From: Candidatus Latescibacterota bacterium
Lineage (GTDB): Bacteria > Krumholzibacteriota > Krumholzibacteriia > WVZY01 > JAKEHA01
NCBI GenBank assembly: GCA_963707635.1
Contig: OY970173.1
Span: forward strand, 2,880,001 to 2,944,000
Reading direction: 5' to 3'
Length of the DNA: 64,000 nucleotides
Positions within the stretch are counted from its first letter, which is position 1; each line of letters opens with the position of its first letter. The notes beneath the pieces are model-generated. The model worked only from the letters and a program-made list of their open reading frames with translations. It did not search any database and had not been told where the DNA came from. The translations under genes were made by a program, and so were the position numbers. Shown piece after piece: positions 1-64,000 of this stretch.

Positions 1-2
1 GG

Positions 3-827
3 GTTGCGTGGACGGATGTCACGCGCGGCGTCATCGTGACCTACGACCCCAGGGCAGATGCTGCCACGGGCTGGGCCATGATGGGTGTACTCGGCAGCCT
101 GACCAACGGCTGGTTTTTCGTCTTCACTGGACCGGCGTGGATGATCATCGGCGCGTCGACCACTCACTCTCTCGTTCGCGACGCGACGATCAAGGTGCCA
201 CAAAAAGAACCGGACATGGACTCTATCGCCATGTACGCCCGCTTCCCCCAGGGGCTTCCCGAGGGCGTCGACAGGTCCAGACTCAAGCTCGCAGCACCGC
301 CGGAAGAGGAGCCCAAGCGCCCGCCCTCCGGCTATCCCACCCGGCCCACGGCCCAGACTCGCGCCGACGTGCGCTCGTTCGAGTACGAGCCGGTTCGAAG
401 GGTCGGGGGCGGGGTCACGGCGTGGACCGGGCTGCAAACCGACGGCACTCTGTGGGCCGTCGGCGTCTGCCCGCGCGTCCTCGGGAGTCTGTTCGTGACC
501 GGTACCTATGGCCGAACCCACGGCGATTTCGCGACCCTCACGGACTGGACAACGGGCTTGCGCCTCGGTCGCAAGTACTTCTTCGGCGCAAAGTACATAC
601 ACAGTTCGAGCGACGCGGGTGGCGCAAAAGGATGGGGTGCCTACGGCGGTATCTTGAGCGATCCCCACAAGGGATTGTCCGTCGGCGCCACGTTTGGCTA
701 CGACATCCGGGAATTCGAGTTGACGCCTGCCCGCCAGGTCCCGACGCGGGACCTCGCGTGGCTCGCGCTGATGCTGCAGCTCACCCCCTCCGCGCTGAAG
801 GGGCGCAGCAGCGACGAGAAGCGATGA
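3..827 (+). CDS. Hypothetical protein, 5'-truncated by the window edge; hydrophobic segment, Pro-rich linker, beta-rich C-terminal part
   Basis: Frame is open from the window start through the ORF-track 36..827 ORF; plausible protein-like composition; converges on the next gene. Confidence 0.55.
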   Translation, partial: VAWTDVTRGVIVTYDPRADAATGWAMMGVLGSLTNGWFFVFTGPAWMIIGASTTHSLVRDATIKVPQKEPDMDSIAMYARFPQGLPEGVDRSRLKLAAPPEEEPKRPPSGYPTRPTAQTRADVRSFEYEPVRRVGGGVTAWTGLQTDGTLWAVGVCPRVLGSLFVTGTYGRTHGDFATLTDWTTGLRLGRKYFFGAKYIHSSSDAGGAKGWGAYGGILSDPHKGLSVGATFGYDIREFELTPARQVPTRDLAWLALMLQLTPSALKGRSSDEKR

Positions 828-830
828 CTA

Positions 831-2639
831 TCAGCTGTCCGGCGAGCCCTTGTCGAAGCGCCGCATCACGAGGTAGGTGGTGTCGTCGATCTGGTTCGCG
901 GCGCCGACAAACGCGCGCGCCGACGCGTAGAGCGCGGTGCACAGGCGGTAGGGCTTCAGGTCCAGATTCGCGCGCACGGACTCGATGAAGCGCTCCTCGC
1001 CGTACTCCTCCTCGGCCGCGTTCTGCGCCTCGGTCGCGCCGTCGGTGTAGCAGACGAGCACTTCGTCGGTGATGCGCAAACGCCCTTCGGTCCACTCGCC
1101 GTCGGGAAGAATGCCGAGCACGGTCCCGCCCGATTCGAGCCGGCGGAACGACCCGTCGGGCGACATCAGGATCGGCGAGTTGTGCCCCGCGTTGCAGTAG
1201 CTCAATTCGCCGCTGTCGGGGTCGAGCACGCCGATGAACGCGGTCACGAAGTCCTGCGGGCGCACGGTTTCGAGCAGAATCTGATTCGCGCGCAGCACGA
1301 TCTGCCGTGCGCTGGTCATGTACGGGGCGACCGTTCGCAGCGTGGCGCGGAAGCCGGCCATGATGAGCGAGGCCGGCACGCCCTTGCCCGCGACGTCCGC
1401 GATCGCGAACGCGACCAGGCGGTTCATGGACGGAAAGAAGTCGTAGTAGTCGCCGCTCACCTCGAACGACGGATAGTTGGCGCCCGCGATTCGGAACGCT
1501 CCCGAAATCAGCGATTTCTTGGGCGTGAAGAACTCCTGCACGGTGCGCGCAATGCGCAGCTCCTCTTCGAGCTCGAGCTTCACCTTGCGCTCCTCGATCA
1601 GATAGGCGCGGTCGATCGCAACCGCCGCCTGCGCGGCGAAGGCCTCCAGGAGGCGCAGGTCGTTCTCGGAGTAGGCGTCGAGTCGGTCGTTCTCGAGGTT
1701 GAAGAGCCCCAGCAGGCGGCCGCGCAGCATCATCGGCGCCACCATCTCGGAGCGCGTGCGGGCACGAACGTTGGCGTAGTGGGAATCGGCACGCACGTCG
1801 GGCACGATCACGCCCTGCTTCGTCCTGGCCACCACGCCCACGATTCCCTCGTCGGACTTGACCCGGATCCTGTCCTGCGCCCCCTGCGGATAACCGGTGT
1901 GGGCCACGCTGGCGATGGTGTCGGTCTTGCGCTCGTAGAGAAAGATGGACGCCGCGTCGTAGGGAACGAGCTTCTTGAGGTTGTCCAGAATCCGGTCCAG
2001 AGCCTCGGCGCGGGTCATGGACTTGCCCACGTCGGCGCTCACTTCGGCCAGGAGCTGGTACTCGAGCCGGCGCCGCTGCGCCTGGTCGCGCAGGCGCGCG
2101 TTCGCCACCGCCACCGCCACGTGCTCGCCCAGCGGCGTCAAGAGCGCCAGGTCGTCCTCGGTGAAGGGCTCCTCGTTCTTGCGATTGACGACTTCGAGGA
2201 TCCCGCGCACCAGCCCGCGCCGGGTCAGCGGGATCGCGATCAGCGAGGTCACCTTGAGGCCGAGCTTCCTGGCGATGACCGGGGCCACCTCGGAGTGGCG
2301 CACGTCGTTCAATATGATCGGCTCGCGCCGTTCCCACGTGCGGCCCATAACGCCCGCCCCGCGCGCGATCACAGCGCCGCGCACCTCGTCGTCGGCCACG
2401 CCGATCGCGCGCTCGAATACCATGCGCTCGCGGTCGTCAAGGACGGCGAGCAGCACGGCCTCTGCGCGCAGCGCCGTCTTGACGATCTTCAGCAGGCTCT
2501 TCAGGAGCTCGCCGAATTCGACGTTGGCGTTGAGCGTACGGCTCGCGGCGGAGAGAAGCTCGATCTCTCTCGCCTTCGCGATCAAGAGCTGACGTTCGGT
2601 GGTCAATTCAGGCTCCGGGACGAGGTGTAGAAGTTCCAT
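831..2639 (-). CDS. Tandem GAF + PP2C (SpoIIE/RsbU-type) Ser/Thr phosphatase
   Basis: Two GAF-like domains (LEVVNRK..PFTEDD; LFNLEN..YSEND); PP2C motifs VSGDYYD, IADVAGKG, CNAGH, YTDG, DDTT. Confidence 0.9.
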   Translation of the reverse strand: MELLHLVPEPELTTERQLLIAKAREIELLSAASRTLNANVEFGELLKSLLKIVKTALRAEAVLLAVLDDRERMVFERAIGVADDEVRGAVIARGAGVMGRTWERREPIILNDVRHSEVAPVIARKLGLKVTSLIAIPLTRRGLVRGILEVVNRKNEEPFTEDDLALLTPLGEHVAVAVANARLRDQAQRRRLEYQLLAEVSADVGKSMTRAEALDRILDNLKKLVPYDAASIFLYERKTDTIASVAHTGYPQGAQDRIRVKSDEGIVGVVARTKQGVIVPDVRADSHYANVRARTRSEMVAPMMLRGRLLGLFNLENDRLDAYSENDLRLLEAFAAQAAVAIDRAYLIEERKVKLELEEELRIARTVQEFFTPKKSLISGAFRIAGANYPSFEVSGDYYDFFPSMNRLVAFAIADVAGKGVPASLIMAGFRATLRTVAPYMTSARQIVLRANQILLETVRPQDFVTAFIGVLDPDSGELSYCNAGHNSPILMSPDGSFRRLESGGTVLGILPDGEWTEGRLRITDEVLVCYTDGATEAQNAAEEEYGEERFIESVRANLDLKPYRLCTALYASARAFVGAANQIDDTTYLVMRRFDKGSPDS

Positions 2640-2769
2640 GGTTCTATGACTAATGCCGATGTGTCAAGACGAGAGTAAGGCCAGGGAAAGGGACGGAGAG
2701 GAAAAGCAGGGAGCATGCCAGAGCGAACGTGGCGGCGGATGCGGACCACGCGCGCCTCGGAGGGTGGGG

Positions 2770-3870
2770 TTACGCCACTGGAGAAATGGAGCGAATGCGT
2801 TCCGCGATTGCAAAAAACGCCTTCGCAACCGGAGCGTCGGGGTCGTGTTTCACGATCGGGTCGCCTTCGTCGCCGACGCGGCGCACGTTGGCGTCGAGCG
2901 GAATCTCGCCGAGGAACTCCACGCCCAGGCGCTTGCTGATCTCGCGCCCGCCGCCGTGGCTGAAGATTTCCGTGCGCTCCCCGCAGTGGGGACAGACGAA
3001 GTAGCTCATGTTCTCGATGATTCCGAGTACGGGCGCGTGGACCGTGCGATACATCTCGAGGCCCTTCTCGGCATCGACCAGCGAGAGCTCGGAGGGGGTG
3101 GTGACGATGATCGCCCCCGAGAGCGGGACCGTCTGCACCAGGGTGAGCTGGGCGTCACCCGTCCCGGGGGGCATGTCGATCATGAGATAGTCCAGCGTGC
3201 CCCAATCAACGTCGTTTAGGAACTTCTTCACCACGCCCATCACGATCGGCCCCCGCCAGATCACCGGCTGGCCGCGGTCGGTGAGGAATCCCAGCGACAT
3301 GAGCTTGAGCCCGTCTTTCTCGACCGGGGCGATCTCCTTGTTTTTCCCTGCCTGCGGGCGATCGGTGGCCCCCATCAACACGTGGACGCTCGGGCCATAG
3401 ACATCGGCGTCCATCAGACCGACGCGGCTGCCGAGCTTCGAGAGCGCGAGGGCGAGATTCACGCACACGGTCGACTTTCCGACGCCGCCTTTGGCCGACG
3501 AGACCGCAATGATGTGCTTGACCCCCGCGATCGGCGCCTGACCCTCGAACGGGCTCGCGCCGGGGCCTCCGCGGACGGGGCCGGGCCCGGTGTTCGGCTG
3601 GGCGGGGCCGGTCGCGGCGAGCTTTGGCTTCGCCCCCCTGGTCATGATGATGACCTCGCGCACGCCGGCGAGCCGCTTGACGGCGGTGCGGCTCTCGTCC
3701 TCGACGCGCGCCTTGACCTTCGCGTCGTCGACGGGAAGATTCAGCGAGAGAGTCACGATGTCGCCCTGGACGCCGATCTTCTCGACCCGCTTCTGGGTGA
3801 CGATGCTCCCGACCCCGTAGACGTCGACGACGGCTTCGAGGGCGGACTGGATCGCGGATGAATCGATCAT
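2770..3870 (-). CDS. apbC: Mrp/NBP35 family Fe-S cluster carrier ATPase
   Basis: SAKGGVGKST deviant Walker A, DADVYGPS, VIWRGP, IDMPPGTGD, ENMS..CPHC. Confidence 0.95.
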   Translation of the reverse strand: MIDSSAIQSALEAVVDVYGVGSIVTQKRVEKIGVQGDIVTLSLNLPVDDAKVKARVEDESRTAVKRLAGVREVIIMTRGAKPKLAATGPAQPNTGPGPVRGGPGASPFEGQAPIAGVKHIIAVSSAKGGVGKSTVCVNLALALSKLGSRVGLMDADVYGPSVHVLMGATDRPQAGKNKEIAPVEKDGLKLMSLGFLTDRGQPVIWRGPIVMGVVKKFLNDVDWGTLDYLMIDMPPGTGDAQLTLVQTVPLSGAIIVTTPSELSLVDAEKGLEMYRTVHAPVLGIIENMSYFVCPHCGERTEIFSHGGGREISKRLGVEFLGEIPLDANVRRVGDEGDPIVKHDPDAPVAKAFFAIAERIRSISPVA

Positions 3871-3891
3871 GTTGAGACCGTGACGAATTGA

Positions 3892-3920
3892 TTGACGCTA
3901 TTCGCCGACTCGACTAGCGT
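3892..3920 (+). promoter_or_regulatory. Putative sigma70 promoter for the small ORF / CDF gene
   Basis: TTGACG-17 nt-TAGCGT in the divergent intergenic region. Confidence 0.45.
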
Positions 3921-3961
3921 CACAGACGACTTCCGTCGCGTCGGACCAAAGGAGTTGCTTC

Positions 3962-4135
3962 ATGAATGCAAGGACCCAGCGCACCGTCGGCCTCGCCTGC
4001 CTCATCCTCTCCGCCGTGATCGGCATCCTCAATCTGAAGCGGACCATGAACCTGGGCATGACCTCGACCGGCGTCATCCTGCTGGTCGTTGGCGCGGTGC
4101 TCATGAGGAAGTCGCGGCAGAAGACCGCCGGGTAA
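3962..4135 (+). CDS. Small membrane protein (57 aa, two hydrophobic segments)
   Basis: MNARTQRTVGLACLILSAVIGILNLKRTMNLGMTSTGVILLVVGAVLMRKSRQKTAG; AAGGAG RBS at 3949-3954; CCCGGGC/GCCCGGG hairpin downstream; absent from the ORF track. Confidence 0.75.
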   Translation: MNARTQRTVGLACLILSAVIGILNLKRTMNLGMTSTGVILLVVGAVLMRKSRQKTAG

Positions 4136-4213
4136 GCGCGTCCGGACCCGGGCCTCGCGCCCGGGATGCGCACCACTATAGCTGCCCGTCGGGCCAACTG
4201 GCAACGACCGTTA

Positions 4214-5141
4214 ATGTCCAAGATCACCCCCATTGCTTCCACCCGTTCGTCCCTCACGCGCTACGCGTGGCTCTCGATCGGCGCGGCACTCGTCACCATC
4301 GCGCTCAAGGCGGCCGCGTACTTCCTGACCGGTTCGGTCGGGCTCCTCTCGGACGCGCTCGAATCGGTGGTCAACCTGGCGGGCGCCGTCATGGCGCTCG
4401 CGATGCTGACCATTGCCGCCCGCCCCGCCGACGAGACCCACGCGTACGGTCACAACAAGGCCGAGTACTTCTCGAGCGGCATGGAGGGCGCGCTGATCCT
4501 GGTCGCCGCCGCGAGCATCGGGTTTGCGGCGGTGCGACGGCTGCTCACCCCGCAACCGCTCGAGCAGGTTGGAATCGGCATCACCGTGTCGATGATGGCG
4601 GCGGTGGTCAACCTGGTGGTGGCGCTCGTCCTCCTCCGCGCCGGCCGCAAGCATCACTCGGTCACGCTCGAAGCCGACGCGCACCATCTGCTGACCGACG
4701 TGTGGACGTCCTCGGGCGTGCTGGCGGGCGTGGGACTGGTCGTGCTCACGGGCTGGCAGCGCCTCGACCCGATCGTCGCGCTCCTGGTGACACTCAACAT
4801 CGTGCTGACCGGGGTCAGGATCGTGCGCACGTCGGTGCTGGGCCTGATGGACACCGCGCTCCCGGCCGGCGAGCAGCTCGCGCTGCGCGCGATACTCGAT
4901 CGCCACACGGCCGCGAACGGGATCGAGTTCCACGCCTCTGCGCACCCGCCAGTCGGCGGCGCGGCGATTCGTGTCGGTGCACGTGCTGGTACCGGGCGAC
5001 TGGACCGTCCAACACGGCCACCGGGTGCTCGAGGCGATCGAGGCCGACATTCGCTCCGCGCTGCCCAACGCGAGCGTGCTCACGCACCTGGAATCGCTGG
5101 ATGATCCGGCGTCGTGGGACGACGAGACGCTGGACCGGTAA
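4214..5141 (+). CDS. Cation diffusion facilitator (FieF-like) transporter with a +1 frameshift near 4937 (error or pseudogene)
   Basis: [32 protein letters not shown]; after IEFHA the C-terminal domain ([28 protein letters not shown]...THLES) continues in another frame to TAA 5139-5141. Confidence 0.9.
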
Positions 5142-5171
5142 GCGCCACGCGCCGGCGCGAGGCGGGGAGAG

Positions 5172-6368
5172 TCAGGCGGGCGGACGGGCCTTCGGATCCT
5201 TCGCCTCGGGACGGATGAGCGCCAGGCTCGCCGTGTGGCCGTGCAGAAAGTTCTTTCCCCCCACCGGACCGATTTCGCCCGCGCAGAAAAACCCCGCCAC
5301 GTCGAGGCCGCGGAAGAAGCCCGTGATGGCCGAGATGTCGCCGTCGGGCTCCTGGTAGAGGTGCGTGCCGCGCCCGTTGCACGAAAACAGGAACGCGCCG
5401 CTGGGGTCGCCGAACAGCGAGTGCGGGCTCAGCATCATCTCCAGGTCCTCGCGCGCCGTGCGGGCGTCGCGCAGGTGGAACTGCACGCGCTCGCCGGTTT
5501 CGATCACGTCGCCGACGGCGATGGCGCCGCTCTTGTTGTCGGCTCCGATTACGCCGCGGATCAGGAAATCGCCGCGGCCCAGGTTCTCCTTGCTGGAATC
5601 GATCGCGCGGCCGATGAAGAGCCCGTTGTGCAGGAGCTGGCGGTCGTCTTCGTCGAGCTCGTCGAGGAGGTCCCCGATGCGCTCCAGCGGGGACTCTTCC
5701 CCCAGCGCATCGATTACGTTGTGGGTCGCCGCGGTCACTTCGAACACCGGTCCGATCGGGCGGCAGCCCTGCGACACGATGATGTCGACGCCGATGGGGC
5801 CCGAAAACGCGAGCCCCACCACGCCCTCGCGCACCACCCGGTCGTTCATGAACAGCACGGTCTCGCCGGGCTGCCGGGCGCCGCTCGCCATCCCGCCGAT
5901 GATGGGGACGCCCTCGCACCCGGTGTTGAACGCGGCGAGGATGCCTTCCATCGGCGTGCTGAACGGGTCCGCCAGCATGACGAAGAAGCGGGTGCCCGCC
6001 GGGGGGTCGTAGGCCTTGTGCAGCTGCATCGGATTGCGCGCGATTTGCATCGCGTCCTGCGCCGAAATGAAGAACGGCTCGACGCCGACGCCGGGGAGCT
6101 TCGCCGCCACCACCGCAATCGCGGGCTCGCCCTCGATCTCGTGCGTCGGACCGATCACGCCCTCGCCGCAGCAGCCGACCATGACGCGCGCGCCGATGGC
6201 CGCCTTCAGGTCGCGGGCGAAACCCTCGGCCCGCGTCGCGAAGTGCGTGCTCGGAAACACCAGCGCCACGTCCACGCTCTCGCCGAGGCGGTCGAGAATC
6301 GACTTCGACACCTCGGAGAGAATGACGTCCAGGTTCTGGTCGACGACGGAAATGGAAGCGAAACGCAT
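5172..6368 (-). CDS. FIST (FIST_N + FIST_C) signal-transduction domain protein
   Basis: GCCGEGVIG, LADPFS, IGGMASG, VSQGCRPIG, FSCNGRG, GFFCAGEIGP; start placed at ATG 6368. Confidence 0.9.
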   Translation of the reverse strand: MRFASISVVDQNLDVILSEVSKSILDRLGESVDVALVFPSTHFATRAEGFARDLKAAIGARVMVGCCGEGVIGPTHEIEGEPAIAVVAAKLPGVGVEPFFISAQDAMQIARNPMQLHKAYDPPAGTRFFVMLADPFSTPMEGILAAFNTGCEGVPIIGGMASGARQPGETVLFMNDRVVREGVVGLAFSGPIGVDIIVSQGCRPIGPVFEVTAATHNVIDALGEESPLERIGDLLDELDEDDRQLLHNGLFIGRAIDSSKENLGRGDFLIRGVIGADNKSGAIAVGDVIETGERVQFHLRDARTAREDLEMMLSPHSLFGDPSGAFLFSCNGRGTHLYQEPDGDISAITGFFRGLDVAGFFCAGEIGPVGGKNFLHGHTASLALIRPEAKDPKARPPA

Positions 6369-6369
6369 A

Positions 6370-8229
6370 TCAGCGACTATAACGCGCAATGGTCCCGTTG
6401 TCTCCGACGATGAATACGTTGCCGGACGACGAGCCCCACACCCCGGTGACCAGGAACGGCAGGTTCGACAGGTCCTGGACCCGCTGCCACCGGGGGGTGG
6501 CGCCGGTATCGCCGACCAGAATCGAGGCGGCGTCCCCGCACGCGAATCCACGCTCTGTGCTCGCGCTCCATACCCCGAGGACGTCGTGCACCGGGTCCTG
6601 ATAGACCGGTGTCCATTGCAGTCCGTCCCAGTGGAAGATCAGACCGCCGGCGTGGAGCGGGCCCGCGTACGCGCCCTCCGTGTCGCCGGCCACCGCGGCC
6701 AGCCGCGGCTGCAGGTACTCGCTCGCCACATAGACGTCGGTGGGTCCGGTGCCGTGCACGTCGTGGAAGTTGTGCACGTTGAACAGGTCGATGTTGATCA
6801 GCTTGAACTGCACACCGTTCCAGCGAAACGCGGTCGAGTTGGCGCCGGTGACCCAGAAGTCATTGGCCGCCGGACCCCAGACACCGAGGAGCCGTTCGGT
6901 GACCCCGAGAATCGAGGCGTCCAGCCATTGTGCTCCGTCGAAGCGGAGAATCGCACCCTGCTCGCCCACCGCGTAGGCCGTGCCGGGTGCGTCCATCCAC
7001 ACTTCGTTCAAGTGAATCGGGAGCGTCGAGATGTCGTTCCAGGTCGTGCCGTCGAAGTGGAGCGCGGTTCCATACTCGCCCACCGCGATCACGTCGCTGG
7101 CCGAGGTGCCGGCGACACCGCGCAGATTCTCCAGGGTTCCGCTCGGCGATTCCTCCCAGACGCCGGCGCGAAAGCGCAGTACGGTGCCGAATCCACCGAC
7201 CGCGAATGCTTCCTGCCCATCCGACGTGGTCCACACGTCTCTCAAGTCGCGCGTCATGCCCCCCTTCGCGGCCTGCCAGCCGCCGCCGCTGTTCTCGTGG
7301 ATGGTCCCGCCCTCTCCCACCGCCCACACGGTTCCACCCACGCCGAAAATCCGATACACCGACTTGACGCTGTTCAGGACGATCGGCGACCACGAGAGCC
7401 CGTCCCAGTGATAGGCGCTGCCGGCCAGCCCCATCGCGTACACGTCGTCGCCCGCCGTGCCCCATACCGCTTCCAGAAACGCCGGCGCCCCGACGTCGAT
7501 CGGCGACCAGTCGGCGCCGTCGAAATGAATGGCCGCGCCGTTGCCGCCCACCGCGAAGACGTCGTTGGCAGACATCCCCCAGACATCGGTGAGCGCAAAG
7601 GTCGCCGGAGTCGCCAGCGCGCTCCAGAGCGCGCCGTCGTAGTGGAGAAGACTCGTTCCCATGCCGGTGCAATAGACGTCGCCGGGGCCGCTGCCCCACA
7701 CCGAGGTCAGCGATTCCAGCCCGGGCGGGACCGTCATCGGCGCCCAGGTGGAACCGTCGTAGTGGTAGATGCGATGGGCCACGGCGGACTCGATGCCGAC
7801 CGCGAAGATGTCGTCAGCGGCGGAGCCCCAGACATCGAGAAAGACCACCGCCGGGTTGGGCGACTCGTTCGTCCAGGTCGAGCCGTCGAAGCGCAGGACG
7901 GCGCCGGCCGTGCCGACGGCGACGACATTCGTCGCGGAGGCACCCCAGACGCCCCAGAGGTTCGCCGTCGTCGGTGTCTGCGTGACGCGCCACGCCGTGC
8001 CGTTGTAGCGAAGCACGACTCCCTGCTGCCCGGTGGCGAAGAGGTTGGTTGCGCTCGGGCCCCACACGTCGCTCAAGGTGACGCCCTGCGACGCCGGGTT
8101 CATCCAGCGCCACGCCGGGTCGTCGGGCGGGGGAGGTTCAACGACGGCGTCGTCGCCGGAGCACCCGAAAAGAGCCCCCGCGGCTGCGAACAACGAAAGA
8201 GCGAGGAGCAAACGGAAACGGCGACGCAC
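6370..8229 (-). CDS. Lipoprotein with ~40-aa VWG repeats (beta-propeller-like)
   Basis: Signal peptide ending LFGC; more than 10 repeats of LxxVWGxxxxDVxAVGxxGxxLHxDGxxW. Confidence 0.8.
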   Translation of the reverse strand: MRRRFRLLLALSLFAAAGALFGCSGDDAVVEPPPPDDPAWRWMNPASQGVTLSDVWGPSATNLFATGQQGVVLRYNGTAWRVTQTPTTANLWGVWGASATNVVAVGTAGAVLRFDGSTWTNESPNPAVVFLDVWGSAADDIFAVGIESAVAHRIYHYDGSTWAPMTVPPGLESLTSVWGSGPGDVYCTGMGTSLLHYDGALWSALATPATFALTDVWGMSANDVFAVGGNGAAIHFDGADWSPIDVGAPAFLEAVWGTAGDDVYAMGLAGSAYHWDGLSWSPIVLNSVKSVYRIFGVGGTVWAVGEGGTIHENSGGGWQAAKGGMTRDLRDVWTTSDGQEAFAVGGFGTVLRFRAGVWEESPSGTLENLRGVAGTSASDVIAVGEYGTALHFDGTTWNDISTLPIHLNEVWMDAPGTAYAVGEQGAILRFDGAQWLDASILGVTERLLGVWGPAANDFWVTGANSTAFRWNGVQFKLINIDLFNVHNFHDVHGTGPTDVYVASEYLQPRLAAVAGDTEGAYAGPLHAGGLIFHWDGLQWTPVYQDPVHDVLGVWSASTERGFACGDAASILVGDTGATPRWQRVQDLSNLPFLVTGVWGSSSGNVFIVGDNGTIARYSR

Positions 8230-8301
8230 GAATTCTCCGGTGACCGGGGGGATGACGCTACCTTGAATCTACTACGGAACCGGTTGGGCGCGCAACGCGG
8301 C

Positions 8302-8321
8302 CCGGCGCGATTCCGCGCCGG
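8302..8321 (-). terminator. GC stem-loop just after the RND operon
   Basis: CCGGCGCG-ATTC-CGCGCCGG; no clear U-tract. Confidence 0.3.
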
Positions 8322-8330
8322 CGAGGCGCG

Positions 8331-11300
8331 CTACGCAGGGTCGGCCGCGGGCCGGGCGTCGCGGGTGCGGCGGCGGACCTTCGATCTTAGCCAGCCGGTC
8401 ATGCGCCGCAGCGACCAACTCAACCGGATGCAGCTCGAATAGATCGCGGGCGTCACAAACAGAAGCAGGATCGTACTCGACGTCAGCCCGCCGATCGAAG
8501 CCAGCGCCAGGTTCTCCCAGATATCCTTGTCGGCGGTGTCGTTCATATGCACCAGCAGCGGCGCGAGTCCGACAACGGTGGTCCCGCTGGTGAGTAGGAT
8601 GGAACGCATGCGCGCGCGGGTGCCGCGGGCCACCGCTCGCTTGAGCAATTCGACACGCTCTTCCTTCGGAAGTTCCCAGAGATCGATGCCGCCGAGCGAC
8701 TTGCGCAGAGGCGGAAACAGGGAGGCCGACAACTCGGGATCGTCGCCGCGCTTCGACTTCAGAATCAGTGTCGACTCGGTTCGATACCGGCTCACGAGCA
8801 GAATGGCGTTGTTCACCGCAACTCCGAACAACAGCACCAGCCCGATCCGCGCCGACGAATCGAAAACCGAATGGGTCAGCCAGAAGATCGCGACGACGCC
8901 CACCAGCGACATTGGCACCGCAAGCAATATCAGGAATGGGATTGAGACACTCTCCATCAGCGCGGCCAGCACAATGAAAATGAATGCGACCGCGAGCCAG
9001 ATCGCCAACCCGATCTCTTCTTCTTCCTCCTGGGTCAGAAACTCCTGCCGGGCCTCCTCGGCCTTGTACCCGTACGGCACCTCGATGCCGGCGAGGATGT
9101 CTTTGATGTACTTGGTTCGCATCTGGTCGGTGCCGAGATACTCCCAGTTGACGTGCGTGGTGTACTTTTGGTTCTCGCGCGTAATCGAGCGGGACACCTC
9201 GCGCTTTTCGATGTCGATCAGGTCACCGAGTCGAACCTGGCCGCCGGCGGGGCTGCGCAGCACCAGGGCCGCGATCTCCGCATATGAAATGTTGTCGGCA
9301 TCCGCGTAGGAAAGCTGCACGCGTTCCTGGTCACCGTCAATCAGCATCGTCCACGGGATGTCGACGCCGAGCATGCGCCGGACCTGCGCCGTCAGATCCG
9401 CCACCGTCAAGTCGTACGCGGCGAGTCGATCGCGCCTTATGCGGATGACCATTTCCTCCTGCCGGACGCGCTCCCACTGCGCCCCGGTAGTCACGCGAGC
9501 GTTACGCACACGGCGGTTCTTCTCGACGCGGGCCAGGGTGCGGTCCGCGATTTCGTTCAGCCGCTTGGAATTGTAGCCAGTGATCTTGATCAGCGAGTTG
9601 AGCGCCGATCCTCCAAAGGCACCCTTGAAGTACGGACGGTCGGAGAAACCCCGGATGTACACGCTCGACCCGCCGGTGACGTCCGCTTTGGCAATCAACA
9701 GCTCGCGCCAGTGGAACGGGAGCGGGGTCTTACGCAGCTCCTCCTCGAATTCGACGCGCATGATCCCCTGGTTCCCGAACGCCCGCGACGCCATGCGCAC
9801 TCCCTCGGGAGCAGGGAGCAGTGCCTCCTCAAAATCGCGCAGCGTCTCCGAGGTTACCTCCAAGTCCGTCCCCGACGGCATCTCCAGGTAGAGAAACAGT
9901 TCTTCCTCTTCCGGGAACCGCCAGAACCCGCCTTTGATGACCTTGTGGTCGTAGGCCCACCACGCGCCGGCAAACAACGCGAGCACCACTGGGATCGCCA
10001 GCCACCAACCGCGTTGCAGGGCCATGTAGCCGCGGTCCAGACGCGTGACGCGATCTTCGAGCGCGGACGGTTCGGCAACCAGCCGGTCCAATTCGTCGGA
10101 ATCGATCACATCCCGCGGCCCGTCAGCGAGCCTGTTCACCAGCGGCTTCGCCCACACACGGTGCAGCACCATCGGCACCCACCCGAACGCGACGAAGAGC
10201 GACGCGGCGAGCGCGGTCGTCACCGAGACGGCGAGCGGAATGTAGTAGAGCGCGAGTCGTCCGGACAAAAAAACGAATGAGCCGAACACAACCACCGTGG
10301 TCAACGTGGTCGCGAGCGCAGGATTCAGAATATCGTTGGTGCCCTGGAGGATGGCGTGATAGGCCACTTCGAGCTTGGCGCGGCGCGAAAGTCCGAGGTC
10401 GCCGGCGCGCTTGAGGGCATCGAGCCGGCGGTGGATCGCGTCGAGCACGAGGATGCTGTTGTCGACAATCATCCCAAAGCACACAGCCAGGCCACTGATC
10501 GTAATGAAGTTCACCGAAATGTGCAGAAAATAGAAGAGCGACAGCGAAATGAGGGTCGCGAAGATGATCGACGCCGTCACAATCGCGGTCAACTGGAGCT
10601 GACGCACAGAGATCGCCAGCATCACGAACAGGATGCCAAGGATCGCGAACGAGCGATAGATGAGGTTGCGAAGCTTGTCTTCCAGGTCCTTGCCCTGATC
10701 TTCGTCGACGTGAAAGCCGACCACGGCGGGCACATTGGCCTGGATCGCCGGGAGCGCCTTGCGCAAATCGCGGCTCACCCCGACCGCGTTGGCGCCGCTG
10801 CGTTTGTCGACCGTCACCTGCACAACGTTCTTGCCGTTGGCGCGCACGAAGTAGTTCGGGTCCTCAAAGTCCGCACGAACTTCGCCCAGCATGCCGAGGG
10901 TAAAGGTCTGCCCCCCGCGCCTCGCGACCACCCCATCCTGCAGGGAGCGCAGGCTCACCGGGCGGCGCAGGGCGACGAGGCGCTCGAGCCCCTGCTCGCG
11001 CACGACCCCCGCGCCTTCGAACTCGTCGAGGCGATTGACCGCGCGGAACACTTCGTCCGCGCGTACCCCGTAGAGGTCGAGAAGTCGGCGGTCGAGCACG
11101 ATCTTGACCAACGGGCGCGCGCCGCCCAGCACCTCGGCGTCGGCCACGCCCGGCACCGCGATCACCTGCGGGACGACCCACGTTTCTGCAAGCTCGCGCA
11201 GCTCGTTGGGCGTCAAATCCGATTCCAGACTGAAGGTGAAAAAATCCTCGGTGCGGAACTCCTCCGGAACAAATGGCAGAATCTGCGGCTGCTGCGCTCC

Positions 11301-11657
11301 CAGCGGGAGGTTGCGCCGAACATCTCCAAGCTGCTCGTTCAGTTCGAGCCGGGCGAATTCGATATTGGTTCCCCGCCGGAACGACAGCGTAACGGTGGAG
11401 TTTCCGGCACGGCTGGTGGATTCGATCTTCTCGATGCCGTGCACATCCTGCACCGCTTCCTCGATCGGGATTGAAATCGATCGTTGAATTGCCTGCGGCG
11501 AGGCGGCATTCCACCCGGTGGTGATCGTGAGCGTTGGAAGGTTCACGTCGGGAACGGCTTCGATCTTCAGGCGCGGAATCGAGTACGCACCCAGCACGAC
11601 GAAGGACACAAATATCATCCAGGTCGTCACCGGAAAGCGCACGAAGAACCTGGTCAT
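8331..11657 (-). CDS. RND efflux permease subunit (AcrB/AcrD/AcrF family)
   Basis: 1108 aa; PDVNLPTL, GMIVDNSI, GVAVNNAI, RMRSILLTS, IGGL. Confidence 0.93.
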   Translation of the reverse strand: MTRFFVRFPVTTWMIFVSFVVLGAYSIPRLKIEAVPDVNLPTLTITTGWNAASPQAIQRSISIPIEEAVQDVHGIEKIESTSRAGNSTVTLSFRRGTNIEFARLELNEQLGDVRRNLPLGAQQPQILPFVPEEFRTEDFFTFSLESDLTPNELRELAETWVVPQVIAVPGVADAEVLGGARPLVKIVLDRRLLDLYGVRADEVFRAVNRLDEFEGAGVVREQGLERLVALRRPVSLRSLQDGVVARRGGQTFTLGMLGEVRADFEDPNYFVRANGKNVVQVTVDKRSGANAVGVSRDLRKALPAIQANVPAVVGFHVDEDQGKDLEDKLRNLIYRSFAILGILFVMLAISVRQLQLTAIVTASIIFATLISLSLFYFLHISVNFITISGLAVCFGMIVDNSILVLDAIHRRLDALKRAGDLGLSRRAKLEVAYHAILQGTNDILNPALATTLTTVVVFGSFVFLSGRLALYYIPLAVSVTTALAASLFVAFGWVPMVLHRVWAKPLVNRLADGPRDVIDSDELDRLVAEPSALEDRVTRLDRGYMALQRGWWLAIPVVLALFAGAWWAYDHKVIKGGFWRFPEEEELFLYLEMPSGTDLEVTSETLRDFEEALLPAPEGVRMASRAFGNQGIMRVEFEEELRKTPLPFHWRELLIAKADVTGGSSVYIRGFSDRPYFKGAFGGSALNSLIKITGYNSKRLNEIADRTLARVEKNRRVRNARVTTGAQWERVRQEEMVIRIRRDRLAAYDLTVADLTAQVRRMLGVDIPWTMLIDGDQERVQLSYADADNISYAEIAALVLRSPAGGQVRLGDLIDIEKREVSRSITRENQKYTTHVNWEYLGTDQMRTKYIKDILAGIEVPYGYKAEEARQEFLTQEEEEEIGLAIWLAVAFIFIVLAALMESVSIPFLILLAVPMSLVGVVAIFWLTHSVFDSSARIGLVLLFGVAVNNAILLVSRYRTESTLILKSKRGDDPELSASLFPPLRKSLGGIDLWELPKEERVELLKRAVARGTRARMRSILLTSGTTVVGLAPLLVHMNDTADKDIWENLALASIGGLTSSTILLLFVTPAIYSSCIRLSWSLRRMTGWLRSKVRRRTRDARPAADPA

Positions 11658-14600
11658 GCCGCGGGCCTCCGGATGCGATGCGCCAGCAGGTAGAGGACAG
11701 GCGTGTAGAACATCGTGAGCACCGTCGTCACCGCAAGGCCGCCGATGATGGTCACGGCCAGGGGGCGCTGGAGCTGTGCTCCGCCGCCGAGGCCAATCGC
11801 CATCGGCAACAGCCCGAGAATGGTAGTAATACTTGTCATCAGAATCGGCCGCACCCGCAGTCTGCTTGCCTCCAGGATCGCCTGGTACCCGTCCATCCCG
11901 CTCGACCGGAGCTGCTTGATGGTGTCGGTCTTCAGAATGGCGTCATTGACCGCGATGCCAAGCAGCGCAATCATGCCGATCAGCGAGAGCAGATTGATGG
12001 TATTGCCCGTAACGGCCATCGCGACGAACGCGCCTGCCACACCCATCGGCAGAGTCGCCGAAATGAGTAACGGATCGACAAACGACTCGAACTGCGCGGC
12101 CAGAATCATGTAAACCAGTGCCACCGACAGCAGCATCGCCCACATCAGATCGTGGAAGCTGCTTTCCATCTCCGCTCGCTCACCGCCTTCGACTATCTTG
12201 ACGCTGGGTGGGAGATCGAGTCGGGCGACGGCCGCCGACGCCTCGATCCACGCGTCGGCGACGGTCCCGTTGGTAACCTCTCCGGCTACGGTGACCATGC
12301 GTCGTTGGTTGGAGCGCGTGAGCTCGCGCACCGGCCGCTCTTCGTCGATCGACACGAAGCGCTTGAGCGGAACCGCTTCCCCGCTGGCAATGCCCACCGG
12401 CGAGGCCAGTACCTCCGCAAGATCTTCCCGCTCTCCGCGCGGGAAGCGAACCGAGATGTCGATTCGCTTCTCGACTTCGTTGAACGTCGTCGCTTCGACG
12501 CCGGCGATGCGATTACGCACGTCGCGCGCAATCACGTCCGGGTCGAGTCCGGCGCGAAGGATTTCTTCGGTGTCGAGACGAACCACCACGTTCGGGGCGC
12601 CCAGTACGCGATCGACCTGCAGGCCGGACACGCGCTGCGCGCCCTGGAGCGCGCCCACCACCTGCTCGGCCGCGTCGACGGCCTCTTCGGGATCGTTGGC
12701 GATTACACCCAGGCTGAATTGCGCCTCGTCGGTGGACAGGATTTCCGCGAGGCCGACACCCTCGGGGCGAAATGAGTAGCGTACCCCGGAAAGCGAGTCG
12801 AGGCGCGCGCCGACGAATTCCATCACGCGTTCCGACTGCCTGTGCGCGTTGCGCCCGGGTTTCATGATGACGCGCATGCGTGCCGTGTTGGGCGCCGCAT
12901 AGTCCTTCATCGCCGCCAGCGTGTGTTCTGTCGTGCCGACCTGGGTGAACACCCGCGCGACCGCGGGGTCATCCGAGATTCTGCCGGCGAGGGCCGCGGC
13001 CATCGCCGAGGTCTCTTCGAGCGGGGTTCCGGTCGGCAGTTCCAGATCGACGCGCAGGTCTCCCGACGTGCGCTCCGGCATGAGTGTGCGCTTGAGGGTG
13101 AAACCCACGAATCCGGCAGCGAGGAGCCCGATCACGAGCGCAACGACCATGGACCGGGGGCGTCGAAGTGCGCGCAGCAGCAATTGGTGGTACCGGTTAT
13201 AGAACGACGTGAACCAACTGTCGAACAACCGGAAAGCCCCTCGCGGTCCGGCGACGCTGAACTTGAGAGCGCGCGCCGACATCATGGGCTGGAGCAACAA
13301 CGCGGTGGCGATCGATATCAAGAGCGAAAACGTCACGGTCAGCGCCTGGTCACGGAAAAAGGCACCCGCGATCCCCGGCACGTAGACCACCGGGAAGAAC
13401 ACCGCGACGGTGGTCAGCGTCGACGCCACGATCGCGTTGCCCATCTCGCGGGTGCCGCTCTCCGCCGCCGCCGCCACCACGCGACGGGTCTCGATAGAAT
13501 CAAAATCCACATTACGCCGGTCGCCGAACTTTTCCTGGAGGTGGCGGTTGATGTTTTCCATCACCACGATGCCGTTGTCGACCAGCATGCCTGCCGCCAG
13601 TGAGAGACCGCCCAAACTCATGAGGTTCAGCTTCACCTTGCCGAAATAGAGCAGCGCAAACGTCACCATCAGCGCGACGGGGATCGACAATCCCACCACG
13701 ATCGGGCTGCGAATGTCCTTGAGGAACAGAAACAGGACCGCGAACGCGAGAAAGGAACCGAGCAGGAGCGATTGCACAAGCCCCGAAAACGACGAACGCA
13801 CGTAATCCGCGTCGCGATACACGTAGGTGTAGGCGAAATCGGCGTAGTCCTTGGTGAGCACGCCGAGGGCCTTATCGACCTCGTCGGTCACACGAATGGT
13901 GTTGGCCTCCGGCTCCTTATAGATCAGGAGCGACACCACGCGCACGTCTCCGAGGAGCGTTTCACCCTCCGGCTCTTTGGTGGTGTCGATCACGCGGGCG
14001 ACATCGACGATGCGCACGGGCGATTGTCCCGGCCTCACCACATCGGTGGCGCCGATCTCGTCGATACCTCCGTACTCGCCGTCGATGCGCAGGCTCATCT
14101 GCAGGGGTCCCTGGCGGATCTTTCCACCCGGAAACGATACGTTGCTGCGCACCAGCGCCTGCTGGATCTGCTCGATGGTGATGCCGTAGATCGCCATCTT
14201 GTGCGCGTCGGGTTCGACCAGGATCTCGCGTTCGAGCCCTCCGACTACTTCGGCCTTGCTGATCCCGTCGACCTGCTGGAGTGCGGGCTTGGCCACCTCC
14301 TCGGCGAACTCGGTGAGATCCGAGATCGGCGCGTTGCCGCGCAGCGTCAGGATGCTAATCGGGCGCGACGTCGGGTCCCAGCGCAGGATTACTGGCCGGT
14401 CGGCCTGCTCGGGAAAGTCTTCGCGGAAAGCGACACGATCGACCGCTTCGCGCAGGTGGAGGTTCGCGAAGTCCATCTGCGTTCCCCACTCGTACTCCAC
14501 CGTGATCATCGACACGCCCTCCCGGGTTCGTGAAACCACCCGTCGGACGCCGGAAAGCGCGGTGACCACCTCTTCCAGCGGCTCGGTCACAAGCCGCTCG

Positions 14601-14770
14601 AGGTCGCCCGCGGGCATGTCTTCGTACGATGTGACTACGGTCAGCCGCGGGTAGGTAATGGAGGGAAGCAGGTCGACCGGGATCTTCTTGAGGCTCACCG
14701 CGCCGACCAGCATCAGCGCGAGAAACAGCATGGAGATCGCGACCGGGCGGTGAATCGCGAAGCGAATCAT
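11654..14770 (-). CDS. Second RND efflux permease subunit
   Basis: MIRFAIHRPV start, DLLPSITYP, GMLVDNGIVV, RVRPILMT, IIGGL; 4-nt overlaps with both neighbours. Confidence 0.93.
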   Translation of the reverse strand: MIRFAIHRPVAISMLFLALMLVGAVSLKKIPVDLLPSITYPRLTVVTSYEDMPAGDLERLVTEPLEEVVTALSGVRRVVSRTREGVSMITVEYEWGTQMDFANLHLREAVDRVAFREDFPEQADRPVILRWDPTSRPISILTLRGNAPISDLTEFAEEVAKPALQQVDGISKAEVVGGLEREILVEPDAHKMAIYGITIEQIQQALVRSNVSFPGGKIRQGPLQMSLRIDGEYGGIDEIGATDVVRPGQSPVRIVDVARVIDTTKEPEGETLLGDVRVVSLLIYKEPEANTIRVTDEVDKALGVLTKDYADFAYTYVYRDADYVRSSFSGLVQSLLLGSFLAFAVLFLFLKDIRSPIVVGLSIPVALMVTFALLYFGKVKLNLMSLGGLSLAAGMLVDNGIVVMENINRHLQEKFGDRRNVDFDSIETRRVVAAAAESGTREMGNAIVASTLTTVAVFFPVVYVPGIAGAFFRDQALTVTFSLLISIATALLLQPMMSARALKFSVAGPRGAFRLFDSWFTSFYNRYHQLLLRALRRPRSMVVALVIGLLAAGFVGFTLKRTLMPERTSGDLRVDLELPTGTPLEETSAMAAALAGRISDDPAVARVFTQVGTTEHTLAAMKDYAAPNTARMRVIMKPGRNAHRQSERVMEFVGARLDSLSGVRYSFRPEGVGLAEILSTDEAQFSLGVIANDPEEAVDAAEQVVGALQGAQRVSGLQVDRVLGAPNVVVRLDTEEILRAGLDPDVIARDVRNRIAGVEATTFNEVEKRIDISVRFPRGEREDLAEVLASPVGIASGEAVPLKRFVSIDEERPVRELTRSNQRRMVTVAGEVTNGTVADAWIEASAAVARLDLPPSVKIVEGGERAEMESSFHDLMWAMLLSVALVYMILAAQFESFVDPLLISATLPMGVAGAFVAMAVTGNTINLLSLIGMIALLGIAVNDAILKTDTIKQLRSSGMDGYQAILEASRLRVRPILMTSITTILGLLPMAIGLGGGAQLQRPLAVTIIGGLAVTTVLTMFYTPVLYLLAHRIRRPAA

Positions 14771-16134
14771 TCGCCACCTTGCGCGGACTGCAGCCACGGG
14801 TCGGCGGGCGGGAGCGTCTTGCGCACCTTGACCTTCGCGTCGTGCGCGAGTGTCAGATGGTCCGAGACGATGACCCGGTCGCCCGGCTCCAGCGTGCCGC
14901 CCTGGATGACGCTGGTGATCTCGACCATGTGGTCGTTGCTCTCGCCCAGCGCCACATAGAGCCACTTGGCGCGGCCGTCCTCGATCTTGAAGAGCAGGGG
15001 CCGGCCGTCGCGGGTGAGGATCGCTTCGCGCGGGACCAGCAGACGATCTTCGAAGCGTTCGCCGGCGATCAGCGCGCGCGCGAACATCCCCGGGCGCAGC
15101 CGTCCATCATTCTTGAGGCGTATCAGCACCTGGCAGGTGCGCGTCGCGGGATCGAACTGCGGGCTCACGACGTCGACCGCAACGCTCAAGGTCTCGCCGA
15201 GCGCCGGCACGGCGAGGATGGCGGCGCCCCCGGGCGCGATCTTGCCGACGTCCGCTTCGAGCACGCCGACCTCTGCCTCGATGTTGATGTTGTCGACCAG
15301 CGTGCACAGCGTCTGGTTGATCTTGAGCTGTTCGCCGACACTCAGCGTGAGGCCGCTCACGACCGCGTCGAAGGGCGCGCGAATCTCGGTCCTCTCCAGG
15401 TTGAGGCGGGTGCGCTCCAGGTCGGCGCGCGCGACGGACACGCCGCTGCGGGCCGCCGCGATTTCGCCGCGGAACTTGCCTTCTTTGAGCGCCTCGACGT
15501 CCATGCCGATCTCGCGCGCGAGGCGCTCCTCGCGCGTGATCTTCCCGCTCTTTTCGAGCTGCTCCAGGTTGGTCAGCTCGTCGCGCATGTCCTGCGCGCG
15601 GGAGGCCAGGGCCGTGTCGACGTCGGCGTCCTCGATGGTCAGCAGGCTCAACGCCTGCAGGTATCGGGCGCGCGCTTCCTCGGCGGCCATCTCGTATTCG
15701 CGATCGTCGATCTTGAGGATCAGCTGGCCGCGCTTGACCTTCTGACCCTCCTCCACCAGCACGCGCACGATCCGGCCGGTGATCTCGGAATGAATCTCGG
15801 CGGAGTGGCGGGCGCGGATGCGGCCCTCCGCCACCACCGGGCGCACGAGGTCCGCGCGCACCGCCCGGGACGCATTCACCGTCACCGAGCGTTCCTTGCG
15901 GGGCTTGCCGCCGGAGGTGTCCGACTCCGCCGACGCCGTGGCCGCGTCGCTGCCCCCGTAGTTCTCCCCTTCGCTTTCCATGGAGCCCTTCGCCTCGGCC
16001 AGCGAGGTCGAATCCGCCGCCGTCGAATCCGCGGCGTCCTTGGTGTTGCCCTTCTTCCCGCACGACGCGAGGCCGAAGGAAAGCGCGGCAACGACGATGA
16101 GTCGAAACACGAGTCTGGTGGCCGGTGAGATCAC
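14767..16134 (-). CDS. RND periplasmic adaptor (membrane fusion protein), lipoprotein
   Basis: LASC lipobox; lipoyl-like halves (V.EGQKVKRGQ; IRAPFDAVV), coiled hairpin, DPATRT, LRPGMF. Confidence 0.92.
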   Translation of the reverse strand: MISPATRLVFRLIVVAALSFGLASCGKKGNTKDAADSTAADSTSLAEAKGSMESEGENYGGSDAATASAESDTSGGKPRKERSVTVNASRAVRADLVRPVVAEGRIRARHSAEIHSEITGRIVRVLVEEGQKVKRGQLILKIDDREYEMAAEEARARYLQALSLLTIEDADVDTALASRAQDMRDELTNLEQLEKSGKITREERLAREIGMDVEALKEGKFRGEIAAARSGVSVARADLERTRLNLERTEIRAPFDAVVSGLTLSVGEQLKINQTLCTLVDNINIEAEVGVLEADVGKIAPGGAAILAVPALGETLSVAVDVVSPQFDPATRTCQVLIRLKNDGRLRPGMFARALIAGERFEDRLLVPREAILTRDGRPLLFKIEDGRAKWLYVALGESNDHMVEITSVIQGGTLEPGDRVIVSDHLTLAHDAKVKVRKTLPPADPWLQSAQGGE

Positions 16135-16165
16135 GGGGCGTCTCCCTGACTGGAGGAAAGTTAGC

Positions 16166-16214
16166 GGCGCCGGCGCCGGACGAGTTCGGTGCGAACCGTC
16201 CGGTCGCCGGCGCC
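16166..16214. repeat. Imperfect intergenic inverted repeat
   Basis: GGCGCCGGCG-CCGGACG..GTTCG / CGAAC..CGTCCGG-T-CGCCGGCGCC. Confidence 0.55.
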
Positions 16215-16245
16215 AGACCGGAAAGTCTTGCGAACCGGGCGCCGC

Positions 16246-17547
16246 CTAGCGGGCCGCGATGACGTCGCCCTCGAGGCGGTAGCAGATGACCGCCATCGGC
16301 TCCGGTTCCTCGGTTTCATCGTAGAGTCCGTCGACGCCCTCCGCGGACATGGCCGCCTGCAGGAAGCTCGTCACCACGTACAGACGGTCCTTTTCGAACA
16401 CGTACAGGTCCTCGAGCGGGTCGCCCTCGCCCTGCAGAGTCACGGTCTTGACGAACTGACCCTGCGGGTTGAACACGTCGAAGGTGCCCAGCGTTCCCTT
16501 GGCCAGGTTGCGGGCGCCGGCGCTCGACAACACCCACATCGAGCCGTCGTCGCGCACGTAGATGTTCTCGATGTCCTTGGTCATGTCGTGGATGTTGACC
16601 TTGCAGTTCGGGATCATCTGCGCCCAGTGGCCCATCATCTTGTTCATGAAGTCTTTTTCCTTGGCGCTGCGGGCGATGTGCTTGTAGTCCCGCGTGATGA
16701 CCTTGTCGACCTTGCCACTCTTGTCCCACACCGTGATCTCGTAGTTGTCGTACGATTTGCATGCGTACACCTTGCCGTCCGGGCCCACTTCCCAGCGCCG
16801 TTCGAAGGTGTCCCAGGCCGCGTCGTCCATGAGGGCGGCGGCCATGTTGATCTCGTTGGTCTTCGACGCGTACTCGGCGACCTGTTTGCCGGCCGGGTCC
16901 ACGCTGGCGATGAAACTGGTGCGCGACCATTTCCCGGCCGCCTGGTCGAACTGCTGGCGGCCCATGAACAGCACGATGTTGCCGCCGCGCGAGTCGCCGC
17001 CCTGGATCAGCTGGAACCCGCCGTCCGGGGCCTGCGGGATGGGCTGGTCGCCCGCGGGAGTGCCCTCCTTGGTCAGCAGCACGATCTTGCCCGGCATCAT
17101 CTGGATGACCGCGGCCTTGTCGTCTTTGGTGAAGAACATCGAGACCGGGCGGCGGAACTCGCCCGGGCCCTCGCCTTCGCGTCCGATCGAGCGCAGCATC
17201 TCGCCGTCCTTGTTGTAGATCTTCACCGTCGAGAGCTGACTGTCGAGCAGGTACACGTTGCCCTGCGCGTCGATGTCGATGTCGCTGATGACGCCGAAGA
17301 ATTCGTCCTCGTTTTCGGAGTCGCCGCCGAGCCGCCACACTTCGGGCAGCTTGCTGGTCGCCGGCGCCACGAACCCCGTGGCAGGATTGGACACAGACTT
17401 GGCACCGGCGGCTCCCGGCGTCACTTTGCCCTGCCATTCACCCGCCTCTGCGCGGGCCGCGATCACGACCACCACCGCGACGAATACGGCAAGGCTGATG
17501 GCCGCAATACGCCACGCACGGAACCATTTTATCGAGTCGAGCTTCAT
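16246..17547 (-). CDS. Secreted 6-bladed beta-propeller (NHL-like) protein
   Basis: Signal peptide; DIDIDAQGNVYLLD, SIGREGEGPGEFRRP, FDVFNPQGQF. Confidence 0.8.
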   Translation of the reverse strand: MKLDSIKWFRAWRIAAISLAVFVAVVVVIAARAEAGEWQGKVTPGAAGAKSVSNPATGFVAPATSKLPEVWRLGGDSENEDEFFGVISDIDIDAQGNVYLLDSQLSTVKIYNKDGEMLRSIGREGEGPGEFRRPVSMFFTKDDKAAVIQMMPGKIVLLTKEGTPAGDQPIPQAPDGGFQLIQGGDSRGGNIVLFMGRQQFDQAAGKWSRTSFIASVDPAGKQVAEYASKTNEINMAAALMDDAAWDTFERRWEVGPDGKVYACKSYDNYEITVWDKSGKVDKVITRDYKHIARSAKEKDFMNKMMGHWAQMIPNCKVNIHDMTKDIENIYVRDDGSMWVLSSAGARNLAKGTLGTFDVFNPQGQFVKTVTLQGEGDPLEDLYVFEKDRLYVVTSFLQAAMSAEGVDGLYDETEEPEPMAVICYRLEGDVIAAR

Positions 17548-17773
17548 GGGAGTCCTCGCTCCTACGAGGTAGGAAATGCAAAAAGTGTATGCCCTGATTA
17601 CGGGTTCACCCGAACGGGGGTTTCGCGGAATGTCATCTATCCGCGCCGTGGCTCCAGTACCCGGGCCGGGGCCGTCTATTCGGCGGCCGGGATGGCTATT
17701 CTATACCCTATCGCCGGCGGTGGCAACCGCCTCCGAAGCGAAGGCCGCCTCCCGCAAGCACTTGAGTGCATCG

Positions 17774-19189
17774 CTATCGCTTCGGCCGGTACACGTGCGT
17801 GCTCTGGCCGAAGAATACCTCCGCCGCTTCCATGACCGTCTCCGACAATGTCGGGTGCGGATGGATGGTGAGTTTCACGTCGGAGGCCAGGGCACCCATC
17901 TCGATCGCGAGCACGCCTTCCGAGATCAGATCGCCCGCGCCGGCACCGACGATGCCGACGCCCAGCACGCGCTCGGACTTGGGATCGATCAGCAGTTTGG
18001 TGAGCCCGTCGGTGCGTTCGATCGACATGGCGCGGCCCGACGCGCCCCACGGGAACTTCGCGACCGCGATTTCCACGCCACGCTCCTTCGCCTGCGTCTC
18101 GGTCAGCCCGCACCACGCGATCTCCGGATCCGTGAACATGACGGCGGGGATCGCGGCGGGCTCGAACGCGACCTTGTGGCCGGCGATCACCTCCACCGCG
18201 GTGCGGCCTTCGTGGGACGCCTTGTGCGCGAGCATCGGGTCGCCGGTGACGTCGCCGATCGCGAAGATCGACGGCTCGGCGGTGCGCCGCTGCGCGTCGA
18301 CCTCGATGAAGCCGCGCGCGTTCACCTTCGCGCGCGTCTTCTCGAGACCGAAGCCGGCCGTGTTGGGCTTGCGCCCGACGGAGACGAGGACCTTCTCGAA
18401 CGTCGTCTCTTCCTTGGACGCACCGTCGAAGATGACTGCGACGCCGGCTGCGGTTTCCTTCGCGGCGACGACCTTCGTGTTCACCACGATGCGCTCGAAC
18501 GATTTCGCGAGGCGCTTCTCCAGCACGGCGACCAGGTCGCGGTCGGCGCCCGGGCACAGCCCCGGGAGCATCTCGACCACCGTCACCCGGCTCCCGAGTG
18601 CCGCGTACACGCTCCCCAGCTCCAGCCCGATGTAGCCGCCGCCGACCACCAGTAGAGTCTTCGGCACCGACTCCAGCTCGAGCGCGCTCGTCGAATCCAG
18701 CACTCGTTTCGAGGTTGCGTCGAACATCGGCAACGTCGCCGGGCGCGAGCCGGTCGCCACCACCGCGTGTTCGAAGGCCAAAGTCCGCGTCCCGCCGCCG
18801 GGGAGCGCCACCGCGAGCGTGTGCGCGTCGGCGAAGGTTCCCTGCCCGCGCACGTACGTCACCTTGCGAAACTTCGCCACCTGCCCGACGCCGCTGGTGA
18901 GCTTCTTGACGACGCCGTCCTTCCACGCGCGCAGTCCGTCGAGCGAGACGCGCGGGGCACCGAACTCCACGCCCATGGTCCTGGCCGCGTCCGCTTCGTG
19001 CAGGACACGCGCGACGTGGAGCAGGGCCTTCGAGGGGATGCAGCCGCGGTAGAGACACACGCCGCCAGGGTTCTCGTCCAGGTCGACCAGCGCCGTGCGC
19101 AGCCCGAGGTCCGCGCCGAGAAACGCCGCCGCGTAGCCGCCTGGACCGCCGCCGAGGACGACGAGCTGGAACGTCTCGGGCGCGGGCAT
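17774..19189 (-). CDS. lpdA: Dihydrolipoamide dehydrogenase (E3)
   Basis: GGGPGG, GGVCLYRGCIPSK, GGGYIGLE, HPHPTLSE. Confidence 0.97.
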   Translation of the reverse strand: MPAPETFQLVVLGGGPGGYAAAFLGADLGLRTALVDLDENPGGVCLYRGCIPSKALLHVARVLHEADAARTMGVEFGAPRVSLDGLRAWKDGVVKKLTSGVGQVAKFRKVTYVRGQGTFADAHTLAVALPGGGTRTLAFEHAVVATGSRPATLPMFDATSKRVLDSTSALELESVPKTLLVVGGGYIGLELGSVYAALGSRVTVVEMLPGLCPGADRDLVAVLEKRLAKSFERIVVNTKVVAAKETAAGVAVIFDGASKEETTFEKVLVSVGRKPNTAGFGLEKTRAKVNARGFIEVDAQRRTAEPSIFAIGDVTGDPMLAHKASHEGRTAVEVIAGHKVAFEPAAIPAVMFTDPEIAWCGLTETQAKERGVEIAVAKFPWGASGRAMSIERTDGLTKLLIDPKSERVLGVGIVGAGAGDLISEGVLAIEMGALASDVKLTIHPHPTLSETVMEAAEVFFGQSTHVYRPKR

Positions 19190-19195
19190 GGAGAG

Positions 19196-20563
19196 CTAAC
19201 CCTCGAGCGAGAGCAGAATGGGGTGCGCCAGCGCTTCGCACACCCAGCGCAGGAAACGCGCGGCGGCGGCGCCGTCGATCAGGCGATGGTCGTACGAGAG
19301 AGACAACGGGAGCACCAGGCGCGGCTGGAAGCCACCGTCGATGAACACCGGCTTCATGGTCGCGCGCGACACGCCGAGGATCGCGACCTCCGGCGCGTTG
19401 ACGATCGGCGAGAACGACGTCCCGCCGATGCCGCCCAGATTCGAGATGGTGAAGCTGCCGCCCTCGAGGTCGTCGGGCATGATCTTCTTCGCGCGCGCCT
19501 TTTCGGCGACCTGACCGATTTCGATCGAGAGCATGGCGATATTCTTCGTGTCGACGCCCCGAATCACCGGAACCAGGAGTCCCCGTTCCGTGTCCACTGC
19601 GACGCCGATATTCACGTACTTCTTGTAGACGATCTCGTTGCGCGCGAGGTCGATGCTGGCGTTGAAATCCGGGAAGCGCTTGAGCGCGGACGCGCACACC
19701 CGGGTGAGAATCGCGGTCATGGTGAGCTTGCCGCCCGCCGCTTCCACCCGCGGCGCGTACAGCTTGCGCGCGGCCTCGAGGTCGGTGACGTCGGCCTCGT
19801 CGTTCTGGGTCACGGCGGGCACCGTGGTCCACGCGTAGGAGAGATTCGACGCCGTCACCTGACGGATCTTCGACATCGGCACGCGCTCGATCGCGCCGAA
19901 ACGCGCGAAGTCCGGGAGCGCGCGCGCGAGTGTCGGACCGGCCGGCGCGTGCGCGGAAGCCGGCGCGGCGCCGGTGGCCGCCGCGATGATCGACTTCGCG
20001 TACCCCTGCACGTCCTCCGCGCTGATGCGTCCGCCGGGACCGGTGCCGAGCACCTGGTTGATGTCGACTCCCAGCTCGCGGGCGAGGCGGCGCACGGTGG
20101 GGGAAGCCGGCGCGGGCGTTCCCTGCTCGCTCGCCACCGCGACCACCGCGTCCGCGGTGGACGCCACCGCCGAGGCGACGGCTTCGCGCGCGGGTGGATC
20201 GGGAGGTGCGGGAGGTGCGGGTGTCGGGGCACGCGGCGTGCTCACCGGCGCGGCGCTGGCCGACGACGGCGGCGGCGAAGCGGCGCGAGGCGGCGCCGGA
20301 GCGCCGGTCGCGGCCGGCCGGTTGGACTCGGTGCCGACGCGCGCGATCACGTCGCCGACATTCACCGTGCCCCCCGGCTTGACCGTGATCTCGAGCAACG
20401 TTCCGGCGACCGTCGACGGCACTTCGAACACCGCCTTCTCCGTCTCCAGCTCGATCAAGGGCTGGTCGACGGCGACCGTGTCGCCGGGCTTGACGAGCAC
20501 CTTGATGACATCGCCCTCGTGGACGTTCTCGGAGATTTCGGGGAGGCGGATTTCGACGATCAT
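19196..20563 (-). CDS. aceF: Dihydrolipoamide acetyltransferase (E2), single lipoyl domain
   Basis: ETEKA lipoyl site, ASPTVRRLARE E3-binding domain, SYDHRLIDG. Confidence 0.95.
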   Translation of the reverse strand: MIVEIRLPEISENVHEGDVIKVLVKPGDTVAVDQPLIELETEKAVFEVPSTVAGTLLEITVKPGGTVNVGDVIARVGTESNRPAATGAPAPPRAASPPPSSASAAPVSTPRAPTPAPPAPPDPPAREAVASAVASTADAVVAVASEQGTPAPASPTVRRLARELGVDINQVLGTGPGGRISAEDVQGYAKSIIAAATGAAPASAHAPAGPTLARALPDFARFGAIERVPMSKIRQVTASNLSYAWTTVPAVTQNDEADVTDLEAARKLYAPRVEAAGGKLTMTAILTRVCASALKRFPDFNASIDLARNEIVYKKYVNIGVAVDTERGLLVPVIRGVDTKNIAMLSIEIGQVAEKARAKKIMPDDLEGGSFTISNLGGIGGTSFSPIVNAPEVAILGVSRATMKPVFIDGGFQPRLVLPLSLSYDHRLIDGAAAARFLRWVCEALAHPILLSLEG

Positions 20564-20569
20564 CCGGCC

Positions 20570-20598
20570 ATTATCGTACGGACGGGAAGCAAGTGCAA
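20570..20598 (-). promoter_or_regulatory. Putative internal leaderless-type promoter for aceF
   Basis: TTGCAC-17-GATAAT-6 nt-ATG, no SD. Confidence 0.35.
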
Positions 20599-20599
20599 G

Positions 20600-21100
20600 C
20601 TAGTCGAGATAGCCGGATTTCTCGCCGACATCGTCGTTCTCACGCTTGGCGCCGTGGGAGCCGAAGGTGGCGGCCAGTCCTGTCTCGAATTGCCGTTTCT
20701 CGGCGTCGGAGAGCCGCGCTTCGGGATGCGCCCACAGGTAGGTTCGCGGCGGCATGCGATTCGTGCGCACCATTTTCGCCGCCTCGTCGCCCTCGTTCTC
20801 GTCCATCCCCCAGCGCGACACGTTGAGCTCCGCGCGGGCTCTGTCCACGTCCCATCGCACAAGCCACGACGCCGGCGCCACGTGGCTGTACCACGGCCAG
20901 GTGGTTTCGTTGCTGTGACAGTTGGCGCATGCGGCGAAGAACAACTCGCGGGTCCGGGGAGTGTTCCAGGTCGGCTCCGCGACCACGGCCGGGTTGGAGT
21001 GGTCGCGGCCATAGGGAACCAGCTGAATGGCGACAACGAGTATCCCGATCGCGATCGAAATCTTCCGAAGCACGGCCCGAGTGCCCGTCGGGTCGATCAT
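20600..21100 (-). CDS. Monohaem c-type cytochrome (Haem_bd-like domain)
   Basis: N-terminal TM/signal; ACANCHSNETTWPWYSHVAPASWL; MPPRTYLWAHPEARLS. Confidence 0.85.
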   Translation of the reverse strand: MIDPTGTRAVLRKISIAIGILVVAIQLVPYGRDHSNPAVVAEPTWNTPRTRELFFAACANCHSNETTWPWYSHVAPASWLVRWDVDRARAELNVSRWGMDENEGDEAAKMVRTNRMPPRTYLWAHPEARLSDAEKRQFETGLAATFGSHGAKRENDDVGEKSGYLD

Positions 21101-21101
21101 C

Positions 21102-23879
<2,778 letters not shown>

Positions 23880-23885
23880 TGGGTA

Positions 23886-23914
23886 ACGATACGTCACGAC
23901 GCCGGATGCGTCAA
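23886..23914 (-). promoter_or_regulatory. Putative leaderless-type sigma70 promoter for aceE
   Basis: TTGACG-17-TATCGT-6 nt-ATG; the -35 lies inside an 11-bp direct repeat (GCGTCAATCCG at 23908 and 23926). Confidence 0.5.
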
Positions 23915-23928
23915 TCCGCGCACGCGCG

Positions 23929-24714
23929 TCAATCCGTCCAGTATTTCTCCAGGTGCAGGTTGCCGGCGCGCCGGGGCGTATGCTTGCGAAACCCCCGCGC
24001 CGCCAGCGCCACCTCCAACTCCTCGATCATCATCGGGTTGCCACACAGATAGACATGGCAGGTCTCGGGAGCGAGCGGGGCGCGCACCAGCGACAGGTAG
24101 CGGCCGGGCTCGAGCGCGTCGCCCACGCGGCCGCGCATTCCTCGCCAGCCGGAGTCGGGCGGCTCTCGTGTCGTCATCGGGAGATAGAGGAAATCGGGGT
24201 CACGCTGCGCCCGCGCTTCGAGCTCCTCCCGATATCCGAAGTCGGCGGCGTAACGCACCCCGTTGATCACCACGGCGCGCCGCCACGGCGGGTCGTCGCC
24301 GTGGGTTCGCAGCATGGAAGCGCAGGGTGCGATCCCGGTGCCGGTGGAGACCAGCACGAGATCCGCGCCGCGCGGGAAACCGTCGAGGGTGAAACCTCCG
24401 CTCGCCCGGGGCGAGAGCCACACGCGGTCACCCGCGCGTCGTTCGAACAGCCACGCCGTGAACTCACCGTCGTCCACACGCACGACGAACAACTCCACGT
24501 CCCGCCGCTGGTGTGCGGACGATCCGATCGAGTACGAGCGCTTGACCAGTTCACGCCGGCCGCCGGCTTGCGCAATCTGGCCTACGGATACGAACTGGCC
24601 GGGCTTGAAAACCGGAAACTCGCCGCTGTCGAGCGCTACCCACAGCCACATGAGTCCGTCGTGCACGTCCCGGCGGCGAACGATGGTGGCGTTGTACGCG
24701 AGTGGATATCGCAT
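23929..24714 (-). CDS. fpr: Ferredoxin/flavodoxin-NADP+ reductase
   Basis: FKPGQF, RSYSIGS, STGTGIAP, YLCGNPMMI, C-terminal EKYW. Confidence 0.9.
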   Translation of the reverse strand: MRYPLAYNATIVRRRDVHDGLMWLWVALDSGEFPVFKPGQFVSVGQIAQAGGRRELVKRSYSIGSSAHQRRDVELFVVRVDDGEFTAWLFERRAGDRVWLSPRASGGFTLDGFPRGADLVLVSTGTGIAPCASMLRTHGDDPPWRRAVVINGVRYAADFGYREELEARAQRDPDFLYLPMTTREPPDSGWRGMRGRVGDALEPGRYLSLVRAPLAPETCHVYLCGNPMMIEELEVALAARGFRKHTPRRAGNLHLEKYWTD

Positions 24715-24784
24715 GGCGGGCTCTTGCAATCGACGCTACCACAGGCGGCGCTTTTCCGGCCACCCACGCGCTCGGAGAACGGCC

Positions 24785-24812
24785 TTGACTTTGACTCCGC
24801 GACGACTACACT
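24785..24812 (+). promoter_or_regulatory. Putative sigma70 promoter
   Basis: TTGACT-16-TACACT upstream of the OMP gene. Confidence 0.4.
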
Positions 24813-24942
24813 AGGGCGATAATTTTTGCCGGCGCCCCTCGGACCCGCCGGCGGGCGGTGCCGCCGGGAGGAATCGCGCCGCCGACTCCGACTCTTCATC
24901 ACGCAGACACGTCGAAAGTTTGCCTTTTTTGGGAGCGAACGA

Positions 24943-25659
24943 ATGAAGCGCACCTATGCGTTCTGGGCGGCCGTGTCCCTGTGTCTGGTCGCATCGGCGG
25001 CCCCCGCGCTGGCGCAGGAACAGCCCCCAACCTCGAGCCCGACCCAGCCCCCGGTTTCGGCGGCAGAAGACACGCTCAAGACCACCGGCGAGGAGAAGCC
25101 GGCTGCGGCTCCGGCAGTGGCGCCGCCCGACACCATCACCACGGGGGCGCGCTCGCGACGCGCCAGCAAGGCGCAACGCACGATCCATCCCATCTTTTCC
25201 CTCGGCATCGGCTCCGCGGTCAACTACCAGCCCGATTCCTTCGCCGAAAACTACGATCCATCGTTCGGCATTCTCTTGAGCGGCGGCGCGCGTCGCGGAC
25301 CCTTCATCCTGGCCGCGTCGTTCGACTACAACTTCTTCTTCGCCAGCGGCACGACCCCCAACGATCTCAACGTGCTGATGGTGTTCGCCGATTTCAAGTT
25401 CTCTCCCCTGTCCGGCGCGGCGCAGCCGTACCTGCTGGTCTGCGGCGGATTGTATCGCACGTGGATCGTCGACGAGGATTACACCGAGATGGTGATGGGG
25501 TCCGGCGGTGGCGCGGGCGTCGAGATGAAGATCGGCGAGACCCGGCGGTTGTTTCTCGAAGGCCGCTACATCCAGGGGCAGACTCGCGAACGCACCGAGG
25601 ACGCGGCGAACACCGAGGTCATCCCCTTCCGCTTCGGTATGACCTGGGAAATACAGTAG
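24943..25659 (+). CDS. Small outer-membrane beta-barrel protein
   Basis: Signal peptide (ALA|Q), Pro/Thr linker, amphipathic strands (PYLLVCGGL, GGGAGVEM, LFLEGRY, FRFGMTW). Confidence 0.75.
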   Translation: MKRTYAFWAAVSLCLVASAAPALAQEQPPTSSPTQPPVSAAEDTLKTTGEEKPAAAPAVAPPDTITTGARSRRASKAQRTIHPIFSLGIGSAVNYQPDSFAENYDPSFGILLSGGARRGPFILAASFDYNFFFASGTTPNDLNVLMVFADFKFSPLSGAAQPYLLVCGGLYRTWIVDEDYTEMVMGSGGGAGVEMKIGETRRLFLEGRYIQGQTRERTEDAANTEVIPFRFGMTWEIQ

Positions 25660-25694
25660 TCCGCGACACGCCGCGGTGACCGCGGCTGACGGAC

Positions 25695-27296
25695 CTACTT
25701 CATTCCCGCCGCGCGCACTTCCGCCGGCACCGCCTGCGCAAACTGCTCGAAGTTCTTCTCGAACAACGCGACTAGCTCGCGCGCCTTCCGTTCGTACGCA
25801 GTCTTGTCGGTCCAGGTGTTGCGCGGGTTGAGGATCTCGGCCGGCACTGCCGGGCACTCGGTTGGAATGTCGAGGCCGAAGATCGGGTCTTTCGCGTACT
25901 TCACGTGGTCGAGCCTCCCCTCCAGCGCGGCGTGCACCATGGCGCGCGAGTACGCGATCTTGATGCGCGCGCCCACGCCGAAGCCGCCGCCGCTCCACCC
26001 CGTGTTGACCAGCCAGCACTTCGCATTGTGCTGGCGCATCTTCTTCGCGAGCAAGTCGGAGTAGACCGTAGGCGGCAGCGCCAGAAACGGCGCGCCGAAG
26101 CAGGTGGAAAACGTCGCCTGCGGCTCCTTGCCCATGCCGCGCTCCGTGCCCGCCACCTTCGCCGTGTACCCCGAGAGGAAATGGTAGCTCGCCTGCTCGG
26201 GGGTGAGCCGGGCGATGGGCGGCATCACGCCGAACGCGTCGCACGTCAACATCACGATGTTCCGCGGATGGTCGCCCGTACCCGCCAGCTTGGCGTTGGG
26301 AATCTGGGTAATCGGGTAGGACGCGCGCGTGTTCTCGGTGAGGCCGGCGTCGTTCAGGTCGATCTCGCGCGTGGTGTCGTCGACCACCACGTTTTCGAGC
26401 ACGGTGCCAAAGCGCCGGGTGGTGGCGTAGATCTCGGGCTCGGCTTCCGCGGATAGTCGGATGACTTTCGCGTAGCACCCGCCTTCGAAGTTGAAAATGC
26501 CGTGGTCGGTCCACCCATGCTCGTCGTCGCCGATCAAGCGGCGCTTCGGGTCCGCCGACAGCGTGGTCTTCCCGGTCCCCGAAAGGCCGAAGAACACGGC
26601 CGTGTCGCCGTTCGAGCCCTCGTTCGCGCTGCAGTGCATGGACAGCACGCCGCGCAGCGGCAGGAGATAGTTCATCACCGTGAAGATCGACTTCTTGATC
26701 TCACCCGCGTAGCAGGTGCCGCCGATCAGGATGATGCCGCGGCCGAAGTGGGCGAGTATGAACGCCTCGCTGCGCGTGCCGTCGATGGCGGGGTCGGCCT
26801 GGAACCCGGGCGCGCTGATGATGGTGAAGCTCGGCGTGTGGTTTCTGCGCTCGTCGGGGTCGGTGACGGGGATGAACATGTTGCGCGCGAACAGCGAGTG
26901 CCACGCGAACTGGGTGATGACGCGAACCGGAAGCCGCTGGTCCTGGTCGGCGCCGACCCAGCAATCCTGCACGTACACCATGCCGTCCTGGAGGTAGGCC
27001 TGCACGCGGTGGAGCAGGCGGTCGAACTTCTCCTCGCTGATCGGACGGTTGACCTTGCCCCACCAGATATTGCCTTTGCTGGAGACCTCTTCGACGACGA
27101 ACTTGTCCTCGGGACTGCGGCCGGTGTACTTGCCGGTCTCCGCGCACATGGGCCCGTGCGCGGCGATCAGCCCCTCGCCGTTCATGACGAATTCTTCGTA
27201 GAGGGTCGCAGGGGTGGGATTCCACACCACTCCGCCGAGGTTGGTGAGCCCGACCGCGTCGAGACCAACCTTCGGGGCAAACTCACTGTTCGACAC
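25695..27296 (-). CDS. pckA: Phosphoenolpyruvate carboxykinase (ATP)
   Basis: TGRSPEDKF, YAGEIKK, MHCSAN, GLSGTGKTT, IGDDEHGW, NFEGGCYAK; GTG start with GGAGG. Confidence 0.97.
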   Translation of the reverse strand: MSNSEFAPKVGLDAVGLTNLGGVVWNPTPATLYEEFVMNGEGLIAAHGPMCAETGKYTGRSPEDKFVVEEVSSKGNIWWGKVNRPISEEKFDRLLHRVQAYLQDGMVYVQDCWVGADQDQRLPVRVITQFAWHSLFARNMFIPVTDPDERRNHTPSFTIISAPGFQADPAIDGTRSEAFILAHFGRGIILIGGTCYAGEIKKSIFTVMNYLLPLRGVLSMHCSANEGSNGDTAVFFGLSGTGKTTLSADPKRRLIGDDEHGWTDHGIFNFEGGCYAKVIRLSAEAEPEIYATTRRFGTVLENVVVDDTTREIDLNDAGLTENTRASYPITQIPNAKLAGTGDHPRNIVMLTCDAFGVMPPIARLTPEQASYHFLSGYTAKVAGTERGMGKEPQATFSTCFGAPFLALPPTVYSDLLAKKMRQHNAKCWLVNTGWSGGGFGVGARIKIAYSRAMVHAALEGRLDHVKYAKDPIFGLDIPTECPAVPAEILNPRNTWTDKTAYERKARELVALFEKNFEQFAQAVPAEVRAAGMK

Positions 27297-27425
27297 GTAG
27301 ACCTCCGCAGAAACGAACGCTCGGCCAGCGCCGCGGTCTGGCCGAGCCAATCGGTGTTGAGGGAATGCGGAAATGGAGTTTAGCGAATCCGGTCGCGGCG
27401 CACCAGAGGGTTTTTCGCCGGTGCG

Positions 27426-30400
27426 CTAGCGCACGCGGACGCGATACGTTACGACGCCCGCCTGTCCCGGCGCGAGATAGAATGTCGCGTTGCGGGAAAG
27501 CACCACGCGCAGTGTGCGGTCGGCGCTGGTGTACTGGCACTCGTCCGCGTCCGACGGGTCGAAGGTGAACCACACCGGCGTCCCCGACGGCGGCTGCCAC
27601 TCCACGTCGAAGCCCGCGCCGAACGCGTTCGGCTCGACATCCACCCACGACGAGACCGGATCCACCAGCATCACATTGGCGAGACTGTCGGCGCCCGCGT
27701 TGAAGAGACGGACCGAATACGTGATCACGTCGCCCGGGCGGGCGTCGGTTCGATCGAGCGATTTCTGGACGGAAAGCTGTCCCGATCCCGCCGGCGCGAC
27801 CACGATGGCGTCGGCCGCGTTTGCGGTCAGCGTGATGGACGTCCCCGTTACCGTCTGCGTCGCGAGAATCGACACGGCGATCGTCGACCCCGGTGTCGCG
27901 CCGATCGGAACGAACACGCGCAGCAGCACGGTGAGGACACCGCCGCCCGGACCATCCGGGTCGAGGTCCCCGTCGGCCGCGACCAGCGGCCGGTCGGGGC
28001 CGTCGAGCAGGCCGTTTCCATTCGCGTCGAAATACCACGCCGTGGCCACGGCGGAGTCGGCGGTGGCGGTGAGGTCGACGTGACCGGCGGTACGGGCCTG
28101 GACACGGTGCCCGAAGTCGACGAACGCGCCCGGCGTCCCCGGTGACACCCCGCCCGCCGACAGGGTGAGAATGCCGATGTCGCCGAAGTCCGCGACGACG
28201 GAATCACCCGCGGCCACGACGCCGGTGTGAACCGTGTCCGGCGTGAGCGACACGAAGCCGATCGGGTTCTGCTCGATCACCACCAGGCTATCCGCCGGCA
28301 CCGCCAGCGCGTAGCTGCCGTCCCCGAGCGTGGTCGCGGAGAGACCGCTGCGCGCCTCGGTGACGAGCACGCCCCCCAACCCGATATCGCCGGCGCCGAA
28401 CACGCCGTCGTGATTGCGATCGTCGAACACCGTGCCGCGAACCAGCGCGCGGGTCTCGGTGACGAGGGCCACGCTCTCCGCCAGATTCGGCGGGAGACTC
28501 GACCACGCATTGATCAGCGTCGTGTGCGCCCCGTTGGCCGTGACCGGGACGCTGACCGCCACCGTGTAACGCTTGAGCTGCCCCGGGTTGAGAATCCGGG
28601 ACCAGAACGGAGCCGCGTGCACGACGAGAGAATCCTGAACCGTCACGCTGCCCGCCGGCCAGCCGCTGGGCACCGTCCACTGGACCCGGAAGGAATCCGG
28701 GAACGAGCCCGCGTTGCGCAGGTCGAGCTGCGAGACGTACGCGCTGCCCGGCGCCGCGCCACGCGTGGACGTGCCCCCCTGCCCGGAGCCGAGCAGTCCG
28801 AACACACCGGTGCCGTTGCCGTCGATGGCGAAGTCGGGGCGCGGGGGGCCAACGATGGCAACCCGCGCCGCGATACTCTCACGACTCGTCGGGTGGTTCT
28901 GCGACGTAATGTCGAGAATGTACTGGTAGGTGGCCGTCGCGGCCCCGGCCGGGACGGTCACGGTGAACGTGTACAGCCGCGAACCACCCGCGGGGACCAC
29001 CCCGGTGATAAACGGTGACGGCAACCCCGCGAGTCGAGCAGTCCAGGCGGAGATCGTGTTCCATTGCACGCGGTAGGTGTCCCCGCTCGGTCCCTGGTTC
29101 TGGAGCTCGACGGTGAAGTTCAACGTTCTGGGCGCAGGCGTGGTCTGCAGCGAACTCCCCCCCGCGCCGCTGCCGAGCGCGCCGAACACACCGTTGCCCT
29201 GGCCGTCGATCACCGCGTCGACGATGGCGGGCGGAATCACCACCACGCGGCCCGTGACACTGTCCATGAGGAACGGCTTGGTGGTCTTGCGTCCGTCCGC
29301 GATCACGTCGAACGTGCCGCCGGTCGAGCCGGGCGGGACGATGATGCGCAACGGATACGTCCCCGCCACGATGTTGGTGAGCGGCGCGACGCTCCCGTTG
29401 AAGGTCACGTTCCACCCGGGCGGAGTACTCCACGACACGTCGAAGCCGTTCACCCCCGACACATTTTGAACCTGCACCTGGAACACGACCGTGTCCCCGG
29501 GTGAGACGGTTTGGGTCGAGGTTCCGCCCAGCCCGGTGCCGACCGGTCCGTAGACGTCGGCCCCCTGCCCGTCGACGAGCATGTCGATTTCGCTGGGCGT
29601 CGCCACGCTCACGGTCGCGGAGACGCTTTCGGTGACGACCGCAGCCACCCGTGAGGCGGCGTTTAGCACCGAGAGGTACGTGCCGTACGCGGCTCCCGCG
29701 GGGATGTTGATGCGCAGCGTGTAGAACGCCTGGGCGTTGGGCGCGATGGTGGGCGTCACGGTCGGGAAGTTGCGCGCCACACCGCCGATGATGATCGCCG
29801 CCGTCCAGCCCGCGCCCGGCGCCGTCCACGACAGCGTAAAGGAGTCGGGCAATGCGCTCTCGTTCTGCACCGTGATCGGAAAGAGCACCTGCGCGCCGCG
29901 CTCGCCGGCGTTCGAGCTGCCGCCGCCTTTGCCCGTGCCGGTGGCGCCGTACACGTTGTCGCCGCTGGTCGCGATGATCATGTCCACGCGCGGCGCCAGC
30001 AGGCGCAGGATGGCGTGGACCGAGTCGCGCTTGTTGGCGTCGGCGCTCGAGGTGGCGCTGAGATTGACGTCGTAGTCGCCGCCTGGGTTGGGGGAAGCGA
30101 CCTGCATCCGCAGCGTGAGGAGCGCGGTCCCTCCGGCCGGGATGCTCGCGGTGGTAAACGGACCGGAATACGTGGTCGCGTTGTAGATCACCGAAGTGAC
30201 GAGACCCGCCTCGCTCGTGAACGCGATGGCGTAGGTGCTCGCCGCGTTGCCGGTGTTGTGCAGCTCGAGCGCGAAGTTGGCCGGCGTGCCCCAGGTCGAC
30301 GTCTTGAGCCCGAAGCCGCCGGCGCCGTTGTCTCCGATCACGCCCACGCCGTTGCCGTCGATGACGAGGTCGGCGCCGTGGGTGGCCGCCGTAATCAGCG

Positions 30401-31385
30401 CGCGCAGACGCGCGCTGTCGACGCGGCTGGCCTGGGTGGTGCTTTGCGCGTTTACGATCGCATCGTAGGTTCCGGCGCCGGCGGCCGCCGACGCGCGCAG
30501 CCGCACGCGGTACGTCGCCACGGCGCCGGGGGCGAGCGCCGGCATGACGTACGGAAACGCCTGCGTGGTCGCGCCGATTTCGAGCCACGCCGTCCACCCC
30601 GCCGGGAGCGTCGACGTGAGCCGGTAGGTGTCGGCGACGGTGCCCTCGTTCTCCACCCGCAGATCGTAGGACAGCGTGTCGCCGGCGAACGCGCTGTGCG
30701 ACGACACGCCGCCGTTTCCGCTCCCGAGCGCGCCGAACACGTCGTCGCCGTTGCCGTCCACCGCGAGGTCGGCCCACATCCGGTACACGAGCGACACGTC
30801 GTCGACGTAGGTCCACGTCTCGTAGAGGTTGTCGTAGAGGTTCGCCTGTTCGAAATAGAGGCGCACGGTCTGCCCGGCGAACGCGATCACGTCGTGCGAC
30901 ACCGGCAGCACGTTGTCGTCGCTCAACCATCCACTGTCCTTGTAGATGTCGTTCCACTCGCTGAACGCGTAGAGGAGCACGCGGCGCAGCAGCGTGTTGC
31001 CGGTGGATCGGATGTCCGCGTAGAAGGGGTCGTAGTAGTCGCTGTCGTAGCCCTGCATGCGGATCTTGAAATTGAGCGTCGCGCGCGAGACGCCGGCTGG
31101 AATCGAGACGGTCTGGTACATGTACGCGTGGGTGTTGGTCACCTGCGCCGTGTACTTGAAGCCGAGCAGCGCCGAATAGTTGCCCGCGTAGGGCAGGTCG
31201 AGTTTGACGGCATGATCGGCGTAGGTGGCGTTGTTCGTGGTGCCGCGGAATGCCCCGTGGACCCACGCCGTGCCGAACGAACCGGTCTCGAACCCGCCGT
31301 CGACCACCAGTTCGCCGGCGACGGAGGCACGCGCGGCCAGAACGGCCAGCGATGCGGCGAAAATCACGAACGCGAATCGTCTCAT
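27426..31385 (-). CDS. Secreted multi-Ig adhesin-like protein: N-terminal putative carbohydrate-binding domain, six Gly-rich Ig-like repeats, SdrD-B-like domain, C-terminal truncated DUF11 (putative tip subunit)
   Basis: Signal peptide MRRFAFVIFAA; LVVDGGFETG; GTVFDDRNHDG; LSVQKSLDRTDARPGDVITYSV...YRVRVR*; start overlaps upstream stop (TGATG). Confidence 0.8.
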   Translation of the reverse strand: MRRFAFVIFAASLAVLAARASVAGELVVDGGFETGSFGTAWVHGAFRGTTNNATYADHAVKLDLPYAGNYSALLGFKYTAQVTNTHAYMYQTVSIPAGVSRATLNFKIRMQGYDSDYYDPFYADIRSTGNTLLRRVLLYAFSEWNDIYKDSGWLSDDNVLPVSHDVIAFAGQTVRLYFEQANLYDNLYETWTYVDDVSLVYRMWADLAVDGNGDDVFGALGSGNGGVSSHSAFAGDTLSYDLRVENEGTVADTYRLTSTLPAGWTAWLEIGATTQAFPYVMPALAPGAVATYRVRLRASAAAGAGTYDAIVNAQSTTQASRVDSARLRALITAATHGADLVIDGNGVGVIGDNGAGGFGLKTSTWGTPANFALELHNTGNAASTYAIAFTSEAGLVTSVIYNATTYSGPFTTASIPAGGTALLTLRMQVASPNPGGDYDVNLSATSSADANKRDSVHAILRLLAPRVDMIIATSGDNVYGATGTGKGGGSSNAGERGAQVLFPITVQNESALPDSFTLSWTAPGAGWTAAIIIGGVARNFPTVTPTIAPNAQAFYTLRINIPAGAAYGTYLSVLNAASRVAAVVTESVSATVSVATPSEIDMLVDGQGADVYGPVGTGLGGTSTQTVSPGDTVVFQVQVQNVSGVNGFDVSWSTPPGWNVTFNGSVAPLTNIVAGTYPLRIIVPPGSTGGTFDVIADGRKTTKPFLMDSVTGRVVVIPPAIVDAVIDGQGNGVFGALGSGAGGSSLQTTPAPRTLNFTVELQNQGPSGDTYRVQWNTISAWTARLAGLPSPFITGVVPAGGSRLYTFTVTVPAGAATATYQYILDITSQNHPTSRESIAARVAIVGPPRPDFAIDGNGTGVFGLLGSGQGGTSTRGAAPGSAYVSQLDLRNAGSFPDSFRVQWTVPSGWPAGSVTVQDSLVVHAAPFWSRILNPGQLKRYTVAVSVPVTANGAHTTLINAWSSLPPNLAESVALVTETRALVRGTVFDDRNHDGVFGAGDIGLGGVLVTEARSGLSATTLGDGSYALAVPADSLVVIEQNPIGFVSLTPDTVHTGVVAAGDSVVADFGDIGILTLSAGGVSPGTPGAFVDFGHRVQARTAGHVDLTATADSAVATAWYFDANGNGLLDGPDRPLVAADGDLDPDGPGGGVLTVLLRVFVPIGATPGSTIAVSILATQTVTGTSITLTANAADAIVVAPAGSGQLSVQKSLDRTDARPGDVITYSVRLFNAGADSLANVMLVDPVSSWVDVEPNAFGAGFDVEWQPPSGTPVWFTFDPSDADECQYTSADRTLRVVLSRNATFYLAPGQAGVVTYRVRVR

Positions 31386-34300
31386 CACTTCAACCTCTCG
31401 AAATCGGCCAGCAGCCAGTCGGATAGCAGCATCTGAATACGAATGCCGAAACCCGCGCTCCACGCGTCGGTCGCGGTCACGTCGGGGTCGTCGAATCCAT
31501 TGACGCTGTACCCCACCCCGATGCGCACCGAGCGGTAGACCAGGCGCCCGAGCTCGATGCCGGCGCCGGCCTGCGCCGTCCCGCCCCCGCGCGGTACCAC
31601 CGCGCGACCCCACGCGTCGACGTCCCACCCCCGGCCGAAGTGCCAGACATACTGCGCGAGCGCGAGATCCGTGTTGGTGGTCGCGGACACGCCGTAGCTC
31701 CAGTCCTCGACGTGCTTGTACGCATACTTGAAGCGCAGCTCGTGCGCGGGAGTCGGCATCACGTTCACGTCGGTGGTCGCCACCAGCCGCCACCGGATCG
31801 CGTCCGGGTCGATGGGAGCGTAGCGGTCGTAGTAGCTCTTCAGCATCAGCAGCGACTGGACCGGCGCGAACGGGGACCGGTACGCGCCCGCCAGCGTGGC
31901 GTAGAACTGCGTCTCGTCGTTCGCGCCGTCGCGTTCGCCGAGCCCCATGATATTCTTGGCCAGCCACGCAAACCCGCCACCCAGCTGCTGGGCCGCGCTC
32001 ATGCGCACCAGGTGCTTGTCTCCCGGGCGTTCCCACCGGTACTCGTAGCCGCCGTCGACGAAATACGACCCCGGCCGGCGCGCGCCCAGGCCCGCGGACA
32101 GCGATAGGTATTCTTCGTCTTCGCGACCGGAGAGCGAGGTAAACGTCTCGAAGCCGAGAGTCGCGCTAGTCGCCGGTCCCAGCCGGAGCCTCTGCCGAAT
32201 CCCGCTCACCGCACCCATGCGCGCGTCGTCCGCCGCGCGGTCCATCGCGTAGCGCGTGTAGGCCTGGGTGCCGCCGGGCGTGGTTCCTTCGACCCCGGCC
32301 GTAATCTGATTGGTCGAGGGGCGGCCGCCCGCCGTGAGGTACTCGTGTGTCGCGATGGCGCGAACGCGCTTCGCGAGCGGCACTGCCAACACGGTCTTCA
32401 AGCGGTTCGGGTAGTCGTCGACCACCTGGTCGCCCACGTTCTGCTCCCATGTGGTGGAGATCCCGGCGGTGCCGCGATTGCCGACGGTGATGCCGGTGAG
32501 CACCAGGACTCCGTTCGCATCCTGCTGCGGCTCGTCGTGGCGCGCGAAGCGCAGCCCGGCCGACATCTCCAGCAAACGCCGGCGATAGTCGAGCGTGGCC
32601 CGGGCGGTCTCGCGCTTTTCGTCGGTGCGCTGGAGTTCGTGCGTGTAGCCGTCGGCATTGAGCGCGAGCGACGGGGACAGGGCGAGGCGGCCGTCGAAGC
32701 CCGCCTTGAGGCTCGCGAGCTCGCTGTCCGCCCCGCGGAACGACGGATTCACGAAGCCACCGTCGACGCGCCGCAGGTACATGTCGAGCTTGGAGGCCCC
32801 GCGTTGCGCGCCGGCGCCGACCTTGTACGCGTTGCCGTTGCCCGTGAGGTCGTCTTCGCTGTGCGCGAACTCGCCGCTGAATCGAGCGGCGCCCAGACGC
32901 GCGTCCCCGTCCACACCGAAGAGCGAGTAGCCGGGCGTGTCGCCCCCGTTCGCCACTGCGGTCACGCCGGCGCGATATCGGCTCCCCTGCACGACGTCGC
33001 CGCGCATGCCGTACAGGTACGCGCCGCTCACACCGGTCTCGGTCTCGTAGGTCACGGCAACGAAATTCGGGTTGAGCTCGCGGTCGGTCACCGCCACCGG
33101 CTCCATGAAGAGAATCGAGCCGTCGTAGGGGTTGATCGTGTAATCGCGCCGGCGAATCATGACCCGGGCCTCGAGGACTTCTTCCGTCTGGTAGCGATCG
33201 CGCGTCTCGACGATCACGCGCTCCGAGTTCTCGACGATCGGGGCGCTCGACAGGTAGTAGAACCCGCTGGTGCCGTCGGCGGGCATCTCGTCGGTGCGCG
33301 TGACGAAATCGGTTTCGGTCACGAACGCGCGCACGCTGTTCGCCCCGCTGGTGAGCGAAGCCGACAACCCCGTCACCACCTGGTGGTAGGTGAGAAACTC
33401 CCCGCGATCGATCGGGGTGGTGAAGTCGCCGTAGCGCAGGTACGATTGTTCGCGGTCGATCGACACGTAGTTGCCGCCGCGCGCGGGCGCGGCGTAGTGC
33501 ACCGACGACGCGTCGCCGTAGATCGGATACTGCTTCTCCGGATCGGGTTGCTTGAGCAACGGGTCGTCGTAACGCTTCTTGGTGTCGAGCCGGGCGGTGA
33601 CCTGGACCCCGCCCGGCGCGGCCCCCTGGACGAAGAGGCGCGACTCGGCTTCCACGTCGAAGCCATCGTGGTAGTTCGCCACCCCCTGCCCGCTGCCGTC
33701 GCCGCGCGTGTCGTACGCACCCATGGTGACGTCGACGATGCCGTCGGCCAGAAACGGACGCTCGGGGTTGACGAATACGACCTCCGTCTCCGCCCGCATT
33801 CCGTCCATCTCCACCGCCACCCGCCCACCGCCGGTCGCGTGCCGTGGCTTCAGGACCAGATTCACGATTCCCTCGCTGGTGGTCGCCTGCAGCCCGCGCT
33901 CGTCGGGCCGCGCGTCCGCGAGCGCGACCAGGTCCGCGCCCTCCGCGACCGTGACGACGATGCCGTCCATCACCGGCAGCCCGAACCCGTCGCGCACCGC
34001 GAAACGCAACGTGGTCGCGGTGTGGCCGTCCGCCGGAACCAGCGCGCGCGCGTCGAGCGGCACGAGCTCCGCCGGTTTCGACGAAAGCGCGACCCGCACG
34101 CTGTCGGACGCCTCGCCTCCGCGCAGCATGGTGGCGTGCGCGATCAGGTCATTCCAACCCGCGCGCACCCGCACGCCGAACCAGGTCGTGGTCTCTTCCT
34201 GGTGCGCGACGTCCACCGTGTGCTGCCCGACGCGGTCCTCGCCGACCAGTTCGTCGTTGACGCGCAACTCCACGCGGCTCCCGAGCGGATGGCGGACACG

Positions 34301-37138
34301 CACTGCCACCTGGTCCCGATCCCGCACGACCAAGCCGTCGTTCGGTTCGAGGATGGTGACGAGGCTGGCAGCCCCGGGTGGCGCCGGAGCGGGGTCCCCG
34401 GCGGGGACCAGGGCGATCTTCGCCGGGGCCGCGATTTCGGTCCACGAGAGCGCGTCGAACACCGCGCCCGGCGCGATCGCCGCGGTGCGCACGCCGGGTC
34501 GGACGACGGTCGTGTGCACGGAGCCCGAGTCGCCCGCCGCGGAATCGACCAGGGCAATCGCCGCGGTGACGTCGCGAACCAGGTGCGTATCCGGAGTCGC
34601 CGCGGTGAATGCGACCTGGCAATCGATGGCCCGTCCGCGTCTGAGCGACTCGAAGCTGAAGACGCCGCCGTCGGATGGCAGCGGGACCCGGTCGAGAAGC
34701 GCGCTGACGGTCACGTCCCCGAGCCCTTGCGGAACCTCGACCCGGAGGGTGCCGCGCTGGGTGTGTTCCGAGGTGGTGGTGAATCTCCAGCGCACGGTGG
34801 TGCGCGAGGAATCCGGCAACACCGAGAGATCGCGGACCGCGTGGCCGACGCGCAGCGTCGGGTCCGCGCCGTCGGCGGATGGCGGAATGAAACTCACCTC
34901 GACGCGGCGGTTGAAGCTGCGCCCGTCAGGCGTACCGTTGCCCGCCACCGGCCGGGTGTCCCCGTAACCGCGCACGACGATCCGGTCTCCGTCCACCCCC
35001 ATCGCGACGAGGGCGTCGCGCACCGCTTCGGCGCGCGCCACCGACAGCTCGTAGTTCGACGGGAAACGCCTGCTGCGCATCGGCGTGTTGTCGGTGTGGC
35101 CTTCGACCAGAGCCGCCCAGCCCGGACGGTCGAGCAGAAAGGCCGCCACCGGTCGCAGCCCCCGGTCCGCACCGACGACCAGCGACGCCTGGCCGAAGTC
35201 GAACTGCGAGCTTGGCAGCGTGAACTCGCCGAGCCGCACCCGTCGCGCGACGCTGACCCGCTCTTCGCACGCGAGCAGCGCGGTACGCGTGAGCGGCGGC
35301 ACCACCGGTTTGCGCAGCGGGAAGGCGACGCGCGCGTGGGCCGGAGCGATCAGGTGCACGAGACGCTCGTTGGGCCGGGGGGCGTGGCCGTCGCCCACAG
35401 CGGGTTCCACCAGTTCGACGCCGGCCGGGAGCGTTCCCTCGTCGAGGCGCACCAGGCGGTAGCCCTCGAACACGTGCGGAATCGAGAAGACTCCCAGCGA
35501 GTCGGTCACCGCGTACTCGCCGCTCTCGAGGTAGACCGAGACGTTCCCCACCCCGGGCTCGCCGGGGTCGCGGTCCCCGTCGCCGTCGTCGTCGATCCAC
35601 ACGTCACCGAGCAGAAAGCCCTCGATGCCAACTTCCTCGTTGTCGATGCGAATGGCGGCGACCACCGGCGCCGTTTCGACCGGATCGCCGGTCACTGCGC
35701 TGCCACGCGCCACCCCCGACACGCTGGCCCAGCCGTTGGGCTCGCGGCTGTTCACCGCGAACTTGACCGAGGTGGTGCGCGTCTCGCCGGGAGCCAGCGA
35801 CCCGACGGCCCACGAGAGCTGGTTCCCCGACCACGCCACCCCGCCCCCGGAGAGAAAATCGAGCGCCGGCGGCACCGACTCGGCGACGCGCACGTTGTCG
35901 ACGCGGATCGAGTCGGTGCGGTTGGTCGCGGTAACCACCATGGTCACGACGTCGCCCAACGACGCGGTCGCCTGCCGGAACGTCTGCTCGAGGCCGATCA
36001 TCGTGCGCGGATCGGGCACCGCCGCCAGGGCGAGCCGGCACGTCGTCCGGTTCGTGACCAGCGTGTCGAGGCGCGACTGCGCGGTGAAATCGAACGCGCG
36101 TATCGCGCCGAGCGCTGTGCGCAGCGGCGTCCCCGGGCTCGACACGACGAGGCGAAGCGACTTGATCTCTCCGGGCGCGAACGCGCCCACCAGGAACTTC
36201 CCGGGTTGCGGAGCCGGCGGGAACGGCACCCCGTTCACGTCCGTGCACACGACGCCGACGCCCGGCGGAAACGCGGCGGACGCGAATACCACCACGCTGT
36301 CGGCGTCGCCGGCGTTCTCGATGTCACCCGCGAAGGTCACGGTGTCATCCAGCACGCCGATGCCGACGGTTGACGCGTCGTCGGGCGATCCCTCGCCCCC
36401 GGGCAACGCGCGCGGGTTTCCCGCCGGCCCGAAGAACACCGCGGACACGAGCGCGCGACTGGTCACACGCACCACGGTCGCATCCGTCACGGGGGCCTGC
36501 GGCGCGAAAGCGGCGGCCGCGACACCGGGATCCCACGCGGAGGTCGCGCGCAGCTCGACGTACGCATCTCCCGCCGGGGCGGGCAGCACGAGTGCGACAT
36601 CCACCGGTGTCGAGAGACCCGCGCCGACCACGAGGAACGACGGGTTGTCTTCGCCCGCATCCAGCCGCCCATTCGCGTTGGCATCGCGGAAGAAGATCAC
36701 CGTCGCGGGCGAGATGGTCGAGGGTGGGAGACTCGTGGTCGACATCGCGACCGAGTCGGGCGCGTTGCCGAGGTTGTCGAGCGACAGCCGGCAGTAGACC
36801 GTATCGAACGGAGCCGCCTGCAGCGCGTACGCGGGCGTTGCCACCGTTCCCGGCGGAGTGATACGCAGGCCAAAGATCGTGAGTACGGGCGTGGAGACGG
36901 TGTTCGAGCCCGTCGCATTCACGTTCCCGGTGTCGGTGAAGACCGTCTGGGCGGTGTTCCGGATGTCGGTACCGCCGGGTGTGACCTGAGCGTGTGCGGG
37001 TTTCGAAGGCCAAAAAGCCAGCACGAACAGCAGCGCGAACAAGACGTAACGCGTTGCAGAAAAACGAAAAACGGCGAGTCCCCCCGCCGCGTTTACTGCC
37101 CGCCGCCAGTCGAAATTCTGCCGCGCTAGAGCCTTCAT
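31385..37138 (-). CDS. Large outer-membrane protein: Ig-like/DUF11 domains, SdrD-B-like domain, OmpA_C domain, large C-terminal beta-barrel (putative anchor/translocator)
   Basis: Signal peptide ending AHA|Q; GDVWIDDDGDGDRDPGE; VEGHTDN, LSVARAEAV, GYGDTRP, NRRVEV; long run of amphipathic strands at the C-terminus; exact start uncertain. Confidence 0.85.
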   Translation of the reverse strand: MKALARQNFDWRRAVNAAGGLAVFRFSATRYVLFALLFVLAFWPSKPAHAQVTPGGTDIRNTAQTVFTDTGNVNATGSNTVSTPVLTIFGLRITPPGTVATPAYALQAAPFDTVYCRLSLDNLGNAPDSVAMSTTSLPPSTISPATVIFFRDANANGRLDAGEDNPSFLVVGAGLSTPVDVALVLPAPAGDAYVELRATSAWDPGVAAAAFAPQAPVTDATVVRVTSRALVSAVFFGPAGNPRALPGGEGSPDDASTVGIGVLDDTVTFAGDIENAGDADSVVVFASAAFPPGVGVVCTDVNGVPFPPAPQPGKFLVGAFAPGEIKSLRLVVSSPGTPLRTALGAIRAFDFTAQSRLDTLVTNRTTCRLALAAVPDPRTMIGLEQTFRQATASLGDVVTMVVTATNRTDSIRVDNVRVAESVPPALDFLSGGGVAWSGNQLSWAVGSLAPGETRTTSVKFAVNSREPNGWASVSGVARGSAVTGDPVETAPVVAAIRIDNEEVGIEGFLLGDVWIDDDGDGDRDPGEPGVGNVSVYLESGEYAVTDSLGVFSIPHVFEGYRLVRLDEGTLPAGVELVEPAVGDGHAPRPNERLVHLIAPAHARVAFPLRKPVVPPLTRTALLACEERVSVARRVRLGEFTLPSSQFDFGQASLVVGADRGLRPVAAFLLDRPGWAALVEGHTDNTPMRSRRFPSNYELSVARAEAVRDALVAMGVDGDRIVVRGYGDTRPVAGNGTPDGRSFNRRVEVSFIPPSADGADPTLRVGHAVRDLSVLPDSSRTTVRWRFTTTSEHTQRGTLRVEVPQGLGDVTVSALLDRVPLPSDGGVFSFESLRRGRAIDCQVAFTAATPDTHLVRDVTAAIALVDSAAGDSGSVHTTVVRPGVRTAAIAPGAVFDALSWTEIAAPAKIALVPAGDPAPAPPGAASLVTILEPNDGLVVRDRDQVAVRVRHPLGSRVELRVNDELVGEDRVGQHTVDVAHQEETTTWFGVRVRAGWNDLIAHATMLRGGEASDSVRVALSSKPAELVPLDARALVPADGHTATTLRFAVRDGFGLPVMDGIVVTVAEGADLVALADARPDERGLQATTSEGIVNLVLKPRHATGGGRVAVEMDGMRAETEVVFVNPERPFLADGIVDVTMGAYDTRGDGSGQGVANYHDGFDVEAESRLFVQGAAPGGVQVTARLDTKKRYDDPLLKQPDPEKQYPIYGDASSVHYAAPARGGNYVSIDREQSYLRYGDFTTPIDRGEFLTYHQVVTGLSASLTSGANSVRAFVTETDFVTRTDEMPADGTSGFYYLSSAPIVENSERVIVETRDRYQTEEVLEARVMIRRRDYTINPYDGSILFMEPVAVTDRELNPNFVAVTYETETGVSGAYLYGMRGDVVQGSRYRAGVTAVANGGDTPGYSLFGVDGDARLGAARFSGEFAHSEDDLTGNGNAYKVGAGAQRGASKLDMYLRRVDGGFVNPSFRGADSELASLKAGFDGRLALSPSLALNADGYTHELQRTDEKRETARATLDYRRRLLEMSAGLRFARHDEPQQDANGVLVLTGITVGNRGTAGISTTWEQNVGDQVVDDYPNRLKTVLAVPLAKRVRAIATHEYLTAGGRPSTNQITAGVEGTTPGGTQAYTRYAMDRAADDARMGAVSGIRQRLRLGPATSATLGFETFTSLSGREDEEYLSLSAGLGARRPGSYFVDGGYEYRWERPGDKHLVRMSAAQQLGGGFAWLAKNIMGLGERDGANDETQFYATLAGAYRSPFAPVQSLLMLKSYYDRYAPIDPDAIRWRLVATTDVNVMPTPAHELRFKYAYKHVEDWSYGVSATTNTDLALAQYVWHFGRGWDVDAWGRAVVPRGGGTAQAGAGIELGRLVYRSVRIGVGYSVNGFDDPDVTATDAWSAGFGIRIQMLLSDWLLADFERLK

Positions 37139-37234
37139 CGCATATAACACGTTCGGCCGGCGCACGCGGGGGAGCCGTGTGGGCTCCACCCGCATGCGCG
37201 GCCGACGTAAGGGGCCGCTATCGAAAGAAAGCGG

Positions 37235-39935
37235 CTACTGAATCCGGACTGTGAACCCGACCCCGGAGGTCGAGCTCGCACCGGCCAGGAGACTCCCCGT
37301 GAACACCCAGCGCACGTTGGTCACGTTCGCGTCGTATCCCGCCGGAGCTCCCCCGCCGCCGCTCGCCGGCGCGTAGGTCCAGGTGGCTCCGCTGTCGTCG
37401 GAATACTCGATCGCGATGGCGGTGACCGACGCCGGCGCCGTGCCGCTCGTCGCCGAACCCACCTGGAATTGCGTCCAGGTCGGAACCGCGTCGTAGATGG
37501 CGATCGTCGTGAGCGTCGAGCTGCCGAGGTTCTGGTAGTCCACGGTGTATGCGAGATCGGTCCCCGGCGCCTGAGCGCCCGCCGGGCTCACCGCCTTCGT
37601 CAACACCAGGTTGCCCGCCACGATGGTCGTGACGTCGGTGGCGTTGTCGGAGGCGAGGGTGACCTGACCGGTCGCCGTGAGCACCCCGATCTCGACCGTC
37701 CCCACCGTCGCCCCGGCCGGCACCGTGAGGCGCGCGGTCACGCTCGCACTCGCGCCCGGCGCGAGAGTCACGCTCGAAATCGGCGTGCTCGTCACGTCGA
37801 GGAACACGTAGCTCCAGCCCTGCGAGGAGACGTAGGTCAGGTCGAAGGTGTCACCGACATTGCCGTTGTTGGTCACCGTGTGCGCATACGTGATGGTCCC
37901 GCCGGCGGTGGTGTTGCCCGCGTTGTCGGGGTCGAAGAGCACCGACGCCAGCGTGTTCACCGTCACCGTGTTGGCGATGGTGTCGCTTTGCGTCGCGTTG
38001 ACCGTCGACGTGGCCGTAAACGAGGTTCCGTTGACGCCCGGCGCGGTGCCCGCGGGCACCGCCACGCGCGCGATGAGGTTGGTCTCGGCTCCGGAAGCAA
38101 CCACACCCGTCGAGGTGATCGGCGACACTTCGCCGGCGTCGAGGATGCCGTTGCCGTTCGCGTCGAGATAGAACACGACCGTCCAACCCGCGGGGACGGA
38201 CGAGGACAGCGTGAAGTTGTCGCTCGAACCGCCGCCGTTGATCACGTCGAGCGCGAAGTCGACCGACGCGCCCGGGTTGGTGTTCTGATTCACCGACGCG
38301 TTGTTGGTGGTTCCCGCCGCGCCGTCATAGTTGCCGATGTCCACCGTCGCGGGCAGTACCGCGTCGATGCGATCGGTGGTCAGGTTGTCCTCGGCCGGGG
38401 TGTTCGCGGACTGCGCGCGCACCACGGCGGCGAACGGGCCACCGGCCCCCTGCGAACCGGGAATGACCACCCGCACGACGATGTCGATCGACGCTCCCGT
38501 CGCGAGCGGGCCCACGTCGACGTTGCCGTCGAAGTCGGAATCCGAAAGCGGCGTGATGCCGTCATTGTGATAGAACAGCACCGACCACGAGCCGGGCACC
38601 GTCGACGAGCCATCGAGCACCACGTTGACCGCGTCGTTCGTGTTGCCGTCGTTGCGAATCGTGTTGGTGAAGTCGACCGACGTGTTGGCGTACGCGCTGG
38701 CGACACTCTGCAGGTCGTCGTCGTAGTTCGGCGGCGTTCCGGCGTCGGGGACGCCGGCCGGGCCGATCACCACTCCCGCGAGGATGCCGACGGTCACCGG
38801 CGCGTTGTTCGACGTGACGATGGTCGGGTTCGGCGTCACCACGTTGTTGTCGACGTAGGCCAGCGCCGCGGTGTTGTTCAACACGCCCGGCGTCATCCCC
38901 GCGACCACCGTGACCTGGTACGAGAACGAGTAGCTCTGCCCCGGCACGATGGCGCCGTTGGTCACGTACGCCACCGCGATGTCGCCGAAACCCGCCGCCA
39001 GCGACCAGTTCCACGTCTCAGGGCTCCCGGCGGTCGAGCTTCCGCTGGGCAGGTACAGGACCGTCCCGCCCGCGGGCGAGCCCGTCGGCGCCCCGAAGAC
39101 CGGGAGTGGATTGCCCGAGCCCGGATTCAGCGGGATCACGTCGTACATCAGAACACCCGTGAGGGCGACCGACCCGACGGTGACGCCGTTGGCGTTGTTG
39201 GTTCCGGAGTTCGATGCCCGTGAAGGTGTAGCTGATCTGGTCGCCGTCGTAGACCAGCGCGGGGGCACCCGTGAGGTTGGCCGTCATGACGGCGTCGTCC
39301 ACCACCGTGGTGCGGTGGTAGTTGCGCGTATCGATCTGACCCGCGTCACCCACGGACGTGCCCTGCACGCCGACGTAGGCGAGCTGGCCCGCGGTCGCGG
39401 TGCCCGGCACCGCGTAGGTGACGATAAGGCTCACCGACGTGCTGGCCGCGACCGGACCGAGGACGCCCGGTACCCCGCCGACGCTGATCGCCGGCTCGCC
39501 GCCGTCGACCACGCCGTTGCCGTTGATGTCGTGATAGATCGACACGTTCGCCAGCGCGATGGTCATGGTCGTGTTGACCGCATCGACCAGCGGCGCCAGC
39601 GTGTAGCTGTCGTTGTCGTTACCGGTGTTGGTGAGCGTATAGCTGTAGAACAGCGTCTGTCCGCCGATCGCGTTCTGGCTCATCGCCGGCGTGACCGGTG
39701 GCGTCTCTCCCGAATCGTCGGGAAGGATCGAGATGCCGTAGACCGGCAGCACCACTGTAATGACTTCGTTCGAAAGCGCGGTGTAGCTGTTGCCGACCAG
39801 GTCCTCGTAGGTCGCGGACGCGCGATTGCGAATCTGCGTCCCCGCCGGCGTCGTCTGCGCGAACGCAGCCGCCACGGAGAGCACGAGCACGAGGGTCAGG
39901 ACGAGCGGGAGGATCAGAAGGTGTCTGGTTTTCAT
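37235..39935 (-). CDS. Secreted DUF11/Ig-repeat protein (putative shaft subunit, ~899 aa) split by a +1 frameshift near 39215
   Basis: ORFs 39018..39935 and 37235..39268 join as ...ISYTFTG/SNSGTNNANGV... on removing one base; GAGGA RBS; signal peptide AFA|Q; ends LVLTKAVS...FTVRIQ*. Confidence 0.85.
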
Positions 39936-39947
39936 CTTCGGTTCCTC

Positions 39948-40433
39948 CTACTTGACCGTGGCCCGGTACGAGAACGTGATCTCGTCTTCGGGCTTCAGGC
40001 CGCCGGACAGCGTCCAGCGAATGTGGGTGATCATGTCCGGCGTCGCGTCCGCCCAGACCTCACGACCGTCGGCCGCCGCTTTCTTGAAGCGAACGGGCCA
40101 GGCGTGGAAGGTCTTGCCGCTGTCGATGCTGAACTGCACCGAACCTGCAGCCGGAGCCTTCGCGGTCTTTTCGACGTACTGGACGCCGGCGGGAACCGGG
40201 TCGACGATTGACACGTTGTGGACGGCCTCGGCGCCACCGTTGGCGTACGTCAGCCGGTATTCGATGACGTCCTGCGGACGGGCTTCGTCTGCAGGCAGGT
40301 AGACTTCCTCGCCGCGCTCGCCGACGATGACCTTCCGGGCTTCGATGGTGCCCGTGACAGGACCGGCGGCAGTGGCAGCGAGCGACGTGATCAGTCCGCC
40401 AACAAGGGCGAACAGGAAGAAAACGCGACGCAA
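39948..40433 (-). CDS. Small secreted single truncated-DUF11 protein (161 aa)
   Basis: TTG start with AGGAGG at 40441-40446; signal peptide; ARPQDVIEYRLTYANGG, VDPVPAGVQYV, HIRWTL, FSYRATVK*. Confidence 0.85.
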   Translation of the reverse strand: MRRVFFLFALVGGLITSLAATAAGPVTGTIEARKVIVGERGEEVYLPADEARPQDVIEYRLTYANGGAEAVHNVSIVDPVPAGVQYVEKTAKAPAAGSVQFSIDSGKTFHAWPVRFKKAAADGREVWADATPDMITHIRWTLSGGLKPEDEITFSYRATVK

Positions 40434-40540
40434 GGTGGAACCTCCTGAGTATCGAGAAGCCCACGCATCGGCGCGGGCGCACTCCTCCCATGCAAACCCG
40501 CGCGTCGGGCGCAGGCGCAACTTCTCGCGGGAGCCCGGGG

Positions 40541-40555
40541 GCAAGGGACGTTCCA
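40541..40555 (-). promoter_or_regulatory. Sigma54 (RpoN) -24/-12 promoter of the DUF11 operon
   Basis: Minus strand TGGAACGTCCCTTGC vs consensus TGGCACG-N4-TTGC; exact GG-N10-GC spacing, ~108 nt upstream of the first start codon. Confidence 0.75.
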
Positions 40556-40845
40556 GTCGTGGCCGGAAAGGGCGGGATGTTCCCGATGGAAGCGGATGAG
40601 GGAGGAATGTGGCGTCGCGGCGCGGCTTACGCGCGGTGACGGAGTGGCCGTCGGTGCCGCCACCGGGCGCATGACGGACTATCGCGCCCGCGAATGGTTG
40701 TCACTCCGCAATGCGGGCGCAGGGGGCCTTGCAATGTGCAATTCTTCCCAGTCGGGGGTGGCGCGCCAGGTGAGTCGGGACCAGCACGTCGTTCTCCGAG
40801 GAGCGCCGGGGGTCAACCTACAATATTCTAACGGCTTATGAATTG

Positions 40846-40875
40846 TTGAAAATTATACATAGCCTGTCCTATATT
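40846..40875 (+). promoter_or_regulatory. Putative leaderless-type sigma70 promoter of the two-component pair
   Basis: TTGAAA-18-TATATT-6 nt-ATG in an AT-rich patch. Confidence 0.45.
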
Positions 40876-40881
40876 CTGCAC

Positions 40882-41961
40882 ATGCCGGGCTCGCCTTCCA
40901 AACGCTGGCAGGTGGTCACACTCGTGGTGATCGGCGCCGCCACCGTATCGTTCCACTACGGCTTCTTGCTCCCTCGATCCATCGGGCATGGCAGCCTCGT
41001 CCACGTCATCCACGGGCGCCTGTGTTATGTGCCCATCATTCTGGCGGCGATCTGGTTCGGGGTACGAGGCGGACTCGCGCTTTCGCTCTCGATCACGGCG
41101 CTCACCCTGCCCTACCCGCGCCTGCGCGGGATTACCGACCACCACACGTTGATCGGCGAATACACCGAAATGGTGTTCTACGTGGCGATCGGCCTGATGA
41201 CCGGTGTCCTGATCGAACGCCAGTGGCGCGAGCGGGCGCGCGGCGAAGCCCTCCAGCGCGAGCTCGCGCGCCGCGAGCGCCTCTCGTCGCTCGGGCAGAT
41301 GGCCGCCGGCCTCGCGCACGAGATCAAGAATCCGCTCGGGTCCATCCAGGGCGCGGCCGAGATTCTGGGCGACGACGCGCCGGCCGATTCCCGCAGGCGG
41401 GAGCTGTTCGAGATCCTGCGCAAGGAATCGAAGCGGCTCGGGACCGTGGTCGACGACTTTCTCACCTTCGCGCGCCCGCGTCCGCTGTCGCTCTCTCCGC
41501 TCGACCTCGGTGCGGTGGCGGAGCGCGCCGCCGCGCAGATGAACATCGACGCCTCCGCGCGCGGCATCACCATCGAGCTCCAGCGCGCGCCCGACCTGCC
41601 CCGGGTGGCCGGCGACACCGAGCGGCTCCACCAGGTATTCTTGAATCTGCTCTTGAACGCGCTCGCCACCAGCGCGGACGGGGGCCGGGTGGTGGTGTCC
41701 TCGTTTCCCGCCGAGCGCGACGGCGCCGCGTGCGCCGCCGTGTCGGTGCGCGATTTTGGCTCCGGCATTGCGCCCGACGCACTCCCGCGCGTGTTCGACC
41801 CGTTCTTCACCACGCGGGAAAACGGGGTCGGCCTGGGCCTCTCGATATCGCACACCATTGTGCAGGAACACGGCGGCTGGATCGACGTCGACAGCGCGCC
41901 GGGTGCCGGCACCACGGTCACCGTCGTCCTCCCCGTCGATCGCACTCGCCATGGCGCATAG
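40882..41961 (+). CDS. Membrane sensor histidine kinase (NtrB/ZraS-like)
   Basis: About 4 TM helices; LAHEIKNPL, QVFLNLLLNA, DFGSGI, FDPFFTT, GVGLGL. Confidence 0.93.
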   Translation: MPGSPSKRWQVVTLVVIGAATVSFHYGFLLPRSIGHGSLVHVIHGRLCYVPIILAAIWFGVRGGLALSLSITALTLPYPRLRGITDHHTLIGEYTEMVFYVAIGLMTGVLIERQWRERARGEALQRELARRERLSSLGQMAAGLAHEIKNPLGSIQGAAEILGDDAPADSRRRELFEILRKESKRLGTVVDDFLTFARPRPLSLSPLDLGAVAERAAAQMNIDASARGITIELQRAPDLPRVAGDTERLHQVFLNLLLNALATSADGGRVVVSSFPAERDGAACAAVSVRDFGSGIAPDALPRVFDPFFTTRENGVGLGLSISHTIVQEHGGWIDVDSAPGAGTTVTVVLPVDRTRHGA

Positions 41962-43303
41962 TCGCATCCTGCTCGTGGATGACGACGAGAGCATCCGCAA
42001 GGTCCTCGGCTATATGCTCGAGGAGGCCGGCTACGCGGTCGAGTCCGCGCCGGGAGCCGACGCCGGGCTGCGACTCGCGGCCGAGCGGCGCCCCGACCTG
42101 GTCTTGAGCGACATCAAGATGCCGGGCAAGGACGGGCTCGAGCTGTTGCGCGAGCTCCGGGCTTTCGATCCGTCGATCCCGGTGATCATCCTCACCGCGT
42201 TCGGCACGGTGGGGACCGCCGTCGAGGCGATGAAGCACGGCGCGTCCGACTACCTCACCAAACCGATCGCGCGCGACGATCTATTGCTGACGGTGGCGAA
42301 GACGCTCAAGCTCCACCGCCTCGAGGCGGAAAACGAGGATCTGCGGGAGACGCTCCGCGACCGCTTCCGCTTCGAGAGCATGGTCGGGCTTTCGCCGGCG
42401 ATGACAGAGGTGTTCGCCACGCTGCGCAAGGTGGCGACCACCGAAGCCACCGTGCTAATTACCGGAGAGAGCGGGACGGGCAAAGAGCTCATCGCGCGCG
42501 CGATCCATTTCAACAGCCCGCGGCGCTCGCAGCGCATGGTCACGATCAACTGTGCCGCGATTCCGCACGACCTGCTCGAGAGCGAGCTGTTCGGTCACGT
42601 GCGCGGGTCGTTTACCGGCGCGATTCGTGACAAAGTCGGCAAGTTCGAACAGGCGCACGGCGGCACGCTCTTTCTCGACGAGATCGGGGCCACGCCGCTG
42701 GTGCTGCAGGTGAAGCTGCTGCGCGCCCTGCAGGAGCGGGAGGTCGAGCGGGTTGGCGGCGACGCGCCCATCCAGGTCGACGTGCGCATCGTCGCCGCCA
42801 CCAATCGGGCGCTGGCGACGCTGGTCGCCGCGGGCGAATTTCGCGAGGACCTCTTCTACCGGCTCAACGTCGTGCCGGTCCGGGTGCCGCCGCTGCGCGA
42901 GCGCGCGGGCGACCTCCCGCTCCTGGTCCGCCACTTCCTGGCGAAGTTCGCCGACGGCAAGGTCACCCTGACCCCGGAGGCGCTCGCGGCCCTCGAGCGT
43001 TATCGCTGGCCGGGGAACGTCCGCGAGCTGGAGAACTTCTGCGAGCGCATGGCGCTGATGCGCTCCCGCGACGTCATCGACGCCGCAGCCGTCGCCGCCG
43101 AGCTGGCGACGCTGGAGCGCGAGGCTCCGGCGGCGATCGGAGCCACCCTGCACGAAATCGAGCGCACCGCCATCGTCGAGGCGCTGCGCGCCAGCGGCTG
43201 GAATCGGTCCCGCGCCGCCCGCCGGCTCGGCGTCGCGCGCCACATCCTGCTCTACCGCATGAAGAAGTTCGACATTCGCGACGAGGGCGAGTCGGTGCGT
43301 TGA
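41951..43303 (+). CDS. Sigma54-dependent response regulator (NtrC/AtoC/ZraR family)
   Basis: Receiver (LLVDDD, SDIKMP), [36 protein letters not shown], Fis-type HTH. Confidence 0.95.
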
Positions 43304-43406
43304 GGGTGGTGGCGGGATGCACTCCCTCTACCGCCGTCCTCCCGCGCACAAAATTGAAATGCGCGGCTGCGGATTGGCGGTGCGAGGGAGTGCATCCCAC
43401 CTTGAG
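43300..43406. mobile_element. MITE-like palindromic element
   Basis: 15-bp perfect IR GGGATGCACTCCCTC (43314-43328)/GAGGGAGTGCATCCC (43384-43398), GGTGG/CCACC ends, flanking TTGAG direct repeats. Confidence 0.45.
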
Positions 43407-43503
43407 GCAGAGCCCCTCTGGCAACCGCGGTGCGTTCGTGCTAACCTCCCCAACTTGCGCGCGCGGCAGCGTGCGTGATCGTGTTTCCAGCCAGGGAGTG
43501 AAC

Positions 43504-46437
43504 ATGCGGCGCGCAGCGATCATCGCGGCATCTCTTCTTGCGGGCGCCGTCCCCGTCCACGGCGCTGACTACTTCCAACAGTTCGTGCATACCACCATCC
43601 GGGTGACACTCGACACCGAGCGCAAGTGGATTTCGGGCACGGAATCCATTCTCTACGTCAATAACTCGCCGGACACGCTGCGCCAATTCTATCTGCACCT
43701 CTATCCCAACGCCTTTCGCGACAACGACACCGCGTTCATGAAGAACCGGAACCGCCAGTACAACTGGACGCTCCTGGGCCTCCCGGATGCGAACCGAAGC
43801 TGGCTCGACCTTTCCAACGCGCGCGTGGACGGGACGCCGGTGGACGTGCGCGTCGACGACACCATCGCGAGCATGGCGTTGCCGCGGCCGCTCGCCCCGG
43901 GCGACTCCATGCGGGTCGAGTTCGCGTTCGACGGGAAAGTGCGCCAGGCGTTCGACCGCGCCGGCTACCGCGGCGACCACTACGACTTCGCCCAGTGGTA
44001 CCCGAAGGTGGTCGTGTACGACGAGCGCGGGTTCCACCCCGACAAGTTCCAGGCCGGCGAGTTCTACGGCGAATTCGGGACCTTCGACGTCCACATCGAG
44101 CTGCCGCAGCGTTTCGTGGTGGTCGCGACCGGCGTCGTCGAGAGCGGCGACCCCGGATGGGACTACAACCCGCCGCACCGGAAGCGCGGCGCGAAGACGG
44201 GCGCCGGCAAGACGCCGCCCGCGTCGGGGAGCAAGACCATCCACTTCCACGCCGAGAAGGTGCACGACTTCGCGTGGTGCGCGGATCCGACCTACGTCGT
44301 CCAGGACACGCTCCTCGACGGCATCGAGATCCGAAGCGCGTATCGGCGCCGGAGCGCGTCGACCTGGGAGGACTCGACCCTCGCGCACGCGATCCGCGCC
44401 GTCACCTGGCTGAACCGTCGCGTCGGCAAGTACCCGTATCCGCACATCACCGTCGCCGAGATGTTGCGTATGGGCGGGATGGAATACCCGATGCTCGCGA
44501 TGGACGGCCGCGCGACCGAGGGGCTCGCCTTGCACGAGATCGGCCACATGTACTTCTACGGGATACTAGCCAACAACGAGCGCACGGAGGCGTGGCTCGA
44601 TGAAGGCTTCACCACCTTCCAGACCCGGTGGTATCAGGAGCGGCACTACGGCCCGTGGGGCGACACCAGCCGGCGGAACTGGTACCAGCGCATCACCCCG
44701 CAATACCGGCTGTGGGAAGAGTACCAGCGGGACATCGTGGACCTGCACCGCCGTGGTTACGGCGAGCGGGTGTCGTACCGGGCAGAGGACTACCTCCACT
44801 CGTACCGGGTGAACGTGTATCAGAAGGCGGCCCTCGTCGTCCGCGCGCTGCGCTTCGCCGCCGGCGACGACGCGTTCGACCAGATTCTGCACCGCTACTA
44901 CGATGAGTGGCAGTTCAAGCACGTGAACGAGGCGCGTTTCCGCGCGGTGTGCGAGGACGTCGCGAAGCGCGACCTGTCCCGCCAGTTCGAGCAGTGGCTG
45001 CACACCAAGAAGGCGGTCGACTACGCGCTGACGCGCGTGCACTCGACGCCGGCCGCGAACGGCGTGTCGACCGACGTGGAGATCCAGCGCATCGGCGAGC
45101 TGTACTGTCCGATCGAGGTCGCCTTCACCCTCCCCGACGGGCGCGTCGAGAAGCGCCGCTTCGACGCGCGCGATCGCACGATCCGCCAGAAGGTGGAGTT
45201 GCCGGCAAAGCCGGTCCGAACCCAGATCAACCCGGACAACGAGATCATGGATATCGATCCATCGAATAACGTGACGCCCCGCCAGCGCGACTTCCAGATC
45301 GACTGGCCCAACAACTACTACTATCCCGCCGACGCCTACCAGATCCGCCATCGTCCCGCGATCTGGTACAACGACGTGGACGGCGCGAAGGTCGGCTACC
45401 ATTTGTCCGGGAGTCTCCAGGGCTGGAAGCACCGCGCGAACCTCGGCGTCTACTACGGCGTCGAGAGCGGCGAAACGGATTTTTCAGCGTCGCTGGACGA
45501 GCCGCTGCGCCTGCTGGGGAGCAACGCGACCCTGCACGCCTCGGGCTACAAGATGGAGGGCCGCGCGGACTGGAAGCTCGACCTGCGCCTGACCCGACGG
45601 TCGCATCTGCTCGACCCGCCCACGCACGAGTTGTTGATCGGCTACGGATACCACGAATTGCGCGACCCGCGGTACCTGACCAGCCCGGAGATCTACGACA
45701 CGCTGCAGGCGGACTCCGGCCCGTACTTCGGCTACACCGTCGACCCCCAGCTCGACATCGCGTCGATTCGCTTCGAGGCGAATCTGACGATGGGAAACCA
45801 GTGGTTCGCGGGCGAATACGACTACGAGCGTTTCGCGGCGAGTCTCACCCTGCAGTCGCGACCGAGCGTCGTGAAGGTGGATGCGCGACTGCGGGGGTTC
45901 GCGGGGTTCGCGGGAGGCGGCACCGCCACCTCGCGGAAGTTCAACCTGGCGGGGGCGGGACCGCTGCGCGCCGAGGAGCGATTCTGGCTCCGCTCACCGG
46001 GCGCCGTGCCGGAGGGCCTGCACTATCTGGAGCCCGGCGACGGCAACCTGCGCGGATACGCGGCGGGGACGTTCGGCGTGAACCAGCTGATGGCGCTGAA
46101 CGCCGAACTGGGAGGTCCGCTCGCGCTCCCGGGAATCAAGAAACTGCAGAAGTGGATCGGAACCCCGTCGCTGTACGGGTTCTACGACGTGGGATGGATT
46201 TTCGACAGCGTGAACCCGATCTCGACGAGCGCGCGGGTCGGGGCGCTGGTGGACGGCGGAATCCTGGACGACGTGCTCCAGGACGCGGGACTCGGGATTC
46301 GCTCCGCGGTGGCGTGGCCGTTCTGGAACTTCACCTGGCGTTTCGACGTGCCATTCTATGTAACGAATCCGGAAGTCAACGCCGAGAGCGAAACCATCGA
46401 CTGGCGGTACCTCTTCAGTCTGACGGCGACGTTCTAG
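43504..46437 (+). CDS. Secreted M1 family Zn aminopeptidase with C-terminal beta-barrel-like region
   Basis: Signal peptide; AQWYPK, GGMEYP, HEIGH-18-E (WLDEG), VYQK; amphipathic strands ending in Phe. Confidence 0.88.
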
Positions 46438-46554
46438 TCAACGATACGGACCGAGCACGACCTGGTCGACGCGATTTCACGAGGCGCGCTTTCAACCATC
46501 GCGCGCGAAGTGCATGAGCGGAGAGCAGGTCGTGCTCGGGCCTCAGTGTTGGCC
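46436..46554. repeat. Long imperfect hairpin between convergent genes (attC-like ends)
   Basis: CCGAGCACGACCTG (46451-46464)/CAGGTCGTGCTCGG (46526-46539); outer GTCAAC...GTTGGC. Confidence 0.55.
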
Positions 46555-46576
46555 GAGACAGGACCCGCGGCGGTTG

Positions 46577-47677
46577 TTACGCCACCGACGCGATCACCGC
46601 GGCGGCGACCTCGTCGACCATCGCGTCGGTCATCTCGGCGTACATCGGCAGCGACACGATCTGCGCCACCACCTTCTCCGCCACCGGAAAGGCCCCCCGC
46701 TTCAGTCCCAGATGCGCATACGCCGGCTGCAGGTGCAACGGAACCGGGTAGTGGATGCCCGTCCCGATGCCGCGCCCTTTGAGCTGCGCGATCGTGCGGT
46801 CGCGATCCGGCACGCGGACCACGTAGAGGTGGTAGACATGCGTGCGACCGCTCGCGCAGCGAATCGGGGTCACGCGCGTGCCCGCGAGCGCCGTGTCGTA
46901 GCGCGCGGCGTGCTGGCGGCGCGACGCCGTCCATCGATCCAGGTGTTTCAACTTCACGTCGAGGATCGCCGCTTGAATCGCGTCCAGCCGGTAGTTCCAG
47001 CCTTCGTAGAGGTGGTGGTATTTCTCCTTGCTCCCGTGGTCGCCGAGCGCGCGCAGGTAGACGGCAGCTTCCGCGTCGTCGGTGGCAACGAGGCCGGCGT
47101 CGCCGGCGGCTCCGAGGTTCTTGCCCGGGTAGAAGCTGAAGGCGGTGGTGTCGCCCAGCGTCTTCACGCGATCGCCGTCGATCGCCGCGCCGTGCGACTG
47201 GGCCGCGTCCGCGACCACGCGCAGCCGGCGCCGGGTCGCGATCTCGCGGATCGCCGCCATGTCGGCGGGCTGGCCGTAGAGGTGCACCGGAACGATGGCC
47301 CGCGTGCGCGGCGTGATCGCCGCCTCGACCCGCTCGGGGTCGATCAATTGCGTCGCCTCGTCGACGTCGACGAGCACCGGGCGCGCGCCCGCGTGCGTGA
47401 TCGCTTCCGTCGTCGCGATGAAGGTGTTGCAGGCGGTGATGACTTCGTCGCCCCGCTTGACGCCGACGCCGAGCAATGCCAGGTGGAGCGCCGACGTCCC
47501 GCTGCACGTCCCGACCGCGTGGGCGGCGCCGGCATAGGCCGCGAAGTTCGATTCGAATCGGCGTAGCGCCTCGCCGCCGATGAAATGGCAGCTCTCGAGC
47601 ACGCCGAATACGGCGGCGTCGATTTCGGGCTTGATGGAGGCGTACTGCGCCTTCAGGTCGAGAAACGGGATCGGCAT
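46577..47677 (-). CDS. DegT/DnrJ/EryC1/StrS PLP-dependent sugar aminotransferase
   Basis: IPFLDLK, SGTSALHL, VHLYGQ, DAAQSHG, SFYPGKNLG. Confidence 0.95.
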   Translation of the reverse strand: MPIPFLDLKAQYASIKPEIDAAVFGVLESCHFIGGEALRRFESNFAAYAGAAHAVGTCSGTSALHLALLGVGVKRGDEVITACNTFIATTEAITHAGARPVLVDVDEATQLIDPERVEAAITPRTRAIVPVHLYGQPADMAAIREIATRRRLRVVADAAQSHGAAIDGDRVKTLGDTTAFSFYPGKNLGAAGDAGLVATDDAEAAVYLRALGDHGSKEKYHHLYEGWNYRLDAIQAAILDVKLKHLDRWTASRRQHAARYDTALAGTRVTPIRCASGRTHVYHLYVVRVPDRDRTIAQLKGRGIGTGIHYPVPLHLQPAYAHLGLKRGAFPVAEKVVAQIVSLPMYAEMTDAMVDEVAAAVIASVA

Positions 47678-47819
47678 GTGCAAGAACCTCGAGGGATTCA
47701 GGGTGTCTGCAATCGAGAGCGGGCTACGTCGCAGAAAAAACGCCGCTGGAGCTTGGGTCGCAATGCGCGTTCATGCTACCACAGCCGCGAGCGAACGGGC
47801 AATAGTGGCGCCGCGCCCG

Positions 47820-47849
47820 TTGACACCACGCGGCCGGCGTCCGTACACT
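47820..47849 (+). promoter_or_regulatory. Putative sigma70 promoter
   Basis: TTGACA-18-TACACT upstream of the GT39-like gene. Confidence 0.45.
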
Positions 47850-47889
47850 GCACGCGTCGCCCGCTGCCCGGGCGCGGAGGATCTCTCGC

Positions 47890-49059
47890 TTGACCCTTGA
47901 CCGCCGAACGCTCCTCGCGCTTTTCTCACTCGCGTTCGGGTTGCGCATCCTGTACGCGGCTCTGCTCGGTTCGTCGCCGGAGATGATGGCGATGCACGAG
48001 ACCTACGACTATCGAACCGCCGCCAAGATGGCGGCCGGGGTCAACTGGCTGACCACGCCGGTCTCGCCGTCGGCGCCCGGATACCGCGCCCTGCTCGCGG
48101 CCGCCTTCAAGCTGGTGGGAACGTCCTGGTGGACCGCCGTGATCCTGAATGCGCTGCTGGGGGCTGCCACCACCCTCTTCCTCTACCGCATCGGAGAGCA
48201 ACGGCTGGGCCGGCGGGTCGGCCTGGTGGCGGCGCTGTGGCTCGGCCTGTATGCAAACCAGATTTACTTCGCGAGCGTGGTGGGGCGCCACGTGCTGGTG
48301 ACGTTCCTGTTCGTGTGGTTCGTGCACTCGCTCGTCAAGCCGTTCCACCGCATGCGCAGCGCGGTGTGGTCCTCGATCCTCTACGTCGCGCTCACCTACA
48401 CCGAGCCCATGTTCCTCCTGCTCCTGCCGCTCATCCTGGCCTATCTGGTCGTGTGGGCGACCCACCACCGCGCCTTGAGCATCCAGTACGCGTTCCTGTT
48501 TCTGACGGCAGTGGTCTTGCTGAACATCCCGTGGACGGTTCGCAACTACATCGTTCGGCGCGACATCATGCTGATCAGCCTGGAGGCCAGCCAGTACACG
48601 GGTCCGATCGCGCGTCTCCTGCGTGACTCGCCGCCCGAGCCGCCGCTGGCTCCAGGGGCCGCCACCATCGAACGGCCCGGCTTCGGGTACGAGACCCGCG
48701 AATTCTGGCGCGTCGGGCGCTTCGCCGACGCACCCGGCGATCCGCAGCACGGCATCGCCCCCGAGCCCGCGTGGTCGTTTCGCCACAACGCCACCAGCGT
48801 GGTCAACTTCGGCGTGCTGTTGCCCCTGTTCGCGGTCGGGGTGGTGGTAGCGTGCAAACGCCGGCATCGCGCCGCGCTCGTCCTGACCGGGGCGATCGTG
48901 AGCTATGCGGTGCTGCGCGGGTTCTACGGGGCGGCAGAGCGCGCCCGGCTGCCGGTGGAGCCGCTCATCATCCTGGTCGCTTTCTACGGCGCGAAAGTAC
49001 TGCTCGACGCACGCCGCTCCGGCGGACAACCGGCCGCCGCCCCGGCTCCGGAGACTTAG
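47890..49059 (+). CDS. Polytopic membrane glycosyltransferase (GT39/ArnT-like)
   Basis: Many TM helices; APGY, PWTVRNY, RARLPVEP. Confidence 0.7.
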   Translation: MTLDRRTLLALFSLAFGLRILYAALLGSSPEMMAMHETYDYRTAAKMAAGVNWLTTPVSPSAPGYRALLAAAFKLVGTSWWTAVILNALLGAATTLFLYRIGEQRLGRRVGLVAALWLGLYANQIYFASVVGRHVLVTFLFVWFVHSLVKPFHRMRSAVWSSILYVALTYTEPMFLLLLPLILAYLVVWATHHRALSIQYAFLFLTAVVLLNIPWTVRNYIVRRDIMLISLEASQYTGPIARLLRDSPPEPPLAPGAATIERPGFGYETREFWRVGRFADAPGDPQHGIAPEPAWSFRHNATSVVNFGVLLPLFAVGVVVACKRRHRAALVLTGAIVSYAVLRGFYGAAERARLPVEPLIILVAFYGAKVLLDARRSGGQPAAAPAPET

Positions 49060-50600
49060 CGGGAGGCGCGGAGGTCGCGCCCCGTCATCTCGGCCGGCAG
49101 TTCGATCCCCAGATAATTGAGAATCGTGGGCGCGATGTCGCGCAGCGACCCGTCATCGATCAACGCGCCCCGATAATCCGCATCCACCAGGATGCAGGGA
49201 ACGGGATTGGTGGTGTGCGCGGTGTGGGGGCCGCCGGTGACGGGGTCGACCATCAGCTCGGCGTTGCCGTGGTCGGCGATGATGATCGCGACCTGACGGT
49301 CGAGGTCGAGAGCGGCGACCGCGCTGCCGACACACTCGTCCACGACCTCGCACGCCCGGATCGCCGCCGCGAGCACGCCGGTGTGGCCCACCATGTCGGG
49401 ATTTGCGAAATTGCAGACGATGTAGTCGTGCCGTCTCGCGCGGATTGCTTCCACCAGCACATCGCGCACCTGGTATGCGCTCATCTCGGGCTGGAGGTCG
49501 TAGGTCGCCACCCTGGGCGACGGAATCAGCCGGCGGGTCTCACCCGGAAATTCCTGTTCTTCGCCTCCGTTGAAGAAATAGGTGACGTGAGCGTACTTTT
49601 CGGTCTCGGCGAGCCGAAGCGTCGTCTTCCCCCGCGCCGCGGCGGTGTCCACCAGGATATTGGTGCGCAACTCGGGAGAAAACACGACCGGTCGATCGAT
49701 GGTATCGTCGTAGCGGCTCATGCACACGTAGTGCACGCGCGGATGCGCGACCCGTTCGAACGCCGGAAACGTCTCGTCGATGAAGGCGTGCGTGATCTGG
49801 CGCGCGCGGTCCGCGCGAAAGTTGTAGAACACCACCGAGTCGCCGTCGCGCACGAGCCCGCGCGGCGCGCCCGCGCCGTCCGCGATCACGACCGGTTCCA
49901 CGAATTCATCGGTGACCCCGGCCTGGTAGGAGCGGCGGACCGCCTCCCGGGCGGAGGCGGCGCGCAGGCCCTCGCCGCGCGTGAACAGGTCGTAGGCGCG
50001 GCGGGTTCGCTCCCAGCGTTTGTCGCGGTCCATCGCATAGTAGCGCCCCACGACGGTGGACACGGCGCCGAGCCCGATCGATTCCATGCGCGTCTCGAGC
50101 GCGGCCAGGTAGTTCTCCCCGCCGTCGGGAGCGGTGTCGCGTCCGTCGAGGATCGCGTGCACCCACAGCTCGCGCACGCCCCGGCGTTTGGCCATCTCGA
50201 TCAGCGCGTACAGGTGCTGCTGGTGGCTGTGCACGCCGCCGTCGGAGAGCAGCCCCATCAGGTGGAGCGCGCCGCGGTCGCGAACGCGGTCCATCGCCCC
50301 GGTCAGCGCCGCCATCCGCTCGAAGGAACCGTCGGCAATCGCGCGGTCGATGCGCACGATGTCCTGGTAGACCACGCGGCCGGCCCCGATGTTGAGATGA
50401 CCCACCTCGCTGTTGCCCATCTGTCCTTCCGGCAACCCCACCCACGGACCCGAGGCCTGGATCAGCGTGTGGGGATAGCGCTCCCACAGGCCATCCACGT
50501 TGGGCGTGCGCGCCTGCCGGACGGCGTTGGCCTCGACCTGGTCGCGCCAGCCCCAGCCGTCCATGATGATCAGCACGACCTGCTTCGAATGCGGTGTCAT
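49056..50600 (-). CDS. gpmI: 2,3-bisphosphoglycerate-independent phosphoglycerate mutase
   Basis: IMDGWG, MGNSEVGH, GRYYAMDRD, AETEKYAHVT, NPDMVGH, ADHGN. Confidence 0.97.
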   Translation of the reverse strand: MTPHSKQVVLIIMDGWGWRDQVEANAVRQARTPNVDGLWERYPHTLIQASGPWVGLPEGQMGNSEVGHLNIGAGRVVYQDIVRIDRAIADGSFERMAALTGAMDRVRDRGALHLMGLLSDGGVHSHQQHLYALIEMAKRRGVRELWVHAILDGRDTAPDGGENYLAALETRMESIGLGAVSTVVGRYYAMDRDKRWERTRRAYDLFTRGEGLRAASAREAVRRSYQAGVTDEFVEPVVIADGAGAPRGLVRDGDSVVFYNFRADRARQITHAFIDETFPAFERVAHPRVHYVCMSRYDDTIDRPVVFSPELRTNILVDTAAARGKTTLRLAETEKYAHVTYFFNGGEEQEFPGETRRLIPSPRVATYDLQPEMSAYQVRDVLVEAIRARRHDYIVCNFANPDMVGHTGVLAAAIRACEVVDECVGSAVAALDLDRQVAIIIADHGNAELMVDPVTGGPHTAHTTNPVPCILVDADYRGALIDDGSLRDIAPTILNYLGIELPAEMTGRDLRASR

Positions 50601-52825
50601 TGCCCTCCTCGAACGGCCGCGAGCCGCTTGAGATTTTCCTTCGCCGCCCCATTCTCCGGCTCGAGGCGCAGGGCTTCCTTGAACTCGCGCTCCGCGTCGT
50701 CATAGCGACGCGCGTTCGCATACAGGGCGCCGAGGGTGACCCGCGCGGTCACGTACCCGGGTTCGGTCTTGACGGCGCGCTCCGCGAACGGGATCCCTTC
50801 GTCGATCCGTTTGGTCTCGAGCATCATAACCGCCAGGTTGTTCATCGCGTGGACGTCGTCGGGCTTGAGCGCGACGCACTTTTTCAGGGCGGCTTCGGCC
50901 TGAGGGTATTGCTTCAGCCGTCCGTAGCACACCGCGAGATTGTTGTAGGCACTGTAGAAGTTCGGACGCAGCGCGATCGCCTGCCGGTACTGCTCGATCG
51001 CCTTCGCATACTCCCCCCGCTGCTCCCAGCGCTGCCCCAGGTTGTTCAGCGCGTCCGCGTTGTCCGGCGCCAGATATCCCAGCGCCTCCAGCTTCGCCAT
51101 CGTCTCCTTCGACGCACTGCTCACCGTCCCCGGATCCACCGGCGCCCGCGCCCGGTCCAGCGTGGCCACACTCTGCGCGCTGAACCTCGCCACCGCCTCA
51201 TCGGTAAACGCCGATCGCATCGCCTTGCCCGGCATGTCCTCCGCCCTCGGCAACCCCATCAGCGCCAGTACCGTCGGCGCCACGTCGATGATCGACGCCC
51301 CCTGGATCTCCGCTCCCCGCTTCACCCCCGCCCCCATCAACCCCACCATCCCCGTGAGTCGGTGCCACTCCGCCGCATTCCCCGCCCAGATCTCCGGCCG
51401 GTTCTTCAACCGCGACTCCCCGCTCTTGAACCCGTGGTCCGAGACCACCATCAACACCGTCTGCCCATCCATCTTCCCCATGACCTCGCCCAGGATCTCG
51501 TCCTGCAGCACGTACGCCTCCTCCACCGCGTCCCGGTAGCGCGCAAAGTCCGCCTCACTCACCTCCGCCGAGCGCGGCGGCGTGTGCAGCATGAACAAAT
51601 GACTCACCGCGTCCACCCACTCGAAGTACACCGCCTCCACATCCGGCCGGTCCGTCTCCCACACGTGCAACGCGATCCGCTTGAACGTCTGCGTCGACGC
51701 GTACAGATGCATCAACGCATTCACCGGATCCTTCGCGTCGAACTCCCCCCGATGCCGCGCCAGCTCCGCCGCACTCACGTGCACAAACCGCATCATCTCC
51801 GCATCCGACACCTCCCGCCCCTCCACCACCAACCCCCTCATCTCCCCCCACCGTTCCCTCGGATACAGACTCGTCGCCTCCGCCTGCGCCGTGTCCTTCG
51901 GCGCGTACGCCAGATACCCGAACTTGTCCGTCACCATCACCCCCTCGATCGCCTCCGCCGGGTCCGTCGCCAGCCACCCCACGATCGACACACTCCGTCC
52001 CGCATCCCCCAGCATGTTCCAGAACGCATCCACCTGGCGGTTCTGCCGCCCCACCGGCACCCGCGTCCCCGTCGCCACATCCACTACAAAAAAATCCAGG
52101 ATCCCGTGCTCCTCCGGCTCCCGCCCCGTCGCCATCGTCGTCCACAACAACGGCGAGAGCATCGGCTCCTCCGAACGCAACACCCCCGTCGTCCCCTCCC
52201 GCTTCAGCCGCGCAAAGTTCGGCAACCGACCCGCCTCCATCAGCGGCGTCAAGTTCGCCCAGTCCCCCCCGTCCACTCCCACAATGATCAACCGCCGCCG
52301 TTCTCCTCCTGTCTCCATCGTGCGATCGCCCCACTGCACCACCCGCACCTCCCCCACCGTGATCCCGTAGCCCGCCATCTCGTCGCGCACCCGCCCCGTC
52401 ACCGCGCCCCCAAACCCCTCCGGCCCCCTCGATGACTGGCTCCCCGCCGCCTCGATCTCCGCCGCCGCCACCACCAGCCGCCGAAACGCCGGCACAAACT
52501 CCCTCGAAAATCCCCGCTCCAGCGCCACCGACGAGCCCGCCGGGATCACGAGCCCCACCTCGAACGCCACCCCCAGCGAGTCCCCCTCTTCGAACAGCAC
52601 CGACGCCGACCCCACCGGCGGGATCCGGTACCTCTGCTCCCCGCTCGGGTAGCGTACCAGGCTCACCCCCGGCCCCACGTACGTCCACCCACGCACCACC
52701 GACACACTCCCGTCCCGCGTGATCCGCAACCCTTCCTCCCCACCCGGCACCCGCCGCAACCCCGCCGCCCCCGCCAACAGCCCCAGCGCCGCCAGCGCGA
52801 CCAGAATCAAGCGCGCGCGTTTCAC
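50597..52825 (-). CDS. SPFH-like + alkaline-phosphatase-superfamily phosphodiesterase + TPR protein (copy 1)
   Basis: VGVDG, SPLLWTTMATG, DAVSH, VVSDHG, KLEALGY, then TPRs. Confidence 0.85.
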   Translation of the reverse strand: MKRARLILVALAALGLLAGAAGLRRVPGGEEGLRITRDGSVSVVRGWTYVGPGVSLVRYPSGEQRYRIPPVGSASVLFEEGDSLGVAFEVGLVIPAGSSVALERGFSREFVPAFRRLVVAAAEIEAAGSQSSRGPEGFGGAVTGRVRDEMAGYGITVGEVRVVQWGDRTMETGGERRRLIIVGVDGGDWANLTPLMEAGRLPNFARLKREGTTGVLRSEEPMLSPLLWTTMATGREPEEHGILDFFVVDVATGTRVPVGRQNRQVDAFWNMLGDAGRSVSIVGWLATDPAEAIEGVMVTDKFGYLAYAPKDTAQAEATSLYPRERWGEMRGLVVEGREVSDAEMMRFVHVSAAELARHRGEFDAKDPVNALMHLYASTQTFKRIALHVWETDRPDVEAVYFEWVDAVSHLFMLHTPPRSAEVSEADFARYRDAVEEAYVLQDEILGEVMGKMDGQTVLMVVSDHGFKSGESRLKNRPEIWAGNAAEWHRLTGMVGLMGAGVKRGAEIQGASIIDVAPTVLALMGLPRAEDMPGKAMRSAFTDEAVARFSAQSVATLDRARAPVDPGTVSSASKETMAKLEALGYLAPDNADALNNLGQRWEQRGEYAKAIEQYRQAIALRPNFYSAYNNLAVCYGRLKQYPQAEAALKKCVALKPDDVHAMNNLAVMMLETKRIDEGIPFAERAVKTEPGYVTARVTLGALYANARRYDDAEREFKEALRLEPENGAAKENLKRLAAVRGGQ

Positions 52826-55032
52826 TGCCGGCCTCTCGCCGCGTCGAGTTGCGCCAGGTTCTCCTTCGCCTCGGTATTGTCCGGCTCGAGGCGCAGGGCT
52901 TCCTTGAACTCGCGCTCCGCGTCGTCGTAACGACGGCTCAGCAGATACGCGGACCCGAGCGTCACGTGCCCGTTCGCGTTGCCGGGTTCAACCTCGACCG
53001 CTTGCTCGGCGACGCGCATTCCGTCCGCCACCTGTCCGGTTTCCAGATAGATCACGGCCAGATTACTCATCGCGAAATAGTTGCGCGGGTTTATCGAGAG
53101 ACTCTTCTTCAGGGCGGCTTCGGCCTGAGGGTATTGCTTCAGCCGTCCGTAGCACACCGCGAGATTGTTGTAGGCACTGTAGAAGTTCGGACGCAGCGCG
53201 ATCGCCTGCCGGTACTGCTCGATCGCCTTCGCATACTCCCCCCGCTGCTCCCAGCGCTGCCCCAGGTTGTTCAGCGCGTCCGCGTTGTCCGGCGCCAGAT
53301 ATCCCAGCGCCTCCAGCTTCGCCATCGTCTCCTTCGACGCACTGCTCACCGTCCCCGGATCCACCGGCGCCCGCGCCCGGTCCAGCGTGGCCACACTCTG
53401 CGCGCTGAACCTCGCCACCGCCTCATCGGTAAACGCCGATCGCATCGCCTTGCCCGGCATGTCCTCCGCCCTCGGCAACCCCATCAGCGCCAGTACCGTC
53501 GGCGCCACGTCGATGATCGACGCCCCCTGGATCTCCGCTCCCCGCTTCACCCCCGCCCCCATCAACCCCACCATCCCCGTGAGTCGGTGCCACTCCGCCG
53601 CATTCCCCGCCCAGATCTCCGGCCGGTTCTTCAACCGCGACTCCCCGCTCTTGAACCCGTGGTCCGAGACCACCATCAACACCGTCTGCCCATCCATCTT
53701 CCCCATGACCTCGCCCAGGATCTCGTCCTGCAGCACGTACGCCTCCTCCACCGCGTCCCGGTAGCGCGCAAAGTCCGCCTCACTCACCTCCGCCGAGCGC
53801 GGCGGCGTGTGCAGCATGAACAAATGACTCACCGCGTCCACCCACTCGAAGTACACCGCCTCCACATCCGGCCGGTCCGTCTCCCACACGTGCAACGCGA
53901 TCCGCTTGAACGTCTGCGTCGACGCGTACAGATGCATCAACGCATTCACCGGATCCTTCGCGTCGAACTCCCCCCGATGCCGCGCCAGCTCCGCCGCACT
54001 CACGTGCACAAACCGCATCATCTCCGCATCCGACACCTCCCGCCCCTCCACCACCAACCCCCTCATCTCCCCCCACCGTTCCCTCGGATACAGACTCGTC
54101 GCCTCCGCCTGCGCCGTGTCCTTCGGCGCGTACGCCAGATACCCGAACTTGTCCGTCACCATCACCCCCTCGATCGCCTCCGCCGGGTCCGTCGCCAGCC
54201 ACCCCACGATCGACACACTCCGTCCCGCATCCCCCAGCATGTTCCAGAACGCATCCACCTGGCGGTTCTGCCGCCCCACCGGCACCCGCGTCCCCGTCGC
54301 CACATCCACTACAAAAAAATCCAGGATCCCGTGCTCCTCCGGCTCCCGCCCCGTCGCCATCGTCGTCCACAACAACGGCGAGAGCATCGGCTCCTCCGAA
54401 CGCAACACCCCCGTCGTCCCCTCCCGCTTCAGCCGCGCAAAGTTCGGCAACCGACCCGCCTCCATCAGCGGCGTCAAGTTCGCCCAGTCCCCCCCGTCCA
54501 CTCCCACGATGATCAACCGCCGCCGTTCTCCTCCCGTCTCCATCGTGCGATCGCCCCACTGCACCACCCGCACCTCCCCCACCGTGATCCCGTAGCCCGC
54601 CATCTCGTCGCGCACCCGCCCCGTCACCGCGCCCCCGAACCCCTCCGGCCCCCTCGATGACTGGCTCCCCGCCGCCTCGATCTCCGCCGCCGCCACCACC
54701 AGCCGCCGAAACGCCGGCACAAACTCCCTCGAAAATCCCCGCTCCAGCGCCACCGACGAGCCCGCCGGGATCACGAGCCCCACCTCGAACGCCACCCCCA
54801 GCGAGTCCCCCTCTTCGAACAGCACCGACGCCGACCCCACCGGCGGGATCCGGTACCTCTGCTCCCCGCTCGGGTAGCGTACCAGGCTCACCCCCGGCCC
54901 CACGTACGTCCACCCACGCACCACCGACACACTCCCGTCCCGCGTGATCCGCAACCCTTCCTCCCCACCCGGCACCCGCCGCAACCCCGCCGCCCCCGCC
55001 AACAGCCCCAGCGCCGCCAGCGCGACCAGAAT
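50883..55032. repeat. Tandem duplication: 1925-bp near-identical blocks 50883-52807 and 53108-55032 (period 2225)
   Basis: Direct comparison by eye; three differences noticed (52283/54508, 52310/54535, 52412/54637). Confidence 0.95.
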
Positions 55033-55050
55033 GAGATGAATTCGTTTCAT
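52822..55050 (-). CDS. SPFH-like + phosphodiesterase + TPR protein (copy 2)
   Basis: Same 742-aa length and motifs as copy 1; differs in the first residues and the last TPRs. Confidence 0.85.
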   Translation of the reverse strand: MKRIHLILVALAALGLLAGAAGLRRVPGGEEGLRITRDGSVSVVRGWTYVGPGVSLVRYPSGEQRYRIPPVGSASVLFEEGDSLGVAFEVGLVIPAGSSVALERGFSREFVPAFRRLVVAAAEIEAAGSQSSRGPEGFGGAVTGRVRDEMAGYGITVGEVRVVQWGDRTMETGGERRRLIIVGVDGGDWANLTPLMEAGRLPNFARLKREGTTGVLRSEEPMLSPLLWTTMATGREPEEHGILDFFVVDVATGTRVPVGRQNRQVDAFWNMLGDAGRSVSIVGWLATDPAEAIEGVMVTDKFGYLAYAPKDTAQAEATSLYPRERWGEMRGLVVEGREVSDAEMMRFVHVSAAELARHRGEFDAKDPVNALMHLYASTQTFKRIALHVWETDRPDVEAVYFEWVDAVSHLFMLHTPPRSAEVSEADFARYRDAVEEAYVLQDEILGEVMGKMDGQTVLMVVSDHGFKSGESRLKNRPEIWAGNAAEWHRLTGMVGLMGAGVKRGAEIQGASIIDVAPTVLALMGLPRAEDMPGKAMRSAFTDEAVARFSAQSVATLDRARAPVDPGTVSSASKETMAKLEALGYLAPDNADALNNLGQRWEQRGEYAKAIEQYRQAIALRPNFYSAYNNLAVCYGRLKQYPQAEAALKKSLSINPRNYFAMSNLAVIYLETGQVADGMRVAEQAVEVEPGNANGHVTLGSAYLLSRRYDDAEREFKEALRLEPDNTEAKENLAQLDAARGRQ

Positions 55051-55187
55051 GAGTGGTGGTGAACAACGGGGGCGCGGAGCGGGACGCGCGTCGTGGTGCC
55101 ACACGAAGTCTAAGGCGCGCGTCCCGGAGCGTCAAGCCGCGCGGAACCCGATAGCGAGCACATGCACCCGCGGGTATAATGTCAGGC

Positions 55188-56078
55188 ATGCCGCCATCCT
55201 CCCCGCCCGCGGTTCCCACCGTCGCTGTCATCATTCTTACGTGGAACGGGAAGGAACTGACTCTCGACTGCCTGCGCTCCTTCGCGCGGGTCACGACACC
55301 GAATCTGCGCATCCTGGTGGTCGACAACGGCTCGACGGACGACACCGTGGCGATCGTGCGGGCGCTGGGCGATGCCCGCGTGACGATCATCGAAAACGGC
55401 GCCAACCTGGGCTACGCGGCCGGGAACAACGCGGGCATCCGCCAGGCACTCGACCACGGGGCCGACTTCATCCTCCTGCTCAACAACGACACCGTCGTCG
55501 ATCCCACCCTGGTGGACGATCTGCTCGCCGGAATGGCGCGGGAGCCGGACATCGGCATCGCGGGGCCGAAGATCTACTATTCCGACCCGCGCGATCGCAT
55601 CTGGTTCGCGGGCGGCGAGGTGTCACTGTGGCGGGGAAACGCACGGCACATCGGCATTCGGGAAACCGATCACGGGCAGTACGACACCGCGCGCGACGTC
55701 GACTACGTGAGCGGGTGCGCGCTGTTCGCGCGCCGGGAGGTCTTCGACCGGGTGGGAATGCTCGACGCCGGCTACCGGGCCTATTTCGAGGACGCCGATC
55801 TGTGCGCGCGCGCCGCGCAAGTTGGGTTTCGCATCCGTTACGTCCCGACGGCCCGAGTCTGGCACCGGATTTCCGCCAGCACCGGGGGACAACTCTCGCG
55901 GCGCAAGATCGTGCGCAAGCTCATCAGCGCACGACGGTTCTTCGCAGCGCACGCCAGGCCGTATCACTGGATCACCATTCCTTTATTTTTCGGCCTCGAT
56001 GTGGTACGAATAGGGCTTCTGGTGCTCACCGGACGGGTCCGCGACGCGGATCCTGGTTCACCTTATCCGACGTCCTGA
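55188..56078 (+). CDS. Family 2 glycosyltransferase (WbbL/rhamnosyltransferase-like)
   Basis: IILTWN, VVDNGSTD, NLGYAAGNN, LLNND, YFEDAD; TATAAT 7 nt before ATG. Confidence 0.9.
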   Translation: MPPSSPPAVPTVAVIILTWNGKELTLDCLRSFARVTTPNLRILVVDNGSTDDTVAIVRALGDARVTIIENGANLGYAAGNNAGIRQALDHGADFILLLNNDTVVDPTLVDDLLAGMAREPDIGIAGPKIYYSDPRDRIWFAGGEVSLWRGNARHIGIRETDHGQYDTARDVDYVSGCALFARREVFDRVGMLDAGYRAYFEDADLCARAAQVGFRIRYVPTARVWHRISASTGGQLSRRKIVRKLISARRFFAAHARPYHWITIPLFFGLDVVRIGLLVLTGRVRDADPGSPYPTS

Positions 56079-56099
56079 ACGAAGGCGGTTCCCCTCGCC

Positions 56100-56996
56100 G
56101 TGAAGGTCGCGATCTTCGGGGTCAGCGGTCAACTCGGCCGCGACGTCGCCGCGGTCTTGTCCGACATGGACGCCGTGCCGCTCGACCACGCCCGCGTGGA
56201 CATTCGCGACGCTCCCGCCGTCATGAGCGCGGTCCGCACGGTGGGCCCGGCCTGGGTGATCAACTGCGCGGCCATGACCCACGTCGACCGCTGCGAGAGC
56301 GAAGCGCTTGCCGCCTTCGAAGCCAACGCGCTCGGCGCCGCCAACGTGGCCCGGGCGGCTCACGCCGCCGGCGCGCGCCTGCTGCAGGTCAGCACCGACT
56401 ACGTATTCGACGGCGCCCGCCCCGGCGCCTACGCCGAGTCCGACCCGCCCCGTCCGATCAATATCTACGGCATGAGCAAGCTGGCGGGAGAATGGGCCGC
56501 GCGCGCGGAGTGCGCCGGCGCGCGGGTCGTGCGCTCGAGCGGGCTCTACGGCCTCAATCCGTGCCGGGGCAAGGGCGGAAATTTCGTCGAGACGATGCTC
56601 GCGCGCGCGGCGGCGGGTCCGCTGCGGGTCGTCAGCGACGAAGTGCTGGCGCCGACGTTCACCGAAGACCTCGCGCGCAGAATGAGGGAGATACTCGAGC
56701 ACGACGCCCCGCCGGGCGTGTATCACGCGACCAACGCCGGGTCGTGCTCGTGGTTCGAATTCGCGCAGGAAATCGTCCGTCTCTCCGGTGCGGGCGCGAA
56801 GGTCGAACCCATTCGCGCGGCGGAGTGGAAGGCGGCGGCGCGGCGGCCGGCGAACTCGGTGCTCGAGAACCGCGCCTGCGCCGCCCTCGGATTCGACGCC
56901 ATGCCCCACTGGCGTGACGCGCTCGCCCGCTATCTGCGGCAGCGGGCCGGCGCACCGGCGGGCGGAAGCCAGGGCGCTCCACCCGGCTCCATCTAG
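56100..56996 (+). CDS. rfbD: dTDP-4-dehydrorhamnose reductase
   Basis: GVSGQLG, NCAAMT.VD, STDYVFDG, YGMSKLAGE, RPANSVL. Confidence 0.93.
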   Translation: MKVAIFGVSGQLGRDVAAVLSDMDAVPLDHARVDIRDAPAVMSAVRTVGPAWVINCAAMTHVDRCESEALAAFEANALGAANVARAAHAAGARLLQVSTDYVFDGARPGAYAESDPPRPINIYGMSKLAGEWAARAECAGARVVRSSGLYGLNPCRGKGGNFVETMLARAAAGPLRVVSDEVLAPTFTEDLARRMREILEHDAPPGVYHATNAGSCSWFEFAQEIVRLSGAGAKVEPIRAAEWKAAARRPANSVLENRACAALGFDAMPHWRDALARYLRQRAGAPAGGSQGAPPGSI

Positions 56997-57229
56997 AAGA
57001 GCGCGCGCAGCAGCAGGAACGCGGAGGCCACCGCCAGCGCGGCGGTCGCGAGCCCGATGAGGAACAGCAGGAACGGCACAACGAATACCGCCCCGATCAG
57101 ACCCTTGAACAGGATGAACCCGAGCTTGAACGGAAGCAGAATCAACCCCACCAGGACGTGTAGCATGAGCACTGTCAGGACCCACGCCACCAGGACGCCG
57201 AGAGCGCCCAGCACCAGGAATTCGATCAT
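56993..57229 (-). CDS. Small very hydrophobic membrane protein (78 aa)
   Basis: GGAGG RBS 6 nt before ATG; almost entirely hydrophobic with ILLPFKLG. Confidence 0.7.
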   Translation of the reverse strand: MIEFLVLGALGVLVAWVLTVLMLHVLVGLILLPFKLGFILFKGLIGAVFVVPFLLFLIGLATAALAVASAFLLLRALF

Positions 57230-57269
57230 CGCCATCCTCCATCGAGCCGCGCAGAGCGGGCTCGACACG

Positions 57270-59951
57270 GTGTACACGCCGCGCGCGAATCCATTCGACG
57301 GCCTCCGCCGCCGGGTGCGCGCGCTGGCCCTGCCCCTGGCCTGCGCGGCCTGCGTGCCGGCCGGCGCCCTCGCCGCCGAGCCGCCCGCGCCCGGCTCGAT
57401 CGTGCCCGACCCGCTCCGCTACGTATCGCCGAGCCGGCCGTACCGGATCGCACACACGGCGCTGGACCTCGACGTCGATCTGGAGCGGCGGCGAATCGCC
57501 GGGAGCGTCGCCCACACGGTCAATTCCCTCCGCGACGATCTCTCCGAAATCTCGATGAACTGCGTCGGGCTCGTGGTCGATTCCGTGGCTGTCGACGGGG
57601 CGCGCGCGAGTTTCGACTATCCCGTCACGGCCGGGTCGAGCACGTCGTGGCTCGGCAGCGCGCCCGAGGCCGTCGCCGACGACCGCCTCGTCGTACACCT
57701 ATCGACACCACTCGCCCGCGGGGCGACGGCGGTCGTGACCGTCCACTACCGGGGCGAGCCGAAGATCGGCCTCTACTGGATTCGCCCCGAGAAGGGCATC
57801 CCGGAGAAGCGGCTCGAGGTCTGGTCGCAGGGCGAGGGCGAGGACAACCGGTACTGGATCCCGTGCAACGACTACCCCAACGACAAGTCGACGTTCGAAG
57901 GACGATTCCGGGTGCCGAAGGGTTACACGGCGATATCCAACGGCGCGCTGGTCGCGACCCGCGACGTGGGCGATCGCACCGAATTCTCCTGGAAGCTCGA
58001 CCAGCCGCAGGTGAGCTACCTCATCATGCTCGCAGTCGCGAAGTACCGGATCTACGAGCAGAAGGTGCACGACCTCCCGCTCATGTACGTGGTTCCGCCC
58101 GACGCCGACGACGCCACCATCCTGCGCGGCTACGGGCTCACGCCCGACATGATGGAGTTCTTCGAAAAAACCATCGGCATCGCCTATCCCTACGCCAAGT
58201 ACGCGCAGGTGTCGGTGCAGGATTTCATCTACGGCGGGATGGAGAATACGTCCGCCACGGTGATGAACATGCGCACCCTCTACGACGAGCGCACCGAACT
58301 CACCCGCAAGGAGCAAGGCCTCGTCGCGCACGAGCTCGCCCACCAGTGGTGGGGCGATATGGTCACGTGCCGCGAATGGAGCCACATGTGGCTCAACGAG
58401 GGCTTCGCCACCTACTACGCGTACCTGTACCGGGGGCACCACGACGGCGAGGATGCGTTTCGCTATCAGATGCGGGGCGCGCAGATGGACGTCGTGAACG
58501 GCGACAACACCGAGCCGCGGCCGATGGTGGTCGATTTTTTCAATCGCGCCGACGCGCGCAACAACGCCCAGGTCTACGTCAAGGGCGCGAGCGTGCTCCA
58601 CATGCTGCGTTTCCTGCTGGGCGACGCGCTCTACCACGAGACCATTCGTCACTACGGTGAGGCGCACAAATTCGACGTCGTGGAAACCCAGGACCTGATG
58701 CGGGCGGTCAAGGACGTCACCGGCGAGAACCTGGACTGGTTCTTCGAGCAGTGGGTCTTTCTGGCCGGGCACCCCAAGTTCAAGGTGACGAAATCGTGGG
58801 ACAAAGCCGCGAGCGTGCTGCGGCTGAAAGTCGAGCAGACCCAGAAGACGGGCGGGCTCGTCCCGGTGTTTCGCGTCCCGCTGGACATCGAGATCACCTG
58901 GGAGGGCGGCCACGCGCTGCACCGCGTGACCATCGAACAGGCGACCCAGGATTTCTATTTCCAGGTGCCGGCGGAACCGAAGATGGTCGTATTCGACAAG
59001 GGTGACTGGATCTTGAAGACGCTGGAGTTTCCAAAACTGACCGGCGAGCTCGTCTACGACCTCGAGCACGGCGACACCATGACGCGAATCCGCGCGGTGG
59101 AGGCGCTGGCGTCGAAGGGATCCGACGAGCGCACCGTGCCGGCGCTGCGCTCGGCGCTGGCGGCCGAGGGCCACTACGGCCTGCGGCGCGAGGCGGCGCT
59201 CGCGCTGGGCAAGGTGGGCACGCCGGCCGCCCTGGCCGCGCTGGTCGAGGGTCTCGAGATTACCGACGCGATGGTTCGCCTCGCGTGCGTCGAAGCGCTC
59301 GGCAGCTTCTATGGCAACGAGTCGGCGGCCGCGCCTCTGGAAAAAATCGTCGAGAACGATCGTGCCTACGGCGTGCGCGCGGAGGCGCTCACGAGCCTCG
59401 TCAAGATTCGTTCGGAGCGGGCGGCGCGCGTGTGCACGAAGGCACTCGGCCAGGAGTCCGACCGCAGCGTCGTTCGCAACGCCGCCATCAACGGGCTGGT
59501 GGAGCTGCAGGCCACCGACGCGATGCCGCGTATCAAGCCCTACTGCGCCGCGGGCAATCGGCGCGAGTTGCGCCACGTCGCGATCGCGGGATACGCCAAA
59601 CTGGCGAAGGTGCTTACCAAAGACGGCGAGCGCCGCCAGGCAGCGGAGACGCTCTCCCCCGGGCTCGACGACTGGTTTCTGCGCACGCGCGAGGCCACCA
59701 TCGACGCGCTCGCCACGATCTCGCATCCGGCGTCGGTTAACCCGCTGCGCCGCGTGGCGTCCGCGGACCCGCTCGCCGCGGTGCGCGAGCGCGCGCGCAA
59801 GGCCGCCGATCGCATCGAAGCCGACGCGCGAGCGGCCGTGGCCAGGACCGACCAGGGCGCGGATATCCAGGATCTCAAGCGGCGTGTCGAGGAGTTACAG
59901 AAGGAGCTGGACCGGATGCGCCCCCAGCACGCGACCCCGGTCGACCACTAG
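57270..59951 (+). CDS. M1 aminopeptidase with C-terminal HEAT repeats and coiled coil
   Basis: WIPCNDYPNDK, GGMEN, HELAHQWWG, WLNEG, VYVKG; HEAT-like repeats (LRREAALALG); start uncertain. Confidence 0.9.
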   Translation: MYTPRANPFDGLRRRVRALALPLACAACVPAGALAAEPPAPGSIVPDPLRYVSPSRPYRIAHTALDLDVDLERRRIAGSVAHTVNSLRDDLSEISMNCVGLVVDSVAVDGARASFDYPVTAGSSTSWLGSAPEAVADDRLVVHLSTPLARGATAVVTVHYRGEPKIGLYWIRPEKGIPEKRLEVWSQGEGEDNRYWIPCNDYPNDKSTFEGRFRVPKGYTAISNGALVATRDVGDRTEFSWKLDQPQVSYLIMLAVAKYRIYEQKVHDLPLMYVVPPDADDATILRGYGLTPDMMEFFEKTIGIAYPYAKYAQVSVQDFIYGGMENTSATVMNMRTLYDERTELTRKEQGLVAHELAHQWWGDMVTCREWSHMWLNEGFATYYAYLYRGHHDGEDAFRYQMRGAQMDVVNGDNTEPRPMVVDFFNRADARNNAQVYVKGASVLHMLRFLLGDALYHETIRHYGEAHKFDVVETQDLMRAVKDVTGENLDWFFEQWVFLAGHPKFKVTKSWDKAASVLRLKVEQTQKTGGLVPVFRVPLDIEITWEGGHALHRVTIEQATQDFYFQVPAEPKMVVFDKGDWILKTLEFPKLTGELVYDLEHGDTMTRIRAVEALASKGSDERTVPALRSALAAEGHYGLRREAALALGKVGTPAALAALVEGLEITDAMVRLACVEALGSFYGNESAAAPLEKIVENDRAYGVRAEALTSLVKIRSERAARVCTKALGQESDRSVVRNAAINGLVELQATDAMPRIKPYCAAGNRRELRHVAIAGYAKLAKVLTKDGERRQAAETLSPGLDDWFLRTREATIDALATISHPASVNPLRRVASADPLAAVRERARKAADRIEADARAAVARTDQGADIQDLKRRVEELQKELDRMRPQHATPVDH

Positions 59952-60007
59952 TTTATAACGTGTTATTCTTCAATTTATTATATCCATGCTCATTTGTGGG
60001 GTTGATT

Positions 60008-60035
60008 TTGATAAACGTTTCACATAGTCTATTAT
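60008..60035 (+). promoter_or_regulatory. Putative atp operon promoter in an AT-rich patch
   Basis: TTGATA-16-TATTAT. Confidence 0.4.
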
Positions 60036-60135
60036 CGGTTGCTGCCGGAGGGTGGTTCGGATACAGTCGGGCAACTTTGTGTGATGCGCCCATCGGCCCG
60101 CCCGCCGCATCGGAAAGCGCCCTGGGATCTGCCCC

Positions 60136-60396
60136 GTGAAGACGGACAAGGACCGATACCGGGGGGCGCGGCAGGCGGGGCTCCTGACGACGATCCCATT
60201 TCTGATGGCCGTGCCGCCGATCGCCGGTCTTCTGATCGGCCGATATCTCGACAACAGATTCAATCTACAACCGCTCTTCACCATCGTCTTCATGCTGCTG
60301 GGATTCGCGGCGGGCGTGCGCGAGGTGAGGCTCGTCCTGAAGAAGGCAAACGCCCCGGACGAGGACGGAGAGAAGCGTGACGGAAAGACGCCATAA
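60136..60396 (+). CDS. AtpZ/AtpI family protein
   Basis: Two TM helices, IGRYLD..F...P motif, first gene of the atp operon. Confidence 0.85.
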   Translation: MKTDKDRYRGARQAGLLTTIPFLMAVPPIAGLLIGRYLDNRFNLQPLFTIVFMLLGFAAGVREVRLVLKKANAPDEDGEKRDGKTP

Positions 60397-60826
60397 CGCC
60401 GCGGGCGCCGTGTGGTCGGCCGCCGATCCCGGACTCCTGCGCCGCGTGCGCAAGACCGCGGTCGTGCTCGGAATCGCCGTCGCCGCCCCGATTGCGACCT
60501 ACCAGGGACTCCTGCCGGCGGCGGGCTGGTTGCTCGGCGTCGGCTGGTCCGTCGTCAATCTGGCGGCGACCGAATCCATCGCGCAGCTGGTCTTGACGCT
60601 GGAGCCGCGCAGCAAGGCGCGGATCGCACGCCGGCTCGCCGTCAAGTTCGGCCTCCTCTACGGCGTCGCGGTGGTGCTGCTCGCAGTCGTGCGCGTGCCG
60701 GCGCTGTGGTGGGCGGCCGGGTTCACCTGGCCCCTGTTCGTGGCCATCATGAAAGCGATCGGCCGTACCTATCTCGGACTCGACGCGCTGCCCGGAATGT
60801 CGGGCACGCCGCGGCGGATACCGTAA
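60377..60826 (+). CDS. atpI: ATP synthase protein I-like membrane protein
   Basis: Four TM helices, directly before atpB. Confidence 0.65.
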   Translation: MTERRHNAAGAVWSAADPGLLRRVRKTAVVLGIAVAAPIATYQGLLPAAGWLLGVGWSVVNLAATESIAQLVLTLEPRSKARIARRLAVKFGLLYGVAVVLLAVVRVPALWWAAGFTWPLFVAIMKAIGRTYLGLDALPGMSGTPRRIP

Positions 60827-60838
60827 TCTATTCGAGCC

Positions 60839-61699
60839 ATGGTCTGGACCAATCTGATCGAACACCTCGGCGGGGCTCCTCTCCACCTGGCGAACACCGA
60901 AGCGGCGGCGCATGCGGAGGGGGCGCACGAGGCGGTGCATGAGCTCCCCAGCCTGATCAAACTCGTCACGGCCTTCATGGACGAGTCGCCGCTGAAAAAT
61001 TTCCTGCTCGAGTGGGAGGGAATGATCTACGCGTTCGTGATCGCCGGGCTCCTGATCCTGGTCGCGCACATGGCGGCCCGGAACCCGCGCATGATCCCGG
61101 GCCGCCTCCAGAACGTCGTCGAAATGGTGGTCGAGGGTCTGTCGAATTTCATCGTCGGAGTCCTGGGTCCCGAGGGTCGCGGCTTCGTGCCCTTCCTCGG
61201 CACGCTGTTCGTCTATATCCTCGCCATGAATCTCTCCGGCGTGCTGCCGCTCGGGAAATCGCCGACCTCGAGCCCGAACACGACCGTCGCGCTGGCGCTG
61301 TGCGTGTTCGCGTACGTCCACTTCATCGGACTCACGCGCAACGGGCCGCTGGGGTACCTCAAGCACCTGGCGGGGAACCCGAAGAGCCTCGTCGAATGGC
61401 TGTTCGTCCCGCTGATGTTGCCCATCCACGTGATCGGCGAGATCGCCCGACCGGTAAGTCTTTCGCTCCGACTCTTTGGCAACGTGACCGGCGAGGACGT
61501 GTTGTTGTTCGCGTTCTGCAGCCTGGGCGTCACCACCCTGGCGGCGATCGGCTCGCCGGTCGGCATCCCGTTCCAGGTCCCGTTCATTCTGCTCGCATTC
61601 ATGACCAGTTTCATCCAGGCACTCGTGTTCACGCTCTTGAGCACGATCTACATCCTGCTGTGGCTGCCCCACGACCACGCGGAGGAAGCGCACCACTAA
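60839..61699 (+). CDS. atpB: ATP synthase Fo subunit a
   Basis: PGRLQNVVE, ARPVSLSLRLFGN, IQALVFTLLS. Confidence 0.97.
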   Translation: MVWTNLIEHLGGAPLHLANTEAAAHAEGAHEAVHELPSLIKLVTAFMDESPLKNFLLEWEGMIYAFVIAGLLILVAHMAARNPRMIPGRLQNVVEMVVEGLSNFIVGVLGPEGRGFVPFLGTLFVYILAMNLSGVLPLGKSPTSSPNTTVALALCVFAYVHFIGLTRNGPLGYLKHLAGNPKSLVEWLFVPLMLPIHVIGEIARPVSLSLRLFGNVTGEDVLLFAFCSLGVTTLAAIGSPVGIPFQVPFILLAFMTSFIQALVFTLLSTIYILLWLPHDHAEEAHH

Positions 61700-61728
61700 C
61701 CGTCCCAACCCGTAAGGAGGAAGAAAGA

Positions 61729-61962
61729 ATGGATACTTCATCGGCACTCAGTCTGGCACTTCCGATCGGCCTCGGTCTCGCGGCGATCGGCTCGGGCATT
61801 GGCTTCCAGGGCGCCATCGGCAAGGCCATGGAAGCGATCGGCCGCCAGCCGGAAGCGTCGGGCAAGATTCAGACGGCCATGATCATCGGTGCCGGTCTGA
61901 TCGAAGCGCTGACGATCTACGCCTTCGTGACCGTGTTCCTGTTGATGGGCAAGATCCAGTAA
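61729..61962 (+). CDS. atpE: ATP synthase Fo subunit c
   Basis: GRQPEA loop, LIEALTIY; AAGGAGG RBS. Confidence 0.96.
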   Translation: MDTSSALSLALPIGLGLAAIGSGIGFQGAIGKAMEAIGRQPEASGKIQTAMIIGAGLIEALTIYAFVTVFLLMGKIQ

Positions 61963-62025
61963 GACAGCCGGGGCCGAATCGCCGGGCGTGCTGTGCGCCC
62001 CGGCGTCGCGCCCGAGGAGCGTGAG

Positions 62026-62520
62026 ATGGAACTCCAGTGGAAAGCGTTACTGACCCAGGTCGTCGGGTTCCTGATCGTGATGTGGCTCCTGCGCAAGTAC
62101 GCGTGGGGAAAGCTGCTCGCGTTCACCGAGAAGCGACGGCAACACATCGCGTCCGAGTTCGAGTCCATCGACCGGGCGCGAGCGGACGCCGAGGGCCTTC
62201 GCCGCAAGTACGACGAGGAGCTCGCCGGCATCGAAACGACGCGCCGCGTGCGCATCGAGAAAGCCGTCCACGAGGCGAGTGCGGTCGCCAGCCAGCTCCG
62301 GGATGAAGCCAGGCGCGAGGCGGTGGCCATGCGCGTCAAGGCGACCCGGGACATCGAGCTGGAAATGGACAAGGCCAACCTGGTCTTCCGCGACCACATG
62401 GTCAGTTCGGTGATCGGCGCGACGGAGAAGATCATCCGGCAGCGGCTGGATGACGCGCAGCACCGCCGGCTGATCACCGAGTTTCTGGACGAGGTTGCCT
62501 CTCGTCCCGTGGAGCGGTAG
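62026..62520 (+). CDS. atpF: ATP synthase Fo subunit b
   Basis: N-terminal TM then KYAWG..KRRQHI and long coiled coil; GAGGAG RBS. Confidence 0.93.
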   Translation: MELQWKALLTQVVGFLIVMWLLRKYAWGKLLAFTEKRRQHIASEFESIDRARADAEGLRRKYDEELAGIETTRRVRIEKAVHEASAVASQLRDEARREAVAMRVKATRDIELEMDKANLVFRDHMVSSVIGATEKIIRQRLDDAQHRRLITEFLDEVASRPVER

Positions 62521-62523
62521 ACC

Positions 62524-63066
62524 GTGGCGCTCGGCGGCATCGGCAGACGTTACGCGCGCGCGCTGTTCGACGCGGCCAAGGCGGAAGACGTCGTGGAGCA
62601 GGTCCACGACGACGTGGTGAGTTTCGCCCGGCTGGTCGAGAGCGACGCGGCGTTCCGCCGCTTTCTCTCGTCGCTGCGCATCACCAAGGACGAGAAGAAG
62701 GACCTGATCGCGCGCGCCATCGGCGATCGCGCTTCGGGGCTGTTCGTGAAGTTCGTCCTGCTCTTGATCGACACCAAGCGCATGGACAAGTTCGACGATA
62801 TCTCCGATGCCTTCGTCGAGCTTTACGAGGAGCACGCGGGGATCATCCGCGTGGGTGTCGTTACCGCGGTCGAGCTCGACTCCGCGCTCGAACGCAAGGC
62901 GAAGGAGACGATCGAGCGCCGCACGGGAAAGCGCGCCAGGTTCGTCAAGCGCGTGGACCCGGAAATCATCGGCGGCATGATCATGATCGCCGGCGGCCGC
63001 ATCATCGACGGAAGCATCCGCAACCAACTGAGCGAGTTGCGCAAGCAGTTGCTGGAAACGCATTAG
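62524..63066 (+). CDS. atpH: ATP synthase F1 delta subunit
   Basis: RRYARALF, VDPEIIGG, IDGSI. Confidence 0.95.
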   Translation: MALGGIGRRYARALFDAAKAEDVVEQVHDDVVSFARLVESDAAFRRFLSSLRITKDEKKDLIARAIGDRASGLFVKFVLLLIDTKRMDKFDDISDAFVELYEEHAGIIRVGVVTAVELDSALERKAKETIERRTGKRARFVKRVDPEIIGGMIMIAGGRIIDGSIRNQLSELRKQLLETH

Positions 63067-63091
63067 TCAAATCGACTCCGAGGAGTGAGCA

Positions 63092-64000
63092 ATGGCGTTT
63101 AGACCCGAAGAAGTGAGTTCGATCATCCAGGCGCAGCTTCAGAAGTCCGACGTGAAGCTCGAGATGGAGTCCGTCGGCACGATCCTCCAGGTGGGCGACG
63201 GGATCGCCCGCATCTGGGGCCTCGAGGAAGCGATGGCGGGTGAGCTGCTCGAGTTCCCCGGCGGGGTCATGGGCATGGTGCTGAATCTCGAAGAGGACAA
63301 CGTGGGTGCGGTGCTGTTCGGCTCGGACACCGCCATCAAGGAAGGCGACACGGTCAAGCGCACGGGCAAGGTGGGACAGGTGCCGGTGGGCGAAGCCCTG
63401 CTGGGGCGCGTGGTGAACTCGCTCGGCCAGCCCATCGACGGCAAGGGGCCGATCGCCGCCAAGACCTTCGCGCCGGTCGACGCGGTGGTGCCCAACGTGG
63501 TCGAGCGCCAGCCGGTGAAAGAGCCGCTCCAGACCGGGCTGAAGGCCATCGACTCGATGATTCCGATCGGCCGCGGGCAGCGCGAGCTCATCATCGGCGA
63601 CCGCCAGACCGGAAAGACCGCGATCTGCATCGACACCATCATCAACCAGAAGACCAGCGGCGTGTACTGCATCTATGTCGCCATCGGCCAGAAGGAATCC
63701 ACGATTGCGCAGCTGGTGCGCAAACTCGAGCGGCACGGCGCGATGGAATACACGACCATCGTGAGCGCGTCGGCGAGCGACCCGGCGCCGCTCCAGTTCC
63801 TGGCTCCGTACGCCGGCGCCGCGATGGGCGAGTATTTCCGCGATCGCGGCAAGCACGCGGTGTGCTTCTACGACGACCTTTCCAAGCACGCGCAGGCATA
63901 CCGGCAGATGTCGCTGCTGCTGCGCCGGCCGCCCGGACGCGAGGCGTACCCGGGCGACGTCTTCTACGTGCACTCGCGTCTGCTCGAACGCGCCGCCAAG
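63092..64000 (+). CDS. atpA: ATP synthase F1 alpha subunit (3'-truncated by the window)
   Basis: Read from sequence: [41 protein letters not shown]. Confidence 0.97.

Follow-up and report, generated by a model that had tools for sequence, protein, structure and literature searches.

A split DUF11/CLIPPER operon that likely encodes a surface fibre of an undescribed kind in bacteria with an outer membrane

In a genome of Candidatus Latescibacterota, an operon with split DUF11/CLIPPER domains probably builds a pilus-like surface fibre, in which the subunits are joined head to tail and likely locked by a Lys-Asn isopeptide bond (probability roughly 0.68). The domain is split, its isopeptide triad is divided between the two parts, and this arrangement is conserved together with the gene order. 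According to the proposed mechanism, the N-terminal two-strand hairpin of each subunit (the donor) would complete the C-terminal domain of the next subunit (the acceptor), and the joint would be locked by an autocatalytic, Asp-catalysed Lys-Asn isopeptide bond. The order would be tip, then repeated shafts, then anchor, with the shaft presumably polymerising and an RNA hairpin setting its excess, while export would go through the anchor's own plugged barrel and the OmpA-like domain would tether the structure to peptidoglycan. In the ORF list of the window (the whole 64,000-nucleotide stretch of DNA that was analysed), the four neighbouring genes are co-oriented on the minus strand, and all four proteins are likely secreted, presumably by Sec export. 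The features are as follows:

27426..31385, minus strand: tip, 1319 aa, acceptor only, with a putative jelly-roll N-domain and Ig-like repeats
27782-27429, minus strand: tip acceptor, Lys codon 27764-27762, Asp codon 27662-27660
31385..37066, minus strand: anchor/translocon, 1893 aa from a TTG start, with donor hairpin, Ig-like domains, SdrD_B-like and OmpA-like domains and a giant barrel
31388..33751, minus strand: predicted outer-membrane barrel of about 36-40 strands, with an inserted beta-sandwich at about 33274-33038
34892..35203, minus strand: OmpA-like domain (peptidoglycan-binding family), PF00691, E 1.7e-16
36881..36988, minus strand: anchor donor hairpin, Asn codon 36958-36956
37150..37206, minus strand: strong G+C stem-loop after the shaft stop, z -5.26, 0 of 200 shuffles as stable
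37235..39935, minus strand: shaft gene (donor + acceptor; about 900 aa in relatives), frameshifted near 39214-39216
37238..37615, minus strand: shaft acceptor domain, Lys codon 37597-37595, Asp codon 37492-37490
38789..39296, minus strand: complete internal DUF11-like domain of the shaft, spanning the frameshift
39750..39857, minus strand: shaft donor hairpin at the predicted mature N-terminus, isopeptide Asn codon 39827-39825
39948..40433, minus strand: small acceptor-only protein, 161 aa, signal peptide by eye, truncated DUF11 plus extra hairpins
40541..40555, minus strand: sigma-54-type -24/-12 promoter site upstream of the first gene (small protein)
40843..43303, plus strand: divergent sensor kinase and NtrC-type regulator (ORFs; family read from sequence)

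The split itself is real, since three proteins stop short of the last two strands of DUF11/CLIPPER and two begin with them. The original prediction had claimed both halves of this statement, and both were confirmed: the C-termini of the three acceptor proteins read FTVRIQ, YRVRVR and YRATVK, each directly before the stop, and the missing strands stand at the mature N-terminus as donor hairpins at 39857-39750 (shaft) and 36988-36881 (anchor). The acceptor profile aligns only to columns 7-103 of the 143 in the complete-domain profile (HHalign 98.5%), and the last strand ends 1-5 residues ahead of the stop in 267 of 276 C-terminal acceptors. The donor profile matched the missing tail of complete domains weakly (E 0.002-0.007) but not their head (E 0.33), so that donor-to-tail homology is weak taken alone, and the full donor plus Ig profile missed the hairpin in the same comparison. 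Profile matches numbered 385 for acceptors and 222 for donors, against 0 in reversed ORFs. PF01345 scored above the cut-off in the small protein, the anchor and the tip, whereas the shaft acceptor fell below it (20.6 vs 24.6 bits). 9IFR was the sole PDB match of the acceptor profile (E 0.018); single-sequence PDB searches gave only Asp-box-like matches for the shaft acceptor and none for the anchor's internal domain.

The shaft had been described as one ORF of 899 aa at 37235-39935, which does not hold for the window's copy, because one extra base near 39214-39216 breaks it into frames of 305 and 677 aa. This base is absent from all four sequencing runs checked (at most three samples), and 28 of 29 other loci read through the point, the remaining one giving no shaft match; therefore, the frameshift is either an error of the assembly or a mutation private to this copy. 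A programmed or shared frameshift is ruled out by the same loci, and one relative breaks elsewhere. Behind the shaft gene stands the conserved RNA hairpin. It follows the main shaft in 26 of 30 loci of the long type and in 33 of 46 of the compact type, compared with 2 of 54 cases behind the small gene and 2 of 39 behind the upstream shaft; these controls are mostly coding DNA, with mononucleotide shuffles. In 10 of 31 long-type loci there is folding after the small gene too. The stem-loop is likely an mRNA stabiliser or attenuator, and its position suggests that the shaft is the major subunit. Codon bias gave no clear signal for this (shaft above anchor in 14 of 24 loci and above tip in 17 of 24). 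DR_B0037 may be the shaft gene of Deinococcus radiodurans; a protein so labelled is listed in a mutant supernatant (PMC5382914) and was given no weight.

These data bear on whether the shaft polymerises at all. Anchor, shaft and tip might instead join once each through specific pairs, as a fibrillar adhesin delivered in pieces. The window's shaft, at about 900 aa with several Ig-like domains, is already long, strict order could be encoded by per-gene donor sequences, and the codon bias does not set the shaft clearly apart. Such a fixed short assembly is nevertheless unlikely, since across phyla the stem-loop specifically follows the main shaft gene, a stalk made from one compact shaft (about 350 aa) would be very short, and the shaft donor is predicted to fit the shaft's own acceptor type.

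For the polymerising fibre, the route outward would be the anchor. Its barrel model (pLDDT 78) carries the inserted beta-sandwich; in the VIA comparison, the PapC usher came top (Z 14.3, rmsd 7.8, 314 aligned), level with Tom40, SDBC and VDAC (Z 13.3-13.6), and Foldseek TM was at most 0.27. The modelled barrel is likely an usher analogue, usher-like in layout. The statement that no usher or sortase lies nearby thus survives only in part: PF00577 Usher found no match in the whole genome (96% complete) while matching its positive control in E. coli, and sortase PF04203 found none there while matching in three Gram-positive genomes, but the anchor's own predicted barrel resembles an usher in layout. 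Because the anchor donor precedes an OmpA domain of periplasmic type, it has to be threaded out unless it stays inside. This arrangement would also suit a periplasmic or envelope structure, a tether or lattice joining the outer membrane to peptidoglycan, made by the same chemistry and with no external fibre, and barrel export of folded multi-domain chains is hypothetical. A purely envelope structure is nevertheless quite unlikely, because the predicted barrel is very wide and holds an inserted domain, tip payloads are interchangeable (one is annotated as a beta-helix protein), and CLIPPER domains typically occur in the stalks of surface adhesins (PMC12617251).

The chemistry of the joint was omitted from the original prediction. 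As read from alignments, the cut parts the CLIPPER triad, leaving Lys and Asp on the acceptors and Asn on the donors. The bond of 9IFR is Lys715-Asn806 (PMC12617251, section 2.4); Asn806 aligns with the Asn of an I/V-N-x-A motif ten residues past the YxVxV strand, and in this register from 9IFR its equivalent falls within the segment missing from the acceptors. Lys and Asp are both present in 119 of 124 donor-plus-acceptor proteins (shafts) and, as scored by rule, in 46 of 52 tips, and all 81 of the 81 main shafts have the donor Asn. Among acceptors of 17-87% identity, no position is better conserved than the buried Lys and Asp. They are also the sole invariant columns of an 83-row acceptor alignment, which is the window's copy with 82 hand-picked of 113 sequences and excludes two Lys-to-Glu cases, so the 119/124 figure is the one relied on. 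Donor-only and acceptor-only proteins retain triad residues that cannot work in cis. No domain in the window holds the whole triad, as an intramolecular CLIPPER would: both complete DUF11 domains (shaft internal, anchor internal) lack the Lys, and the anchor's lacks the triad.

On the other hand, the Asn is missing in 21 of 31 long-type anchor donors and in 16 of 39 upstream short shafts (four more by eye), and four tips lack both Lys and Asp; because of such losses, not every joint is covalent. Complementation in trans with no covalent lock anywhere, Lys, Asp and Asn being kept for packing, would accommodate these joints and agrees with the absence of the bond in some DUF11 domains (PMC12617251). 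It is very unlikely, however, as Lys and Asp are top-conserved in acceptors, yet the Lys is lost from the complete internal domain of long shafts where it is readable. Strict co-loss of tip Lys/Asp with adaptor Asn was rejected, as five Asn-less adaptors are neighbours of intact tips. Separately, all four tips without Lys and Asp adjoin Asn-less adaptors; they form one clade and so provide no test.

For the locked head-to-tail fibre, the donor hairpin is predicted to dock in the acceptor groove in trans. The complex of the shaft's N-terminal hairpin with its C-terminal domain scored 0.94, against 0.00 for the best of three controls, under a pass mark reached by 116 of 157 solved pairs and 2 of 215 mismatched pairs; the runs agree in at least 99% of contacts, with a pLDDT of 93 or more for the partner. 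Of the partner contacts listed, all bar one fall in residues 1-39 even though the adjacent Ig domain was included, so the peptide was not seen to pack onto its own neighbouring domain, the outcome that would have spoken against the idea. An N-terminal extension thus completes the neighbour's Ig-like fold in the model, with two strands instead of one. Lys7, Asp42 and Asn11 are all within the predicted interface, and the Lys7-Asn11 pair is absent among the 25 pairs listed. Likeness of the split domain to 9IFR or other CnaA folds may have driven the pass. An AF2 model of a 350-aa compact shaft, built on an alignment of 8 rows, reached pLDDT 53.5 and was uninformative on cis versus trans. Closure of the shaft by its own hairpin into rings or closed monomers, with only the other proteins pairing in trans, is highly improbable, for although co-variation and two-chain models cannot separate cis from trans, compact shafts have almost no linker between domains, and with three acceptor types and one other donor the tip and the small protein would compete for the anchor.

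The small protein had been taken for a cap, which is doubtful: Lys and Asp are not both present in 80 of 91 loci, and it is encoded upstream of the stabilising stem-loop with the major subunit. It has Asp at 40202-40200, while the reactive-Lys position is Ile or Lys depending on register, an ambiguity that arises because hhalign leaves the first strand unaligned. Among 139 close relatives the Asp is kept in 139 and the other position is Lys in 105 and Arg in 34, so the protein may react in the window's lineage. It is likely a guard or cap, and the role of a reversible guard fits it better than that of a terminal cap. There are about even odds that it reversibly holds donor hairpins in the periplasm against premature locking, with the anchor hairpin as an exchangeable base or terminator.

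The tip gene's start overlaps the anchor stop. Across loci, tips are many unrelated sequence groups on one acceptor module. The adhesin had been called lectin-like, for which there is a weak lead, namely a 0.90 match in the Atlas to a cluster with 21% CBM_4_9 and a MAM-like Pfam match in 3 of 23 relatives; however, the window's copy has no such Pfam match, and nothing in the PDB fell under E 0.2. Overall, the observed split, four genes and termini stand, and the interpretation of in-trans DUF11 completion with anchor, shaft and tip roles is supported by conservation, 95 loci and a controlled model. The single shaft ORF does not stand (the frameshift was missed), the lectin-like tip is a weak lead, the 'no usher' wording holds in part, and the cap is doubtful.

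Compared with known systems, CLIPPER/DUF11 (PF01345; 9IFR; PMC12617251) is the same family with the same Lys/Asp/Asn positions, but in those tandem stalk repeats the bond forms within one molecule, whereas the operon's domain is cut before the Asn strand and its halves lie on separate chains. The BsaA fibre of Clostridium perfringens (TasA family) uses donor-strand insertion and then an autocatalytic intermolecular Asn-Lys bond, as proposed here; this 'exchange and lock' is supported by mutants (bioRxiv 10.1101/2024.11.04.621531). BsaA differs in its TasA-like subunit, one donated strand, Glu catalyst, SipW processing and monoderm host without a barrel, and neither a TasA-family subunit nor a SipW peptidase is among the four genes. 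Chaperone-usher pili (Fim, Pap) have the acceptor-only tip, donor-plus-acceptor shaft and donor-only terminator, as well as the plugged outer-membrane barrel and excess major subunit, that are proposed for the operon. The operon differs in its two-strand hairpin, likely covalent lock, multi-domain subunits and far larger predicted barrel (the usher is 24-stranded; PMC13721041); no two-domain strand-donating PapD/FimC chaperone was found in it, and its small helper is acceptor-like, a single truncated DUF11, instead of donating a strand. As far as the parts of the sources consulted describe them, the archaeal thread (PMC9715654, with proposed isopeptide links), tafi (PMC11821415), Pam pili (PMC13278184) and the Elr/WxL pilus (bioRxiv 10.64898/2026.10.17.759780, with variable tips on a fixed attachment module) are likewise donor-strand polymers with tip and base subunits, but belong to archaea, Bacillota and CPR, with other subunit families and neither an outer-membrane barrel nor a split CLIPPER; the 'DUF11' of the tafi text consulted is DUF1102. 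Unlike what sortase-assembled pili would require, the genome has no match to sortase PF04203. Type V pili use lipoprotein prepilins, proteolytic activation and C-terminal donor strands, whereas here the donors stand at the N-terminus and, by eye, the signal peptides are not followed by a lipobox Cys. SpyTag/SpyCatcher, engineered from CnaB, is a split isopeptide domain that re-forms a Lys-Asp bond in trans through one strand; the operon would be a natural CnaA-type, Lys-Asn, two-strand version.

Each principle therefore has a precedent (chaperone-usher order, BsaA locking, CLIPPER chemistry), but the combination and the parts list have none in the searched papers, where no description of the operon was found. 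The broader reading falls somewhat short of an even chance: a widespread new diderm pilus class of sortase-free, self-polymerising split-isopeptide fibres, with its own 36-40-stranded plugged barrel, an 'inverted chaperone' sheathing the donor hairpin, and orthogonal pairs ordering tip, adaptor, shaft and base. If true, it would extend to many phyla with an outer membrane, among them the tractable Thermus thermophilus HB8 (genes TTH_RS10905-10925), and would mean that outer-membrane bacteria can make covalently linked fibres without an enzyme. A large number of genes annotated as 'DUF11/hypothetical' would then gain a function, the barrel would define a new giant outer-membrane translocon, and the split proteins would provide natural families of self-ligating pairs.

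The same operon also occurs in Proteobacteria, Thermus, Deinococcus and cyanobacteria, and the donor/acceptor pattern of anchor, shaft and tip, whose loss in homologous operons would have counted against the prediction, holds across 95 loci. No locus was found in the viral contigs searched, and no additional split parts elsewhere in the genome. The flanks are PEP carboxykinase-like and two-component genes. Of 31 related long-shaft loci, 28 have a matching sigma-54-type site, where shuffles lead one to expect 0.12; none of four Thermus/Deinococcus/cyanobacterial loci has one. Judging by family, the divergent kinase and NtrC-type regulator are likely its activator, and a kinase lies at most 1.5 kb away in 14 of 29 related loci.

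All four proteins of the operon are matched by DUF11 in Pfam, and the domain is split between chains, that is, the acceptor is a C-terminal DUF11 domain without its last two strands, and the donor is an N-terminal hairpin corresponding to those strands. The features concerned are as follows.

40843-43303, plus strand: genes for a sensor kinase and an NtrC-type regulator, transcribed away from the operon
40555-40541, minus strand: sigma-54-type site
40433-39948, minus strand: small protein, 161 aa (acceptor only)
39935-37235, minus strand: shaft gene (donor and acceptor)
37066-31385, minus strand: anchor gene (donor only)
31385-27426, minus strand: tip, 1319 aa (acceptor only)

The scan covered 102 loci, or 95 after removal of 7 duplicates. 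The profile of 83 acceptors covers columns 7-103 of the 143 of the complete-domain profile and ends at the FxVxI strand, and in 267/276 C-terminal acceptors the last strand lies 1-5 residues short of the stop codon. The donor profile matches complete domains weakly, at the correct place (the missing tail) and with both Asn motifs in register; reversed ORFs, used as the control for the profile searches, gave no matches. The C- and N-termini quoted in the original prediction are confirmed in the sequence, but the shaft, taken there for a single ORF, is broken by an extra base near 39214-39216 that shifts the frame. Since this base is missing in 4/4 sequencing runs (related strains, at most 3 samples), the frame is open across the break point in 28/29 other loci, and, among the longer related loci, 18 have a complete shaft ORF of about 900 aa, the break is an assembly error or a private change. 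Several assemblies carry independent frameshifts in the genes for shaft, anchor or tip (at the related locus L003 and several others); these may be assembly errors or real decay.

The accessible part of PMC12617251 equates DUF11 with the CLIPPER domain, in which Lys715 and Asn806 form an intramolecular bond and an Asp is the putative catalyst; the paper's Table S2 might include truncated domains. Asn806 of the solved structure 9IFR aligns with the Asn of I/V-N-x-A, ten residues beyond the strand that ends the acceptors; therefore the cut parts Asn from Lys and Asp, which remain together, and the isopeptide triad is divided between two chains. Proteins with both donor and acceptor retain Lys and Asp in 119/124 cases (of the other five, two show Lys-to-Glu changes, and the rest are a shaft-small protein fusion, a misalignment and an anchor fragment), and tips, by rule, in 46/52, a count that leaves out 10 acceptor-only matches (shaft fragments, shafts with a profile-missed donor and one stray). 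The donor Asn is present in 81/81 main shafts and in all 42 compact-type anchors counted, whereas the complete internal domain of long shafts has lost its Lys wherever the position is readable. A covalent fibre is likely, with a probability of about two in three. Counting against a uniformly covalent chain, Asn is missing in 21/31 long-type anchors (the window anchor retains it) and in 16/39 upstream short shafts.

In one clade (L066, L072, L095 and L100), tips without Lys and Asp adjoin adaptor shafts without Asn, and a fully non-covalent tip-adaptor joint is possible there. Five betaproteobacterial upstream shafts (L109:7788-9302, L110:2321-3835, L121, L124 and L126) have a Cys-x-x-Cys motif at the turn of the donor hairpin and paired Cys residues in the acceptor; Glu replaces Lys in two of them. 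At L118:8882-10372, a single 497-aa reading frame joins shaft and small protein, by fusion or assembly slip.

The donor hairpin is also predicted to dock in the acceptor. Paired with the shaft donor and its next domain, the shaft acceptor scored 0.94 (best control, 0.00), passing a mark reached by 116/157 solved pairs and 2/215 mismatched pairs; the runs share at least 99% of contacts, and partner pLDDT is at least 93. The predicted contacts sit in the hairpin rather than in the adjacent domain. The interface contains Lys7, Asp42 and Asn11, with the Lys7-Asn11 pair absent among the 25 pairs listed. Because the inputs together make up one domain that has a solved relative, the pass may stem from resemblance to 9IFR. 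The two-chain model does not separate cis from trans; completion in trans is favoured because donor-only and acceptor-only proteins retain triad residues.

The small protein, found at 90/95 loci, was originally taken for a cap. This reading loses ground, since Lys and Asp occur together in only 11/91 sequences (Asp position: Asp 24, Asn 47, Gly 12), so that a reversible binder fits better than a permanent cap; yet all 139 close relatives keep the Asp, with Lys/Arg at 105/34 (first-strand register ambiguous), which runs counter to the reversible binder.

The small protein is likely abundant, its gene lying upstream of a hairpin. This strong stem-loop stands 3' of the shaft stop (z -5.26) and recurs after the shaft in 26/30 long-type loci versus 0/28 after the anchor, and after the main shaft in 33/46 compact-type loci versus 2/54 after the small gene and 2/39 after the upstream shaft, the controls being mostly coding DNA; after the small gene, 10/31 long-type loci fold too. 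It is also seen after the shaft in Thermus and Deinococcus. The stem-loop would keep shaft mRNA in excess, as is the case for papA; codon bias gave no support for the shaft as excess subunit. The sigma-54-type site recurs in 28/31 related loci, and the kinase/regulator pair is its candidate activator because the kinase adjoins the operon in 14/29. Beside the regulator (43300-46437, plus strand), a 1045-aa frame resembles, by sequence, a secreted M1-family peptidase with a beta-rich C-terminal region.

For export, the predicted absence of usher and sortase extends to the whole genome, which has no Pfam match to either. AF2 folds the last 854 anchor residues (47 rows; pLDDT 78.2, pTM 0.69) into a barrel of about 36-40 membrane strands, counted by hand from the strand list, with a beta-sandwich inserted at residues 226-304 of the model. 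Foldseek returned distant barrels only (TM at most 0.27), and VIA gave PapC as its top match (Z 14.3, rmsd 7.8, 314 aligned), level with Tom40, SDBC and VDAC. The barrel could be a dedicated translocon for the subunits; Thermus and Deinococcus encode the donor-only protein separately, in a gene that lies upstream of the one or more likely to encode the barrel.

The operon resembles the chaperone-usher pilus in its proposed subunit order and the BsaA fibre in its likely locking, but as known here from genes and models it belongs to neither. The split-domain operon is undescribed in the literature searched, with subscription journals mostly outside scope; the sources compared, in their accessible parts, concern BsaA, the archaeal thread, tafi, Litorilinea, Elr, Pam and PMC5382914, and the first 300,000 characters of a 2026 Chem Rev review mention neither DUF11 nor CLIPPER. 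Close homologues bear names that indicate Krumholzibacteria. The small-protein profile matches 68/151 genomes of the phylum sample. The compact type, with two shafts of about 350 aa, accounts for 58 loci, labelled Gamma-, Beta- and Alphaproteobacteria, Eisenbacteria, Zixibacteria, Nitrospirae, Sulfurovum and others, and plasmids of Thermus, Deinococcus and cyanobacteria carry related operons. In Deinococcus radiodurans MP1 (L132:11041-19250), no small protein is seen directly upstream of the shaft, which is intact (donor Asn, acceptor Lys and Asp), and the downstream genes are fragmented. In a close relative (L043:10495-11763), an unrelated 423-aa protein stands in place of the usual 1300-aa tip, with the acceptor module unchanged.
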